From: Candidatus Latescibacterota bacterium
GTDB lineage: Bacteria; Latescibacterota; UBA2968; GCA-2709665
Reading direction: 5' to 3'
Length of the DNA: 64,000 nt
NCBI GenBank assembly: GCA_965219455.1
Contig: OZ244744.1
Coordinates: 1,888,001 to 1,952,000, forward strand
The translations under genes and the position numbers were made by a program. A model generated the notes under the pieces. The model was given only the letters and a program-made list of their open reading frames with translations, was not told the origin of the DNA and did not search any database. Shown one piece after another: positions 1 to 64,000 of this stretch; position 1 is the first letter of the stretch; each line of letters starts with the position of its first letter.

Positions 1-118
1 GCGATAAGGCTCGGTGGAAGGCGAGACAACACAGATGCCAGAAGACAAATCTGTTTCATGGATCGGATCGGTAAAGGCCATCTCTCAATCCTCCGATTAT
101 CGGTCGGCTTTCAGTATG

Positions 119-3100
119 CTAAACAAAGCAAGCCACCGTTCCGTCCCGCTTGCCCACCACCAGCCCGCCGTCAGGCCACGCCGCCGCCGCGGTGGCTGCG
201 GTTCCTCCACCCGACCAGCTTATCTCTCCGTTTTCATCCAGACCCACTACCCTCCCATCCCAAAGGGCGACAAGACATTTACCTTCGCGCCCCGGCGAAA
301 GTCCCACCACCGGCGCCGCCAGAAACCGGTACCACAGCCGCCGCCCACCCGCCTCGAAACACTGCACGTACCCGTTCGAAGCGCCCGCGTACACCCTCCC
401 ATCGGCAACCGCCACCGACAGCACCGCACCCCCCACGTCCGCATCCCACAACACCTTCCCATCCCCTCCATAGACAATCAACTGCCTGTGATTCGTGTCC
501 ACGCCGCTGAACACCTCTTCGCAGCCATCCCCATTCACGTCCGCCGCACGAAGACACTTCGACCAGGACGGAATGGACCAACTCATGACATCCGGCCGCG
601 ACAGCGTCTGCACGCACACCCCGTCGGACTCGAACACCCGGACGCAGCCGTGAATCGACGGGTCCGCCATACCGGCCAGCACCTGCCGTCCGCACCCGTC
701 CCGCAGCCGCGCCACCGCCAGACACGTGGGCGGACCCCACTGGCAGGCGGAACGCCACATCAAACCGCCACCCTCGTCGAACGCATAAACGTGACGGTCC
801 GCGCATCCGGCCAGAATCTCCTGCCTGCCGTCGCCGTCGATATCTCCGGCCGCCAGGCTCAGCACCTTGCAGTTCAACCACGTCCAGTAGTCCCAGTTCA
901 TCGGCTGCCACTCGAGCTGATACGACCACACCTCCCTGCCTGACTCGTCCAGCCGATGCACCGCCTCGGCCTCCCCGCCGGCCACGACGCCTCCGTCCGG
1001 GAGGGCAAGGACCGTTCGGATGCTCCCCGGAACTGCGTGCTCCCATCGTATCCCGCCGTTACGGTCGAACGCCGTGATGCCTCCACTATCGTCGCCCGCG
1101 AAGCAGCCTCCTTCCCACGCATCCATCGCCGTAACGGCTGCGGCACACGTACCTCGCCAGGCCGGCTTCGCTTCTCCTCTTTCAGCAAGGAACGGCCCGG
1201 CGTCCAATCCGTCCAGGGCGCTCCCGGCGGTGGGAAGCAGGGCCGCGTCGGCCTCAATCTCGACGCTACCACGTTCGGGCGAAAGTGAAACGGTTGCCTC
1301 CGTCCCTTCGCCCACTATCCGATAGCCCGACGCTTCCGGATTCAGGGCATACGTCCGGGGATGGGCAATCTCGTCGCTCCAGAACAGGGTGGCGAATCTC
1401 ACCCCTTCGCCGGAACGAAGTCCTTTCAGCGAGCGCTGCACCCACCGCGTCCCCTCCTTCGCCAGGGCGGACGAGACCGGAATCAGTTCCTGACACCCGC
1501 TTCCCGTATGCCGCATCTCCAACCGCGCATCACTCTGGACCGCACGCAGCGTCCCATCCACCATTTCCACGTCCCCGTAAACGTGCCAGCGATCCTCAAC
1601 CAGGTACTCGCCATCCGCCTTCGCCCAGACTTCGTCGATGACCAGAAACCATCCCGCTTTGCCATGCACGATATGACGATACCAGTCCGCCAGGCCGGGA
1701 GACTTCATCGACGTGCCCGCCACGGACAGGCGTTCTCCTTCCTCGAGGTATCGCAGCGCCGCATACCGGGATTCACAGCCCGGTCCCGCACCGTCAACAG
1801 CGATACTCACCCCGTTGTGATCCCTCACCGACGCCGGACCCACGCGCCCTCCGAACCAGTTCTGCCCCCGGCCGGTATATCTCACAATACAGTTGCCGTC
1901 CTGATAGGAATGGGACCCGCCTGAAATTCCGCAAAGCAGCAGATAGTCGTCGTCATCCGTCCAGCCGGAACGGAAATACACCTTGTCGAACGTCTGTTCG
2001 AATGGCACGTCACGCAGGTAAACACCCTCGGGGGCGAATCCTCCGGGATCCTCAATAGAATCGTAGAACAGCTGCGAGAGCGGAGCCACCCCGACACGCC
2101 CCATCCGCTCCGGCTCTGCGGCGTCCCGTCCCGTCACCCAGGTACGGAACGGTTCCACGTTTTGCCGCACGGCCTTCTCCGCCAGGGTGTCGTCATCCCG
2201 GGTCCCGCAGTGCTGGAGGTATTCGTCGTTCCCCGTCACCGCCGCGGCCATCAACAGATACTGCCGCGGCCCGCCTTCGAGGTTGCTGTGCGCGATCAAC
2301 GCCCGGTCCACGCCTTCCAGATACGGTTTGCTGGAGAAATAGTCCATCTTTCCCGAAGCCAGCGCATAATCGGCGGTATTGAAGAGCGAAAACGCCCACT
2401 GGTGCCCCCACGAATCGCAGACCGGCTTGTTCGAGTTCATCTGAGGCTCGAAAAACACGTCGGCCAGCTTCATCCATGCCCGACCCTCTGCCAATCCATG
2501 CACCTGGTGGAAATACCGGCCCCCGTAAAACAGATCCAGCCCCGACATCGTCTGATGGTTCTGCCGCACGCGGTCCACCCCCACGTGGCTCAGGAATCCG
2601 CGATTTCCGGCGCCCTCCGTGGACCGGTATAGCCCCAGAAACGCCTCGAGCGTCTCCTCTCGCTGATCGCCGGGAAGGCCGGGATGGTTATCCAGAACGG
2701 TGAACGGAAGCAGCATGGTCCTCAGGAACCCATGGATCTGGGGCGGGTCCGGCAGGTGGCGCTCAAACCACCGCGTGCGCGCAAAGTTGCAGACCTGCCG
2801 GCAGAACATCTGTATCAGAGCCTCCATGCCGGTCTGCACGGCCAGCATCCCGATCTCCGATATGGCCCACATGTAGGTCCAGTCTCCCGGACCGCTCGTG
2901 AACTCCCGCTCCAGCGCTTCGTCGCCAACGTTCAGCCGCTCTTGCGCCGGTTTCATGTACAGGTCCGCCCATTTTCCCAGGTTCACCCGATGCTGATACG
3001 GAAGCGCGGATCCCTCCGCCTCAATTGTACGTGCGAGCGCATCCGCCGCCTGGGAAACGTCATCCGCCTCGCTCACCCCAACCACGATCACGTGCCCCAC

Positions 3101-3412
3101 GTCCTCCAGGGAGTGCGGTGCAGTACGGATCGCCCATCCGCCGGGACCCGGCCAGACCCGGTCTGTCAGATCGTACGCCCCGAAATAAAGCGTTCTCAAG
3201 AACGCGCTGTCCATCATATTGCCCAGCGCGATCACGTGTCTTCCGCCCGCGTCCAGCCGCGCGTCCGGCAGAATCTCCACACTACCCGGGACCGTCCCAT
3301 CCAGGACGGCCTTCAGTCTTTCCGCCGCAGCCCGATACGGCCCGGTTTCCGGCGCCGATATGCAGACGCCCAAAGTCAGATCCGTCTCGTGAATCGGTTT
3401 GCAAAACGTCAT
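119..3412 (-). CDS. Heparinase II/III-like (alpha-toroid + beta-sandwich) protein with C-terminal FG-GAP/PQQ-like beta-propeller, paralog 1
   Basis: ORF track 119..3505; ATG at 3412 preceded by AAGGAG chosen as start. Motifs RQNHQT and FDKVYFRSGW..DDYLLL.GISGGSHSYQDGN; C-terminal GDIDGDGRQEI/ADVNGDG repeats. Collinear paralog of 3560..6874. Confidence 0.7.
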   Translation of the reverse strand: MTFCKPIHETDLTLGVCISAPETGPYRAAAERLKAVLDGTVPGSVEILPDARLDAGGRHVIALGNMMDSAFLRTLYFGAYDLTDRVWPGPGGWAIRTAPHSLEDVGHVIVVGVSEADDVSQAADALARTIEAEGSALPYQHRVNLGKWADLYMKPAQERLNVGDEALEREFTSGPGDWTYMWAISEIGMLAVQTGMEALIQMFCRQVCNFARTRWFERHLPDPPQIHGFLRTMLLPFTVLDNHPGLPGDQREETLEAFLGLYRSTEGAGNRGFLSHVGVDRVRQNHQTMSGLDLFYGGRYFHQVHGLAEGRAWMKLADVFFEPQMNSNKPVCDSWGHQWAFSLFNTADYALASGKMDYFSSKPYLEGVDRALIAHSNLEGGPRQYLLMAAAVTGNDEYLQHCGTRDDDTLAEKAVRQNVEPFRTWVTGRDAAEPERMGRVGVAPLSQLFYDSIEDPGGFAPEGVYLRDVPFEQTFDKVYFRSGWTDDDDYLLLCGISGGSHSYQDGNCIVRYTGRGQNWFGGRVGPASVRDHNGVSIAVDGAGPGCESRYAALRYLEEGERLSVAGTSMKSPGLADWYRHIVHGKAGWFLVIDEVWAKADGEYLVEDRWHVYGDVEMVDGTLRAVQSDARLEMRHTGSGCQELIPVSSALAKEGTRWVQRSLKGLRSGEGVRFATLFWSDEIAHPRTYALNPEASGYRIVGEGTEATVSLSPERGSVEIEADAALLPTAGSALDGLDAGPFLAERGEAKPAWRGTCAAAVTAMDAWEGGCFAGDDSGGITAFDRNGGIRWEHAVPGSIRTVLALPDGGVVAGGEAEAVHRLDESGREVWSYQLEWQPMNWDYWTWLNCKVLSLAAGDIDGDGRQEILAGCADRHVYAFDEGGGLMWRSACQWGPPTCLAVARLRDGCGRQVLAGMADPSIHGCVRVFESDGVCVQTLSRPDVMSWSIPSWSKCLRAADVNGDGCEEVFSGVDTNHRQLIVYGGDGKVLWDADVGGAVLSVAVADGRVYAGASNGYVQCFEAGGRRLWYRFLAAPVVGLSPGREGKCLVALWDGRVVGLDENGEISWSGGGTAATAAAAWPDGGLVVGKRDGTVACFV

Positions 3413-3559
3413 ATCGCACTCCTTTACGCACGCCCGGAGGGCTCCAATTTGAAAAGGGATTGGTAAGCCACAGCCGGGCCGAATCTCCTTGCTCGGGATC
3501 GGCAAGCCGTTTCAACAGTTTCCCGGTTGACTACGCCCCGCGAGGTACCCCCAATACGG

Positions 3560-6500
3560 CTACCGGTAGAGCTCTATCGCTCCATCCTTTCTGCCCACCA
3601 GCAGACCCTGGTCCGCCCACGGAGACGCCCACTCCGCCGCTGTCGTTTCCGACGTTCCCGTGTTCATCGACTGAATCGCGCCCGAACCGTCCAGGCGAAC
3701 CACCGTTCCGCCGCGCAGGACCGCCAGACACCCGCCATTCTCATTCGGCGCCAGGCCGGCCACCGGCTCGACCAGAAGCCGGCGCCACAACCGGCTTCCT
3801 CCGGCGCCGAAACACTGCACGAATCCGTTCGACGCGCCTGCAAACACGCGTCCGTCAAAGACCTCCGCCGCGAGCACGGCGCCTCCCAGGTCCGCGTCCC
3901 AGACCACCTCGCCGTCCCGCCCGTATACAATCAACTGCCGGTGGTTCGTATCCACCCCGCTGATCACCTCGTCCTGGCCGTCCCCGTCCACGTCCGCCAC
4001 CCGCAGGCAGCGGGACCACGAAGGAATCGACCAACTGACGATGTCCGGGCGCTGCAGGGTCCGCGCCAGCGTCCCGTCCTTCCCGAAAACCAGGGTGTGC
4101 GCGTGAATGGCCGGGTCCGCCAGGCCGGCCAGCGTCTGCTGCTCCGTACCCTCCGTCAGGCGCGCGGTTTCCAGACAAACCGGCGGACCCCATTGGCAGG
4201 GGGAACGCCACAACAGGTTGCCCCCGGCGTCGAAAGCGTAGACGTGCCGGTCCGCGCATCCCACCAGAATCTCCTCCCGTCCATCCCCGTCAATATCGCC
4301 GGTCGTCAGGCTCAGTACCACGCAGTTCTTCCTGGACCAGCTATCCCAGTTCATCGGCTGCCACCGGATCCGAGACGACCAGAGTGTGTCTCCGGAAGCA
4401 TCCAGCCGGTACACGGTCTCCCCGTCGCCGCCCGCTGCGGCACCGCCGTCATTCATGCCCGCGAGCGCCCGGACGCCGCCTTCGATCTCTCGTTTCCAGA
4501 GTACGTCTCCGTCGGGATTGAATGCGGTCACCCCGCCGCTGTCGCCGCCGAACCCTCTTTCCGTCCCGATGTCCAGCGCCGTCACGGCATCCGCACAGCG
4601 TGTACGCCATACGGGCCTCGCCTCGCCGCCGGCAATTTGGAAAGGCGTGGAATCGGACGCATCGACAATTCGGCCGGCTGTGGGCAGCGTCGCGCCGGAG
4701 GCCGTGACCTCCGGGGTCTCAATGGTCTCCGTGAGTACAACCGCGGCGGGCTCGCGGCCCCCCTCGATCCGATAGCCGGTTTCCTCCTCGACCAGACTGA
4801 AATCCCTGCCATTACCGACCGGGTCGGTCCAGAAAAGCGTCCCGAACCGGATCCCTGTGCCCGGCTGAAGCGTCGCCGCCGACCGCTGGATCCACCGTGA
4901 GTGGTCGTCCGCGCACCAATAGTCCGATGCCACCAATTCCTGGCGACCGCTTCCCGCGTGGCGCATGCTCAATTGCGCATCGCCCTGAACCGAACGCAAC
5001 AACCCATCGGAAAGTGTCGCATCACCCAGAAGGTGCCAACGGCACTCCACCAGAAACTCTCCCGACACAGCTGGCCAGACCTCGTCGACGACCAGAAACC
5101 ATCCGTCACGGCTGGACACGATATGTCGATACCAGTCCCCCTGCTCGGGATAGGTCATCGACGTGCCGGCCGCGGAAAGCGACTCGCCTTCTTCAAGATA
5201 CCGCAGCGCCGCGTACCTGGACTCGCACCCCGGCCCGGCGCCGTCTACAGCAAGACTCACCCCCGTGTAGTCCCGAACGGTTGCCGGCGCATTGCCACCG
5301 GAACTCTTGAACCATGACGCGCCCCGGCTGGTGTAACGCACGATACAGTTACCATCCTGGTACGAATGCGAGCCCCCCGAAATCCCGTCCAGGAGCAGGT
5401 AGTCGTCCTGATCCGTCCATCCGGACCGGAAGTACACTTTGTCAAACGTCCGTTCGTAAGGCAAATTCCTCAAATATACCCCGTTCTCCGGCGCAAACGT
5501 GGTATAGTCTTCAATCGAATCGTAGAACAACCGCGAAAGGGGAGCCACGCCGACCCGACCCAGCCGTTCGGGCGCCGCCGCACGCCTTCCCGTCACCCAT
5601 GTCCGCAGAGGCTCTTCGGCCCCTCGAATGGTCCGTTCCGCCACCGCGCCTTCATCGATGGATTCACAAAGCTGCAGGTACTCGTCGTTGCCCGTTACCG
5701 CCGCGGCCATGCGGCAGTATTGTTCGGGGCCGCGTTCCAGGTTACTGTGTGCGAGAAGCGCCCGATCCACGCCCTCCAGGTAGGGGCGGCTTGAAAAGTA
5801 GTCCGTCTTTCCCGCGGCCAGCGCATAGTCCGCCGTGTTGAACAGCGAAGCCCCCCACTGATGTCCCCAAGAGTCACAGACGGGCTTGTTCGAAGCCATC
5901 TGTGGCGCAAAGAAGACCTCGGCCAACTTCATCCACGCCAGGCCCTCGGCCAGTCCGTGCACCTGGTGAAAATACCGGCCACCGTAGAAAAGGTCCAGCG
6001 CGGAACGTGTCTGGTGATTCTGGCGTACCCGGTCCACTCCCACGCAGCTCAGAAGGCCTGTATTGCCGGCCCCTTCCGCGGATCTGAAGAGTCCCAGCAG
6101 CGCCTCCAGCGTCTCCTCCCTCTGAGCGGCGGGAAGCGACGGATGGTTTTCCAGAATCGTGAACGGCAGCAGCAGCACCCGGATGAACCCGTGGATCAGC
6201 GTGGGATCCTCGAGCTTCCGCTCGAACCAGCGGGTGCGGGCGAAGTGGCAGATCTGATGGCAGAACATCGACATCAACACTTCATTTCCCGTCTGTACGG
6301 CGAGCATCCCGATATCGGCCACAACCATCATATAGGTCCAGTCGCCCGATCCGCCGCCAATGGATTCCTGCTCGATGTCCCGGTTACTTTTGGCTAACAA
6401 CTCCTGCGCAGGTTTCACGTACAGGTCCGACCACCGCCCCGGATGCAACTCGTATTGGAACGGCAGTCTCGGACCACTTTCAGCTATTGCACCGGCCAGC

Positions 6501-6874
6501 GCTCCCGCCGCGTCACGTATGTCCTCCGCGCTGCTCACGCCCGCCACGACGACATGCCCCACGTCGTCCAATGAATGAGGCGCCGTGCGCACCACCCACC
6601 CTCCGGGACCGGGCCACACCCGGTCGGTCATATCGTAGGCCCGGAAGTAGAGCGTTCGCAGGAACGCGCTGTCCATCATATTCCCCAGGGCGATCACGTG
6701 CCGGCCGTCTGCATCCAGCTTCCCGTCCGGCAGCACGTCCACTCGGTCCGAGAGGGTGTCCTCCAGCGTCCCCTTCAGACGCCCGGCCGCTTCCTGGTAG
6801 GGACCCGCCGCCGGCGCTGAGATACATACCCCCTCCGCCAGATCCGTCTCCTGAATCACAGGTGAGAATGCCAT
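3560..6874 (-). CDS. Heparinase II/III-like protein with FG-GAP/PQQ-like propeller, paralog 2
   Basis: 1104 aa with GGAGGAGG RBS; same motifs as paralog 1 over the full length. Confidence 0.7.
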   Translation of the reverse strand: MAFSPVIQETDLAEGVCISAPAAGPYQEAAGRLKGTLEDTLSDRVDVLPDGKLDADGRHVIALGNMMDSAFLRTLYFRAYDMTDRVWPGPGGWVVRTAPHSLDDVGHVVVAGVSSAEDIRDAAGALAGAIAESGPRLPFQYELHPGRWSDLYVKPAQELLAKSNRDIEQESIGGGSGDWTYMMVVADIGMLAVQTGNEVLMSMFCHQICHFARTRWFERKLEDPTLIHGFIRVLLLPFTILENHPSLPAAQREETLEALLGLFRSAEGAGNTGLLSCVGVDRVRQNHQTRSALDLFYGGRYFHQVHGLAEGLAWMKLAEVFFAPQMASNKPVCDSWGHQWGASLFNTADYALAAGKTDYFSSRPYLEGVDRALLAHSNLERGPEQYCRMAAAVTGNDEYLQLCESIDEGAVAERTIRGAEEPLRTWVTGRRAAAPERLGRVGVAPLSRLFYDSIEDYTTFAPENGVYLRNLPYERTFDKVYFRSGWTDQDDYLLLDGISGGSHSYQDGNCIVRYTSRGASWFKSSGGNAPATVRDYTGVSLAVDGAGPGCESRYAALRYLEEGESLSAAGTSMTYPEQGDWYRHIVSSRDGWFLVVDEVWPAVSGEFLVECRWHLLGDATLSDGLLRSVQGDAQLSMRHAGSGRQELVASDYWCADDHSRWIQRSAATLQPGTGIRFGTLFWTDPVGNGRDFSLVEEETGYRIEGGREPAAVVLTETIETPEVTASGATLPTAGRIVDASDSTPFQIAGGEARPVWRTRCADAVTALDIGTERGFGGDSGGVTAFNPDGDVLWKREIEGGVRALAGMNDGGAAAGGDGETVYRLDASGDTLWSSRIRWQPMNWDSWSRKNCVVLSLTTGDIDGDGREEILVGCADRHVYAFDAGGNLLWRSPCQWGPPVCLETARLTEGTEQQTLAGLADPAIHAHTLVFGKDGTLARTLQRPDIVSWSIPSWSRCLRVADVDGDGQDEVISGVDTNHRQLIVYGRDGEVVWDADLGGAVLAAEVFDGRVFAGASNGFVQCFGAGGSRLWRRLLVEPVAGLAPNENGGCLAVLRGGTVVRLDGSGAIQSMNTGTSETTAAEWASPWADQGLLVGRKDGAIELYR

Positions 6875-7215
6875 GGTTCAACCTCCTCCGTTCGGCTCGA
6901 ATACCTCCTCGAGCGCAACAATGAGACGCCCGGGTCCGCGCACGCCAGGCGTCATCGAAATTTCAACATCGGCCGTTCCGCGCGAACCGCTGAGTTGTCA
7001 TCACGGACGGACTTGTGGCCGCTGCCGTTCGTAAGTATCGACGTTTCCGACTCGCCACCAGCACGATATTATCGGGGAACACGATTCTAAATCTCCTGTT
7101 TCCTGGTGGACCTTCGTCAAATCATCCTCATATTCTGGCGGTGAATCGCCACAAACCAGAAACCGGCTGTTTCCAACCCTCCCACTTACGAGAAACTCTG
7201 GATCATCCGAATGAA

Positions 7216-7587
7216 TTACGGAAGAGGTTCAATTGTCACGCCACCCCCGTTTACAATCGTCAATGTTACGCGGTTCCCATAGAGCAACGACATACCGATC
7301 AGTGGTCCGCCTTCTGCTTGCAAGACAAGAACTTCGCGTTCCCGGCCATGCCATATCACCTTCGCGAGAAATACTTCCAACACGACCGTAGTTCCGTCAC
7401 CGAGGGTGGCACGCCGATTGCCAGCCGGTTGAAGTTCGAGGTGGTTGACCAAATCGATCGGTAGGATCAGATAGCCGTTGAAGCCTGTGTCAATTACCGC
7501 TTCGACGTTTTCGTTTTCATGACTTGAGCTAACGACTTCCAACTCGACGATCACTTCACGGTTAACCGTAATCCGTCCGATAATCAT
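7216..7587 (-). CDS. Clan AA (retroviral-type) aspartic protease, AF_0612-like
   Basis: AVIDTGFNG catalytic motif and PLIGMSLL flap motif; 123 aa; 4-bp overlap with the upstream gene. Confidence 0.85.
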   Translation of the reverse strand: MIIGRITVNREVIVELEVVSSSHENENVEAVIDTGFNGYLILPIDLVNHLELQPAGNRRATLGDGTTVVLEVFLAKVIWHGREREVLVLQAEGGPLIGMSLLYGNRVTLTIVNGGGVTIEPLP

Positions 7588-7853
7588 CGTGTGTACACCG
7601 AAGAACCGCTACCGATGCGATATGCCGTCGGATACCCGATTCGCAAACCGTAAATGACCGCATTGGGATGGCAGGCAAGTAACTGTTTCGTAGCCGACAA
7701 ATCGTCATCGTTGATTGCATATTCGCCGGTTTCAATGTCAATGACCAAGTACTTGCCTTTGTGTTTGGGATTCACCTTGTCCTGGATCTGGTGCACGTAA
7801 ATGGACTCACCGCGCGTTGCGGCTTCATGGGACGTATAATTGATATCGGACAT
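7584..7853 (-). CDS. Small partner protein of the aspartic protease (DUF5678-like)
   Basis: 89 aa, KGKYLVIDIETGEY...LRIG pattern typical of genes coupled to clan AA proteases; AGGAG RBS. Confidence 0.65.
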   Translation of the reverse strand: MSDINYTSHEAATRGESIYVHQIQDKVNPKHKGKYLVIDIETGEYAINDDDLSATKQLLACHPNAVIYGLRIGYPTAYRIGSGSSVYTR

Positions 7854-7904
7854 GCAATCTTCTCCTAAAGGTTTTGCACCTATCCTGATAGCAACTTGAC
7901 AGCG

Positions 7905-8138
7905 TCACACCGGACGTGGGATCCCTGGGACCGAGGGCATCTTCAAGCCCGCGCGAGCCCAGTCCTGCAACGCATAGTCCGTAGGTCCAAGTGCCACGTT
8001 CTGGCTTGTTATTAGTCCAACGACCAGATCGGGTCGCGAAGCGTGATAAGCCAAAGAGGAAATGACCGCAGTCGGCCGGCGTTTAACGCCCGTCACCCCG
8101 GGAAAGTCAAGCACCGCCACGTCACCCGGATTAAACAA
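7905..8138 (-). pseudogene. PemK/MazF toxin, C-terminally truncated
   Basis: PGDVAVLDFP..KRRP..VIS and ITSQ..DW..AGL.PS motifs, but only 77 aa; the end (MPSVPG) is encoded by a REP half-copy at 7923-7941. Confidence 0.75.
7923..7941 (+). repeat. Half copy of REP family 2 (CCCTGGGACCGAGGGCATC)
   Basis: 19-nt exact match to the reverse complement of the REP at 35810-35838 next to the free RAYT. Confidence 0.75.
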
Positions 8139-8280
8139 GATCCTCGTCCTCCGGGTATAGTGTCTCCGCGTAATGTAAGGAAGCCGACGTTAGATCTTCC
8201 TGGTCTTGCTCACTCCAGGCATCACTACGGTCCACAACTGAATCGTCGGACTCCGTCTTCGCTTGCAGAATCGTCTTCAT
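8131..8280 (-). CDS. Putative small acidic antitoxin of the PemK toxin
   Basis: 49 aa acidic ORF overlapping the toxin start; start uncertain. Confidence 0.5.
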   Translation of the reverse strand: MKTILQAKTESDDSVVDRSDAWSEQDQEDLTSASLHYAETLYPEDEDLV

Positions 8281-8513
8281 ATCCGACCAGTGGGTTTGCA
8301 CAGATCCAATGCTTGTCAACCGCGCCTTTAAGAGACGGATCCGACACAAGGCATACGCTTTGGCCCGGGACGAACTCCACGTGCGTTCACTCTCCAATAC
8401 GAAATTATGGGGGTCCTGCCGCAATCCCCCCTACCACACGGGCGCCCCCCGCCCGAATTGCCCTTGGCTTTTTCTACTCCTTGAACACCGCCGGCTCGCC
8501 GAACGGCGGACAT

Positions 8514-8816
8514 TCAACCCGGGCCGCCCGCACTTTTTGTATCATCTGATGGCTTCCACCGGGCTGCGTCCAGTATCGACCAGAGGTGAATCACGCACCC
8601 GAACAGGAAAATCAACGGTACGCCCCAGAAAACACCTTGGTCGGCGGAGGCAACAGACAGAATCACCCACCCCAAAAGGACAAACCACAGTAAGGCCGCC
8701 AGGATAAATTGGATGAGGGCCATTAGCAAACGTGCTTGAAGCAACTGGCCCAGACCGGGTACAAGAAGACTACACAAAGCTGCAAGGACATTGCCTGCCG
8801 AACCTTGCCCAGACAT
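8514..8816 (-). CDS. Small membrane protein
   Basis: 100 aa, hydrophobic, PGLGQ motif; GGGAGG RBS. Confidence 0.7.
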   Translation of the reverse strand: MSGQGSAGNVLAALCSLLVPGLGQLLQARLLMALIQFILAALLWFVLLGWVILSVASADQGVFWGVPLIFLFGCVIHLWSILDAARWKPSDDTKSAGGPG

Positions 8817-8920
8817 AAAATTCCCTCCCGATAGCGCTGCATTGATGCGACCCTGCCCGGCGGGAACCGACCGGGCCCGGTGTCGTTGCGCGATCGCGCC
8901 GGATCCATCACTAATCTCCC

Positions 8921-11900
8921 CTACGATTCCTCGAACCCGTGGGTCTCAAACTTGAGTGTCTGGCTGTTCTCCGTGACCGTCCGCACCACGTTCTCCGGAG
9001 CACCATGCGGTATTTCTGCGTGGATCTCCAGCGTAACCTTCACATCCGCGCCCACGATTCCGGAAAGATGCGCGATTACCTCGTCGGCGATCTGGCTGGC
9101 GTCCCGACCCACTCGCTGGGCGTCCAGCGTCGCCGCGCCGTGGTACCGCCTGGCTTTCGGCTTTGGTGGCTCCGGCAGCGGAGGTGTTGTGTCTTCACGA
9201 CGGATTCCTTCCTTGGGATCGCCAGGTATCTCTTCTCCCGGTTCTCGAGGCTTCTCTCGTTCTATCTGTACGCCAGCGACATTCGGTTTCACGACCAGCG
9301 CCCTGCTCTCGGGCGAAACAGTGACGGAACCGGGCGCTCGCAGCCCAATATAACGATTATCGCCTTCATTATAGCTCTCGGCAAAGGCGAAGCTATCCAG
9401 TTTCCAGCTAAGTAATCCCACGCCTTCCTGAATCGCGCGTGTGAGAACATCCGGTCCCGCGAGCCGCGGTAGGTACAGGAACTGCCCGAAATCCTGGACG
9501 AGTTGTCGCACTTCCACGTGATTGCCGCGCCATAGCGGCACGTCATCGAGATGTTTCCTTAGGATTGTGGCGCCGAGCGAGGAAATCAGCATCTCGTCGC
9601 TTCGCAGCCGCCTCGAAGCCCGTTCGGCGAGCCCGCCGGAGGCCGTCAGTCGGATCGCGTTCCATGACAACGCCGACTGTGGGTTAGACTGCTCCGGCGC
9701 CAGCAGCCACTGATACGCCTCTGGAAGGCGCGCCGTTACCGTGTCGTTGGCCACGTTCATCTGGTTTTCGGCCTGGCGGGCCTGGTGTGGATCCAGATTG
9801 AGTTCGACTCTGTCCTCAAGGATCGACTCCCACGCCAGGTACCTGCGCAGGGCTTCGTCCAGGTCCTGCCATCGGACCCTGTCCACCGCGAGGAATACCA
9901 ACGTGTTCCGGTAGAGCCTCGGCGTGTTCCCGCGCATTTCGAGGATTTCCTTTGCGGCCACCTGAGCCGCGTTGTCCGGCTCTTTCCAATAGGGTTGCTC
10001 CGCCGAAAGCACGACGAGCCGCGCATCCAGATCGTCGGGCACGTCCGCCCCTGAACGGGGCAGTGGATGGATTCGCTCGAAGTCTCCCGCCGCGCGCAAG
10101 TCCGTTTTGAGCCGCTTTTCCAGTTCCGCCGCCACCTCGTCGGGCTGCCCCCTCAACTGCTCGGCGCGGTCTTCGGCCAGCTTGGTGACGGTGGGCTGCG
10201 TCGCATACCACACCCGGGCGCCGTCCTGGTAGAGATAGGTCGCCGCCGCCGCCAACCGGCGCAGCGCGTCGCCGAAAATGGCTGGCGTCTCACCCGGCAT
10301 CACGCAGCCGAGCTTGACACGGGCATCATCGATACCCCGGTGGGCCGCAGCGGAGGTCGGCGCGGAACCGAGATAAACGGTGCGCGCCACCCGCCGTGCC
10401 GCAGAGAGTTTGCCGAGGTTCGGCGCCTCGGCGTCGATCCTGAGGGGTAAGGCGCCGGGACCGTCAACGTCCTTTTCGATGACGGGCGTCCAGTTTTCAG
10501 GCAAATACCGTGTCAACTCATTCTGCACCCGCTGATCGTCAATGGGGATCGTGGACGGCAGAATCATCGGATTGCGGTCTCCACGCTCCCACAGGCTGTG
10601 GATCACCGAAGCCATCAGTCGCAACACGCCGCGGGTGCGCTGGAACCTGGCAAGCGAGGACCAGTCCGTGTAGAGCCGGTCAAAGATCTCCGGATGGATC
10701 GGGTACGCAGCCTGAACACGTCGTTGGTAATCCATGGTGCGGCATTCGGCGGGAAACTCCACCTGTTGAGAGCGGTATAGTTCCGCAAAAGCCTGTACGG
10801 TTAAATCGCGTTGTTTGAAGGCATCCGTCCCCCCGAGCGGTTCGAACAACCGGCGCCTCACGATCTCGAAGCTCTCCTCAGCGCTTGCCGGCCGCCAGGG
10901 CGAATCGACCCGCCCGAGAACATTACTCAAGCGTTCCAGGGCGCTGCGGCCCCGAATACCGCCCACTTCCGCATCGTCAGCCTCAGTGTGCGACGAACTC
11001 GATCCGGACGTGTCCGAAGCAGGAAGCGAAATCACCAGCAGGCAGTTGCCCGTAAGTTTCGCCGATTCGGTTAGCGCCTGCGCAAAGGTAAACTGCGTCT
11101 CAAAACTGCCGCCGGGCAGATCACCCTCATCGTGGAGCTGTCGCGCGTACGACACCCACTCATCGATGAGCACCACGCAAGGTCCGTACTCGTTGAATAG
11201 TTCACGCAACGCGTCACCGGGATTCGTCGCCTGTTCATCGTCGGCGCGGACCCGCTCGAACGCATCCCTCCCGCCAAGCTGGTAGGCTAGTTCGCCCCAT
11301 AAAGTGCGCACCACGGTCCCGTCCGGTTTTTCCACCGGATTGCCGGGAGAAATGCGGTTGCCAACAAGCACCACGCGCCGTACGGCCGAGGGCGTATCGA
11401 CTGCCGCTCCCGCCAGCACCTCGTCCATACCCTCGAGCTTTCCCGGCGCAATGCCGGAAAACAGGTGGTAAAGCGCCAGCATGGAGTGCGTCTTGCCCCC
11501 GCCGAAGTTGGTCTGCAACTGCACCACCGGGTCGCTTCCCTTACCCGCCAGCCTCCTCGCCGCGCCCTCCAGCAGACGTCTCAGACTTTCGGTGAGGTAC
11601 GTCCGACGGAAGAACTCCCGCGGGTCACGGTACTCGTCCGAGCCCTCTCCGAGATGAACCTGCCACAAATCCGCGGCGAACTCCGCCTGTTGGTACCCGC
11701 CGGTGGCCACGTCGGCGTGCGGCATCACCACCTCTCGCCACGGTTTCAGAGCGCCTGCACTGGCGGATTCAATCAGCGCGCCCACCACCCGGCGTTTTTC
11801 TCCCCGCACCTGTTCGTCCATCACCAGGCGGCGAAGCTCCATCTTCATGCGATTGACCTCGTCCGCCTGCGACGCCGAGACTGCCGTGAGCAACCGCTCT

Positions 11901-12247
11901 GCCGAGTCGAGGGCTCTATCCGTATCGTCGCTGGAAAAGTGGTGTTGGTGCGCCCACTTGTTGCGCCAATCGCGCAGTTCAGAGACAAGGCTACGCTCGG
12001 TGTGCCCGAGCGTGTACTTGAAGACATCGTTCCAAATGGCCCACATCAACTTTAGCAGCGCGGCAGCGTCCCACCCGTCGACAGGTTTGCCCTTGAGCAT
12101 CGGGTCATCGGGGAAATTGTGGAAGCCGTATTCATCCAATCGCTTTGCTTTAATTGCATTCTTGACTTCGCGATCGACGAATGGACCCAGCCCCGCCTTC
12201 AGTAGATCGAGCGCCTTTTCGACGCGTTCACGGTTGGTTACGGCCAT
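8921..12247 (-). CDS. DUF499 AAA+ ATPase with N-terminal Swt1-like HEPN domain (BREX-related system ATPase)
   Basis: Walker A QTNFGGGKTH, Walker B VLIDE, YPIHPE motif; N-terminal RNKWAH (R-X4-H); 1108 aa. Confidence 0.9.
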   Translation of the reverse strand: MAVTNRERVEKALDLLKAGLGPFVDREVKNAIKAKRLDEYGFHNFPDDPMLKGKPVDGWDAAALLKLMWAIWNDVFKYTLGHTERSLVSELRDWRNKWAHQHHFSSDDTDRALDSAERLLTAVSASQADEVNRMKMELRRLVMDEQVRGEKRRVVGALIESASAGALKPWREVVMPHADVATGGYQQAEFAADLWQVHLGEGSDEYRDPREFFRRTYLTESLRRLLEGAARRLAGKGSDPVVQLQTNFGGGKTHSMLALYHLFSGIAPGKLEGMDEVLAGAAVDTPSAVRRVVLVGNRISPGNPVEKPDGTVVRTLWGELAYQLGGRDAFERVRADDEQATNPGDALRELFNEYGPCVVLIDEWVSYARQLHDEGDLPGGSFETQFTFAQALTESAKLTGNCLLVISLPASDTSGSSSSHTEADDAEVGGIRGRSALERLSNVLGRVDSPWRPASAEESFEIVRRRLFEPLGGTDAFKQRDLTVQAFAELYRSQQVEFPAECRTMDYQRRVQAAYPIHPEIFDRLYTDWSSLARFQRTRGVLRLMASVIHSLWERGDRNPMILPSTIPIDDQRVQNELTRYLPENWTPVIEKDVDGPGALPLRIDAEAPNLGKLSAARRVARTVYLGSAPTSAAAHRGIDDARVKLGCVMPGETPAIFGDALRRLAAAATYLYQDGARVWYATQPTVTKLAEDRAEQLRGQPDEVAAELEKRLKTDLRAAGDFERIHPLPRSGADVPDDLDARLVVLSAEQPYWKEPDNAAQVAAKEILEMRGNTPRLYRNTLVFLAVDRVRWQDLDEALRRYLAWESILEDRVELNLDPHQARQAENQMNVANDTVTARLPEAYQWLLAPEQSNPQSALSWNAIRLTASGGLAERASRRLRSDEMLISSLGATILRKHLDDVPLWRGNHVEVRQLVQDFGQFLYLPRLAGPDVLTRAIQEGVGLLSWKLDSFAFAESYNEGDNRYIGLRAPGSVTVSPESRALVVKPNVAGVQIEREKPREPGEEIPGDPKEGIRREDTTPPLPEPPKPKARRYHGAATLDAQRVGRDASQIADEVIAHLSGIVGADVKVTLEIHAEIPHGAPENVVRTVTENSQTLKFETHGFEES

Positions 12248-12259
12248 TATCGTTTTCCC

Positions 12260-12697
12260 TCATCCAAGATGTTCGATTTCCACGTTGCCCCAATGCTGTT
12301 TCAGATACTCGGCTACGAGCCGCCGATGGCATCGGTGCGGCTTGTCCTCGCTGCACAGCAGGCATCCGTCGGCGACAATCTCTTTCGGAACCGTCGCCTC
12401 AATTCGCCGCTCGCGCATAAGCGCAATGAAGCGATCCTCGTAGGCTGCCCATTTACAACGCCGTTTCCTGTAGTCGTCCAGCAACTCCTTCGTCGGGGCC
12501 AGCGCGGGCAGGTGAATGTACTCCATCCCGCAGAGCTCGCCCAAGAAAAACGCGAGGTCGTCCTTCTTCGCAAAACCGGCAAGTTGAGAGCCATTGTTGA
12601 GCCGCACGTCGACGACACGCTTGACGCCCGACTCACGAAGCAGATCAAAAAAACGGTGGGCAGGCTTTTTTGTGAATCCGATGGTAGAGATTTTCAT
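12260..12697 (-). CDS. DUF488 family protein, copy 1
   Basis: TIGFT, VVDVRL, LLCSE..PHRCHRR motifs. Confidence 0.9.
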   Translation of the reverse strand: MKISTIGFTKKPAHRFFDLLRESGVKRVVDVRLNNGSQLAGFAKKDDLAFFLGELCGMEYIHLPALAPTKELLDDYRKRRCKWAAYEDRFIALMRERRIEATVPKEIVADGCLLCSEDKPHRCHRRLVAEYLKQHWGNVEIEHLG

Positions 12698-12740
12698 GGG
12701 GGTCAATTGTTGGCGTCTCAAACAAACTATCGGCGAGAAT

Positions 12741-13973
12741 CTATTCCGCCGCCCAGATAACGAGCTGTAATTCGCTGTCGTCGATCAAACTGTATTTGGG
12801 TAATCGTCCCGAGAGTCCATCGCTCTCGTTGAGAATGATCGGGACTCCATCGCCGCGCCGGTCTATAAAGTGGCTCCTTCCCAGGCCCGTTGGCGCACGA
12901 CAACGCATCAACAGGTAAACAATGAGTTTGTTCCTGCTGGCTTGCCGAAGGTGCAGGCTGTCGGAAGACAGCGTACCCACCAGACCGCCTGGCACATAGA
13001 GCTCAAGGCGATCGCGAAACAGGCGCAGGCGAATCCGGGAACCAGCGATAGAGTAATCGCGGTGTGCAACAGCATTGACGAGTGCCTCGAACATGGCCCG
13101 CTCACTAAACTGCGGACGGTCGGCCCGGGCCGTCGTCTTGCTCGCTCCTACGAGCATATTCCGTCGGATGAAATGCATTGCTTCCTCTACCTGCTCGTCG
13201 AGTGGCCCACCGATGTCGCGGGCCTCGCTTTGAGAGTTGACATCAGCGCGTTCACCCGCGTAACTGACGGCTTGTATGTACGCGTGGGGAAGCCATTGCT
13301 GCGGATTGCGCGTACATAGCAGCACGGCGGCGAGCGTTAGACGTGGAACTTCGTAATCGTCGTCGGCCACAAGGCCAAGCTTGCTTGCGAAGATTTCATT
13401 GACGCCTTCCTCAGCTGAGTCTTCTTGCAGAAAGCGGCGCGTCAACGAATAATCCAAATTACCGGTATTGGTTCGCGGTACAAGGGACTCGTCAAAGCGG
13501 ATCACGGGAGTCTGGCTGCGGTCCTGGAAGAGCCGGGCGAGTGCTTCCGGCGTCATTTCGCGCTTCGAACCGCCAATTCTGCGTTCGTATCCGCCGGCAC
13601 TCCGGTGGACAAACAAGCTGCGGTCAACGTCGATTCGGACCACCGGAACAAGCGTGCCCGTGGCATTTGGTAACTCGATCTTGCGGGTCGCCATGTCGAG
13701 CGGGGGAGTCACCGTGTCGTTGCAAATCTCGCACACCCAGCGCTCGACCGCATCAAGGTGTTCCAGAGGGATACCCACGACATCCCGGGTCGTGTCGTCG
13801 ACCCCCAGTACAAGAGTTCCGCCGCGATTGTTGGCAAAGGCCGCGAGTTCGTCACAGAGTTCGTTGCGATGCGGGTTGGAAACGCGGCCGCCCGACAGCA
13901 CGACCCGCTTGAATTCCATGGTCGAGTCCTCTCCGAGGCTGATACGGCGTGCCAGATTCGTGTCCGTCATCAC
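12741..13973 (-). CDS. Schlafen/AlbA_2 domain protein with RecG-C-like HATPase domain
   Basis: GED..MEFK, AFAN.RGG.L.LGVDD and EALVNAVAHRDY motifs. Confidence 0.9.
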   Translation of the reverse strand: MMTDTNLARRISLGEDSTMEFKRVVLSGGRVSNPHRNELCDELAAFANNRGGTLVLGVDDTTRDVVGIPLEHLDAVERWVCEICNDTVTPPLDMATRKIELPNATGTLVPVVRIDVDRSLFVHRSAGGYERRIGGSKREMTPEALARLFQDRSQTPVIRFDESLVPRTNTGNLDYSLTRRFLQEDSAEEGVNEIFASKLGLVADDDYEVPRLTLAAVLLCTRNPQQWLPHAYIQAVSYAGERADVNSQSEARDIGGPLDEQVEEAMHFIRRNMLVGASKTTARADRPQFSERAMFEALVNAVAHRDYSIAGSRIRLRLFRDRLELYVPGGLVGTLSSDSLHLRQASRNKLIVYLLMRCRAPTGLGRSHFIDRRGDGVPIILNESDGLSGRLPKYSLIDDSELQLVIWAAE

Positions 13974-14845
13974 GTCTTCTCCTTGACCAGAATGAGGTGA
14001 CGAGGCAGATCCCCGCCCGGCACAATTTCCACAGGGGCCCGTGTCAGCGTCGACTCGTCTGCGCCCTGTGACGACATGCCCGCCCGAATTCTCGCCAAAT
14101 CTTCAGACGTTATCGTTCCGTTGTCTCGGATCCAGAGCCAATCCGGCCAGCCACCGTCAACCGGTTCGAAACGTACCCAGTCGTAACTTTCCAACTCGTC
14201 CAAAGGTGGGCCTGTGTGCGCTTGATCTATGATATCTCGAATTGACCCTCGAATCAGCGATATCAGGTGCGTGCGTCCCTCAGGGCAGTCAAATAGGCAA
14301 CGCCATGGCAATGCGGCGCACGATGCATGAATCGAATTGAAGTCTCTGTGTCCACGGTTCGAGATCGCTTCGCGAATGATCCAGCTTGGCACCAGCGTGC
14401 AACCCAGTTGACCTTTGTCGGCGCACTGACAGCAGTGCCAATAGGGAAATGTATCGTCAAGGTCCGCATGGTTATACAGAAGATACAGCGGGATGGCGCC
14501 TACACTTCCAGAGAACTCTTCAAGGATGTCTATCTGAAAGGGGCCCGACGATTTCACCCTGGCGTTTAGGTGTTCATACCTGTTTGATGGATACAGCTTT
14601 TTGGCTTGCACTGCAAACGCTAACGCTCGATTGCTGCCAGCGTAAATCAGGATCCACAGATCGGTACCTACTACCGATTCCTGTGCCTTAGTGCATTGAA
14701 ACAGCCTCGCATTATCCTTCATCGAACGTGTGAAATCCAGAGCGAGTAGATCGGTCAGCGTCTCCTCGCCAAGCCGGACTTTCAGGTCACGTGACAGTTT
14801 TAGCCTTTCCCAAGTGTCGGCGGCAATTTTTTCAGAAGGAGTCAT
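13970..14845 (-). CDS. PD-(D/E)XK-like nuclease (DUF6615-like)
   Basis: EETLTD, ES..G.D.W, AVQAKKL and PLYLLYN motifs; start reassigned to ATG 14845. Confidence 0.65.
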   Translation of the reverse strand: MTPSEKIAADTWERLKLSRDLKVRLGEETLTDLLALDFTRSMKDNARLFQCTKAQESVVGTDLWILIYAGSNRALAFAVQAKKLYPSNRYEHLNARVKSSGPFQIDILEEFSGSVGAIPLYLLYNHADLDDTFPYWHCCQCADKGQLGCTLVPSWIIREAISNRGHRDFNSIHASCAALPWRCLFDCPEGRTHLISLIRGSIRDIIDQAHTGPPLDELESYDWVRFEPVDGGWPDWLWIRDNGTITSEDLARIRAGMSSQGADESTLTRAPVEIVPGGDLPRHLILVKEKT

Positions 14846-14864
14846 TACGTAGTCCGTCCGATTA

Positions 14865-15467
14865 TTAAAACAGCCGCCGCAGCCATTTGATGAATTTTGT
14901 GCTGAGTGCTCCATCCACGTGCAAGTCACGTGCGCCGATAGCGGCGCCCATCAGCCTGGGGTTCTCCCTTGCTGCCAGCCAAGCGTGGATCCTGGCTCGC
15001 TGTATCTTTTTCTCAGTAAACTTACGATCCGCCTCTGGAATGCAGTCAATGTAACGCCGGGCTCGTGGCCAAATTGGATCATCGTCTGGAACCATTTCCG
15101 CAACGAAGTCTTCAAGTTCGCCTGATGATGAATTGTCGGGCATCAACCAGATGCCAACTCGAGGGGATCCATTAATGATGGTACCTTCTGCGCCGGGGTA
15201 GTCAGGCACCTCGATGTCTTCCTCTCGAAGCCGGTTGGCCACAGAGCTCCAGCGAGCATTTACGTCTTCGTTCGCGTCTGCGACAATGCCGAGAGCCCTG
15301 CGACCGGGAACCCGCAATTCCAGGCCGATTTCCCCGAGAAGGACATCAATTCCTTCCTTATCGGAAATGTAGAACTTCGGCATCTTTTCTAAGCGGTCAG
15401 CCAGATGCCGGACGACACGCTTGTCATCCAGCCCTTCCACGAGTAGAACACGATCATCACCCGACAT
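14865..15467 (-). CDS. DUF3226 TOPRIM-like protein
   Basis: VLLVEG.DD, GIVADAN and WLMPDN...GELEDF motifs; directly downstream of an ABC ATPase. Confidence 0.85.
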   Translation of the reverse strand: MSGDDRVLLVEGLDDKRVVRHLADRLEKMPKFYISDKEGIDVLLGEIGLELRVPGRRALGIVADANEDVNARWSSVANRLREEDIEVPDYPGAEGTIINGSPRVGIWLMPDNSSSGELEDFVAEMVPDDDPIWPRARRYIDCIPEADRKFTEKKIQRARIHAWLAARENPRLMGAAIGARDLHVDGALSTKFIKWLRRLF

Positions 15468-15471
15468 TTAG

Positions 15472-16650
15472 CTACCTCACCTCTACACCAACAGGTTGCT
15501 TCGCTAGTTCCCTGATATTACGCTCCGAATATTCGACGGCTCGGAGACCTCCATCTTCGCGTTCGAGACGCACGAGCGCCCCTTCGATACCGTCACAGTC
15601 ATCAATGGCTTGCGCAAAGCCACGAACGCAATCGTAGCTGTGCGTCGTGGCCAATACCTGCACGTTATTCTCGTGCGCCGTCATAAGAACCATCCGCCAG
15701 AACTCCCTTTGGACGGAATGATGAATACCGTTTTCGGCTTCATCGATGAGCAGAAAACCGTCGCGGCTGTTTGCCAGCGCCACGGCAGTGGCGGCCAGGT
15801 GCAGTGCCCCATCGCCCAGACTTTGCAAGGGGACTGGACGAGCCTGGCCCCGGAGCTTTGCGACCACTCGCTCAACATGTTCCTTGTCAAATGGTTCGTC
15901 GTTGCGAATCACGGCCACGCGCTCCAGGTCGCTCCCGAAAATCAGTCTCAGGGCCCGTATCGCTCGGTCCTCATCATCAGTCAGCGCAATGGCATTCCAG
16001 AAACGTACCATTTCTTCGTTGCTCAACACACCCGGTCCCAATGGTTGACATCCTATTGGGGACGACCACTTAGCTCCGACCAATAGGTCCCATGAGAAAA
16101 GGAACGCGCCAGCGCTATGGCGTTCTACGGTTCTGGCCGCCGCCGATCCCTGGATGGGGAGAAACCATGGCAGCAATTGTCCAGCGCCTTGAAATACGAC
16201 TTTGAATGCCTGACGATAGCCGTGTGCAAAATGGCCAGAGAGTGATTGCTTGAGTTGAGAAACCTGTTGGTCGTCCAGAGGCTCCTCCTCAATCCTGAGT
16301 TGATCCTCGCAGATATTGGGCCCGATCGAGATGCAGGCATTCCTCGACACATTCCGTCCATGGAACAGGGCCGCAAAGTCAGGTAGAAATCTTCTCTGCC
16401 GATTGGGATCATCGCAGATAGCGAGAGCCCGCTCTTGGCGGCTCTCCAGCAAGCCGGACAACACGCCATAGTTCCCGCGGGCTGCGTAGACCCGGACGGC
16501 ATCCAGAACGGTCGTCTTACCGACACCATTCTTTCCCGCCAGCAGCGTCACGCGACCCAACTTCCCTATCGTAAGTGACGCGATACCTCGAAATCCGGTT
16601 ATCGACAGATCCGGAAGATGAAGCCGGTTTTCATGGCGTTCTTCAGACAT
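15472..16650 (-). CDS. ABC-type ATPase (AAA_15/AAA_21)
   Basis: GFRGI, Walker A GKNGVGKT, signature SLGDG, Walker B LIDEAENGIH, ATTHS. Confidence 0.9.
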   Translation of the reverse strand: MSEERHENRLHLPDLSITGFRGIASLTIGKLGRVTLLAGKNGVGKTTVLDAVRVYAARGNYGVLSGLLESRQERALAICDDPNRQRRFLPDFAALFHGRNVSRNACISIGPNICEDQLRIEEEPLDDQQVSQLKQSLSGHFAHGYRQAFKVVFQGAGQLLPWFLPIQGSAAARTVERHSAGAFLFSWDLLVGAKWSSPIGCQPLGPGVLSNEEMVRFWNAIALTDDEDRAIRALRLIFGSDLERVAVIRNDEPFDKEHVERVVAKLRGQARPVPLQSLGDGALHLAATAVALANSRDGFLLIDEAENGIHHSVQREFWRMVLMTAHENNVQVLATTHSYDCVRGFAQAIDDCDGIEGALVRLEREDGGLRAVEYSERNIRELAKQPVGVEVR

Positions 16651-16779
16651 GGCGTCAGTCCCTTCGTCGATGGCGAGAGTATCAAGTTAACGAAATGGAT
16701 ATACAGTAATTTTCGTGATGACTTTCAAAACTTTAGAATGCGTTTGCAATAGTGCCATAATTTCGCCGATGTAGAGGCA

Positions 16780-16806
16780 TGCGGGCGAGACGCCCGCGCT
16801 CCCAGG
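16780..16806 (-). repeat. Free-standing REP family 1 copy
   Basis: TGCGGGCGAGACGCCCGCGCTCCCAGG; one mismatch to the REP at 25374-25399. Confidence 0.8.
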
Positions 16807-16924
16807 ATACTCTACGCAACACGTCGCACGATTTCAGGCCAGCTTTGGACGAGGCCGTTGATGGAGAGAAATCAGGGAGAGAGGCACCTACTTCGTTTTC
16901 TTGTATAGCTCATCTTCGACAAAC

Positions 16925-17335
16925 CTATGCAGCGTTTATGCGCCGCTTAAACTCGACCGCTATCGAGTTGCAAACGCCTCGTGCCTGGGACACCGCCCGA
17001 TCAGCATCCGCCTCCGTGGCCTCTTGCCAATCGCCTGGATACCGTGCCTCAAGAGCCCATTGGGTCAATTGGGCAAGATCCGTGTGCGTACGCCGCACCG
17101 ACCAGGTGTCCGGGAGGAGGTTACGCAATGCATCCAGGTCGTGTCGTAACGGAAAGTCTGTTTCTTCGAGTACGAGTGCTGCCTTTAAAGCCTTTTCGGC
17201 AGCTTGCTGGGCGAGGAAACAGGCGTGGCGAGGTCGTGAGCCATCCGTCGCCAGCAACCGTTGCGCAACATCGAGATCCTCCATGGCGAATCGAAGCCAT
17301 CGGCGAGCCTGGTCAACGAGTTCAGGATCGCTCAT
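16925..17335 (-). CDS. HEPN domain protein (HEPN/MNT pair)
   Basis: ACFLAQQAAEKALKA, HDL and ARYPG motifs. Confidence 0.9.
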   Translation of the reverse strand: MSDPELVDQARRWLRFAMEDLDVAQRLLATDGSRPRHACFLAQQAAEKALKAALVLEETDFPLRHDLDALRNLLPDTWSVRRTHTDLAQLTQWALEARYPGDWQEATEADADRAVSQARGVCNSIAVEFKRRINAA

Positions 17336-17648
17336 ACAGGACCTTCCCTTCGCGGAGTGCTGAACGCAACACGGTCCCAACAAGATGACCGCGACGAGTG
17401 ACTTCCTCGGGAGTCGCTATCACTATGTCCTTGCAAACCGGGAGATCTCCCAGGGCCCGTCGGATTTCGATAGCCGTATCCCGCTTGTCGGACACATTGG
17501 GCAGAATTACGAGCAAGTCCACGTCGCTTGAGTCGGTGGCCGTGCCCCGTGCATGGGACCCGAAGAGAACGAGCCGAGAAGGCTTCCAGCCTTCTACAAT
17601 GCGGTCTACCATGGTCGATATGAACGTCTCCGAGGCCGGTATTTTCAT
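17322..17648 (-). CDS. Minimal nucleotidyltransferase (MNT)
   Basis: LFGSHARG..SDVDLLV motif; overlaps the HEPN start. Confidence 0.9.
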   Translation of the reverse strand: MKIPASETFISTMVDRIVEGWKPSRLVLFGSHARGTATDSSDVDLLVILPNVSDKRDTAIEIRRALGDLPVCKDIVIATPEEVTRRGHLVGTVLRSALREGKVLYERS

Positions 17649-17658
17649 GCGATGCGTC

Positions 17659-18093
17659 CTATCGGAGATGGACAATTTCAACGTCACCCCAATGTTGTTT
17701 CAGGTACTCTGCAAGCCTGCGGTGGCAGCGGTGCGGTTTATCCTCGCTGCAAAGCAGACAGCCGCCCGAGACGATCTCTTTCGAAACGGTCCTTTCGATC
17801 TGCCGCTCACGCATCAGCGCGATGAATCGGTCCTCGTAGGCTGCCCAAACGCAACGCCGATTCCTGTAGTCGCCCTGCAACTCCTTCGTCGGCGCCAGTT
17901 CGGGTACGTGAACGTATCCCATCTCACAGAGTTCGCTCAGAAAATACGCGAGGTCGTCCTTCTTCGCAAAACCGGCGAATTGCGACTCATTGTTAAGCCG
18001 AACGTCGACGATTCGCCGGGCGCCGGACTGTCGAAGAAGGTCGAAGAAGCGACGGGCGGGTTTCTCTGTGAAGCCGATGGTGGAGATTTCCAC
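17659..18093 (-). CDS. DUF488 family protein, copy 2
   Basis: GTG start; nearly collinear with and highly similar to 12260..12697. Confidence 0.85.
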   Translation of the reverse strand: MEISTIGFTEKPARRFFDLLRQSGARRIVDVRLNNESQFAGFAKKDDLAYFLSELCEMGYVHVPELAPTKELQGDYRNRRCVWAAYEDRFIALMRERQIERTVSKEIVSGGCLLCSEDKPHRCHRRLAEYLKQHWGDVEIVHLR

Positions 18094-18184
18094 GTCTCCG
18101 TGCGCGGCAGTTGGCAGATCATCCAGTCGGGAGTTTCCAGTACGAAAATCCGCAACCGCTGGACAATACTATATAAAAAGATCG

Positions 18185-19270
18185 CTAACGGTGATTTTCA
18201 ACAGATTCCGTGATTGGCGGCTCGAGCATGGACCGATTCAATTCGCCGACCGAGACCTGCAGCAGTTCAGCGGCCCTAGCCACGGGGATAGCTCCCTCAG
18301 CCATGGCGCGGTAACACAGCCGCTCGAAACGCTGCGGTACCTCTATGGGCATCGCATAAGGCTCTTCATACGGAGGCCGCCGCCAGCCCTGACGAGAGAA
18401 CTCCCCGAACAACACCTTGAAAAGAGACAAGCTGATAATGCCGAGATCCTTAAATCGATAGGTTAGAGCTTGAACACTTACCCCGAATAGTTGCTTTAGT
18501 GCAAAGAGTTCCCTCCATCCGATGGACGTTCGGCGCTTCCCAACGGCGGCCCACAGCGCTTCGGCGGGCATCAGGAACGCCCCGCCAAAACGGTAGGCGG
18601 CTTTCTCATCGTCTATATTTGCTGCGACGTCAAGGACTAGATGGCCGAGTTCATGCGCCATTGTCAAGCGTTGCCGCTCTCCCCATTCCTTATCGTTTAC
18701 GACAAGGACCGGAACCTGACGCTTTCCGGGGCGACGAACCCGCGCCATAAGGCCGTCGATATTTCCAAGATCAATTGCAAGGACCTTAATTCCATGTTCT
18801 TCGACCAACTCTACAAGATCAGGGATCGGGTCAAACCCCAAGCCCCAATACAACCTAAGATTGTTTGCGGCACGTTCCGCTTCAGAGGGATCGCTGACGA
18901 CAGGATACGGCGCGGCGCGGGGTTTGTCCCAGTTTACGCTCGTCAGATGGAGAAACTCCTCTACTTCAAGGTAGCGTTCCAGCAAGTGAATTACTTTCGC
19001 TTCGACCTGCGCCTCCTCGCGTCGACCCGTAATCTTCTTCTTCCGAAATTCGACGGACTCTAATGCGATTTCCTGGTCTCCGTTCAAGTAGTCCACGGGC
19101 ACTGATAGGGCGTTGGCCAGCGCTGTGAGGACGTCTGGGCTTGGCGTCGAGGCGCCACGCTCGTACTTGCCGATCGCCTGTGCCGTCACCCGACTTACAA
19201 TGCGTGCCTCAAGACCACGGAGAGAGAGGCCTGCAGCGGTCCGTGCAATCTTCAGTTTTCGCCCTACCAT
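18185..19270 (-). CDS. XRE HTH + ImmA/IrrE zinc metallopeptidase fusion
   Basis: N-terminal HTH (IGKYERG..P) and AHELGH HExxH motif; divergent from the CBASS operon. Confidence 0.9.
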   Translation of the reverse strand: MVGRKLKIARTAAGLSLRGLEARIVSRVTAQAIGKYERGASTPSPDVLTALANALSVPVDYLNGDQEIALESVEFRKKKITGRREEAQVEAKVIHLLERYLEVEEFLHLTSVNWDKPRAAPYPVVSDPSEAERAANNLRLYWGLGFDPIPDLVELVEEHGIKVLAIDLGNIDGLMARVRRPGKRQVPVLVVNDKEWGERQRLTMAHELGHLVLDVAANIDDEKAAYRFGGAFLMPAEALWAAVGKRRTSIGWRELFALKQLFGVSVQALTYRFKDLGIISLSLFKVLFGEFSRQGWRRPPYEEPYAMPIEVPQRFERLCYRAMAEGAIPVARAAELLQVSVGELNRSMLEPPITESVENHR

Positions 19271-19285
19271 AATTTCCCCCTTGAC

Positions 19286-19491
19286 GGTTTACAATCTTTC
19301 ATATATATTGGAATTTTGTAAACCACTATTCGAACTCCTCATGCAGCAGTCGGTTTTGAGAATCGTAGCGGCACGATCCACAATATATTAGGTAGGACTG
19401 AAACTGAGTAACGAAATATTGGCTTCCGGTGCTCTCGGCGACTGCCGTTTCTGAAATTTACAATTTGATTGATTTTTCCACAATATATAAA
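19286..19491. promoter_or_regulatory. Candidate operators in the divergent promoter region
   Basis: Perfect inverted repeat GGTTTACAA-N21-TTGTAAACC (19286-19324); degenerate copy TTTACAA-N21-ATATAAA (19457-19491); TCCACAATATAT at 19377 and 19477. Confidence 0.55.
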
Positions 19492-19551
19492 TCAAATGAC
19501 CAGAAAGTCCACTGTCTTGGAAACTGACCACATAAATGAAAGGATTTTACA

Positions 19552-20799
19552 ATGAACCCCAAGGCAAATTCAATCCATCTCACCGAGCCATTGGATATCC
19601 TATTGGCCGATGTGGCAATTCGCGTCCAACTCAGCCGGTCCGACTACGATAGGGCCGTTGGCAGATACAATACCATAAACGAATGGATTGAGCGCGAGGA
19701 CAGTGCGCTCAAGGATAAAGTTCATTTGTTCTATCCGCAAGGATCAATGGCCGTCGGCGCAACAATCGCATCGAAACTCCAGACCGATGAATTCGACATT
19801 GACATTGTGGCACAACTCAATTTGCCCTCGCAAATATCGCCCAATATCCCGTTAGATCTCCTGTTCGAAGCGATAAAAGGAAAATCGGGCTCCCGTTACT
19901 ACGAGATGACAAAGAGAAGAACTCGATGCGTTACCGTTGATTACAGCGACGACATGCACATCGATGTTACACCATTAATTCGCAGACCGGGAACCCCTGA
20001 GCGTGAGAGCTGGCTCTTCCACGATCGGCCGGAAGAACCGGCAGTGCCGAGCAGGAAGCTTATCGCCAATCCGTATGGCTTTGCAGAGTGGTTTAACACC
20101 TATACACCTGCAGACCAGGATTTCGCCGATGTGTTCGAAAGACGTGCGGCCGATTTTGAGCAGTCGATACTGGCGGAAAGGGCAGATAGCGAACCTGTCC
20201 AGCCACAAGAACCGCCATTCAGAAAGTCGAAGGCGGTGATCGTTCTTCAACTCTTAAAGCGTTGGCGCAACGTACAATACGATGCGCGCCCGGGGCGACG
20301 ACCGCCTTCGATACTGATTGCGAAGTTGGTAGCCGATGCGGCTAATCATACCAAAAGCCTGTCGGAGGAGCTGCTCTTTCAGGCGAAGCACATACTTTAT
20401 GAGTTCCAACGTTGGCAAGACGGTGGGCAAAGTATCCGCATCGTAAACCCCGTGTGCGATAAGGATGTCTTGACTGATCGGTGGCCGGAAACTTTGAAAG
20501 ACCAAAACGTCTTCATTCGCGATCTCGAACATCTGGTTAAACAGATTGAGGTATTGGTCAAGGGAGTTGACCTTGGCAAAATGAGGGAGGTTATGGTGGG
20601 ACTGTTCGGCGAAACGCCAACGATGGATGCATTCCGGGCATTCAGTGAGCGGGTGGGCGATCGGATTCGAACGGGTGAGAGCCGACACCTGCCTGGGACC
20701 GGCCGGTTAGTCGTTCCAGTAAGCCTTTCGGATGCGACACACCGATACTCCCGAAAAACCCAAAGGCATACCTTTTATGGCGAAGAGGAGCCCATTTAA
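19552..20799 (+). CDS. CBASS cGAS/DncV-like nucleotidyltransferase (CD-NTase)
   Basis: YPQGS, DEFDID and HIDVTP catalytic motifs; ANP.GF..WF; C-terminal HTFYG-EEEPI. Confidence 0.92.
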   Translation: MNPKANSIHLTEPLDILLADVAIRVQLSRSDYDRAVGRYNTINEWIEREDSALKDKVHLFYPQGSMAVGATIASKLQTDEFDIDIVAQLNLPSQISPNIPLDLLFEAIKGKSGSRYYEMTKRRTRCVTVDYSDDMHIDVTPLIRRPGTPERESWLFHDRPEEPAVPSRKLIANPYGFAEWFNTYTPADQDFADVFERRAADFEQSILAERADSEPVQPQEPPFRKSKAVIVLQLLKRWRNVQYDARPGRRPPSILIAKLVADAANHTKSLSEELLFQAKHILYEFQRWQDGGQSIRIVNPVCDKDVLTDRWPETLKDQNVFIRDLEHLVKQIEVLVKGVDLGKMREVMVGLFGETPTMDAFRAFSERVGDRIRTGESRHLPGTGRLVVPVSLSDATHRYSRKTQRHTFYGEEEPI

Positions 20800-21252
20800 A
20801 TGGCGCTGTCGATTTGGCAACAAGCCCAAGACATGCGGCGATCATGGCCGGATTTTCGGGTACTCAAACGAGGCCATTGGAAAATATGCTGGGAAGGACG
20901 CCTCACACCATTCGAACAAGCTTATATTGTTCAGGTCTGCCTCCGTCGTCAACGAAAAAGTAAGGATGGACCTCTCAAAACGCCGGGAATTCCGTGCGTG
21001 ACCGTAGTTGAGCCGCTATTGCGCCGGCGTGACGATAATCCCCGCGAAAACATCCCGCACAAATTTCACAATCAAGAATGCCCTGAGATGCCCTTCCTCT
21101 GCCTTTATTATCCAGATGGTCGTGAATGGACCCCTCGACAATCAGTCGCCCATACAATCGTTCCCTGGACGATAGATTGGCTGGCCTGTTACGAGGGCTG
21201 GCTTGCAACCGGCAAATGGATGGGTGGTGGTCGCCATCCCGAAGGTAATTAG
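20800..21252 (+). CDS. Prokaryotic E2-like protein (E2-only CBASS)
   Basis: IPH, LCLYYP (candidate catalytic Cys) and IVPW..WL..YE.W..TGKW.GGG.HP; abuts the CD-NTase stop. Confidence 0.8.
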   Translation: MALSIWQQAQDMRRSWPDFRVLKRGHWKICWEGRLTPFEQAYIVQVCLRRQRKSKDGPLKTPGIPCVTVVEPLLRRRDDNPRENIPHKFHNQECPEMPFLCLYYPDGREWTPRQSVAHTIVPWTIDWLACYEGWLATGKWMGGGRHPEGN

Positions 21253-21260
21253 ATCCAATA

Positions 21261-22322
21261 ATGTCAAATATCAACGCGGAATCACCCGAAAAAAGATCAT
21301 CTGGCACGCTTGAGCACCGTCGGCTCCGACTTTCATGGCCGAAAGACAGGGAGTTTCGCATTCTTGCCATTGACGGGGGCGGTATTCGTGGAATCTTCCC
21401 CGCTACATTCCTGGCAGGACTTGAGGAACGCTATCTCGGCGGGGACTCAATCGCCGGATATTTCGACCTGGTCGCAGGAACCTCGACTGGTGGTATTATT
21501 GCCCTCGGGCTCGCCGCTGGACTTACAGCGGCCGACCTTCGAGACCTGTATGTTGAACGCGGATGTGAAATATTCCCTCCAATTCCAAACAACCCTGCTG
21601 GCTGGTTAGAACGCGCCCGTAGATACGTGGGCTGTCTCTTCAAATACCGCTACGACCGCGAAGCACTCATGCGAATTCTGAGCGACACTTTCGGAAGCCG
21701 AAAATTCGGTGAGGCGCAAACACGCCTTTGTATACCATCCTTCGACGGCCGATACGGTGAAGTCTACATATTCAAAACACCCCATCACCCCGATTTTAAA
21801 AATGACTCTGCTGAGTTAATGACGAAAGTTGCCGCAGCGACATCGGCCGCGCCTACATTCTTTCGACCATTAGAAGACCGCGGCTATGCGTTTGTTGACG
21901 GAGGGGTCTGGGCAAACAACCCGATTATGGTAGCGTTGGTTGACGCTTTATCGTGCTTTTCTGTGAGACGTGAGCAAATTCGCATTTTGAGTTTGGGCTG
22001 CGGGGATGACCAATATTTGGTCGGAAAATCGAAGATTAAAGGTGGGCTATGGGCTTGGCATGATATCATATATGCCGCCATGCGTCTCCAGTCTCTCAAC
22101 GCTCTTGGTCAGGCTGGACTTCTGATTGGCAGAGATAAGATTATCAGAGTTGATACGCCTATGCCTGCCAAGAAAATCCGTCTCGACGATTGGAGTGGTG
22201 CGGTGACCGTGCTGCCAGATGCTGCAAGAGCAGCCCTCGGCAAGTTTGGAGAGACAGTGGCATCGTCATTTCTGATGGAGCCCGCGGTCCCGTATCGACC
22301 AGTTGCACACGTGATCTCTTAA
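21261..22322 (+). CDS. capV: CBASS patatin-like phospholipase effector
   Basis: DGGGIRG, GTSTG and DGG patatin motifs; third gene of the CD-NTase operon. Confidence 0.88.
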   Translation: MSNINAESPEKRSSGTLEHRRLRLSWPKDREFRILAIDGGGIRGIFPATFLAGLEERYLGGDSIAGYFDLVAGTSTGGIIALGLAAGLTAADLRDLYVERGCEIFPPIPNNPAGWLERARRYVGCLFKYRYDREALMRILSDTFGSRKFGEAQTRLCIPSFDGRYGEVYIFKTPHHPDFKNDSAELMTKVAAATSAAPTFFRPLEDRGYAFVDGGVWANNPIMVALVDALSCFSVRREQIRILSLGCGDDQYLVGKSKIKGGLWAWHDIIYAAMRLQSLNALGQAGLLIGRDKIIRVDTPMPAKKIRLDDWSGAVTVLPDAARAALGKFGETVASSFLMEPAVPYRPVAHVIS

Positions 22323-22351
22323 TGGGCCAGTTCAGTCTCCATGTTGATACA

Positions 22352-25300
22352 TCAAGAAGCATTTCTTGATGCTTGATCTCCAAAAATCCTCAACTGTTGA
22401 CCTTGCGTGAGTTCCCTTGACAATCGCGCAATTTCCGGCCAGCTTTGTACGAGGCCATTGTAGGAGCGGGCTTCATCGGCGCGGTTCTTGCGCTCGCAGA
22501 CAGTGTAGAGCCGATATGCTAATTCACGGGCTGTCTCCGCGAGACCTCCGAGTTGCCGAACCAGCGTTGCGGCGGCGGATTCGCCGCCAGATTCAAGAGC
22601 GTGGACCAGGTAGTGGACCGCCTCCCACACGGTTAACCGTGCGTCGCTGGTTGGATCCCAATCGCCAGCCATCTCATTAGGACGTAGCAGCCGTACCTTG
22701 CCCCCACTGGAGGCGAGAATACCGGCTTCAACGATGCCGTCAATGCTGGTATTTTTCGCCTTGGAAAGGGTCTCCGCCACGCCGTACTCGCCCTCGCCAA
22801 AGCCCTGCTGCTCGAACCACGCCAGTGCCCACCGCGTGTCGGCGTCGAATTCGCCCTCCTGCTCGGCAAGGACCTCGTCGAGTGTCTGATTAATTAACGC
22901 CAAGGCGTCGCCTACGGATACGGGATTGCCCTGTGCGTCGAGTACTCTTGCGTATCGGGTGAACACAGCCATACCGGGTCCGATAGCGGCCTGCGCGAGA
23001 TCGACCGGCGCAATGTTGCCGGATTGGAGTGCGGCTAGAGCACCGGGAAGTTCATTTCTCAAAGCGGCGACGAACTCGCGTCGGGTGGCTAGCGACGCGC
23101 TCTCGGGACGCTTACGGCAGACCAAGACGATGCTGGACGCGAGCGCATTCGTGCCCATTCCGACCATCCGCCGACCCAACTCGGTACGCATCGGCCAGGT
23201 GCCGGTTACGGAGAAGCCTGACTTAATTACCGCGTCCAGGAAAGTCTCCCAGCCGGTGCTGGAAGTCCCGGCTTCACCTTTGGTCTCGGACTGCTTGAAA
23301 GCGTAGTAGATGGTGACTGGAAAGGCCGGACGCGACCGCTCGGCAATGCGGCGCATTGCTTCCGTCATCCCGGCGAGATAAAATTTCTCTGCCTCTTCCT
23401 TGTTCCCATGCCGGTATGGGGTAGCGACCAATTCTTCGGCTTTCGGTACAGCGAGCGTGGCGAACAGGTCGGGATAGATTGAGCGTACCGCGCGGCGCAA
23501 CCAGACGTAAAAGAAGTCGGAGAGATCGGCGTAACCAACATTGTCGTAATAGGGTGGGTCAGTGGAAAAAACTCTTGCAAGCGCAACGCCATGCGATTGG
23601 GCGTCGATTTGTGCCGCGCTACCGGGAACTGTTGGCGCGACTGAAGACAGACCGGAAGTGATCGACACAATGCCACCGTCAAAGTTGCCACTTGAATCTG
23701 AGAGTGGATTGCTTTCCCCGAAATCCCACACCATCGGGATGGCTTGTCTACCGAATGTATTGCGGGCATGCTCACGGAGTGTTGCCCAAGCGCACACCGT
23801 TGAGTTCCGATCTGAAACTTTATCCACGGCGAATGCCAAATACACACCCACCGCCTCCGCGTAAGCCGTTGCGCGGTCACCCCCGTCACGCAGGGGAATA
23901 TCATTATCCGGGGCTGCGGGTGTCATCACCCTTCTAGAATTTTCAGGGAGCGACGCGTCCCCGTAATCGCGTTTAACGCGCTCCATTGCCCTCGCGACGA
24001 GGTCGGAGAAGGTGGTCAGAGCTACGAGTTGGCGGGGGGTAAATAGATCGCGCCATTTTTTCATACCGTACTGCTGAACGCGAAAACCCAGTGCCCGTTC
24101 AGGAAGGTCAGTTTCAGGGGTGTTCTCCGGCGCAGCGCTCAAGGCTATTGCTTCGTGATCTTCAGTCGGTGCGATGTAAACCCGGCCGCGGTCGCCCTCC
24201 GCGACTATCGCCATCAGTTTTTCACCCATTCGACCTTGCTTGGCTTCGGTCCTCAGATAATCGAATGGCATTGGAGTCCCTGACATCAGACAAAGAAAAG
24301 AGCTACCGCTTCCTCCTGATTTGGTGCCCCGCTTTGTCGATTCCGCATCGTTTGGAATCCCCACATTAACCGTAAATCGATATCCCTGTCCTTCGATTGC
24401 CGGTTCGACATACGCCTCCTTCCCCATCTTCGTCGACAACATGAAGGTCGTAGCTAGCGGAACATCCACATCGGCGAATGCCGGGTTTGGACTCTTCACG
24501 GTGCGCGCCCACAGCCACGCGATCACTGTCAACTTCCGGCCCTCATACTGTTTGAGGTCAGGCCGTTCCCGGACCATCTCCGCAGTGACTTCGATCTTGG
24601 GATAGAGATGCCCGATGCGCTTCTCAGCCTCCTCGCGCATCCACCGGCCGTAATAGCGTACGTCCTCTGCGAGGCCCTGAGCGCCAGACCACAATCCTGG
24701 GAGCGCGGACGTCCCGTCCGCATGCCTCTTTCTTACTCCGTCAAGCTCCGTCCCGTCCGCATGATCCTCTGGAACTCCCGCAAGTTCCGCTCCTTCCACA
24801 TTCCTTGCCGCGCTGCTCCAGGGCCATTCGTTTGCCTTCTCGGCAAGTCCCGCTTTCACGGGATTCTGCTCAATGTAGTCTACCACAGTTGATAGATGAT
24901 TTTCATCGCGGATATAACGGTCGAAGTAGTCCTCTTCCCAGACCTGGCCGCTCCGGCCAAGTATTTTGTTAACTTGCTTGGCTGTAAACGATTTCCACGA
25001 ATGAACGACGGCCTCAAGTGGAAAGCCGGGAGTCGTTTCGATCAGCGCATGCACGTGATTGGGCATGATGACCCACGACAGCAAGCGGTAGCGTACGCCG
25101 TCAAAGTGAAGTAGGGCGTCTTCGACTTGAACCGCTATCCGCTCATCTCTTAGCCAGCAGGCTCCATGTCCCTGTCCAGCGTATCGTTCAATTCTCTCAC
25201 GCAACTCCGCGCATCTGGGATCGCTCGTGGCCTCCCTGCCTTTGAGCGCCAATTCGCTCTTCCATGCGGCAATGACATCTGCCGGGACTGAATCAGCAAG

Positions 25301-26014
25301 GCGAAACGTGATGGACTGAATGATGTCAGGTTGATCCAGATGGGGAAGATATCCGCGGCTGTGCCAGGCCTTGTGCGGGCGGGACGCCCGCGCTCCCAGC
25401 AAGGGCTTTTTCGAATGGGATGTACCTGTGCCGAGATACTTGGCCCGGGCTTCCGGGTTGACGGGTGGCCTGCCGGCGAATCTGGGCGGTATTTCGATCA
25501 TGGCCTTATTGATGAGCACAGCCACAGGGTTGAGGTCGCTGGCATGGGCTTCGAGCCCCAGCCGCTGGGCTTCCAGCGGCAGTGCGCCGCCCCCGGCGAA
25601 GGGGTCGTGAAAAGCCGGAAGCTTGTCCGGGTTGAACAGCTCGGTGGCGCGCGGATGTTCCGTATTTTCGGCGCAGGTACGACGCCAGGACTTGCGGATT
25701 TCCGCTCGCGCCTTTTCAAGCACCTGCTCGTTTGTTGTGTTCTTCCAAATCACCAAATCCTTGATGATGTCGAATAGGCGCTCACGTTCCTCTTTCTGAT
25801 CTGCTTGAGTGGGAAACTCCTCAGGCCACGCTGACGGATCGTCCACCATCTGAGCGAATATAACAGCCCGCGCTGCCGCCAGCGGGCGCCGCGCCCACCA
25901 GAGGTGGAGGGTACTGGGGTGCCCATGGCGGATCGACTTTTCACGAGCCGACGCGGCATTAATCGCGTCAAGGGGAAGGGCGACTTCGATGAGTTTTTTT
26001 CGGTGGGTATTCAT
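22352..26014 (-). CDS. DUF1156 adenine-specific DNA methyltransferase with in-frame RAYT insertion
   Basis: [18 protein letters not shown] and TDPPYY motifs; 1220 aa including a Y1 transposase domain at about aa 206-440. Confidence 0.92.
24697..25399 (-). mobile_element. REP-flanked RAYT (Y1 HUH transposase) module inside the methyltransferase
   Basis: RGYLPH, ITFRL.DS, MPNHVH, W..DYFDR.IR and [10 protein letters not shown] motifs; bounded by inverted 26-nt palindromic repeats (24697-24722 and 25374-25399, 24/26 identical). Confidence 0.88.
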
Positions 26015-26496
26015 TTAGCGCTCGAACTCCGCAGAAGAGAAATATTCAAAGGGGTTCCGCATCGGATGAGTTTGATTTCGTATTCTTTCCTCCGAAACGA
26101 GATTCGAGACTTTCTGAGCTTATCCCTTTGCGTAATATGCAAACGGCCTCCATAGGCCCCAACCGGAAGGAAATGCGTCTTGTGTTCGTCCGGAATCCGA
26201 GCTTCGGCGACGCCGGATCCAGCCTGTAGCTGGGTTGCCATTTCTGTTGCATCCGGGCTGCCACGTTTTAATTCCAGCGGTACAACCCAGTTGCCCCCAC
26301 CATTGCAGTCGCAACTGATGAACAGAAAATCGCAATGTGTCTTATCCTTCAGGTCGAAATAAGGGTGATCCAAATCCATAACCAGATGCGGCGACGGGGC
26401 GTTTTTCAACGGAACCTTGCAACCCTCTTTCGAGCATCTCTTAACGATGGTCCCTTCAGGAAGTCCATTTTTCAGCTGTTCGACTAAGCCACACAT
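26011..26496 (-). CDS. PD-(D/E)XK-like nuclease partner of an ABC ATPase
   Basis: HCDFLF..VPLELK motif; overlaps both neighbours. Confidence 0.6.
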
Positions 26497-28037
26497 TACT
26501 CGGTACTACCTGCAATACGGTTACCGATCGTCGCCCAATCATTGTAGAGTTGTCGGCCAACTTCGCTGAAATCACTCTCAAGCCCACCTGCATCAGGATC
26601 GAATCGAATTTCTTCGACGACCGATCCCTTCGGGCGGCGCTTCTGCTTGAACAACCATGCCCCCACCTGCTCGGGACGAAGGGCAAATTCGCCGTGGGGC
26701 ATCTCCTTTCGACGGGACTCGGGAAGTTCGGAGCGTCGCACGATGTTGGCGAGTTCCTCCAAAACCCACTCGCTGTGCGTCGTGACGATTACATTGACGC
26801 CCGCCTTAACAAGCGCGGCGATCTGACGGGTAAATTCGACCTGCATGGCAGGGTGCAGGTGTGACTCGGGTTCTTCGATAATGAGCGTGCAGCCGGGGCT
26901 GACCAGATGGCGAAGAAACATCACTACCGGTGCGATTTCCGATACCATGGAAGAGGCATTCATCAACGGCATCGGATGTTTCCATCCCGATGGCTGGTAG
27001 GTGAAGTGCGGGTAGCTGATCAACTCCGATCTTTCGACCTGAATCGATCCGCCGAGAATCAGATCTTCAATTCGCGCACCCAGATGTTTCCTGGACGTGC
27101 TTTGACGAATTGCCGCGCTGGGCAATACGAGCAAGTTTTGCAGAAAATCACCCAAAACACCCGACAGCATTGGAGTTTCTTCATTGGGACGCAGACCGGC
27201 AGTTGTAGCGTTCTGGATCAACGCACTCACCACCACCTGATGGCTATTCATCACGCCGGTTCGATCGGCGGGGAGATAGAATGCCGCGCGATAAAGGGAA
27301 CCTACAAGGTGCGGAAGAGCGAGTCCAAGCAAATGATTGATTGGCCCCAAGGCTTGTCGATACGAATCCTGGCCCATTTGATCAGCTCTCAAGAACGTAT
27401 TCTTCAGGCGGTCGTAGTACTCAACGAACTCTTTCCTATCGTCGAGTTTAACCCTCAGTTGTTCCACATTAGGCATCGCCGTCACGAATTCTGGTGCATT
27501 GGACTTCAGAATCAGTTCGTGTTCAAACGATGCCGAATCCCTTGAAGTAGATTTCCGTAATACAATCCGCGCACATCGCCTGTTCCCTTTCCGGATAAGT
27601 GCGCTGGCACTGTCGATCCCAAAGCACCTTTCGATTTCACTGTGGAGTTGATCGTTCTGTAACTCAAACATTGAGCAAATTGCCTTGACAATAGGGATGG
27701 GAAGAACAGCTTCTTTTTCGCTCCGGATATCTCCTATCCCGTTCGTCACTTGCTTCAGAAATTCGTTAAGCGCGTTGAGAGTTTCCCTGTCTACAAAGCT
27801 TGGACCGAGATTAAGAAGCCTCTCATAGTTCAAGAAGAACCGCGAAGTGGTCGATCTACCCGTAAAATACACATGCAGCGCATAGATCAACGTTGCCAGA
27901 TAAGATTTCCCAGTATTGCTCGGTCCAATGAATACCGTCAACGGGCGCAGATCGATTTTGGCATTGACGATCGGTCCGAAATCAGCGACTTCGAGTTCAA
28001 GCGAGTCTCGTATGGTTGAATCTTCCATAACTTCCAT
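26496..28037 (-). CDS. ABC-type ATPase (AAA_15-like)
   Basis: FGPI, Walker A GPSNTGKS, ASSMV signature, IIEEPESHLHP, TTHS. Confidence 0.9.
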   Translation of the reverse strand: MEVMEDSTIRDSLELEVADFGPIVNAKIDLRPLTVFIGPSNTGKSYLATLIYALHVYFTGRSTTSRFFLNYERLLNLGPSFVDRETLNALNEFLKQVTNGIGDIRSEKEAVLPIPIVKAICSMFELQNDQLHSEIERCFGIDSASALIRKGNRRCARIVLRKSTSRDSASFEHELILKSNAPEFVTAMPNVEQLRVKLDDRKEFVEYYDRLKNTFLRADQMGQDSYRQALGPINHLLGLALPHLVGSLYRAAFYLPADRTGVMNSHQVVVSALIQNATTAGLRPNEETPMLSGVLGDFLQNLLVLPSAAIRQSTSRKHLGARIEDLILGGSIQVERSELISYPHFTYQPSGWKHPMPLMNASSMVSEIAPVVMFLRHLVSPGCTLIIEEPESHLHPAMQVEFTRQIAALVKAGVNVIVTTHSEWVLEELANIVRRSELPESRRKEMPHGEFALRPEQVGAWLFKQKRRPKGSVVEEIRFDPDAGGLESDFSEVGRQLYNDWATIGNRIAGSTE

Positions 28038-28088
28038 CTCCGGTCTGACGACTCACGAGGGCGCTTCTTACGGCCGTTACATTGGGAA

Positions 28089-28537
28089 TCAATTCTCAAC
28101 CCACTCCAATCGCACTTTCAGGTTGTTCAGCCGATTCCAGGGGAGGTGCCATACATGCAGGAGGCTTCCGACGACGATGCCGGGCGCTATGCTCTGCTTA
28201 TTGGCAATGCAGCGTACCTCCGCCATCGCGAATGCGCCTTCGGCGCCGCTACCGGCTACGCTTCCCTGGCCCCGGCTTGTCGGATCTGGTGCAACTGATA
28301 GTCCTTCTCAATATCCAACCAGATATCCGCATCGACCCCCAGCACCCTTTCGAACTGAAGCGCCGTCTTCGGCTCTATGGGGGCTTTCCCCGAGATTATC
28401 TCGCCGATGAGTTTCGCCGAGCGATCGCATCGTCTTGCGAACTCCGCGCGCGAAATATCCTGGGCCGAAAGTCTTTCCGCCAGGACCCAACCAGGGGGAA
28501 CCGCATAGTCGGGGCGGTACTGGTTCGTCGCCATCAC
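28089..28537 (-). pseudogene. HigA-type HTH-ImmA fusion with internal deletion
   Basis: 28256..28537 encodes a HigA-like HTH (PDYAVPPG). Immediately after, in another frame, IAPGIVVG..H..LPW..N.LK.R.EW resembles the C-terminus of HTH-ImmA proteins; the HExxH region is absent. Confidence 0.6.
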
Positions 28538-28792
28538 TTCGTCTCCGCCTGCGAGGATAGCAAGCCTGTGTCAGGCAGGCTATCCTCATCGTCAATTCAG
28601 ATCTTGCTTCGATCTCTCCTCAGGATATATCAGATGAACTAAGACGGAAAAAATCTTCGACTCGGACGCGTAGATCGCGAAACCCGTGACTCAGTTCGTC
28701 AGACGCATGGAGACCAACGCGTTCGTTGATGGGTTTGCCTCGGCGCGGGTACTAAGAGATCGGTGAGCTCGATGCGCGCATTGTGAATGCCG

Positions 28793-29347
28793 TCATTGGC
28801 ACGCTGCCAGAAGTCTCGAATTTGCGGTTAACACTTCTATGCCTCCCGTCCTGAAGTCGCCGTCGTTCGTAATCAGTTTCCAGCCATTGTGACGACAGGT
28901 TTCAGCCAGCAATCCGTCATTGAAATCAGTCACTCCCGCTGTAAAATCTGCCAGCACCTGCTTGATATTGGCCGTGGCAAACGGATGATCGTGGCGCACA
29001 CAGAGCTTGAGCATGGACGTTGCAAAGGATGCCGCACCTTTGCCGACCCCGCTGAAGGCCGCCGATTTGCGAAATGTCTTGAAATCGGGATACCGGGTCA
29101 GGTGTAGAACCTTCCATTCAATGCGACAATAGGTATTCAAGTACTCACTTAAGACCAAAGCGTCCATGATCAACCGCGAACCTACGGATCGAATGGACTT
29201 TAATCCGTTACTATATTTCTGGGTGAACGTGCTCCTGTACCCCGATGGCGGTGGATACAAATAGAGCCAAACGTTCGCATCAAGCAAGAACGTCTCGCCT
29301 CTGCTAAACGGATATGCAGCCAAGTCATACGCCTTATTCTTCTTCAT
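28793..29347 (-). CDS. PIN-domain ribonuclease
   Basis: LLDANVW, VLSEY, DFND and ITNDGDF acidic PIN tetrad. Confidence 0.88.
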   Translation of the reverse strand: MKKNKAYDLAAYPFSRGETFLLDANVWLYLYPPPSGYRSTFTQKYSNGLKSIRSVGSRLIMDALVLSEYLNTYCRIEWKVLHLTRYPDFKTFRKSAAFSGVGKGAASFATSMLKLCVRHDHPFATANIKQVLADFTAGVTDFNDGLLAETCRHNGWKLITNDGDFRTGGIEVLTANSRLLAACQ

Positions 29348-29693
29348 CGCCTAGTTCCTCACGCCACACGCGATCGAAATCATCGGGGGTTTTAAAGTAC
29401 ACTTTTGCATTTTCAATTACACGTTCCAGCATCTCCCGGTCGTCATCTGCCAAATCGCGAAACGAGAGCAACGCACGGATGCTTTCCTCGGGTAACTCGC
29501 CGTAAAGCTGACCCACTGCCGCGTTGAGAAAAGCCGAGATGAGAATCTCTATCCGTTCGAAGGATAGAACCACCGGCGACTCCGCCTTCAAGAGTGGAGC
29601 AATCTTGTCGTACAGACGTTGGCCGTCGCTGGTAGATACGCACAGGGGACCACCAATGATGTCAAATACTCGAACTGTAATTTCTCGCGTCAT
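29334..29693 (-). CDS. STAS-like protein (DUF4325)
   Basis: DGQ.LY..I and VVLSF..I...SAFLNAAVGQLY patterns; GAGG RBS before ATG 29693. Confidence 0.8.
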   Translation of the reverse strand: MTREITVRVFDIIGGPLCVSTSDGQRLYDKIAPLLKAESPVVLSFERIEILISAFLNAAVGQLYGELPEESIRALLSFRDLADDDREMLERVIENAKVYFKTPDDFDRVWREELGDEEE

Positions 29694-29712
29694 GCTTGTC
29701 CTCTTTCCAAAT

Positions 29713-30585
29713 TCAATACGGACTGTCGGCTTTTTTTTCACTCTCCAGGAAATATATACTCTCATCAGCAGTGTTGATTTCAATGGTTACGGCAGTCCCG
29801 GGAAAGTCAACCGCCATATTCGCGAAAGTTTCCGTGCCACGGCTTAGTTCATAAAATGCGAAACGGGAGGCAATCTGAATCTTACCGTCATTCAGACGAG
29901 CGAATTTCTGTAGAAACTCAAGGCCTAACCCACCGGGATACGGCCCACTTTTCGTGGTGTGATATGGCTCAAGTGCCCATTTGAGGGCTGGAAGCGAGTT
30001 GATACGAGGAGTATTGAAATACCGACGAACATTCTCTCGAATTCCGATACCGGCATCTGCAACCGTAAAATCAAGCCGATTCTCTTGCGGGAAAAACTGG
30101 CCACAGACGAAGACACCAAGATTTGATTCGGAATGGAATACGGCATTCTGATACACTTCAAAAACCTTCTTCTTGAAGATCCTGCTTGCGCCATCGGACA
30201 TTCTGGGGATGCCTCTTCCGGTAAGTTGCCAATGGATATACTCTTCGAACTCACCCTCATCACTCAGGCGCAGCCGGCGAAACGGCATGGTTGTATTATT
30301 GTTGTCATCCAGTGATTTGTACCAATAATGAGTTAGGAACAGATTCTTACGAAGTATAGTCTCGACCGGACCCGGGATATCGACGATGCGAATGGTATTG
30401 AAACCGTCAGCGACCTTAGAAAGAATCGCGCCAAGTGGCGCCGCCATGTTGGCGTCGAAAAAATCCAACCTTGACATGTTGAGTTGCAGTTGATCCGAAT
30501 AGAGACCCTGAGCAGCTTTGGCGAGTTTGGCGAGCGTTTCCCACCCCTCACGTGTACTGTGCACGGTCGGAAGATAGTAGATCAT
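29713..30585 (-). CDS. GHKL/HATPase_c kinase-like protein with N-terminal STAS-like region
   Basis: N-box EVYQNAVFHS, G1 DAGIGI, G2 GGLGL, GTAVTI; no His-phosphoacceptor domain recognised. Confidence 0.8.
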   Translation of the reverse strand: MIYYLPTVHSTREGWETLAKLAKAAQGLYSDQLQLNMSRLDFFDANMAAPLGAILSKVADGFNTIRIVDIPGPVETILRKNLFLTHYWYKSLDDNNNTTMPFRRLRLSDEGEFEEYIHWQLTGRGIPRMSDGASRIFKKKVFEVYQNAVFHSESNLGVFVCGQFFPQENRLDFTVADAGIGIRENVRRYFNTPRINSLPALKWALEPYHTTKSGPYPGGLGLEFLQKFARLNDGKIQIASRFAFYELSRGTETFANMAVDFPGTAVTIEINTADESIYFLESEKKADSPY

Positions 30586-30604
30586 CGCAATCCCTGTGAT
30601 TGAC

Positions 30605-30910
30605 GGGACTTATACTCAGATGCTGCGGATAAAAAAACACAGGAGCGTATCCTGAAGTGTTACCATTACCCCTGGACACGCCGGACGAAGCAGAAGGGAT
30701 AGCAAGAAGTGAAGAGAAACCGAACTCGGAAGATCTGCTCTCTGCTGGCGCAAGGCAAATGCTGCATGCCGCCTTGGAGATTGAAGTGAAAGCTGCATCG
30801 AGAACATTGAGGGCAAGATCGAAGATCTGGTACACGGACAAGCGGTCAGAAATGGTAACGATTTATCCGAAGTCCGTCAAGGATGACCTCTCTACCAAAG
30901 AAGAATTCGG
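30605..30910 (+). pseudogene. Possible IS256-family left end and transposase N-terminal remnant, fused to a RelE/HigB-like fragment
   Basis: EDLLSAGARQMLHAALEIEV resembles IS256 transposase N-termini; GGGACTTATACTCAGATGCTGCGGAT resembles an IS end; TIYPKSVKDDLS resembles a HigB/RelE C-terminus. Recognition by memory only. Confidence 0.35.
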
Positions 30911-30973
30911 GCCGGACATTCCAGACAATATAGACACGTCACAATCTACTTTTGTGAGGCGATTTCCCTTCCG

Positions 30974-33900
30974 TCAGGTCGGCTTCCCAGCCCGTTCGAT
31001 CAAGTCATTCAGCTTGTAATTCACGCTTGTCACTGAGAAATCCGGTTCCCTTTGAAAAGGCCTACGCAGGTAGTGCACGCGATGCTCACCGCCATCCAGG
31101 AACTCGACGATGGCGAGGATGAAATCGTCCGGTTTGTTCAGCGCCGTAAGGATCTCATTCTTCGTCACCGTAATCGTATCTCCACCGGACTGGCGGCCCT
31201 TCACTTCGATGAAACGCAACTTTCCCGTACCGGGAACACGGCTCTCAATGTCATAACCGAGATGTTCGGTCTCCCGGTCGACGGGCTCGAATCCGAGGCC
31301 GCGTTCCACTTCCATGATGATGGCGCGAGCCTTTGCCGCCGACTTCTGGGTGTCCACGATGTGCCGTGGCGTGGAGGCTCCGGTCATGGCTGCCAGGAGT
31401 CCCATGGGTACGACGACAAGGCCGCCGACGATGGCGGGCGGCAGCGCTGAGATCCGCTCCTCCCGGTCGAGTTGGTTCGTGCGCTGATGGAGCCGCTCCT
31501 GCAGATCGTCTGCGCGCCGTTGGGCCTCGCGGGAGTTGAGCTTTGCCCCGGCCTTTCCTGCTTCCTCCTGGAGCTTGAGTTCCTCGGCGCGGTGGTCCCA
31601 ATACGCCATTTCCTTGGTCAGGCGCTCCTTAACCGCGGCACGGGTTTTCGCAACCAGAGCGAGGCGCCGGTCGCGAACCTCTCCAAGGTGTTCCGGCACG
31701 ATGTTGGCGATGGCCTCCTCCCGCGCCTGCTGCTCCAGCTTTCGGGTGATCCATCCGCACTCCGGGCGGTCAAGGATGTCGACCACTTTGGGTTCGTAAT
31801 CCGCCAGCGGCCGGTAGTCAAGGTACGGCGCGTAGTCGAGACGGCGTTTCACGCCGGCTGCATCGATCTCGACATAGAGCGTCCGGCGTGAGATGACACG
31901 ACCCTCGCCACTGGCCAAAACACTTCCGTCCTTTATCGCATGCTCCAGCGAGAAGATCACACGCGTTTCCAGGCCCGGGTCCCGCTCGTCCACGAGCACG
32001 GCGCCGCGCTGCAGGAGGTCGCGGTGGCGTTCCAATGTGAGATCGAGAACGGCATCGAGCAAGGCGTGTCCCGGGCACACGAAGGCAGCGGGCGTTTGCC
32101 CGTGCGGCGCCAGGTGTGTCTTGTCGAACGCAATGCGTTCGTAGCGCGCAAGCACCGGTTCTCCGACGCCGATCTGCCGGTCGCGGTTGCGCACAGGCGC
32201 CGGGACGTGTGTAATTTCGTATCTGCCCGTTTCGCGCCGCCGCACCGAACCCCCCAGGCGACGGATCGCTTCGAGGAAGAACGACTCGATATAATGCGGT
32301 TGCAATCGCCGGGCTTCGGCGCGCTCCATTTCCTCCCGTACTCGTGCGACACGAGTGGAATCCATCGCATCTTGCGCGAGGGCCTGTTCCTCAATCAGGG
32401 ACTGCAGGTGCGGCTGGTCCACGGCTTCGCTTACCGCCTCGGAGAGTCGCGCGCGCACTTCGGGCTGCTCGCCGTAACGGATCGCCTCGATTAGCAGATC
32501 GCGGAGCGGCCGGCCATCGAACTGAAGCCTGCCGAGCACGTCGAAAACCTGGCCGCCGAGCGAGCTTCGGGCCTGCTCGAGCTTGTCCAGCAGGGTGCGG
32601 TACACGTCGCCCTCCCGGGTCTCTTCCGCCACCAGGTTCCACAGATGACATACCTCGGTCTGGCCGATGCGGTGGATGCGCCCGAAGCGCTGTTCGATGC
32701 GGTTCGGGTTCCACGGCAGGTCGTAGTTCACCATCAGATGGGCGCGCTGAAGGTTGATGCCCTCCCCGGCCGCGTCAGTAGCGAGCAGCACCTGCACCAG
32801 CGGATCGTGGAGGAACGACTCCTGGGCCTTGCGGCGATCCTCCCGCCCCATGCTCCCGTGAATCGTGACGATGCCAGAGGGCCGGCCGAGCAGCGTTGCG
32901 ATACGCCGTTGGAGGTAGTTGAGGGTGTCCCTGTGCTCGGTGAAAAGGACCAGCTTCTGGCTGGGTGACGGGACGGGCGGCGGGATGGCGCCGCTGCCGT
33001 AGGGTTCGCCCTTTTCGCCACCCCTGGCGCCCAGGCCGGCTGGCGTAAAGATTTCTGCCAGCAGGTTCGAGAGTTCGCGCCACTTCGTGTCTTTGCCGCT
33101 CTTTAGAATCTCCGCGGCAAGGCCCTCAAGCCATTTGAGTGAAGCAATCTCCGCATTGAGTTCCGCGATCGTACTGGCCGCTGTTGCCTCATCCAGCACC
33201 GCGGCCTCTGCGGCTTCGACCTCCTCGTAAGGGGCGTCGTCCAAGTCTTCCACGTCCTCGGCATCGAATAATGGACCGGTCTGCTGGATCGTTTCCGGTT
33301 GCCTGGCGCCGCGTTGCAGCAGGCTCAGTTCGCGAAGGCGGCTTTCCAGGCGCTCGCGCCGCCGCCTCAGCGACTGGTGGATCGCCTCGGGTGATGACGC
33401 GAGGCGCCGTTGCAGGATGGTGAGCGCAAAACCGACGGTGCCCGCGCGGGTGTCGCTTTGCAGCGCCTCGGCGCGATTGAACTCTTCGCGGACGTATTCG
33501 GTCACTTCCCTGTACAGCCGAGCTTCGGCGTCGGTGAGCCTGTATGGCACCGAATACGCGATGCGCTCCGGGAACAGCGGCCGGCCGTCGAACTTTAACA
33601 GGTTTTCCTTCACCATGCGGCGCATCAGATCCGAAACATCCACCTGATGAACGCCATCCCTGAAACGTCCCTCGAAGCGGTCGCCATCCAGCAGGGCGAG
33701 GAAGAGTTGAAAGTCCGCCTCCTTGCCGTTGTGCGGCGTCGCCGTCATCAACAGAAAGTGACGGGTGAGGTTCGACAGGAGTTGCCCCAGGCGGTAGCGT
33801 TTGGTGTACCGCACCTCGCCGCCAAAGAAGGTCGCCGACATTTTGTGCGCTTCGTCGCAGACCACCATATCGTAGCGGCAGTCCGGAGCGCTCAGTTTGG

Positions 33901-34546
33901 CCTGGAGGTCCTCGTTGCGGGCGAGTTTGTCCAGCCGGGCGATGGCGAGATCGTTTTCGAGGAACCAATTGCCCGTACGGGCGGCGTCGAGTTTGTCGTT
34001 CGTCAGAATATCGAAAGGGAGGTTGAAACGCCGGTAGAGTTCATCCTGCCATTGCTCGGCGAGGCTGCCGGGACATACCACAAGACACCGCCTGAGATCG
34101 CCGCGTGCGACGAGTTCCTTCATCAACAGTCCGGCCATGATTGTTTTTCCCGCGCCGGGATCGTCCGCCAGCAGGAAGCGAAGAGGCTGGCGAGGCAGCA
34201 TGGCCTCGTACACCGCAGTGATCTGGTGCGGTAGTGGTTCAACAAGCGATGTGTGTACGGCAAGGACGGGATCGAATAGATGGGCCAGACGGATGCGGTA
34301 GGCCTCAGACACGAGACGGAACAGCGCGCCGTCGCCATCGAAACTCCAGGGGCGGCCCTGCTCGACGATTTCGATGCGCGCCTCGTCGTGCCGGTAGAGA
34401 ATCTCCTCGGCGACCCGTCCGGAGGCCGGGCGGTAGATCAGGGTAAGTGCCCCGGAACCGTGCCATTGCACGTTCACAACGGTCACGACACCGTCAGGAA
34501 CGATGCCACGGACCGTCGCGTCGGGTTGGAGATCCTCGAGTTTCAT
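30974..34546 (-). CDS. SNF2-family helicase with C-terminal DUF3883 nuclease
   Basis: LADDPGAGKT, DEAH, TATP, QRFGRIHRIGQ; C-terminal GYDIES..FIEVKGR. Confidence 0.92.
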   Translation of the reverse strand: MKLEDLQPDATVRGIVPDGVVTVVNVQWHGSGALTLIYRPASGRVAEEILYRHDEARIEIVEQGRPWSFDGDGALFRLVSEAYRIRLAHLFDPVLAVHTSLVEPLPHQITAVYEAMLPRQPLRFLLADDPGAGKTIMAGLLMKELVARGDLRRCLVVCPGSLAEQWQDELYRRFNLPFDILTNDKLDAARTGNWFLENDLAIARLDKLARNEDLQAKLSAPDCRYDMVVCDEAHKMSATFFGGEVRYTKRYRLGQLLSNLTRHFLLMTATPHNGKEADFQLFLALLDGDRFEGRFRDGVHQVDVSDLMRRMVKENLLKFDGRPLFPERIAYSVPYRLTDAEARLYREVTEYVREEFNRAEALQSDTRAGTVGFALTILQRRLASSPEAIHQSLRRRRERLESRLRELSLLQRGARQPETIQQTGPLFDAEDVEDLDDAPYEEVEAAEAAVLDEATAASTIAELNAEIASLKWLEGLAAEILKSGKDTKWRELSNLLAEIFTPAGLGARGGEKGEPYGSGAIPPPVPSPSQKLVLFTEHRDTLNYLQRRIATLLGRPSGIVTIHGSMGREDRRKAQESFLHDPLVQVLLATDAAGEGINLQRAHLMVNYDLPWNPNRIEQRFGRIHRIGQTEVCHLWNLVAEETREGDVYRTLLDKLEQARSSLGGQVFDVLGRLQFDGRPLRDLLIEAIRYGEQPEVRARLSEAVSEAVDQPHLQSLIEEQALAQDAMDSTRVARVREEMERAEARRLQPHYIESFFLEAIRRLGGSVRRRETGRYEITHVPAPVRNRDRQIGVGEPVLARYERIAFDKTHLAPHGQTPAAFVCPGHALLDAVLDLTLERHRDLLQRGAVLVDERDPGLETRVIFSLEHAIKDGSVLASGEGRVISRRTLYVEIDAAGVKRRLDYAPYLDYRPLADYEPKVVDILDRPECGWITRKLEQQAREEAIANIVPEHLGEVRDRRLALVAKTRAAVKERLTKEMAYWDHRAEELKLQEEAGKAGAKLNSREAQRRADDLQERLHQRTNQLDREERISALPPAIVGGLVVVPMGLLAAMTGASTPRHIVDTQKSAAKARAIIMEVERGLGFEPVDRETEHLGYDIESRVPGTGKLRFIEVKGRQSGGDTITVTKNEILTALNKPDDFILAIVEFLDGGEHRVHYLRRPFQREPDFSVTSVNYKLNDLIERAGKPT

Positions 34547-34654
34547 TGGATATTTGTTTCGTGATTAGGACGGAGAATGGTACAACCCGTCAGTTTCGCT
34601 GGATTGCACAGGCTGCTGCGCGACGCCATAACGCCAAGGCCTTGCGCCATATGT

Positions 34655-34847
34655 GTCGAGGGCAGGATGCCCTCGGTCCCAGGAACGGCGCTTTCGCGTT
34701 CGAGACTCTGGCTGGCATCGCGAACTAAACCTTAAAGGCATACTGCCCCCGTTCAGTACCTGATCCACCAGTATCCGGACCGAGGGCATCCTGCCCTCGA
34801 ATAGCAGGTGACCAATCAATACCCGCATCGTGGGCATCTTCCCCTCG
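34655..34847. repeat. REP family 2 cluster downstream of the RAYT
   Basis: GAGGGCAGGATGCCCTCGGTCCCAGG at about 34658, then oppositely oriented palindromes at 34734, 34782 and 34830 (48-bp period). Confidence 0.85.
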
Positions 34848-34863
34848 ACCAGAATTTGATCCA

Positions 34864-35598
34864 TCAATCCCGGGAACACCGATCGTAGCAACTGCTCCAT
34901 TCCCAGTCTTCCGGATTGGTGCACAACCCCGCTTTTACCGGGTTCAAATGGATATAATTTACAATCGCTTCGAAGTGATCGTCGTCGCGAACGAACCGGT
35001 CGAAATAGTCCTCATGCCAGAACTTTCCATTCCGCTCCAGCATCTTGTTCGCCTGTTTGGCCGTGTAAGATTTCCAGGAGTGCGCAATACCGGACAGGGA
35101 GTGATCGTCCAGTGGTATGACCAGTACATGGACATGATTGGGCATGACGACCCACGCATGCAGATTATACAGGACACCATCGAAGTATTGCAGGGAATCG
35201 CGCACAAGGGCAGCGATCTCGGGACGCCGCAACCAGCACGCACCATGGCCCTGATCCAGCGCCTCCTCAATCCGACGACGTTTGTGGTGCTCCGCTTCCG
35301 GCAGTCCCTTCAGTTCGCGCTCCCATTGTTGGAGCAGGTGTTGCGGCAGGCTGTCCCCCAATCTGAAACAGACGTGTTGGGGAACTTCCCCGGCTTCAAA
35401 GTGCGGAAGATGGGTGCGGTGGTATCGGCTCGACGGTGCCACACCGGATGTTGAAGCCTTGGGATTGAGGGTATCTTGCCCTCGGTCAGTAAATGATCCA
35501 CCGGTGTCCGGATCGAGGGCATCCTGCCCTCGAATAGGAGGTGACCGATCAATACCCGCATCAAGAGCATCTTGCCCTCTGCTTGGACTGGACTTCAT
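34864..35598 (-). CDS. REP-associated tyrosine transposase (RAYT)
   Basis: HLPH, FRL.DS, MPNHVH, W..DYFDRF.R and YIHLNPVKAGL motifs; N-terminus contains three RGQD(A/T)L units translated from REPs. Confidence 0.92.
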   Translation of the reverse strand: MKSSPSRGQDALDAGIDRSPPIRGQDALDPDTGGSFTDRGQDTLNPKASTSGVAPSSRYHRTHLPHFEAGEVPQHVCFRLGDSLPQHLLQQWERELKGLPEAEHHKRRRIEEALDQGHGACWLRRPEIAALVRDSLQYFDGVLYNLHAWVVMPNHVHVLVIPLDDHSLSGIAHSWKSYTAKQANKMLERNGKFWHEDYFDRFVRDDDHFEAIVNYIHLNPVKAGLCTNPEDWEWSSCYDRCSRD

Positions 35599-35838
35599 AA
35601 ATCCTCAATTACCGCAACTGACGCGTTACATTACATGCGAAACCAGATCGGAGATGGCGGCGCAACACCGGAAAAGGGAGGCTTGGGACCGAAGGCATCC
35701 TGCCCCGCTCAGTACCTGATCCACCAGTATCCGGACCGAGGGCCTACTGCTTCCATTGCATCAGAAACCATATCAGAAATGACGGCGCGAATACCTCGCC
35801 CATTAGCCGTCGAGGGCAGGATGCCCTCGGTCCCAGGG
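35459..35838. repeat. REP family 2 cluster overlapping and upstream of the RAYT
   Basis: Palindromes at 35467, 35515 and 35563 (48-bp period), 35691, a partial at 35738, and an inverted copy at 35812. Confidence 0.85.
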
Positions 35839-35885
35839 GAAACCTTCGTCCCAGAGAACCCCCGGCCCCGTCGACCCCATCGCCG

Positions 35886-36665
35886 CTACGCCCAGGCCTC
35901 GCATCCGTGGAAGGGCATGTTCTTTCCTTCGACGTACTTCGGCCGCGCCGCGTAGAGGTTTCCCACCTCGGGAATCACCGCCCCCCGGCACAGGATAGAC
36001 GGATGCTTTTGCCGTGTCACCCGGGTGCTGGTGGGAATATAGCGAAGCGTGAGCCCCACCCGCCACGTATCCGACGTATTGCTGTTGGAGCCGTGGATGA
36101 TATTGGGGTGGTGGATTGAAATGTCTCCCGCCTTGAGTTCCAGGTCCGCGGCGTCGGCCTCGTCAATCTGATCGGGACGCATCCCGATGCCGAGGACGTA
36201 CTTGTCCGGATCCAGGTCCACCATTTCCGAGCGCTTCAACAGGCGCCGGGTGTGCGACCCCGGCACGACGCGCATACATCCGTTCTCCACGGTGGAGTCG
36301 TTGCCCGCGACCCACAGAGTGGTGACCTCCATCGGCTCCAGGGGCCAGTAGGATCCATCCTGGTGCCACCGCACGGCCTGCCCGGTTTCTGGCTTCTTGG
36401 CGATATAGTGCGCGCCGAACATGGCGACGTTTGGCCCGATGAACTGCGCCGCAATGTCCACCAGCCGGTCGTCGCAGACCAGGCGGTGCATGAACGGATC
36501 GTCCACAAGTAGCTGGTGGTGCAATCGCTCGGGGCGCGTGTCCGGATGCCTTTTGACCAGCCATTGCACGTGCTCGACCGTTTCGGCCGCCAGACCCGCG
36601 TCAATGGCCCCGCGCGCGATGCAGAAGCCCTTCTCATCATATTCCTGCTGCAGATTGGATTTCAT
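35886..36665 (-). CDS. Phytanoyl-CoA dioxygenase (PhyH) family protein
   Basis: WHQD, NGCMRVVPGSH and HGS.N.S..R motifs. Confidence 0.92.
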   Translation of the reverse strand: MKSNLQQEYDEKGFCIARGAIDAGLAAETVEHVQWLVKRHPDTRPERLHHQLLVDDPFMHRLVCDDRLVDIAAQFIGPNVAMFGAHYIAKKPETGQAVRWHQDGSYWPLEPMEVTTLWVAGNDSTVENGCMRVVPGSHTRRLLKRSEMVDLDPDKYVLGIGMRPDQIDEADAADLELKAGDISIHHPNIIHGSNSNTSDTWRVGLTLRYIPTSTRVTRQKHPSILCRGAVIPEVGNLYAARPKYVEGKNMPFHGCEAWA

Positions 36666-37102
36666 TTACGTTCTCCTGTTATCATAGTATTTCCCTGAAA
36701 TCGTGACGCGAAGAGTCACCCTGGCGACTCGCCCTGACGTTTAGCTGCGTGTATAGTCACTTCACAATGCTGCCTCGCGGCAGTAAGACCGTCTCCAGGT
36801 CCGGAAGGTTAACCACGACCCTGCCGCCAGCCTTTCGGATTCCCCTACAGATCGAAAACATGCGGGACTCATGTGCCACATGCGACCTACGCCCCAACCA
36901 TGATTAAAATCCCTTATAATGTCAATCGGTATCCTGACACATACCCGCGATCCGCACAGCTCCGCGGATTTCGTTATTCTGCCACCTGACCTCACGCTGG
37001 AAAAAATCAGCCTTCTGCTACGCCGTAGAACTTTTCGGTCAATTTCGTCGTCTTACAAGCAGACGCGTTAAGAAATCCCCGATTATTTGCACCGGAGGAC
37101 AG

Positions 37103-37693
37103 ATGACGGACGCCGAGTTGATCAGGCGTTTCCACGACGGTGAGTCGCATGCCTTCAATGGTCTGGCAGGGCGCTGGCATCGCAGGCTATACAACTTCAT
37201 CCTGCGACAGGTCGGAGACCGCGAGGATGCGCATGACCTGTGCCAGAAGGTCCTGATCAAAGCCCACCGAAATCTCCGCCGGCTGCAGGATCCCGAAAAG
37301 TTCTCCACCTGGATCTACCAGATCGCGGTCAATACGTGTCGGGACGAGTTGAGGCGGCGGCGGCGTCATCCCACGATCTCGCTGGAAAGCCTGGAACAAG
37401 GAACCGATGGGCGGCCAGACGGGACGGTGAAGGCTTCGGCACGAGCAGATAAGAGGATTCACGAGTACGAACTTCGCGATCTGCTCAACCGGGCGTTGCA
37501 GTGCATTCCCCAGGAACAACGGATTATTGTCGTGATGAAGGAATACCAGCATCTGAAATTCACTGAAATCGCCGCCATCATGAAGTTGCCGGTCAACACC
37601 GTTAAATCCCGGCTTTATTACGGCCTGAACAACCTCAGAAAGCAATTGGATCAATGGAACATCACCCCGGAGACGATCGACTATGAAATGTGA
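37103..37693 (+). CDS. ECF RNA polymerase sigma factor
   Basis: DA.DL.Q, FSTWIYQIAVN and EIA..M..P.NTVKSRL motifs. Confidence 0.92.
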   Translation: MTDAELIRRFHDGESHAFNGLAGRWHRRLYNFILRQVGDREDAHDLCQKVLIKAHRNLRRLQDPEKFSTWIYQIAVNTCRDELRRRRRHPTISLESLEQGTDGRPDGTVKASARADKRIHEYELRDLLNRALQCIPQEQRIIVVMKEYQHLKFTEIAAIMKLPVNTVKSRLYYGLNNLRKQLDQWNITPETIDYEM

Positions 37694-38393
37694 TCTGCGC
37701 AGAGAGGAACTCATCGGCTATCTATACGACGAAATCGATGCCGAGAAGAAGGCAGGAATTGAATCCCACATCGGGACCTGTCCTTCGTGTACGCAAGTGC
37801 TGGAGGATTTGGGGCGGACGAGGAACATGATGCGTGCCTGGCCGGACGAAGACCCGCCTGCGAGCCTGGTCTTCGTGCCGGAACGACTCCCCTGGTGGAG
37901 AGGCATCATACCCGACTGGCTGTCCACGGGCAATCGGCGATGGCTGGCGCCTGGGCTGTCATTGACGCTGGCCGGAGTCGTCCTGATTCTGACCGCGTTC
38001 AACTTCGAGGCGCGGTACGACGGGCAGGGGGGTGTTTTCGTGAAGCTTCGGCTCCCCATTGGAGCGGAGTCAGAACGGACTGAAGCGGACCGTGAAGCCC
38101 CGGTCACACGGGCAGAGTTGATCCAGGTTCAACAGCAATCACTGGCTATGATCCAGGAACTGATCGAAGAGGGACACCAACAACAACGCCTGGAACTCGG
38201 TCTTATCCTGGACCAGTTCGCCCTGGATCTGGAATCCCAGCGTCGTCGGGATCTGCTGCTGGTAGGCCAGGGCCTGGAGGAGATCGAGGGATCGACGGAG
38301 AGCCGCTTTATGCGGACCGAAGACCTTTTGCATCACCTGTTGGCGGTGACATACGCGCAGGCGGATCCGAACACACGTTCCACCGCTGATTGA
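37683..38393 (+). CDS. zf-HC2 anti-sigma factor
   Basis: HxxxCxxC (HIGTCPSC) plus a transmembrane segment; overlaps the sigma factor. Confidence 0.88.
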   Translation: MKCDLRREELIGYLYDEIDAEKKAGIESHIGTCPSCTQVLEDLGRTRNMMRAWPDEDPPASLVFVPERLPWWRGIIPDWLSTGNRRWLAPGLSLTLAGVVLILTAFNFEARYDGQGGVFVKLRLPIGAESERTEADREAPVTRAELIQVQQQSLAMIQELIEEGHQQQRLELGLILDQFALDLESQRRRDLLLVGQGLEEIEGSTESRFMRTEDLLHHLLAVTYAQADPNTRSTAD

Positions 38394-38414
38394 TTTACAG
38401 AGGGAGAATGAACA

Positions 38415-39494
38415 ATGAAAGCCCATCACATTTTCGCCGTTGTAACGGCCTTCTGCATTTTCAATATGGCTTCTGCCAGTGAAGGCGGAATTGACCGGGA
38501 GCGAATGCAGCAGGATCTGGAAATCATGGAAGGCATCTTGCAAAGCCTCCACGCTCAGACCACGTCCAGCCTGGCCGGTATCCACCGAGAACCACAGATA
38601 CGGGGACTGTACTTCGAAAACTACGGAGTGATATTTCATATTGAAGAAAAACGCTCGTCAGGCATGGTTCGAGATGTCGACGTGAGGAGATTACTTGAAA
38701 AGCGCGTTGGCGTCCAGGAACGGCTGGTGGAGTTCCTGGGAACGTACGCGGATGGGATCCGCCAGTTAAAGGACGAAGACCGAATCACGATCCTGATCCA
38801 TCAACAACCTCGTTCCCGCGCCCTGATAGCGGCTACAGACAAACGACTCCAGGCCGAGTTGTCGAAACAGGTTTACTCAGAGGTGACGGCTAAAAAAAGT
38901 GACATCGTGGCATACCGCCGCGAGCGCATCGCCGAGGCGGAATTCAGGAGACGGATTGTCTCTCGCGACCGCGCGCCGGATGCGTCCATGATGAAAAAGA
39001 TTGGTGTCATGGCCACAATCCTGGACAAGGCGTTGAAGCAGCCCGAACCTCCTGTCCCGAAATTAGACGCGACTCTGGGTATATACCAGAAGGGGTTAGG
39101 GGCGCTCTTCTTTGTGAACGCGAAAAGCGCGAATCGTTTGAAATTACCGTACAGCCTAACGTGGCCGCCGCCGAGTTTAAGGAAGGCTCCCAAGACAGCA
39201 AGGGTTCGCATTCGAGCGGGCAAAGCAGTCAAGGCAGGAAATCCTTTACAGAAGCGGTTCAAGTTCAAGGAAGAGTTGGTTGAGGTCGTGGGAGACTACG
39301 GTTATACCCTGCGCACCCTCAAGCCTGAGGAATACATCGTGGTGGAGGTGCGCTTTCCGCGGAGACCGGGGAGGAGATCGTCCGGAGAGCGGGGGCTATT
39401 GCTGACGGTTAAGAAGAAGAATGTAGATGCGTACAGCCGAGGGGACCTTGACCTGGCAGCGTTTCGCCAGAAGGTGGATATTCGGGAATATTAG
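38415..39494 (+). CDS. Secreted hypothetical protein
   Basis: Signal-peptide-like N-terminus; two internally similar halves; third gene of the ECF operon. Confidence 0.7.
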   Translation: MKAHHIFAVVTAFCIFNMASASEGGIDRERMQQDLEIMEGILQSLHAQTTSSLAGIHREPQIRGLYFENYGVIFHIEEKRSSGMVRDVDVRRLLEKRVGVQERLVEFLGTYADGIRQLKDEDRITILIHQQPRSRALIAATDKRLQAELSKQVYSEVTAKKSDIVAYRRERIAEAEFRRRIVSRDRAPDASMMKKIGVMATILDKALKQPEPPVPKLDATLGIYQKGLGALFFVNAKSANRLKLPYSLTWPPPSLRKAPKTARVRIRAGKAVKAGNPLQKRFKFKEELVEVVGDYGYTLRTLKPEEYIVVEVRFPRRPGRRSSGERGLLLTVKKKNVDAYSRGDLDLAAFRQKVDIREY

Positions 39495-40082
39495 GGCTGC
39501 CTTCGAATCATCGCCGGCCTGACCACCGATCCGGCCTCGATCCGACGCTGTCTGAAGGGGTCAGAGCTCTCGCGAGGACCCCGCCCAGTGCGCCGCCCGA
39601 GTTTCTTCTAAATGGCACCCTGTGACGGACGTACCAAGGGTTACGCCTTGAATGGCCTCCACGAATAATGGTTTGCTCTCGATGCGTGAGGACAGGGAAC
39701 CAAACCTATTGGGAGACCAACCGGAGTTCGGGCAGTCGATCATAAGATAGCTTGCCCGAACTTGGCGTGCGCAAATTGCCTTGACAGAGACTCCAAAAAG
39801 GGCCCTTATTAAACCTGAACTTGGGGAACCTTCGCCTACCTGTTAGCGTCGGACGGGTAGGAGCACAACAATTGACAATATCTCTCCGTGCGAGGAGCCA
39901 AGCATATCTGTGTTCGTAACTGGATTGGGCGCCCCAGTCGACTTTATCAGTCGGATCTGTGTTTTGTACAGAACAGGAATCTTGACTTGGAGCAACTCAT
40001 TAACACCTTCAACTGAATCGCCCAGTGATTCATGCAGCTCTAACCGCCAACCATCGCACGATCTTCATCTCGCTCACACACA

Positions 40083-40838
40083 ATGAAGAGATACCCCAAG
40101 GCACCAGTATCCGAGGTTATCTTTGGCGTGACCTTTTCGGGGGAACGCCTAACCATAAGGGACCTCTTTGACGCCCAGCAAGCCCTATCGGGCGAATACC
40201 CGAGAGTGGAAATCCGTCCCCCCCTTGTCGACGAAACGATGTCTGGATTCCAAATCACTCAGGAAGTAAATCCCGAGAATATGGGTCCCGTCCTCATTCG
40301 CCTGCGCAGCGACGACGACAATTGGATGTGCCAAATACAGGTGAATAAAGTCTACCTCAACTGGATTCGTCCGGACCATGAACCAGTCGGCAACTATCCT
40401 GGTTACACCGCTATATATCGCAAATTCAGGGTAGCCCTCGATGCACTAAGCCTTTCTTCCGCCGATTTCACGACGGATTCAGTCAAATACTACGACCTCA
40501 GCTATCATGATCGTATCGAGTGGCAAGAGCACATCGCCAGCCTGAGTGATGCCCACAAAATCATGCGCATCAAGCCGCCGGAAATCAAGACTCCATATGG
40601 GCTTAACAATGTGGTCTCACGCTATACCTACAGGTATGATCCTCTGGGCGGATACGGCATTTTTGCGGTGAACACGGCCACTGACGCCAGGGGAAAGCAG
40701 GTCCTTCGGATCGAGAGCATCCTTCGTGGTCTCAACCCACATCAGTCGAGTGACGCCTGGTTTGACAAGGCACACATGGTCCAGTACGATCACTTCAGCA
40801 GGATTTTCACACCGGAGATTCTTGAACAATGGACCTAG
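40083..40838 (+). CDS. TIGR04255-like protein
   Basis: Y.KAPV.EV, Q.....LNW....Y.GY, L.Y.DRI and H......F.....E patterns. Confidence 0.75.
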   Translation: MKRYPKAPVSEVIFGVTFSGERLTIRDLFDAQQALSGEYPRVEIRPPLVDETMSGFQITQEVNPENMGPVLIRLRSDDDNWMCQIQVNKVYLNWIRPDHEPVGNYPGYTAIYRKFRVALDALSLSSADFTTDSVKYYDLSYHDRIEWQEHIASLSDAHKIMRIKPPEIKTPYGLNNVVSRYTYRYDPLGGYGIFAVNTATDARGKQVLRIESILRGLNPHQSSDAWFDKAHMVQYDHFSRIFTPEILEQWT

Positions 40839-41425
40839 ACACAGTCCGAGTACCCTACGTGAAAGAGTCGCCATCAGTGTTTAATGATGACGAGGTGCGC
40901 GCATTTAATACACCGGAGGCGACTCCTGTTTCAGGTTTCGGCGAGAAGGTAGGCACCCCCGGCACGTCGGATATTTCCGTTTTTGGCGATGTCAATGACC
41001 TTCGTCATGGCCGGTCAGGCGACTGGAAGGAAACTGGGCTTCGAAATTTCGCCTCTCTCGTGTCCAACAGATTCAGCTATCTCGGGGGGTTGCAGAATCT
41101 CGAATCAGATTGGGTATCGGGAGGCGCGGTCAAGCCATCCTCCTCCGCGATTTTCCTTTCACAGGCATTGCTTGTCTCCATCAGCAAGTGGGTTATCAGT
41201 GAAGAAGTCAGCGTCATTCCGAGGATAGTTATGGGCCCTATCCCAAGTGGAGGAATAATCGTTGAACTTCATGCGGATGACGATAATGCAATCAACGTGA
41301 CAATAACGAACAATGGACGCGTAGACCTGGAAGTGTTATACGGTGGCAGCTATTTCGAAGTAAACTTATCGAGAAACGAGCTGATCGGCATGGTACCCTC
41401 TCAATATGCCTCCATCTCCAGGTAG
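40829..41425 (+). CDS. Hypothetical protein (candidate antitoxin)
   Basis: 198 aa, overlaps both neighbours; low-complexity N-terminus and DW.SGGA..PS..GP.P.GG..VE C-terminal domain. Confidence 0.6.
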   Translation: MDLDTVRVPYVKESPSVFNDDEVRAFNTPEATPVSGFGEKVGTPGTSDISVFGDVNDLRHGRSGDWKETGLRNFASLVSNRFSYLGGLQNLESDWVSGGAVKPSSSAIFLSQALLVSISKWVISEEVSVIPRIVMGPIPSGGIIVELHADDDNAINVTITNNGRVDLEVLYGGSYFEVNLSRNELIGMVPSQYASISR

Positions 41426-41813
41426 TGTGATCCCAAATGGTGAGATATTATACAGGTGGTGTCGCAGCGATGCCTTTCCGAAAGACCAGGTGGAGATACC
41501 CGGCTCACTGTTTAGTGATATCGAACTCTCCTGTGACTGGGCGAGATTCCGTCCAGATCCTTCGACCTCCTTCCACGTGGTGGAAGGAAGGACACGAGTG
41601 ATTGAAATCTCGGTTTGTGACGAGATCAAGAATCCTCGCAATCCCAAACGAGAGGGCGAGATAGTTTCGGCCTGGAAGCAGCAAGTCATATACGATCCGA
41701 ATGAGGATCCTGTTCAGGGTCCAAACGATGCCCACTCCCTGATAAAGGGACGCAAGAAAATGGCAGTCCGCGACGCTATCGTCGTGAATTCCAGATGGTG
41801 GGATATTGAGTAG
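41406..41813 (+). CDS. Hypothetical protein, possible ART/RES-like toxin
   Basis: E.LYR, LS.DW and DP..N.AH..I motifs; 135 aa. Confidence 0.55.
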   Translation: MPPSPGSVIPNGEILYRWCRSDAFPKDQVEIPGSLFSDIELSCDWARFRPDPSTSFHVVEGRTRVIEISVCDEIKNPRNPKREGEIVSAWKQQVIYDPNEDPVQGPNDAHSLIKGRKKMAVRDAIVVNSRWWDIE

Positions 41814-42044
41814 GTGGCTTTGGTCTTTTAGTCCTCCAAGAGTCCTTGGAATGAGTACAGCCCAGGACACACCCCGGGCTATTGTGTTGTGGAAAATAGA
41901 ACCACCGGTCGTGGATCTCCGATTGTGGAGAGAGGCTGGTGGTTTTTTGATTTGATATCTTCAAAAAGATTTTATCTCCAGGGATTCCTTTCCAACCCGC
42001 TGCTTCTTACCCTTCTTTCAAGCTTGTTTTCAGCCCGCAATCTA

Positions 42045-44876
42045 TCAAAAACCAGGCATGAAGTCCGGTGCGGCCTGGAACTCGGTCGCGCCGGGGATGG
42101 CTTCGGGCTGAACCGTGTATACCCCGCCGGGAACCACGAAAAACGCGGTGTTCCGGTTGGCCTCAACGCGGGTGTTGAACCGAACCTTACCGTCCTGGCC
42201 GCGGATACTCCATGCGCCCGGAGCCAGGCCGGCCAGCAGCAACTGGCAGCTCTCATCGGCCCCCGCGTCCACATGCAGCGCCTGCGTGAGCAGTTTACCG
42301 GTCCTGCTCAGGACCACCACCCGGTCAGCCAGCGTGACAACGAAGGCTTCAGGGAGTTCCACAAGATCAACCGGCAGATCCGGCCCCTTATCATCGGACA
42401 TCGACATGACCGTCAGAAACACATCGTTGCCCTGCTCTTTGGCGGGCGAGAACAGTACGCGATGGCCGTTGGCTTCCGGTCGGTCGGGTTTTGGTGGTGT
42501 GAAGAACTGCCCGAACACGCTGTTGGCGTCCTTGCCGCTCAGGACCTGCAGGTTCCGCTCACCCGCCTTTGGCCGTAGCATTCGGAGAGTGACCTTGCCG
42601 CCCACCTCAGAGTTGCTGTTTCTCAGGATGACGCCGTCGGCCGTGGTTTCAGGCGGGCTGAGGGTGTTGACCTGCCAGTATTTCCTGAACTCCGGCCTGG
42701 CGGTGGTCATGTTGTCCAGGATGATCAGCACCGCAGGGGTCCGGGCGTTGTCGAGGTTGAGGAAGCAGAAGGTCCGCACGTAGTCCACAATCTTCTTGCT
42801 GTACGCCGATGTCAGGTTGACCGAGAAGTAGCTGTAGAACGGCCGCTGTGGAGACGGGCCGAAGTCGGCTGAGAGGACGTCCCCGTTGGCGAATGTCGGA
42901 TCCGTACGTGCCTGTTCCGGCGTGGTCGGGCAGGATTGAATGAAACGGGCGCCTCCGTCGTTGGCGGTATTCCGAAGGAACTGCTCGTCAGGATCGACCG
43001 CCAGCATCATGCTGTGCGAAATCGAACGCTTGCAGAAGTTGAAATCGTAGGGCATTCCATAGAAATGGTACTGCCCCAGGTCAGCCGCCTGCAGACCACG
43101 GTAGTAAATCTGGAAACTGCCCGCGTCAGCGTGCTGGTGATTGCCGAAGTGATACCCCCCGCCCTTCATTTCCACCACCACGTCGGACACACCTCGGCCC
43201 ATGTTCCAGCCGGTTCGGGCAACCATTGAACCGAGGATCGGGCCAAAATCGAGGGTGAGCGGCAATGAATTAAAATTCGTCGCCGCCTCCAGGTCCGGGT
43301 CGTTCAGCAGCAGCACCAGGATCGGGTCGGAGGGCAGCCCGCCCTGCCGCTCGAAGTCGCGCTTGATGACCGGATCGTTGCTGTATGCGTAACTGAGCAG
43401 TGCGGTAGATCCGAGACTTGCGGGCCTGCCGTCGGAAAATCCGTCGCCGTCCCGCAGGGTCTCTTCGTTCGGCAGGCGCATGTAAAGCCAGAACTTGCAG
43501 ACATCCGCGATGTTGTCATCGAAGACCCGCTCGCCGGCCATGCGGTAAAAGAGCCAGGCGGCGTGCATATCCCAGCCGAACCGGTACGGGCCGTAACTGA
43601 CGCCCTGGTTGTGGCGCGGGGACTGGTATTCGAACCGGCGCATCGGCGCCAGCTCTTCAAGCATGCGGTAGGAGCAGTAGCGATACGGTACCGGATCCTC
43701 GTCGTAGATAGCGATGGCCATGCAGAGCAGATCGCGGTTGACCTGCGCCTCGTTGCCATGGCCGTTGACGATCATCTGCTTGAATGGCGGCCAGCCGATT
43801 TCCATGTCGTCGGCGAGGCGCATGAGATCGCCACGGATACTGTCGCGGTCGTCGGGTGTCATCAGTTCGTAGCACCAGTCATAAACCTGTGCGGCCGAGT
43901 AGATGGCCTGGCCGATTTCCCGGGTAATGTCGAGCAGATTTCCGAATTCGACCGCGGCGAGATAGTCGCGGATCAACGCCACCGCTTCCTGGCCGCGCGT
44001 CTCTTCGCCATTCATCAGGTAAACGAAAGCCCTGGCTACGGCCGCTTTCTCGAGCCCGGAGTTATAGCTGACTTCCGTACCCGGTTCAACTTCAAATGCG
44101 ACTGGTTCGGCCGCCATTTCCCTGACCTGGGCCCAAAGCGGCGCGTTTTCACCCTTCGTGAGGTTCGCCCGAACCTTCGGCAGCGACTGCTCATTCACCC
44201 AGATGCGCGGCCGGGATGCCGGCGGAACGACCGTTGGCCGGTAGGCGGTCACGGCCGCCGGGACTTCCGGAGGCGTGTACGGGCTGACTTCGAGGTAATC
44301 GAGGCGTACGCTCTCCGGCAGCCAGATCCGGATCTCCTGCTCCTGTGCGTTGAGATCGAACTTGCCCGTCACCTGCGTACAGCTCTCCGAACGGCTCCAC
44401 GGCACGAACACCACGCGCTTGGTGGGGCGGCCACCGCCGACAGCGATCATCAGGTGCGGCGAATCATGCTTGCTCCCGGCCTCGCGCATCGCCTCGCTGC
44501 CCCTGGCGTCCGTGGCCGCGTGCGTGCGAATCACGTACCGCCCGGCCCTGGAGGCCCGCACCTTGAAAACCAAATCCGGTTCGGTGCCGGGCGACCCCAC
44601 GTTGGCGGCCAGACCAGCCTTGAGCGAGACGCCTTTCCCACCGGTGAACGAGCCTTGCGCTACGACCTCTGCTCGACCGGGATCGATCCCGGCGGCCTCC
44701 GCCTGCATGACAACCGATCCGCTAACGGCAAAAGTCCTGGACGGTGTGGGAGCACTGGTACCTTCTCCGGTTTTCATGACGTGAGTCTCCTCGGCGTATG
44801 TTGAGACGGCAATGAAGAGCGTTGCGATGCACAGACGGCGCAACGCTTGCAACAGTCGATGGACTTCCTTGATCAT
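42045..44876 (-). CDS. Heparinase II-like polysaccharide lyase (PL21-like), secreted
   Basis: GHGNE..RDLL..AIAIYDE, HNQG.SY and NHQHADAGSFQIYYRG motifs; signal-peptide-like N-terminus. Confidence 0.8.
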   Translation of the reverse strand: MIKEVHRLLQALRRLCIATLFIAVSTYAEETHVMKTGEGTSAPTPSRTFAVSGSVVMQAEAAGIDPGRAEVVAQGSFTGGKGVSLKAGLAANVGSPGTEPDLVFKVRASRAGRYVIRTHAATDARGSEAMREAGSKHDSPHLMIAVGGGRPTKRVVFVPWSRSESCTQVTGKFDLNAQEQEIRIWLPESVRLDYLEVSPYTPPEVPAAVTAYRPTVVPPASRPRIWVNEQSLPKVRANLTKGENAPLWAQVREMAAEPVAFEVEPGTEVSYNSGLEKAAVARAFVYLMNGEETRGQEAVALIRDYLAAVEFGNLLDITREIGQAIYSAAQVYDWCYELMTPDDRDSIRGDLMRLADDMEIGWPPFKQMIVNGHGNEAQVNRDLLCMAIAIYDEDPVPYRYCSYRMLEELAPMRRFEYQSPRHNQGVSYGPYRFGWDMHAAWLFYRMAGERVFDDNIADVCKFWLYMRLPNEETLRDGDGFSDGRPASLGSTALLSYAYSNDPVIKRDFERQGGLPSDPILVLLLNDPDLEAATNFNSLPLTLDFGPILGSMVARTGWNMGRGVSDVVVEMKGGGYHFGNHQHADAGSFQIYYRGLQAADLGQYHFYGMPYDFNFCKRSISHSMMLAVDPDEQFLRNTANDGGARFIQSCPTTPEQARTDPTFANGDVLSADFGPSPQRPFYSYFSVNLTSAYSKKIVDYVRTFCFLNLDNARTPAVLIILDNMTTARPEFRKYWQVNTLSPPETTADGVILRNSNSEVGGKVTLRMLRPKAGERNLQVLSGKDANSVFGQFFTPPKPDRPEANGHRVLFSPAKEQGNDVFLTVMSMSDDKGPDLPVDLVELPEAFVVTLADRVVVLSRTGKLLTQALHVDAGADESCQLLLAGLAPGAWSIRGQDGKVRFNTRVEANRNTAFFVVPGGVYTVQPEAIPGATEFQAAPDFMPGF

Positions 44877-45031
44877 CCTTTTGCTTTTTTCCACTTTCCC
44901 GATCGATTCATGAATTCGCCGCAAAATCGGCGTCCAATCCCAATAATGCGTTTAGACTCCTCAGTCGTTTCATCGGGTCTCGCTGCGATGTCTGTACCGA
45001 GTTTGTCGAAGCAACCGCGTCTCACCGCCCC

Positions 45032-45460
45032 CTAACGTCCCCTATTCCCTTGCCCTTTTTCTTGCTTCGCCCAAGAAAAAGAGCGAAAAAGAAGGGCGCC
45101 GCTCGGCGCGGGGCCGGTTTTTCCACGAATCTCCCCAGTGGCAGCGACGAGCGATTGTAACCTTCGTACCAATACGACCGAACGGTGCTTCAATGCGGGA
45201 CGGATCAGCGTGGAAAAACCCCCAGCCCCCAGACCGGACGCGCCGTCGTTGCAACTGTAGGGGCAACCCTTGTGGTTGCCCGCCTTTCGGGTGTTTCAGG
45301 ATTCCCTTTGCGTCTTTGTGTCTCCGTGTGAGCTGATTTTCGCTGCTACCTGACACCTGAAAACTGATAGCTGATCGCTGCTTTTTCTCCCCTCTACTTT
45401 TCCTTTAAAAGAGGGGCCGGGGGGTGAGGTCCCGCGAACGAGGGCACCTTACCCTCGTCG
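45032..45460. repeat. Composite intergenic repeat cluster 1
   Basis: 93-bp hairpin block (92/93 identical to 58207-58299), GTAG REP 45257-45281, 8-mer CTTTGCGT-like units near 45306, heptamer array 45341-45382, CCCCTC..GAGGGG hairpin near 45388-45429, degenerate REP2 45431-45459. Confidence 0.8.
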
Positions 45461-45481
45461 CGCGCGTTCTTTCCACAATTG

Positions 45482-46504
45482 TCATTCCGATCCTCCCGAT
45501 CGAATCTCCGCCAGCGAGACCGTTCGGTGTTCCCTGGCCGAGATGGTGATGGCTTCGGCAATTTCAACGTCCAGCAGGGCATCCTCGGGTGGATTTCGGG
45601 ATTCGCGGCGACGCTCTATGGCATCCAGAAAGGCGCCAGCCTGCCGGACCGTCGAAGACGGCTCGTTTTCGAATTCCCGAACCTCCGAGCGGCCCTCCCT
45701 ATATACAGTTATGGAATCCCTGCCGGGCGGGCTGTCGGCATTGGGCATGATTCCGCCCTTGGCACAGACAAATCGCGGCTGCGGGTCAGACATCCCAGCA
45801 GGGCCGATATAGCTGGCCGTGGCCGAAGTAAAAGCGCCGTTTTCGAATCCGATCAGGGCCCCGCACGTCTCCTCCACAACGTGACCGGGCGCCGTATTCC
45901 GTATCCGATTGGCCATCGCGGACACGGTGGTCGGCCTGCCGAGAATCCAGCGGACGGCATTCAGATGGCAGTAGCTCATGTGGGTTAGCGGCATGCCCCC
46001 GCTGGCTTCCTGGTCATAGTACCAGCCGTCCGGATCCGGGTTCCAGAGGGCCATGGCCACGGCCATCACCGGCGCTCCCAGTTCGCCTCCAACCACCAGG
46101 CGCCGGATTTCCTCCCAGGCAGGATCGTAACGGCGCTGGAACCCGGCCTCCACGATCCGCCCCGACCGGTTCGCCATCTCCACAATCCGTTTCCCATTCT
46201 CCATAGACGACGCGAGACAGCCGCCGATGAGAAGGTCGTAGCCTGCATCCAGCGCCCAGATGGTCACCTCGTCCTGAACGCGATGCGGAACCTCGATGAG
46301 GACCGCGTCAGGACGGGTTTGGTCCAACCTCCGGAAATCATCGTCAAAAACGGCGCAACCCAGCTCACTCGCGCAGATTTCGGCGCGCTCCCGACGGCGC
46401 GAAGCCACCGCGCAGATTTCCGCCCGGCCGGTATCCAGAAACGCCCTTCCGCGTGTCCGGGCCATGTTCCCCGCTCCCACAATTGCGATCCGCTTCTTCG
46501 ACAT
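45482..46504 (-). CDS. Gfo/Idh/MocA oxidoreductase
   Basis: IAIVGAG Rossmann start, GFQRRY and SGG motifs. Confidence 0.85.
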   Translation of the reverse strand: MSKKRIAIVGAGNMARTRGRAFLDTGRAEICAVASRRRERAEICASELGCAVFDDDFRRLDQTRPDAVLIEVPHRVQDEVTIWALDAGYDLLIGGCLASSMENGKRIVEMANRSGRIVEAGFQRRYDPAWEEIRRLVVGGELGAPVMAVAMALWNPDPDGWYYDQEASGGMPLTHMSYCHLNAVRWILGRPTTVSAMANRIRNTAPGHVVEETCGALIGFENGAFTSATASYIGPAGMSDPQPRFVCAKGGIMPNADSPPGRDSITVYREGRSEVREFENEPSSTVRQAGAFLDAIERRRESRNPPEDALLDVEIAEAITISAREHRTVSLAEIRSGGSE

Positions 46505-46600
46505 GGCGCACCCTTTCGAGTTTTCGTTTGACATCCGGCGGTTCCGCGCGCATAATTTCGCTATCGCCGGTCCATCTGTCATGCGAAATTTGAAACCGCT

Positions 46601-47851
46601 ATGGCAAGATCCCGCTACAGGCTGACCGTACTCGTATTTCTGCCGCTGCTGTCTCTCTTAGCCGCCCGGATCCTGGCGGACAGCAGGGATGCGAAGGGCG
46701 AAACCCGTTCATCGGGCTACATCGGCGCCCAGGCATGTGCGGAGTGTCACCGGGACCGATTCGAGGCGTTCCGGCGCACAGCACACCATCTCACTTCCCG
46801 TTTGCCCGATTCCGGATCAATTCTGGGCAGTTTCTCTCCCGACCACGCCACCGTCCGAACCCGCAATCCCAATCTCCGCTTCGAAATCACCGCCGACGAA
46901 ACCGGTTTCTATCAGACGGCCATCATCGGAAAAGGGGAGGGTAGGCACCGGCGGACCGAGCGCATCGACATTGTCACCGGCTCCGGAAAGATCGGCCAGA
47001 CCTATCTCTTCTGGCAGGGCGACCGCCTCTACCAGTTGCCCATCTCCTACTTCACGCAGCAGCAGCGGTGGATCAACAGCCCGGGCTATCCCGACGGCGA
47101 GGTGAACTTCTCCCGCGGCGTCGTCCCCCGATGCCTGGAGTGCCACGCAACCTGGTTCGAATCGGAATCCTATTCCAGTAACGCGTACAACAGGGATCGT
47201 TTCGTCCTCGGCATCTCCTGCGAGCGGTGCCACGGGCCCGGCGCGGGCCACGCGGCCTATCAGCGCGACCATCCCGATGCGAAGGAAATGCCGTACATTC
47301 TACACCCGGGACGGCTCGAACCCGCACGATTGATCGATCTCTGCGCCCAATGCCACTCCGGCGTGGGCGCGCCAAGCCAACGGCCGTTTTCCTTCCGCCC
47401 CGGCGCGCACTTGAGCGAATTCCTGGAACTCGACGCCCCCGAAGAACAGAACAAAATCGGCGTGCACAGCACCAACCAGTTGCCACGCCTCACCAAATCG
47501 AAATGCTTCCAACAGAGCTCAACGATGACCTGCATCACCTGCCACAACCCGCACGCCCTGGAGCGCGGAGACCTTGCCCTGTTCTCCCGGCGTTGCGCCA
47601 CGTGCCACGAGATCCACGCCTGCGGCATGGCCGCCGAACTCGGAGACGCGATCCGCACCAACTGCATCGACTGCCACATGCCCCGCAAACAAGATCTCGA
47701 AACGGAATTCGAAACCGCCGAGGCGTTTCAGTTTCCGACCATGCGTGACCACTTCATCGCCATCTATCCGGAGATCAGCCGGCGTCTGACGCCACGGTTT
47801 CTTCACGCGGAGAAACCGGTCGAACCTCATCCTCACCAGGGAGAACACTGA
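46601..47851 (+). CDS. Multiheme c-type cytochrome (c554-like)
   Basis: Signal/TM N-terminus and seven CxxCH motifs. Confidence 0.88.
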   Translation: MARSRYRLTVLVFLPLLSLLAARILADSRDAKGETRSSGYIGAQACAECHRDRFEAFRRTAHHLTSRLPDSGSILGSFSPDHATVRTRNPNLRFEITADETGFYQTAIIGKGEGRHRRTERIDIVTGSGKIGQTYLFWQGDRLYQLPISYFTQQQRWINSPGYPDGEVNFSRGVVPRCLECHATWFESESYSSNAYNRDRFVLGISCERCHGPGAGHAAYQRDHPDAKEMPYILHPGRLEPARLIDLCAQCHSGVGAPSQRPFSFRPGAHLSEFLELDAPEEQNKIGVHSTNQLPRLTKSKCFQQSSTMTCITCHNPHALERGDLALFSRRCATCHEIHACGMAAELGDAIRTNCIDCHMPRKQDLETEFETAEAFQFPTMRDHFIAIYPEISRRLTPRFLHAEKPVEPHPHQGEH

Positions 47852-47852
47852 C

Positions 47853-49673
47853 ATGCGCCAATTTAGAACGCTCACTCTGGCGGACCGGGGCCAGTCCCGT
47901 ACCGCCATCATCGTGCCCGATGGCGCCGGAGATACGCTTCGCGACGCCGCCGCGGACCTGCAGGCCATCCTCGAAAAAATCACCGGGATGGCGCCCCCGA
48001 TGGGAACGGACGGCGGTAAGCCCGCGCCCAGGGGCAGAACGGCCATCCACGTGGGGGCAACCGCGTACGCCCGGTCGATGGGACTGGATGCCGGAGACGC
48101 CGGCGTGGAGGGCTACCGCATCCACACGGCGGGCAGGGACCTCTTCATCCTCGGCGGAAGCGACGCCGGCACGTCCTACGGCGTTTACGGCCTGCTGGAA
48201 GACCACCTCGACGTGCGCTGGTTCATGCCCGGCGAACTCTTCGAAGACGTCCCGTTGCAAACCACTCTGAAAATCGCGCCCGTAAACGAAACGAGAACCC
48301 CCCACTTCCTCTTCCGCGTCTTCAGCGGAATCGCCGGGCTGGAGGGTCATCGCTGGGAACGCCGCAACCGCGTCTCCAGCCGCAGGCACGAACTGCCCTA
48401 TGCCGGCTTCCACCACGCCCTGTACAAGATCTTTCCGGTCGCCCGATACGGAAAGACGAATCCGGAGTACTACGCGCTCGTCGATGGAGAGCGCCTCGTC
48501 CCCGGGAGCGACACGGTGAGCAACGGCCTGTTCGGGCAACCATGCACCAGCAACCCGGACGTCGTGGATATCACCATCCGGGAAACGCGGGCCTATTTCG
48601 ACGAGCACCCCGAGGCGCACTGTTTTTCTCTGGGCATGAATGACAACGGGAACTTCTGCCTGTGCGACAGCTGCCGCGCGCTCGACGTTCCGGGTCTGAA
48701 ATTCCGTGACCGCCCGATCTACTCCGACCGGTGGTTCACCTACTTCAACGCCGTGGCCCGTGCGCTGCAGGAATCCCATCCCGGAAAATTTGTGGGATGC
48801 CTGGCCTACCATAACGTGGAGGAGCCGCCCAGACGCATCGAACGCCTCGAGCCCAATACGGCCATTTACCTCACGCAGGACACCGCACAGCACCTGGATT
48901 CCGAATACCGGGACAAAGACCGGGAATTCATCCTCGCCTGGCTCAAACAGTGCGACCACGTCTGCAAGTATGACTATTACGGCCTGGGCTGGGTGCTACC
49001 GCGCTATTTCCCGCGGCTGATGGCCGATGACATCAAGTTCCAGCACAGCGCTGGCGTCAAGGGCTTCTACGCCGAAGCCTATCCCCACTGGCCTGCCGTT
49101 GGCCCCCAGATCTGGCTGGCCTCCAGGCTCTGGTGGAACGCCGACCAGGACCCGGAAAAGCTTCTCGAAGAGTTCTTCACGCGCCTGTTCCGCGGGGCGG
49201 CGGGCGAGGTCCGCGCGTTCTACGACCTTCTCGAATCCATCTGGCGGCGTCCACGTCCGGGCCGGTGGTTCCAGGGCCTGCGCGGGCTGGAACACCAGGT
49301 CGACTGTTACACGACCGGCGACGCGGACGTCCTCGAAGCCACGCTGGCCCGCGCGTACAGCGCCACGCGAGACCCGCTTGTCCGGCTGAGAATCGACTAC
49401 ATCCGCCGGTGGTTCCGGTTTCCCGCAACCCTCATCCGCGGCTGGCACGTTGCAGACGAAATCTGCGCATTGCCCGCGGGGCCGGAGGCCCGGGAGAAGG
49501 CAGCGGGCCTTCGCAAGCTCAGGCCGCGGCTCAAGAGGTCACACCGCCAGGCCATCCTGGAAGACCGCAACATGCCCAAGGCAGCTTACTTCAACGACGG
49601 CAGATACGAGGCGCGCGTGGCCGACCCGTGGACAGAAAGGGTCGACCAGGCCTTGGGGAAAGCGGGGGAATAA
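47853..49673 (+). CDS. DUF4838 family putative glycoside hydrolase
   Basis: YGVYGLLE.HL.VRW..PG, PEYYAL..G.R, QPCTSNP, ND...C.C..C and LAY motifs. Confidence 0.85.
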   Translation: MRQFRTLTLADRGQSRTAIIVPDGAGDTLRDAAADLQAILEKITGMAPPMGTDGGKPAPRGRTAIHVGATAYARSMGLDAGDAGVEGYRIHTAGRDLFILGGSDAGTSYGVYGLLEDHLDVRWFMPGELFEDVPLQTTLKIAPVNETRTPHFLFRVFSGIAGLEGHRWERRNRVSSRRHELPYAGFHHALYKIFPVARYGKTNPEYYALVDGERLVPGSDTVSNGLFGQPCTSNPDVVDITIRETRAYFDEHPEAHCFSLGMNDNGNFCLCDSCRALDVPGLKFRDRPIYSDRWFTYFNAVARALQESHPGKFVGCLAYHNVEEPPRRIERLEPNTAIYLTQDTAQHLDSEYRDKDREFILAWLKQCDHVCKYDYYGLGWVLPRYFPRLMADDIKFQHSAGVKGFYAEAYPHWPAVGPQIWLASRLWWNADQDPEKLLEEFFTRLFRGAAGEVRAFYDLLESIWRRPRPGRWFQGLRGLEHQVDCYTTGDADVLEATLARAYSATRDPLVRLRIDYIRRWFRFPATLIRGWHVADEICALPAGPEAREKAAGLRKLRPRLKRSHRQAILEDRNMPKAAYFNDGRYEARVADPWTERVDQALGKAGE

Positions 49674-49801
49674 CCGAAATCCGACGGTTGCGAAATGGGT
49701 GTAGACCGGCAGAAAATCCGGGATCCGCAGCGGCGCCACCTGCGCTACGGCTAACGTTAACCTGCTTGCGTGTATCGTCGCTGCGGGCGGTGCAAAGGGG
49801 T

Positions 49802-50665
49802 CTACTCGGAAAGTCGCTCGTCCACCTCCTGCATCAGCCGCAACCAATCCACGTGGGTTTTCGCCACCCGCTCCGGATGTGCCCTGCTTCGCGCGACGAA
49901 TCCTGGCACCTCGTCCCGCCCCGTGGGTTTCGATGGATCCGAGTATCGAACATCCAGGCTCCAGCGGATGCGGTCCGTCCGATTCGGAAAGGACCGGTGC
50001 GCCGTCTTGTGCTGGAACACCACCAGACCGCCCTTTCGCACCGGACAGGCGACAGGCCGCCCCTCGGGAACCCACCCCGCGAGGATCCCCTCGTTCGGAT
50101 AATCCGGGAGTTCGCCGTGCGGGCGAAGACCGGACCGGTGGCTTCCCGGAATCACCTCCAGGCATCCGTTTTTTACCGTAACGTCCACCAGCGGAATCCA
50201 GAAGTTCACCATAAAGGTCGCTTCCGCGTCCGGGTGCAGAAAACCCAGGTCCTGGTGCCACGGGATCTGCGACCGGGTTTCGTTGGGCATCTTCGCCTGG
50301 CAGTTGAACTGGGGATGGGCAAGGATCTCCGGCCCGATGACCGATTCCACGATATCCAGGATCGCCGGGCAGGTGATGAGTGAAAACATCCCGGCCGTCT
50401 TCAGGCGCTTGCCGGTCACCTCCCTTTCGATCTCGGACGGATCGTCCGTTGCGTCGGAGATACGCGTCAGTCGCCGGTCAAAGGGTGCGCCCTCGAACGG
50501 ATCGCACAGCCTTCCTTCCGAAACGGCCTCCCGCGCCTTCCGGTCGATCCCCGCCGTGATGTCGTCGATCAGCGGCTGCAGATCCGCCGGTGACAGCACA
50601 TCCTCCAGCAGCAGGAATCCGTCATCAAGATAGGCGGAAAGCTGATCCGCGCCCAGGCCGGCCAT
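49802..50665 (-). CDS. PhyH family dioxygenase
   Basis: PWHQD, NGCLEVIPGSH and HRS.PN.T..R motifs. Confidence 0.9.
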   Translation of the reverse strand: MAGLGADQLSAYLDDGFLLLEDVLSPADLQPLIDDITAGIDRKAREAVSEGRLCDPFEGAPFDRRLTRISDATDDPSEIEREVTGKRLKTAGMFSLITCPAILDIVESVIGPEILAHPQFNCQAKMPNETRSQIPWHQDLGFLHPDAEATFMVNFWIPLVDVTVKNGCLEVIPGSHRSGLRPHGELPDYPNEGILAGWVPEGRPVACPVRKGGLVVFQHKTAHRSFPNRTDRIRWSLDVRYSDPSKPTGRDEVPGFVARSRAHPERVAKTHVDWLRLMQEVDERLSE

Positions 50666-50744
50666 AGACGTTCTCTCGAAATTCTTCAGAAATTCACAGA
50701 TTGATACCACGGGTACACCGACCGGGAGCATTTCCGATCTGAGC

Positions 50745-53700
50745 TTATCCCACCGCCCGGAACGCCGTGACCGACCCCCTTGAGGTGGCGCACACGACCC
50801 GGTCGCCGTCCGCCCGGAGGTGCGTGACTTCGCCGTCGACCCGATCCCCTGCGACCAGGCCGCCGTCCGCGTCATAGGTCCGGATTTCGCCCGTGTCGAA
50901 ACCCACCAGGACTTTCAATCCTCCATTGCCCTGCGCGGTCGTCAGCCACGTGATCTTGTCCACCAGGTCCCGCCGCCACAGGACCTCGCCATCCCCAGCG
51001 ATGCAGGCCAGCTGGCCCGCGTCGCTGGCCGCGATCACCTCCGGACGACCATCTCCGTTCACGTCCGCGAGGGCGATGTCCTCCACTTCCCCACCCATAT
51101 TCACGCGCCATGAGAGGGCCCCCATCCTGCCAGGTTTGCTGCTGTACGTCCCCGGCCCCGCAAACTTGCCGCTGCCGCCCAGGCCGGTCTGGCCGAACAA
51201 CTCCCCGCTCGACGCCGCGTTCACCGCCCGCCAGTCTCCATAGACGACCTCTATCGCCCCGTCTCCGTCCAGATCGGCCGCGAGAATCGTCGGTGAGACA
51301 CAGCCCGTGCTTTGCCGCCAGCGCGCCGTCCCATCGGGATTGAGACAATTGATCGTATAATACTCGGTGCCCACCAGGATCTCGTCCTTTCCGTCGCCGT
51401 CCAGGTCCACGGCCAGGCACCCGGTGATGCAGTGATAGTGGGTTTCGGTCTGCCACTTCAGCGTCCCGTCCGCCTCAAACGCGTGGAACAGCCATCCCTC
51501 GGCGCCGGCCAGCACCTGCTTCCGGCCGTCGCCGTCCAGATCGGCCGATGAAATGGTCGTCAGCCGTTGCGGGCGCATGCCGCTTCCCGGCGGAAACTCG
51601 TGCGTCCAGCGCGGTTCACCCCCGGCGTCCAGAACGTACAGCCGGCAATCCCGCGTTCCGACGATTGCCTCCGGCGCGCCGTCGCCGTCGATATCCGCCA
51701 GGTGTACGGCTCGTACTTCGCCCTCCGCCTCGAACGACCACGCCCGGGCGCCGTCCGCGCCAAGGAGGTGAACGCCCCCGTTAACCGTTCCCGCGAGCGT
51801 CAGGCCCGATCCATCCGTGGCCACCGCCGTCACACCCACTCCAGCGTCGAACGTCCATGCGGGCTCCAGCCCGGTTCGGGAGACAAGCTCCCTGTCGACG
51901 GACACGGATCCTTCACGGTAGGACGTCGGCTCCCGAAACGCCCGGTCGAACGTCCCGCGCGCGCGGGGCAGGACCTCAAGGTCGTGCCGGCCGGCCGGCA
52001 GCGTGAACCAGAGCAGCTTGCCCTCGCCGCCACCGGAAATCGGTTCGCCGTTCAGACGGACGGCTTCGGCGCGGATGCCCACCCGGGTCTCGGTGCGGGT
52101 CTCGACAACCCCCACGCCGTTGGCCAGATCCATCTCCACCGTCACGGGCGCCCAACTCCGGAACAACGGTCCTTCCCACGATAGCGTGGTGCCCTCCACC
52201 AGGGCGAACCCGTCTCTGTCGACCCGGAACAGCTCAGCCTCCACCTCCAGGTCGCCCGATCTGAACGCCCCCGCTCCGGCCATCACCGCCTCGTCGGACC
52301 GTTTATCCCGGACCAGCGCAACGGACGGTCCCACCCGCTCAAGGTCGAAACCCTGATCCATCTCCGAATTGGACGGATACAGCAGGTTCACGTACGCAGT
52401 CTGTTCACCGGCGTCCAACGCGACCCGCTTCGTCTGGTGCCACATCCTCACCGTCCCGTCCGCGTGCTCGTAATTCTCCCAGTTGTTTTCCCAGTCCGGC
52501 GCGAAGTCGGCCTCCCGGTCCGTCAATGATTTCTCGGAGTCGTCCGCATTCACAATGTGAAACCGCTCGCCGTCCTGCTCGAGGCGCAACTCGTTTTCTT
52601 CCTCCTCCGTCCGCCCAAGCACCCGCCAGATCCCGTCCAGGAGAAAGTCTCCGTCCTCGAGCGCGTCTACCGTATCGATCACCAGAAAATACGATCCCTT
52701 TCGCCAGAAGATATTACGCGCCCAGTCCGTTCCATTGTCCCCGGGCGAAACCGTCCGGCTGTAGCCCCATTTCTCGAAATCACCGATCGCCCTGAGCGCC
52801 ACCTGGGCCGGCTTGGGAACACACGTCCCGTCCTTCACGATCACCACCGTGTTGTGATACCTCGCCAGCCGGCGGATGTAGTCCAGGTCCGCCAGCCAGA
52901 TCCGATCGTTCCAGCACAGGCGGATGATCGAATTGCCGTCCTCCTGAGAATGAGAAAAACCCGTCGGCCCGTCGATCAGAAGATACTCACTGCGCCTGTC
53001 GAAGCTGCGCCGGAACGCCAGTTTGTCGAACGCCTCCGCAAGGGGAACATCCGATTCCGGCAGAGGGTCACCGTGGTATTGCCCCGTATTCCGTGCCCGT
53101 TCCCTTGCAAATTCATGCGCGGCCCCGTCCAGCATGGACGCGCGAACCCCCAGCAGTTCCGTGGGTTCCACCGGCGCCACGTCCTTGAAGAAAAATCCAT
53201 CGTACACCTCCCATCCGCCGATCCCCCAGTTCCTGTCCCGCCGGAAGGACTCCCTCCACTCCTGCCCCTGCTCCAACCAATCGTACAGCCACCGGTAGCG
53301 CCCGTCGTTGTAGAACCACGCGCCGACCGCCGCGGTCTGCAATCCGCTCGGACGGCTTGCCCGGGCTGCCCGGTAGGCGCCGACGTCACCATACGAGCAG
53401 TCGTCGCCCCGGCTGTCGATGGTAAGCACTGCGCTATCCAGCAGGCGGGCAAGATGACCGTCTTCCAGGTACGCAAGATCGTCCGTCATCAGGCCGTACT
53501 TGATCAGATGCCCTGGCGTGATCCAGACGTACCCGGTGCCCGCGTTGTCGTTGGGCTTGTACGACCGGGCATGCAGTTCCAGAGTCCGATGCGCCAGGGG
53601 CAGCTTTTCGTCGAAATCCGTGAGCCCGTAGTACTTCTTGAAATACCTCGCCCCGGTGAACAGACTCAACGCTGCGAAGCTCTGGTGGTTCTGGTTCTGG

Positions 53701-54611
53701 ACCACGTCGTCCACGGACTTGAATCGGAAGTGGGTCAGCTCGGCCGTCCACCGGATGATATTGTAGATCGCATTTGTCATCTTCAGCCGGTCCGCGTCGC
53801 TCAACACGTCCCCCTCCTCCATCACGTCCCAGGCCGTCAGCATGCGGTAGATCCAGAAGTACAGATGCGTCCCCTGCGACAGGCACCAGTCTCCGGCCTC
53901 ATGCGCCAGATCGATGAAATGCAGGAATTCCTCCCTGAAAATCCGACCCCAGACATCCTGGCCCGACAGATAGTACAGCATGGCGTGGTCCACCATGCGG
54001 CGCAGCGGCCCCTGGCTGCCGGAAAGCGCCACCTGTTCGTTCACGGCATCGATGATCTTCCTGGCCTCGGCTTCCGTGGGCGCGGACTCCGGGTTCTGCC
54101 GCGATACCGACCGGTTGATCCGTCCGATGCGCGGCCCTTCCGCTTCGAGGATTTTGATGAATTGGTCCACCGCTCGCGCCACCCCTTCGAGCGTACTTCC
54201 TCCCAGCAGGACCACGTTCCGGCCCGTCCCGAAGGGATTGTGGACCGTTCTTACTTCGTACCCGTCCCCGCCGGGGTAATATTCGTCCGTCCAGGCGTAA
54301 AAATTCATCCCCAGGCGCCGGATCGCCCGGTTGGTGAATACGTTACCCGCGGCGACAATATGCGCCGCCTCCCAATCCCTCTCGCTGATCTCCGACGCGG
54401 ACCGGACTTCCGCCCCGCCGCCGAGGGCCTGCGCGATCGCGCCGCCGATCTTCTCTCCGGCCTGGCCATCGGGCGCCGCCACCAGCACATCGCCAGACAG
54501 GTCCGTTTCAAGCCGGAGATCTTTCAGCGTCGGGATCTCCTTGTTCACGATCTCGATATCGTACGACTCCTGCCGCCGTCTCCGCGCGCTGCGACGTCCT
54601 GTTTCAGCCAT
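50745..54611 (-). CDS. Heparinase II/III-like + FG-GAP propeller protein, paralog 3 (divergent)
   Basis: NQNHQS.AAL, FDKLAFR..EYLLIDG...SHSQEDGNSI and multiple DLDGDG repeats; GAGGTG RBS. Confidence 0.72.
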   Translation of the reverse strand: MAETGRRSARRRRQESYDIEIVNKEIPTLKDLRLETDLSGDVLVAAPDGQAGEKIGGAIAQALGGGAEVRSASEISERDWEAAHIVAAGNVFTNRAIRRLGMNFYAWTDEYYPGGDGYEVRTVHNPFGTGRNVVLLGGSTLEGVARAVDQFIKILEAEGPRIGRINRSVSRQNPESAPTEAEARKIIDAVNEQVALSGSQGPLRRMVDHAMLYYLSGQDVWGRIFREEFLHFIDLAHEAGDWCLSQGTHLYFWIYRMLTAWDVMEEGDVLSDADRLKMTNAIYNIIRWTAELTHFRFKSVDDVVQNQNHQSFAALSLFTGARYFKKYYGLTDFDEKLPLAHRTLELHARSYKPNDNAGTGYVWITPGHLIKYGLMTDDLAYLEDGHLARLLDSAVLTIDSRGDDCSYGDVGAYRAARASRPSGLQTAAVGAWFYNDGRYRWLYDWLEQGQEWRESFRRDRNWGIGGWEVYDGFFFKDVAPVEPTELLGVRASMLDGAAHEFARERARNTGQYHGDPLPESDVPLAEAFDKLAFRRSFDRRSEYLLIDGPTGFSHSQEDGNSIIRLCWNDRIWLADLDYIRRLARYHNTVVIVKDGTCVPKPAQVALRAIGDFEKWGYSRTVSPGDNGTDWARNIFWRKGSYFLVIDTVDALEDGDFLLDGIWRVLGRTEEEENELRLEQDGERFHIVNADDSEKSLTDREADFAPDWENNWENYEHADGTVRMWHQTKRVALDAGEQTAYVNLLYPSNSEMDQGFDLERVGPSVALVRDKRSDEAVMAGAGAFRSGDLEVEAELFRVDRDGFALVEGTTLSWEGPLFRSWAPVTVEMDLANGVGVVETRTETRVGIRAEAVRLNGEPISGGGEGKLLWFTLPAGRHDLEVLPRARGTFDRAFREPTSYREGSVSVDRELVSRTGLEPAWTFDAGVGVTAVATDGSGLTLAGTVNGGVHLLGADGARAWSFEAEGEVRAVHLADIDGDGAPEAIVGTRDCRLYVLDAGGEPRWTHEFPPGSGMRPQRLTTISSADLDGDGRKQVLAGAEGWLFHAFEADGTLKWQTETHYHCITGCLAVDLDGDGKDEILVGTEYYTINCLNPDGTARWRQSTGCVSPTILAADLDGDGAIEVVYGDWRAVNAASSGELFGQTGLGGSGKFAGPGTYSSKPGRMGALSWRVNMGGEVEDIALADVNGDGRPEVIAASDAGQLACIAGDGEVLWRRDLVDKITWLTTAQGNGGLKVLVGFDTGEIRTYDADGGLVAGDRVDGEVTHLRADGDRVVCATSRGSVTAFRAVG

Positions 54612-54717
54612 TGTTTTCACCTCAATGATTCCCCAAGCATCGGTTGTCAGGGGAGATCGAAATGCGAAAAATTCGTTCACATCATGACGAGAATCGGGTG
54701 GGAGTCCTGTTCGATTC

Positions 54718-55095
54718 CTATACAGTCGCACGATCGGCAACGTCGGGCGATCGCGCATTCTCCAGCAGCTTTAAACATAGAGATCGCATCATCTCAAGTT
54801 CGTGAAGGTACTCGCGCTGCGCTTCTTCTGCCGGCAAACTGTCGAAAAGATCGGTTAGTTGTATCCCGTGGCTCATAACCGCATTGGCCTGTCGGTTTCG
54901 AAGGTGCTTTCGGACGTAGAGACAGTTATCCGCATGATAGAAGCGCTGAATTGCTTCTGTTGCGTTGAGAATCCCTGCGGCCAATGATTGCACCATGCCC
55001 AGATTCAGAAGTGCGAAGAATTCCAGTTGGTCTGTCACACCAGTGTCACGGCTCGTGTCTGAAAGCACAATGCGAAATGGATAGGTCTGCTTCAT
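54718..55095 (-). CDS. DUF3969-like immunity protein
   Basis: QLE.F.L.LG....L..G......EA....Y..G.QL.D helical pattern; ATGA overlap with the upstream gene. Confidence 0.6.
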   Translation of the reverse strand: MKQTYPFRIVLSDTSRDTGVTDQLEFFALLNLGMVQSLAAGILNATEAIQRFYHADNCLYVRKHLRNRQANAVMSHGIQLTDLFDSLPAEEAQREYLHELEMMRSLCLKLLENARSPDVADRATV

Positions 55096-55340
55096 GGCAT
55101 TGTCGTCCTTGAATAGTATTTGACACCGGCAACGCTGCCGGATTCGTGCTCGAAATAATGAGCTTCGCCGAGATTTCCCTGCCTGATAACCTTTCTCCAC
55201 CTGCTGCGACGCAAACGCCGCAATTCACGATGCACTGCCCGGTTACGTACGGGATATTTGAGGGTACCTCCCCGGTCGGGCATCCAATTCTGCGGCAACG
55301 ATCCGGACGCATAGATGTCCGGATACAGGTTGAGCGGCAT
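55092..55340 (-). CDS. Small basic protein resembling a polymorphic-toxin tip
   Basis: L....G/SRW.KV...G...HYF.H.SG.V..VK pattern; AAGGA RBS. Confidence 0.55.
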   Translation of the reverse strand: MPLNLYPDIYASGSLPQNWMPDRGGTLKYPVRNRAVHRELRRLRRSRWRKVIRQGNLGEAHYFEHESGSVAGVKYYSRTTMP

Positions 55341-55680
55341 TCGTATCCTTTAGCAAAATGGTTCAAACTTCGTACGAACCATTCGGCGAAACCAGTTGCG
55401 TCTGGTCTTCTTGTTGCGGTTGCAGAATGCTCTCCATTTGTGACCGGTAATGGAGTCACAGGAGAATGGAAATCATCGCCGGTCGATCACTGAGGCAGGT
55501 GGCTCGGGTTATAAGAAGGTGTTTCAAAAAGGTAAAGGAGTAAAGGAAGAATTGATAGTGCGGATTTATCTATTCGAATTCAGGTCGACCTGCGCCTGAA
55601 CGGAAACGATGGATACGCAAAGGTATTATCCGAGAATCTCGACTGAAACGCAAGGCAGCTTCCTTTCAAACCGATGGTAG

Positions 55681-58089
55681 TCAAAGCGCTTCGATAAGCG
55701 TTCCGGCCGCCACAAAGGTATCCTTCGCCTCGCCGCGAGCGTCGAACGTGGCGGCGCCGACCTCGCCGTCGGTCCTGATGCCCGCTCCCGTCAGGACCCG
55801 GCCCGCTGCCGGTTGCAGGAGTACAGCCGCATGGCCGGCGGCCAGGGGAAGGGTGACCGCATACCCGCCGTCAATCTCCACCAATTCGGCCTCGCCGTTC
55901 AATTCTTCAGCCGACCGATGCGGCCTCAGGACCGTCACGAACGTCTGTTCGCCTGCAGGCGAGGAAGGAATTGCCGTCAGGTGATACTCGACAAGCTGGA
56001 TCCGGGCCCGAGGCGGCGGATCGAACCGGTCGGTCTGGCTCACCGCAAGCCCGTTGGGATAAAGGAACGACACCTGGCATCCGGCGCCGCCGTTGACCAC
56101 CCGAACGTCCCGCTGGTTCCGGACATCCATCTCCACGGGGGCGTGCAGGCGCCATTCGAAACTCGCGGGTTCGGGCGCATGCAACGTATCGAAGATGAGG
56201 ATTGCTTCCGGCTTCACGAAAAGGATGCGGCGGGTAAACCTCTCGAGTTTGCCCGCGTAGGCGCCGCCCGCCTCTCCCGCCACGTAGTCGAAAGTTTCGG
56301 AGGTGTGGAAATCCAGGATCTCGCCCGCTGCTTCGCTGGCGTTCGGTATCTGCCCCTCACCGTTGACGGTGATGTTATTCACCGACTTTGTATGGTGCAT
56401 CCATTGTCTGTGGTGCGCGCTGCCGTGGATGTCGCGGCGTCCGGTGCGAATCAGCAACCGCTCTCCGAAGGCGTAGAGCAGGAACGAATTCTGAGCTTCG
56501 TACCCGTGGCTGTGTGATCCTAACGGGCTGCTCTTGAAGATCAGCTCCACGTTGTTGCGGGCATCCTCCAGATCGGTGTTGAAAACGGCCTGGCCGGTAC
56601 CCCGGAAGCAGCGAGACGTCGGCAGGTCAACCGGCCGCTTTGCCTCCACCCGGGGCAGCGCGCCCCGGACAAAGCCGATATAACCGGGCTCGGAAGGCAA
56701 CTCACCGTGCGCCTCAACGTACCATTGCCAGTACGGATTCCGTGCCATTGCAGAAAAAAGGGCCATAACGCCGCGATTCTGCCCGGATTCGAGGTGGGCC
56801 GTCAGATCCCCGAAACCGCCGCCTCGCGTACCCGGCGGTTGGAGATACATCGGATAATAGCCGACCTTTGAGAAATAGGGCTTATTGAAGGCATCGATGC
56901 CCATTGCCTCCCGCATAATGTCCGCCCACCAGGTGAATCGCTGGATGTAACTCCGCCAGTAGCCCATGCCCTGGTGCCAGCCCCCGTCATCGTCACTCCA
57001 CACCGGATACGTGTTGGCGAACACGTTCGCGGCGAACCACGCCCAGTCCGCGGCCTCGGGAATCTCGTCCAGAAACGCAATGCCCACCTCTCCCAGAAAA
57101 TGCCAGGACCGGGTATCGTGGCTCCCGTACGGACGCCAGAGGAAACGCGGACAGAGATGCGCGGACATTTCCCTGCCCCGAACGGTCATCATTCTGCGGC
57201 ACCGCTCCCGTTCGTCTTCCGTCAGCAGATCATTGAGATAGCTGTACGTCCGGGAGAAATAGTACGCGTAGGGCATCCCGGCTTCATCGTTATACCGAAA
57301 TCCCGTCGCCCCTTTCGGATCCCATTCGGCGCAGGCCATCAGCAATTCCCGGGCAAGTTGGCCGTACTCCTCCCGACCTCCCAACAGCCGGGTGAAAGCC
57401 AGTGTCGCCGCGCCGTTCAGAACGGCGATGGTATACTCCCGGTTCGGCCACCAGATCGCCCGCCACGCCTCACTGAGCCGCACCGTCCCTTCGGGATAGA
57501 GCGGCGGCTCTTCGGTGGGCGGCGGATTCTCGAGCAATTTCTCCGAGGCGGCCACGAGTTCCTCGTATTTGGCCGCCAGGTCCGTTCTGGCGCGCTGTCG
57601 CAGTTCCGGCACCTGTTCCGGCCTTACGAACAGCCGTGGATGGCTCTTTGGTACTCGCGCCAGGAGGTCGTCGCGGGAAGGCAGCGGAAGCGCGTTCGCG
57701 TCCTCCGCAACGCTGAACATCCTCACCGTGCTCCATTCGGACGTCTCTCCAGCCCGATCGGTAAAGCGGAATCGCCAGAACCAGCGACCCGGCGTCAGGG
57801 TGCGGGGTGGGCAGTGGACGTTGAACGTCACCCCCGTCGCCTCGTACTCCACGTCTGCAAAGCTGCTATCCCGCACGCACTGAACGTCGTAGCTCGCAGC
57901 GTCCTCCTGCGGCCGCCAGGAAAAACCCGGGGGCGTCACCTGAGAGACGCTCCCTTCCGCGGGACGAAAACCCCACTCGCCCGGTTGGCCGGGCGTCTCG
58001 TCGATCTCGGGACGCCCGGCTGCAAGCGTCCGTGACGCCGCCATCAGCAGCAGCAGCGCTCCTCCAATAATGACCAGAATCCCCATCAT
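55681..58089 (-). CDS. DUF4962 + heparinase II/III lyase (PL15-like), secreted
   Basis: Signal peptide; HPRLF, YNDE, DGGWHQG.GYW and SHSH...QNSF motifs; AAGGAG RBS. Confidence 0.82.
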   Translation of the reverse strand: MMGILVIIGGALLLLMAASRTLAAGRPEIDETPGQPGEWGFRPAEGSVSQVTPPGFSWRPQEDAASYDVQCVRDSSFADVEYEATGVTFNVHCPPRTLTPGRWFWRFRFTDRAGETSEWSTVRMFSVAEDANALPLPSRDDLLARVPKSHPRLFVRPEQVPELRQRARTDLAAKYEELVAASEKLLENPPPTEEPPLYPEGTVRLSEAWRAIWWPNREYTIAVLNGAATLAFTRLLGGREEYGQLARELLMACAEWDPKGATGFRYNDEAGMPYAYYFSRTYSYLNDLLTEDERERCRRMMTVRGREMSAHLCPRFLWRPYGSHDTRSWHFLGEVGIAFLDEIPEAADWAWFAANVFANTYPVWSDDDGGWHQGMGYWRSYIQRFTWWADIMREAMGIDAFNKPYFSKVGYYPMYLQPPGTRGGGFGDLTAHLESGQNRGVMALFSAMARNPYWQWYVEAHGELPSEPGYIGFVRGALPRVEAKRPVDLPTSRCFRGTGQAVFNTDLEDARNNVELIFKSSPLGSHSHGYEAQNSFLLYAFGERLLIRTGRRDIHGSAHHRQWMHHTKSVNNITVNGEGQIPNASEAAGEILDFHTSETFDYVAGEAGGAYAGKLERFTRRILFVKPEAILIFDTLHAPEPASFEWRLHAPVEMDVRNQRDVRVVNGGAGCQVSFLYPNGLAVSQTDRFDPPPRARIQLVEYHLTAIPSSPAGEQTFVTVLRPHRSAEELNGEAELVEIDGGYAVTLPLAAGHAAVLLQPAAGRVLTGAGIRTDGEVGAATFDARGEAKDTFVAAGTLIEAL

Positions 58090-58206
58090 CCTGTAACTCC
58101 TTTCGAACAACCTTGAAGATGCGATCGCCAGGCCCATTCGGGAATCCACTGGAAAAGCCCCTTCATTTTTGCCATGTCCTCCGGTGAGATAGAATCCCCC
58201 CTCCCA

Positions 58207-58880
58207 CTAACGTCCCCTATTCCCTTGCCCTTTTTCTTGCTTCGCCCAAGAAAAAGGGCGAAAAAGAAGGGCGCCGCTCGGCGCGGGGCCGGTTTTTCCG
58301 TGAATCACCTCACGGGCATAAATGGGAATTGGGTGCCCCGCGAGCCGTTACGTTGTACCAATACAACGGTGTTGGACGGATTAACACGGAAAAACCCCCA
58401 TCTCCACCTCCGGACGGGCCTGAGGTAGACCCATAAGGATCGCCGCTCGGTTCAACATTTGTACCGTCTTTACCTGTCCGCTGATAGCTCGCCCTCAGAT
58501 AGGCATTCCGTTGTCAAACGCGAGGTTCCCGGCGAGCACTCCCAGAGCACAGCGTGTAGTCCCGTCCAGCACAGAGGATCGTTGTTCTTCCGTGGCTGGC
58601 AGGGCAAAATCCCCGGTAGGCCCTCAAAGGGTATTCGCGCGGTGGATATGGCAGGTCCCGCGCCCAGCGGCGACTTTTGGTTCCTTTTGGTCGCTTCAAA
58701 AGGAACACGCCGTAGGCAGGGAATTTGGGGAGATGTGAATGTTGAATTTGGTTTTACCCTTTTATTTTCGTTCCCCCGCCGCCGGAGGCGCGGAGCCGGG
58801 GGGAGAGGTCCCGGGATCGAGGGTATCCTGCCCTCGACACGCCGAAGATGCAATTGTAGGGGCGACCCTTGTGGTCGCCC
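58207..58880. repeat. Composite intergenic repeat cluster 2, including a ~480-bp hairpin-ended element
   Basis: 93-bp block shared with 45032; inverted repeats 58270-58290/58654-58674 (18/21); terminal hairpins 58227-58259 and 58680-58707; REP2 58811-58838; GTAG REP 58856-58880. Confidence 0.75.
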
Positions 58881-58948
58881 ACGTAATGGCGCCGACGTCG
58901 ACGAATGATTTCGCGGGTCCGTTTCGCTAACCGGTTTTGGCTGATGGC

Positions 58949-60930
<1,982 letters not shown>

Positions 60931-61031
60931 TAACAGCTAATCGCTGATAGCTGGGTCTCAGGGTGGTCCTCTCCCGTCTACCCTCTTACGTCTCACCGAT
61001 TCAAGCTGACAGCTGACAACCTATAGCTAAT
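60931..61031. repeat. Heptamer tandem arrays (GCTATCA family and TCTCACG family)
   Basis: 60931-60953 and 61004-61031 (AGCTGAC-like units); 60970-60997 (TCTCCCG/TCTACCC/TCTTACG/TCTCACC). Confidence 0.7.
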
Positions 61032-61043
61032 TGCCGGTTTTCA

Positions 61044-62096
61044 TCAACTGTAATATTTCGGGTTCGTCACCGTCAGAGAGGTCTCCTCCAGCGGCAATTT
61101 GACCTTCGCGCCGCCCTTCCGATGGGAAACATGGAAAGCCAGCGCGATTTCCAGTGCCTTTCGTCCGTCCTCGCCCGAGCAGGACGGCGCCTTTTCCTCC
61201 TCGATACACGTTACCAGTTCCTCGATCGCCTTTACAACACCGCTCCTGGCTTCGATATTCTGGGGAATCTTTCGCCCCACCAGCGCGCGTCCTTCATAGA
61301 CGTCTTCCGCCACGGTCCAGAGTTCGTCCACGTTGTAGCCGATCCGGATCCTGCCTTTCGTTCCCACCAGATCGAACTCGAACCCCACGGGAGATCCTTC
61401 CACCGCGTTCACGAAGGCGTGCATCCCGTTCTGAAACTGGATATACCCGCTGCCCCCCGGGTCGTCATGCGGCTTTCGCCGGCCGTCCAACCGGCCGAAC
61501 ACCCACGCCACCTCGCCACCGGACCAGAACCGCATCAGGTCGAACATGTGGGTTGCCTCGTGCACCAGTTCCGGCCCCATATTGCCCGCGATGCTGATCA
61601 ACTCCCCGATCGTGCCCCCGGCAACCAGGTCCCTTACCCGGACCATCAGTGGGTCCCACCGGTTGTGGTAGAGGACCGACAGCGTCGTATTCGCTTTTTT
61701 GCACGCTTCGATCATGCGGTCCGCTTCCGGCAGGCTGGTTGCCATCGCTTTCTCGCACAGGACCGCCTTCACGCCCGCTTCGGCGGCCGCCACCGTCATA
61801 TCGGCGTGAAGGTGCGCGTGCGTCGCCACGCTGACGATGTCCAGCGCTTCCGCCTCCAGCATGTCGCGATAATCGGCGTAGAGGCGATGCACGCCCCACC
61901 GGGCGGAAAAATCGGCCAGCCTCTCGCCATTGATATCCGCGGCGGCCACCACCTCGGTGCTGCCCACCTGGCCATAGGCGCCCGCCAGAACACCGGGCTG
62001 GGGAACCCGACCCGGCTGTCTGCGCTTCTCATCGTCCATCGTGCCGGCCATGCGCCCACAGCCGATGATTCCCACGCGGTACGTCGTCTTACTCAC
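61044..62096 (-). CDS. Gfo/Idh/MocA oxidoreductase
   Basis: RVGIIGCG, CEKAM and THMFD motifs; GTG start at 62096. Confidence 0.88.
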   Translation of the reverse strand: MSKTTYRVGIIGCGRMAGTMDDEKRRQPGRVPQPGVLAGAYGQVGSTEVVAAADINGERLADFSARWGVHRLYADYRDMLEAEALDIVSVATHAHLHADMTVAAAEAGVKAVLCEKAMATSLPEADRMIEACKKANTTLSVLYHNRWDPLMVRVRDLVAGGTIGELISIAGNMGPELVHEATHMFDLMRFWSGGEVAWVFGRLDGRRKPHDDPGGSGYIQFQNGMHAFVNAVEGSPVGFEFDLVGTKGRIRIGYNVDELWTVAEDVYEGRALVGRKIPQNIEARSGVVKAIEELVTCIEEEKAPSCSGEDGRKALEIALAFHVSHRKGGAKVKLPLEETSLTVTNPKYYS

Positions 62097-62116
62097 GTTT
62101 ACGCCCACCTCGGATT

Positions 62117-63088
62117 CTACATTACCCGGCACTCCAGGTCCGTCGCCATAGCCGCTGCGGGCGTATGGTGATGGTCCATCGGCGGGGTTGTCAGGTAGTG
62201 TACGTACATGATGCAGGGCTGCCCGGGGAACGGGAAGATCGTCCGGAAGCGGCCATTGGGTTCCACCTCGTAGCGTACGGCGGCTTTCCCGGACCACGCG
62301 CCGACAGCCGCGACGTCCACGGTGGACGTGTTGTCCGTCACCACGGCCCAGCTTGTGCCCTCGCCGTCGGCCCGCTGTCTCGCGCCGAACGCGGAGTACA
62401 GGGGCCCATCCGGCAGACTGAAGTTGCTTTCGACGACAACTGTCGCAATTTGCGACACATCGCCCGACACGACCTCGTGCTCGGCCCGGAACCAGGAAAC
62501 CCCCGAGTAAAAGGTCATATGCGCGACAAACTCGTATCCGCCGCCGTAGGTCCCGTCCACCCTCAGACGGGCCGTCCGGGGACCACGCGTCCGGATATCG
62601 ATCCGGACCTCGCCCGAGGGGAACAGGATCCTGCCGTCCTTGAGCACGAGCGCCGGCCCGGGCGCTCCCGCCCCGTGAAACGCCCTGCCGTCGAAAATCA
62701 CGTTCTCCACCAGGTTGAAGCGCCATTGCCGGACCTGGTAAATCACCGGCCCCTGCTGCACCTCGATCGGGTCCTTGCCGGCGCGCACGTCGATGGGATT
62801 CGCAGGCGGGGCGGGCGGCGGCGTCCCCTGTCCGTACTCGAACGTGAGGACCTCCTCCCCTCCAGCGGGGAGCCGGGCAGGAAACGCGACCTCCGCGGTC
62901 CTCACGCTGCCATCGTCCCAGGTCTCCAATCCGTCCACCTGCACGGGACGCGGTTCGCCGCCGCCGTCCAGCATTCGCGCCGGGCCGCCCGCGGTGAACT
63001 CGCCGGGCTCAAAGCCCACCGTTACGGCGCACGGAAAATTCCTCCTGGCAAACCCATCCCGTTCGGAAATCCGGATCTCTTTGCGCAT
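62117..63088 (-). CDS. Hypothetical protein resembling N-terminal beta domains of lyase-associated proteins
   Basis: ERDG..R..P and PVQ...W.DGS patterns; GAGGTG RBS. Confidence 0.6.
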   Translation of the reverse strand: MRKEIRISERDGFARRNFPCAVTVGFEPGEFTAGGPARMLDGGGEPRPVQVDGLETWDDGSVRTAEVAFPARLPAGGEEVLTFEYGQGTPPPAPPANPIDVRAGKDPIEVQQGPVIYQVRQWRFNLVENVIFDGRAFHGAGAPGPALVLKDGRILFPSGEVRIDIRTRGPRTARLRVDGTYGGGYEFVAHMTFYSGVSWFRAEHEVVSGDVSQIATVVVESNFSLPDGPLYSAFGARQRADGEGTSWAVVTDNTSTVDVAAVGAWSGKAAVRYEVEPNGRFRTIFPFPGQPCIMYVHYLTTPPMDHHHTPAAAMATDLECRVM

Positions 63089-63177
63089 TCCGGTCACCTC
63101 GATATCTCCGCCATCGCCTTCCGTGTCCCGTCCCGGAAAGATGTCACCATTCGGCAATCTATTTCCGGGACAGAACA

Positions 63178-63948
63178 CTATTGCAACTCGAGTTCCACCC
63201 ACTTTGAGGCCATGCGGCGGATACGCGGCTTCTCGCTGTTCAGAAAATCGTCGGTGAAGGCCCTGCCCGGCTGGCTGTACTGGAACCGGGCCATCAGATC
63301 GATCAAGACGCGGTGGTTCGCCTTCAATATCTCAACGTGCTCAGGCTCGGTGGCCTCCGGAACGAAATTCACCGCCAGGTGGCGCCTTCCCACCGCGCCG
63401 CCGTAGGCCGCGTGCCAGATGTTCATGTTCAGGAACAAAACGTCTCCCGGAGTGGATTCCAGGAAGTAGCACGGTACGTCCGCACCGGGCACGCCCATTT
63501 TATCCATGGGCTTCAACGCCTCATGAAACGGCAGGCGGTGGGATCCGGGGATCACCCGCAGACAGCCGGTGTCTTTGGTGAGGGTATCCAGATACAGAGA
63601 GACCTTCATCGGCGGAAAGTTCGGTCGGCTACCGTCGGGATGCCATTCCGTTTCGCCCACGTACAGATTGCCCTCGGAGCAGAGCCAGTGAAACCCGGGG
63701 CCCAGCAGGCGTTCCACGGTCACATAGATGCGGTCGTCCTCGACGAGATCCGTCAGCAGCGGATGGTGCTCTGCGATTCCATAGAGCGACTGCCGTATCT
63801 CGCCGGGAAAAGGCCGGCCGTCCCGGTCTTTCTCGAGCAGGTCGTCGAATGTACGGCCGATCGCGTCCATCTCCTCCGGGCCGAACGCCCCGCGCAGCGC
63901 AAGAAAGCCGAACGTCCGGAAAAATTCAACCTGTTGATCGGTAATCAT
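63178..63948 (-). CDS. PhyH family dioxygenase
   Basis: FF.TFGFL, WHPD, GCLRVIPGSH and WHAAYGG..RR motifs. Confidence 0.9.
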   Translation of the reverse strand: MITDQQVEFFRTFGFLALRGAFGPEEMDAIGRTFDDLLEKDRDGRPFPGEIRQSLYGIAEHHPLLTDLVEDDRIYVTVERLLGPGFHWLCSEGNLYVGETEWHPDGSRPNFPPMKVSLYLDTLTKDTGCLRVIPGSHRLPFHEALKPMDKMGVPGADVPCYFLESTPGDVLFLNMNIWHAAYGGAVGRRHLAVNFVPEATEPEHVEILKANHRVLIDLMARFQYSQPGRAFTDDFLNSEKPRIRRMASKWVELELQ

Positions 63949-64000
63949 ACCCTCTCCTTTCGCAGTGTCGAATCGCCTGTCCTGTTGCCCCGTTGAGATG

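Follow-up and report, generated by a model that had tools for sequence, protein, structure and literature searches.

The window, a stretch of 64,000 nucleotides from the genome of a Candidatus Latescibacterota bacterium, carries what its sequence identifies as a complete RAYT (TnpA_REP) transposase with both of its REP ends, placed in frame inside hmaB, a defence-associated adenine methyltransferase gene (Table 1). The fusion belongs to a recurrent and patchily distributed class, in which the RAYT and its host have decoupled histories, purifying selection acts on the insert and the REP ends are retained. We consider it probable that the insert is an active or recently active REPtron, i.e., a RAYT gene with its REP hairpin ends, which persists inside permissive linkers of an "addictive" defence gene by being translated along with it, and which alleles of that gene exchange among themselves.

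Table 1. Features of the fused hmaB gene, its insert and the surrounding Hma island (positions are those of the window).
Feature	Position	Strand	Remarks
hmaC, intact ORF	8921..12247	-	HEPN_Swt1 + DUF499 ATPase
Solo REP	16780..16805	-	same family as the RAYT arms; within the Hma island
hmaB::RAYT fusion ORF	22352..26014	-	1220 aa, 0 internal stops
C-terminal HmaB part, aa 441-1220	22352..24694	-	DPPY at aa 819-822 (23549-23560)
RAYT insert, aa 206-440, 705 nt	24695-25399	-	0 stops in host frame
3' REP, inverted relative to 5' REP	24697..24722	+	hairpin GCGGACG-GGA-CGTCCGC; translated HADGTSALP
Two tandem 39-nt units (24710-24748, 24749-24787)	24710..24787	+	74% identity; one REP half each
RAYT core, aa 217-405	24800..25366	-	family profile and 4ER8 alignment
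Tyr380 of RAYT	24875-24877	-	aligned to position 115 of 4ER8
Tyr363 of RAYT	24926-24928	-	
HVH of RAYT, aa 320-322	25049-25057	-	
5' REP	25374..25399	-	foot CTGGGAGC, then hairpin GCGGGCG-TCC-CGCCCGC; translated LGARASRPH
N-terminal HmaB part, aa 1-205	25400..26014	-	DUF1156 and SAM motif FAGGG
Degenerate 13-codon unit abutting 5' REP upstream	25400..25438	-	weakly supported
SAM motif FAGGG, aa 139-143	about 25586-25600	-	
hmaA helicase, intact ORF	30974..34546	-	SNF2/ResIII/Helicase_C + NOV_C
Second, free-standing RAYT, 244 aa, upstream of hmaA	34864..35598	-	flanking REP different (GAGGGCAGGATGCCCTC)

A RAYT domain within HmaB

The fusion ORF matches the PADLOC HmaB profile PDLC00660 (E = 0, 1521.8 bits) in two stretches that are split at the insert, with residues 440–1207 of the fusion corresponding to profile positions 210–962 of 967. 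Pfam searches of the fusion protein returned DUF1156 at residues 12–83 (E = 1.8e-33), Y1_Tnp at residues 309–384 (36.6 bits, cut-off 23) and, as a third match, a weak D12 methyltransferase; the NCBIfam equivalog DUF1156_antiphage stays below its cut-off (114 bits, cut-off 1000). The FAGGG and DPPY motifs lie on either side of the insert and are both invariant in 23 fused relatives. By these matches the host is the HmaB/DUF1156 adenine methyltransferase of an Hma system, which is DUF499-centred and BREX-related. Both hmaA and hmaC share the strand of hmaB, and other defence genes are nested among the hma genes in the window.

The insert is open in the host frame alone, with no stops versus 5–12 in each of the other five frames, and neither an in-frame ATG nor a Shine-Dalgarno-like sequence was found between the 5′ REP and the HUH motif. 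It scores above the cut-off of the NCBIfam model NF047646 REP_Tyr_transpos (92.1 bits, cut-off 80) and matches PDB entry 4ER8 (TnpA_REP) in sequence with an E-value of 2e-8, Tyr380 falling on position 115 of 4ER8, which we take to be the catalytic tyrosine. Residues H320, V321, H322, Y363 and Y380 are invariant in the 23 fused relatives. For the structural model of the relative P0011, 4ER8 is the top Foldseek match (E = 4.2e-4, target TM 0.62), and this full-length model of a 1193-aa protein (mean pLDDT 58, pTM 0.30) is too poor for judging the exposure of the two insertion sites described below. An identity as IS200/IS605 TnpA was rejected, as the match to transpos_IS200 (29.1 bits) lies under the cut-off of 55. 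The HUH and Tyr motifs, the curated model scoring above its cut-off and the inverted REP hairpins together identify the insert as a RAYT, and the domain would be expected to cleave REP sequences.

A fusion of this kind might be produced by an assembly or gene-calling error at a repeat, and short-read contigs do end at the 5′ REP, the k-mers of which reach extreme abundance in the metagenomes examined (bin depths of 12,981 to 194,138). The genome is, however, a single contig of 5.84 Mb, and an exact contig covering 24489–25072 (0 differences) bridges the 3′ junction; none of the listed contigs bridges the 5′ junction. Moreover, the same architecture is seen in many independent assemblies, including records named Chloracidobacterium thermophilum and Caldilinea aerophila, and we therefore regard an artefact as scarcely credible.

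REP hairpins bound the insert and are translated

Two inverted arms of 26 nt, 92% complementary to each other, bound the insert, each with a 7-bp stem, a 3-nt loop and a foot GGGAGC. The differences between the arms (A/G and T/C) fall on paired stem positions (GCGGACG/CGTCCGC versus GCGGGCG/CGCCCGC). Because the folding energies only modestly beat those of shuffled sequences (z-scores of -0.5 to -2.4), the case for the hairpins is built on conservation and stem covariation: REP ends are retained in the window and in the relatives L001, L002, L064, L055 and L067, where the stems differ and still self-pair. A degenerate REP pattern matched three times in the window, at the two arms and at the solo REP, with 0 matches expected from 100 shuffles. 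These are also the only three copies of the REP family in the whole genome, all within 9 kb inside the Hma island, and a dispersed cognate REP/REPIN population, as expected of RAYTs, was not encountered in the 5.84 Mb.

The 39-nt units at the 3′ REP keep the reading frame, and relatives differ by exactly 13 residues at such units. The additional 13-codon unit that abuts the 5′ REP went undetected in the repeat search of the window; its copy number differs among alleles, P0006 carrying one unit more. An earlier note on this DNA, made from the letters alone, had described a Y1 HUH transposase of about 235 aa with intact HVH and Tyr, set without stop or frameshift between the SAM-binding motif and DPPY, bounded by inverted palindromes with compensatory stem differences and accompanied by frame-keeping 39-bp units and a solo REP at 16780; our analysis recovered each of these features.

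As peptides, the REPs evolve with a dN/dS of about 1 and are located in regions of pLDDT below 50. REP-like peptides occur in only 2 of 151 RAYT-free HmaB proteins and at many sites in RAYT-bearing ones, e.g., as two additional in-frame REP doublets in P0050, which has a RAYT, that are absent from its empty sister L088 (88% identical). Strict REP-peptide patterns inside the ORF were found in only 20 of 117 short free-standing RAYT representatives. No target sequence for insertion could be defined; the junctions differ among lineages.

In-frame RAYTs recur at two hot spots and are patchily distributed

The earlier note had treated the fusion as a single curiosity, a view that did not hold: about 176 protein clusters of HmaB/DUF1156 relatives contain an in-frame RAYT, either at site A (the insertion site of the window), at site B (a second hot spot in the same protein), at both or in a third region, and the window itself has a second RAYT near hmaA. 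Among the 120 best HmaB relatives, 93 carry an in-frame RAYT (43 at site A, 47 at site B and 3 at both), in a sample that favours fusions since the query itself contained the RAYT. The free-standing RAYT of the window shares 77–78% identity with the RAYTs that the HmaB relatives P0001 and P0003 carry at site B, and matches to it yielded 85 further long proteins, comprising 71 HmaB proteins with a site-B RAYT, 7 with a RAYT in the third region, 5 divergent DUF1156 proteins and 2 that are not HmaB. Close RAYT relatives also sit in frame, flanked by REP peptides, between domains of MmeI-type methyltransferases, of PriA and of a WYL-WCX protein. A REP remnant had been suspected at site B of the window (23882-23971), which is empty, and was dropped because 169 of 2000 shuffles reached its alignment score.

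Empty alleles and other occupants of the site, for which the note had proposed to look among DUF1156 homologues, both exist. The insert is missing from 133 of the 249 HmaB sequences examined, again in a sample biased towards fusions, and in a less biased set of metagenome loci only one of 80 has an in-frame RAYT; as a rough and biased estimate, about 1–5% of the sampled Hma methyltransferases bear one. Fitch parsimony on a host tree of 246 leaves requires at least 29 changes for site A and at least 19 for site B, versus means of 44 and 46 with shuffled labels (minimum 38 for both). Even sister alleles can differ in state, as in the pair of L088 (empty) and P0050 (site A) with a support of 1.0. 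Empty relatives have a different linker at the site and no clean junction. Two further alleles, L007 and L132, carry low-complexity inserts of 160 and 96 aa at site A, which resemble a RAYT in none of their frames.

This patchiness bears on whether the element works as a reversible switch, in which precise excision of the REP-bounded RAYT from single-stranded DNA would turn inserted and empty alleles into the two states of a phase-variable defence. Such excision is known of IS200/IS605-type Y1 transposases (PMC5027513), the inverted REP ends and catalytic residues are intact in the window, and close alleles frequently differ in presence or absence of the insert. The linkers of the empty relatives argue against it, being different sequences instead of clean junctions, as does our check of the assembled contigs of 4 runs, which lose rare variants and among which no joint skipping the insert was found. 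In addition, autonomous mobility of RAYTs has not been demonstrated according to 10.1101/279083. We therefore regard a switch as distinctly improbable.

RAYT and host have decoupled histories under purifying selection

Comparison of the window with L001b shows 95.8% nucleotide identity in the RAYT core (dS 0.12) versus 77–80% in the host parts (dS 0.9–1.1). Likewise, the hmaB paralogues L001a and L001b, which lie on one contig, have RAYTs that are 99.3% identical within hosts of 88.9% (N part) and 72% (C part) identity. The same is seen in pairs of proteins, with RAYTs 97–100% identical inside hosts that are 72–75% identical, and the reverse pattern occurs as well. In the RAYT tree, embedded RAYTs are interleaved with free-standing ones and form a polyphyletic set; a site-B clade of 8 (support 0.91) adjoins the 17 site-A RAYTs of the window's group in leaf order, with the joining node not recovered. 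Both trees were built with FastTree from 949 and 184 columns and rooted at the midpoint, and the deep nodes of the RAYT tree are unreliable.

Between fused alleles, dN/dS amounts to 0.09–0.21 for the RAYT and 0.08–0.18 for the host, indicating purifying selection on the insert instead of the neutral decay that had been raised as a way to refute the idea. Selection on the host parts of fused alleles suggests that the fused protein still carries out m6A methylation. It also weighs on the reading in which the RAYT landed in frame by luck, hmaB is non-functional and its ORF has merely not decayed yet. Having only three REP copies in the genome, the element may be a recent arrival, and the only RNA contig seen stems from a relative's RAYT (36 differences) rather than from the window allele. 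Against this stand the roughly 176 independent protein clusters in the same in-frame state, fused alleles at a dS of about 1 with dN/dS of 0.08–0.18 in the host parts and 0.09 in the RAYT, the invariant methyltransferase motifs of the fused proteins and the intact hmaA and hmaC genes. A dead gene is thus already very unlikely on present evidence.

Constraint on the insert would also be expected if the RAYT had been co-opted as a working part of the methyltransferase, e.g., as a single-strand or hairpin nickase or as a DNA anchor in sensing or restriction, with its repeated capture in two linkers being selected; a domesticated nuclease was also the second alternative of the earlier note. The invariant catalytic residues and a low dN/dS maintained across a dS of about 1 agree with this, and so do the very strong association with one host family, the presence of restriction-modification-type methyltransferases of the MmeI/Eco57I kind among the other hosts, and the positions of a site-B-type RAYT beside hmaA in the window and of a free RAYT directly after hmaB in L067. 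However, the insert is absent from the majority of HmaB genes (133 of 249 sequences in the biased sample and 79 of 80 metagenome loci), its presence varies even between close sister alleles, and near-identical RAYTs occur in hosts that are just 72–75% identical. The REP hairpins, moreover, are conserved as DNA, while their peptides show a dN/dS of about 1 and low pLDDT, and unrelated housekeeping proteins also host members of this RAYT clade. Co-option is therefore rather unlikely in our view.

A probable mobile element maintained by translation within its host

Because the same arrangement recurs in many other bacteria, we favour a mobile element that survives by being translated within a host protein. 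The earlier note had offered, as its first alternative, a mobile domain that preserves the frame and takes shelter in a gene the cell cannot lose. Its mobile and frame-preserving part fits the patchy occupancy of the same sites, the decoupled histories, the retained REPs and the purifying selection; the cost of losing the gene is a presumption.

In the proposed mechanism, a REPtron would sit in a permissive linker of the Hma adenine methyltransferase and be read through in frame over its whole length, both terminal REPs included, which would therefore yield one HmaB protein with the RAYT domain tethered by REP-encoded linkers. Lacking its own start codon and ribosome-binding site, the element would be expressed only as part of its host. 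Since losing the modification enzyme of a restriction-like system would presumably be harmful, only frame-preserving and fold-compatible insertions would survive, and simple gene deletion could not purge the insert. The RAYT would be kept active, or have been active recently, and seed further in-frame REP doublets in its own gene, and hmaB alleles would swap whole or partial RAYT cassettes site for site, with recombination via conserved flanks or REPs accounting for at least part of this exchange. We infer that the element arrived in the window's genome with the Hma island and has not spread since; the route of transfer is likewise a presumed one.

The predominance of HmaB, to which nearly all long proteins with a domain like the window's second RAYT belong, is not explained by random insertion and a filter for permissive loops alone, and functional integration could equally account for it. 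A more specific version of the mobile-element reading, which we hold tentatively and as a possibility only, is that certain RAYT/REP lineages are specialised on the Hma methyltransferase gene. They would occupy two or three linker sites, depend on read-through for expression, travel from one hmaB allele to another as well as with the mobile defence island, and shed free copies such as the RAYT near hmaA; they would thus be intein-like without protein splicing, and the tethered HUH domain may add nicking of hairpins or single-stranded DNA.

Relation to known elements and systems

The insert shares with known RAYTs the Y1 HUH fold, the HUH and Tyr motifs and, on either side, the inverted REP hairpins with their conserved foot. 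It differs from them in being intragenic and translated within a host protein, without a start or stop codon of its own, in having a REP family of only three genome copies, and in the occurrence of near-identical embedded copies in divergent host genes. The usual description of RAYTs is that of single-copy genes which have ceased to copy themselves (10.1101/119735; 10.1101/279083), and Quentin et al. set aside proteins of unexpected length, taking them for gene fusions or annotation errors. Searches of the RAYT/REPIN, DUF1156, palindromic-element and TnpA/HUH literature, supplements aside, turned up no account of an entire RAYT set in frame within a host gene.

Rickettsia palindromic elements and intragenic GTAG/CGTC REPs are short palindromic repeats that encode in-frame parts of loops in functional proteins, frequently ones of DNA metabolism (Di Nocera et al. 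2013, PMC3733652). The solo REPs and REP doublets of fused HmaB relatives are insertions of such a kind; in contrast, a whole autonomous unit of transposase and both ends is inserted here, at defined sites of one family. Inteins and homing endonuclease genes likewise are selfish in-frame coding inserts at conserved sites of genes that are costly to lose, with a sporadic distribution at the same site and a history decoupled from the host gene. Here, however, the nuclease is of the HUH/Y1 type with hairpin ends and the insert is presumably retained in the mature protein; no Hint/splicing, LAGLIDADG or HNH domain was found in the fusion, where Pfam reports only the three matches given above. IStrons combine an IS200/IS605-type element with a group I intron and are spliced out of the RNA. 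They too are elements with a Y1 transposase whose insertion into genes is phenotypically silent, whereas the silence of the RAYT would come from translating through the element instead of from RNA splicing.

As in other Hma systems, hmaB is accompanied in the window by hmaA and hmaC with nested defence genes in between. DUF499-centred, BREX-related type-1 systems of this kind hold embedded genes (PMC8565338; 10.1101/2024.01.29.577857; PMC12839542), which are present in 62.7% of Hma systems and of which 3.1% are mobility-associated (10.1101/2024.01.29.577857; PMC12839542). These published embedded genes lie between the hma genes, whereas the RAYT is inside hmaB, and term searches of the Hma literature (10.1101/2024.01.29.577857; PMC12839542), supplements aside, gave no mention of a transposase inside hmaB.

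Implications

The RAYT is a recurrent domain of Hma methyltransferases that we have not found in print so far, which matters for the annotation of defence systems. Such fusions are present in records that bear the names of cultured organisms (Chloracidobacterium thermophilum and Caldilinea aerophila), so that activity, excision and a role in defence are testable. The two hot spots are also of interest to protein engineering, as places where a large methyltransferase tolerates insertions. A transposon whose reading frame stays open throughout and which is translated as a domain of its host would enter coding sequences by a route distinct from those of inteins (protein splicing) and IStrons (RNA splicing). 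To our knowledge, RAYTs are widely regarded as single-copy, vertically inherited and possibly domesticated, and we know of no demonstration of their own mobility. Nearly identical RAYT cassettes at the same codon-level site of clearly diverged hosts provide comparative evidence that RAYT genes move or are exchanged.

An in-frame RAYT within the HmaB methyltransferase

The fused gene is a single minus-strand ORF of 1220 aa, which PADLOC identifies (E=0) as HmaB, the Hma-system adenine methyltransferase; the match is in two parts, of which the later one covers ORF residues 440–1207 (HmaB profile positions 210–962 of 967). Pfam places DUF1156 at residues 12–83 and Y1_Tnp at residues 309–384. An earlier note, made from the sequence alone, had described an uninterrupted Y1 HUH transposase of about 235 aa in the host frame. 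The insert occupies residues 206–440 (705 nt) with no stop in that frame and 5–12 stops in each of the five others. Its ends are 26-nt inverted arms (24697–24722 and 25374–25399; 92% complementary), each a foot (CTGGGAGC) that leads into a hairpin of 7-bp stem and 3-nt loop, and the two mismatches between the arms sit at paired stem positions, in agreement with the proposed compensatory differences. A degenerate pattern of this REP, the short hairpin repeat at RAYT ends, has three matches in the window, while 100 shuffles gave none. Besides the two arms it matches the solo REP noted at 16780, and no further copies were found in the whole 5.84-Mb genome. The frame-keeping 39-nt (13-codon) tandem units are real on the 3′ side of the insert, where relatives differ by exactly 13 residues. 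All elements of the earlier description were confirmed. The interval from the 5′ REP to the HUH motif contains neither an in-frame ATG nor a Shine-Dalgarno-like sequence, indicating that the RAYT is made only as part of the fusion.

The insert passed the NCBIfam model of REP-associated tyrosine transposases (92.1 bits, cut-off 80) and failed the IS200 model (29.1 bits, cut-off 55). The only PDB entry related to it by sequence is 4ER8, E. coli TnpA_REP (E 2e-8); in this alignment HVH lies at residues 320–322 and Tyr380 opposite chain position 115, which we take to be the catalytic tyrosine. In an AlphaFold model of P0011, a relative of 1193 aa, pLDDT is 72–85 over the RAYT segment (about 229–405) and below 50 in the linkers on either side. 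Foldseek against the PDB returned 4ER8 as top match of this model (E 4.2e-4, target TM 0.62), with ISDra2 and IS200 transposases ranked next; outside the RAYT the model is poor (mean pLDDT 58) and says nothing on the methyltransferase fold.

The fusion lies in an Hma locus with nested defence genes

The gene belongs to a complete Hma locus, with hmaA and hmaC on the same strand, which is split by nested defence genes (8921–34546), among them a CBASS-like module, ABC-type ATPases and a PIN protein. Embedded genes are given for 62.7% of Hma systems, so that nesting of this kind is described (10.1101/2024.01.29.577857), and a recent paper renames the system as a DUF499-centred BREX-related type-1 system (PMC12839542). 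Term searches of these two papers, supplements aside, returned no passage on a transposase inside the methyltransferase.

Features of the Hma locus and its surroundings (window positions)
Feature	Position	Strand	Remarks
hmaC	8921-12247	same as hmaB	HEPN_Swt1 + DUF499
Schlafen/AlbA_2 protein	12741-13973
DUF6615	13970-14929
AAA_21 ATPase	15472-16650
Solo REP	16780-16805		same pattern as insert arms; third match in window
HTH-IrrE regulator	18185-19270
SMODS nucleotidyltransferase	19552-20799		CBASS-like module
150-aa ORF	20800-21252		CBASS-like module
Patatin effector	21261-22322		CBASS-like module
hmaB with RAYT insert	22352-26014	minus
161-aa partner of the AAA_15/AAA_21 ATPase	26011-26496
AAA_15/AAA_21 ATPase	26496-28037		best PADLOC match PD-T4-4_A
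PIN protein	28793-29347
hmaA helicase	30974-34546	same as hmaB	SNF2/ResIII/Helicase_C + NOV_C
Second RAYT	34864-35598		just upstream of hmaA; 47.6% identical to insert RAYT

RAYT insertions recur in HmaB relatives

A whole-protein search gave 8000 significant relatives. Among the best 120, a sample biased because the query itself contains a RAYT, 93 carry an in-frame RAYT. In 43 of these it follows reference residue about 188, as in the window (site A); in 47 it sits after about 440–470 (site B), and three proteins are occupied at both sites. The remaining 27 of the 120 are insert-free (958–1015 aa; C-terminal parts 70–79% identical to the window's), and two HmaB relatives, L007 and L132, carry Gly/Arg/Asp-rich inserts of 160 and 96 aa at site A that resemble a RAYT in none of the frames, so that insertions of other kinds are evidently tolerated there.

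The second RAYT of the window is flanked on both sides (34600–35900 region) by several copies of a different REP (GAGGGCAGGATGCCCTC), which is translated as RGQDALD within its N-terminus and has 31 matches genome-wide at ≤3 mismatches, some probably due to chance. It shares 77–78% identity with the RAYTs at site B of P0001 and P0003, double-insert proteins at the top of the whole-protein search whose compared parts are 76–85% identical to the window's HmaB. Long proteins searched with this RAYT gave 377 matches at E ≤ 1e-10, and DUF1156 proteins account for nearly all of the best 120. New among these were 85, comprising 71 HmaBs with a site-B RAYT, seven with the RAYT in a third region (reference residues 276–398), five divergent DUF1156 proteins and two non-HmaB proteins. 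The best 120 of each search together hold in-frame RAYTs in about 176 protein clusters at 90% identity, with record labels of Acidobacteriota, Chloroflexota, Pseudomonadota, Myxococcota, Planctomycetota, Tectomicrobia and others. This striking bias of embedded RAYTs towards HmaB keeps alive a reading in which the RAYT has been co-opted for a function in the methyltransferase, which we nevertheless regard as unlikely.

Less biased samples show that the fusion is rare: one of 80 metagenome loci and three of 63 genome loci (one of these in two paralogues) have an in-frame RAYT, and in one further metagenome locus a free RAYT follows immediately on the stop codon of hmaB. In L067 (5901–6780), the free-standing RAYT begins a few bases past the hmaB stop, and its ORF takes in the REPs of both ends and terminates immediately downstream of the final REP.

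Histories of host and RAYT

On a host tree with inserts removed (246 leaves, 949 core columns), the minimum number of changes under Fitch parsimony was 29 for site A and 19 for site B, compared to means of 44 and 46 and a minimum of 38 for both with shuffled labels. Thus, RAYT state is partly inherited yet very patchy, and well-supported sister pairs of opposite state occur. In a tree of 234 RAYT cores (48 site A, 50 site B, 30 from other long proteins, 106 free-standing), whose deep nodes are unreliable, embedded copies form many separate groups with free-standing ones between them. Eight site-B RAYTs make up a clade (support 0.91) that adjoins the window's 17 site-A RAYTs in leaf order, with the joining node not recovered.

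L001, a single Latescibacterota contig, harbors two hmaB paralogues (2236–5845 and 7976–11618) about 2 kb apart, each with a site-A RAYT. Between the window and L001b, one of the two, the RAYT core is 95.8% identical at the DNA level (dS 0.12) and the host parts 77–80% (dS 0.9–1.1); the high-identity tract runs from the 5′ REP to inside the RAYT C-terminal region. The paralogues themselves are 99.3% identical in the RAYT, 88.9% in the N part and 72% in the C part, and their tract reaches into the host flanks by about 130 nt and 90 nt, a pattern expected of gene conversion. At the protein level, RAYTs 97–100% identical sit within hosts only 72–75% identical, and the reverse is also seen (hosts 76–82%, RAYTs only 46–58%). 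The trees and, more clearly, the DNA comparisons speak against a single ancient fusion.

Between fused alleles, dN/dS of the RAYT core is 0.19–0.21 (L001) and 0.086 (L002, dS 1.08), and that of the host parts 0.08–0.18. HVH, Y363, Y380, FAGGG and DPPY are invariant across 23 site-A fusions, including the HVH and catalytic tyrosine reported intact in the window. The neutral decay in relatives that would have spoken against the earlier note is therefore not seen; insert and host are both under selection. The REP-bearing tail has a dN/dS of about 1, yet the REP is nearly invariant as DNA.

REP ends and possible signs of RAYT activity

REP ends are retained in every locus compared at the DNA level, with differing but self-pairing stems (GCGGACG, GCGGGCG, GCGCGCG; CCGGCA type in L067). 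REP-like peptides occur in RAYT-bearing HmaBs at sites A and B and a further 36 times elsewhere in these proteins, and in only 2 of 151 RAYT-free HmaBs. P0050, with a site-A RAYT, shares 88% identity with the empty allele L088 and has two extra in-frame REP doublets absent from it. These features may be signs of RAYT activity. In the fused allele L002 (about 8616–8680), the loop of the 5′ REP is interrupted by a palindromic insertion whose length, 27 nt, is divisible by three; it resembles one repeat nested in another. At the window's empty site B (23882–23971) the linker is about 12 residues longer than the consensus; a REP remnant there was rejected, as its DNA similarity was not significant (reached by 169 of 2000 shuffles). 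Site B of P0039 reads DYLAARVP...SGTASVPDND, resembling decayed REP peptides.

At least half of the stretch's sampled words were present in five sequencing runs, and contigs of four were examined. The 3′ insert junction is bridged by an exact contig, and contigs end at the 5′ REP; the k-mers of this REP (25349–25419) reach summed contig depths of 12,981 to 194,138 in metagenomes and a metatranscriptome (runs X1, X4, X7, X18). Such depths show that the REP family is very common across those communities, though rare in this genome. Many loose contig ends at the 5′ REP continue into other RAYT-like sequences. The RNA contig comes from a relative and bears neither for nor against expression of the window allele. 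No contig in the four runs joins across the insert, and the contigs speak neither for nor against excision; that the insert may act as a reversible switch is possible, if distinctly improbable.

RAYTs in other hosts

An exhaustive search with the insert gave 20,850 relatives (907 at E ≤ 1e-30). From 150 listed representatives we scanned 30, all of at least 339 aa except P0192, P0212 and P0251, and found a second Pfam family in 14. In two MmeI-type methyltransferases, a PriA helicase and a WYL-WCX protein the RAYT has host domains on either side, and in others it is joined to a host domain on one side; REP-derived peptide repeats flank it in all of these.

Related kinds are RAYT REPtrons (a RAYT gene with its REP ends), in-frame REPs and intein-like parasites. 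Solo REPs in frame within ORFs are reported in PMC3733652, and REPs in frame inside RAYT genes are likewise known. Quentin et al. state that unexpectedly long proteins were discarded as gene fusions or annotation errors (10.1101/279083). Our literature searches found no published description of a whole RAYT translated inside a host gene. The finding is real and much larger than could be seen from the window alone: we favor, as the probable reading, a REPtron that is carried as a translated passenger in permissive linkers of an Hma methyltransferase, remains under selection in its transposase and is exchanged between alleles.
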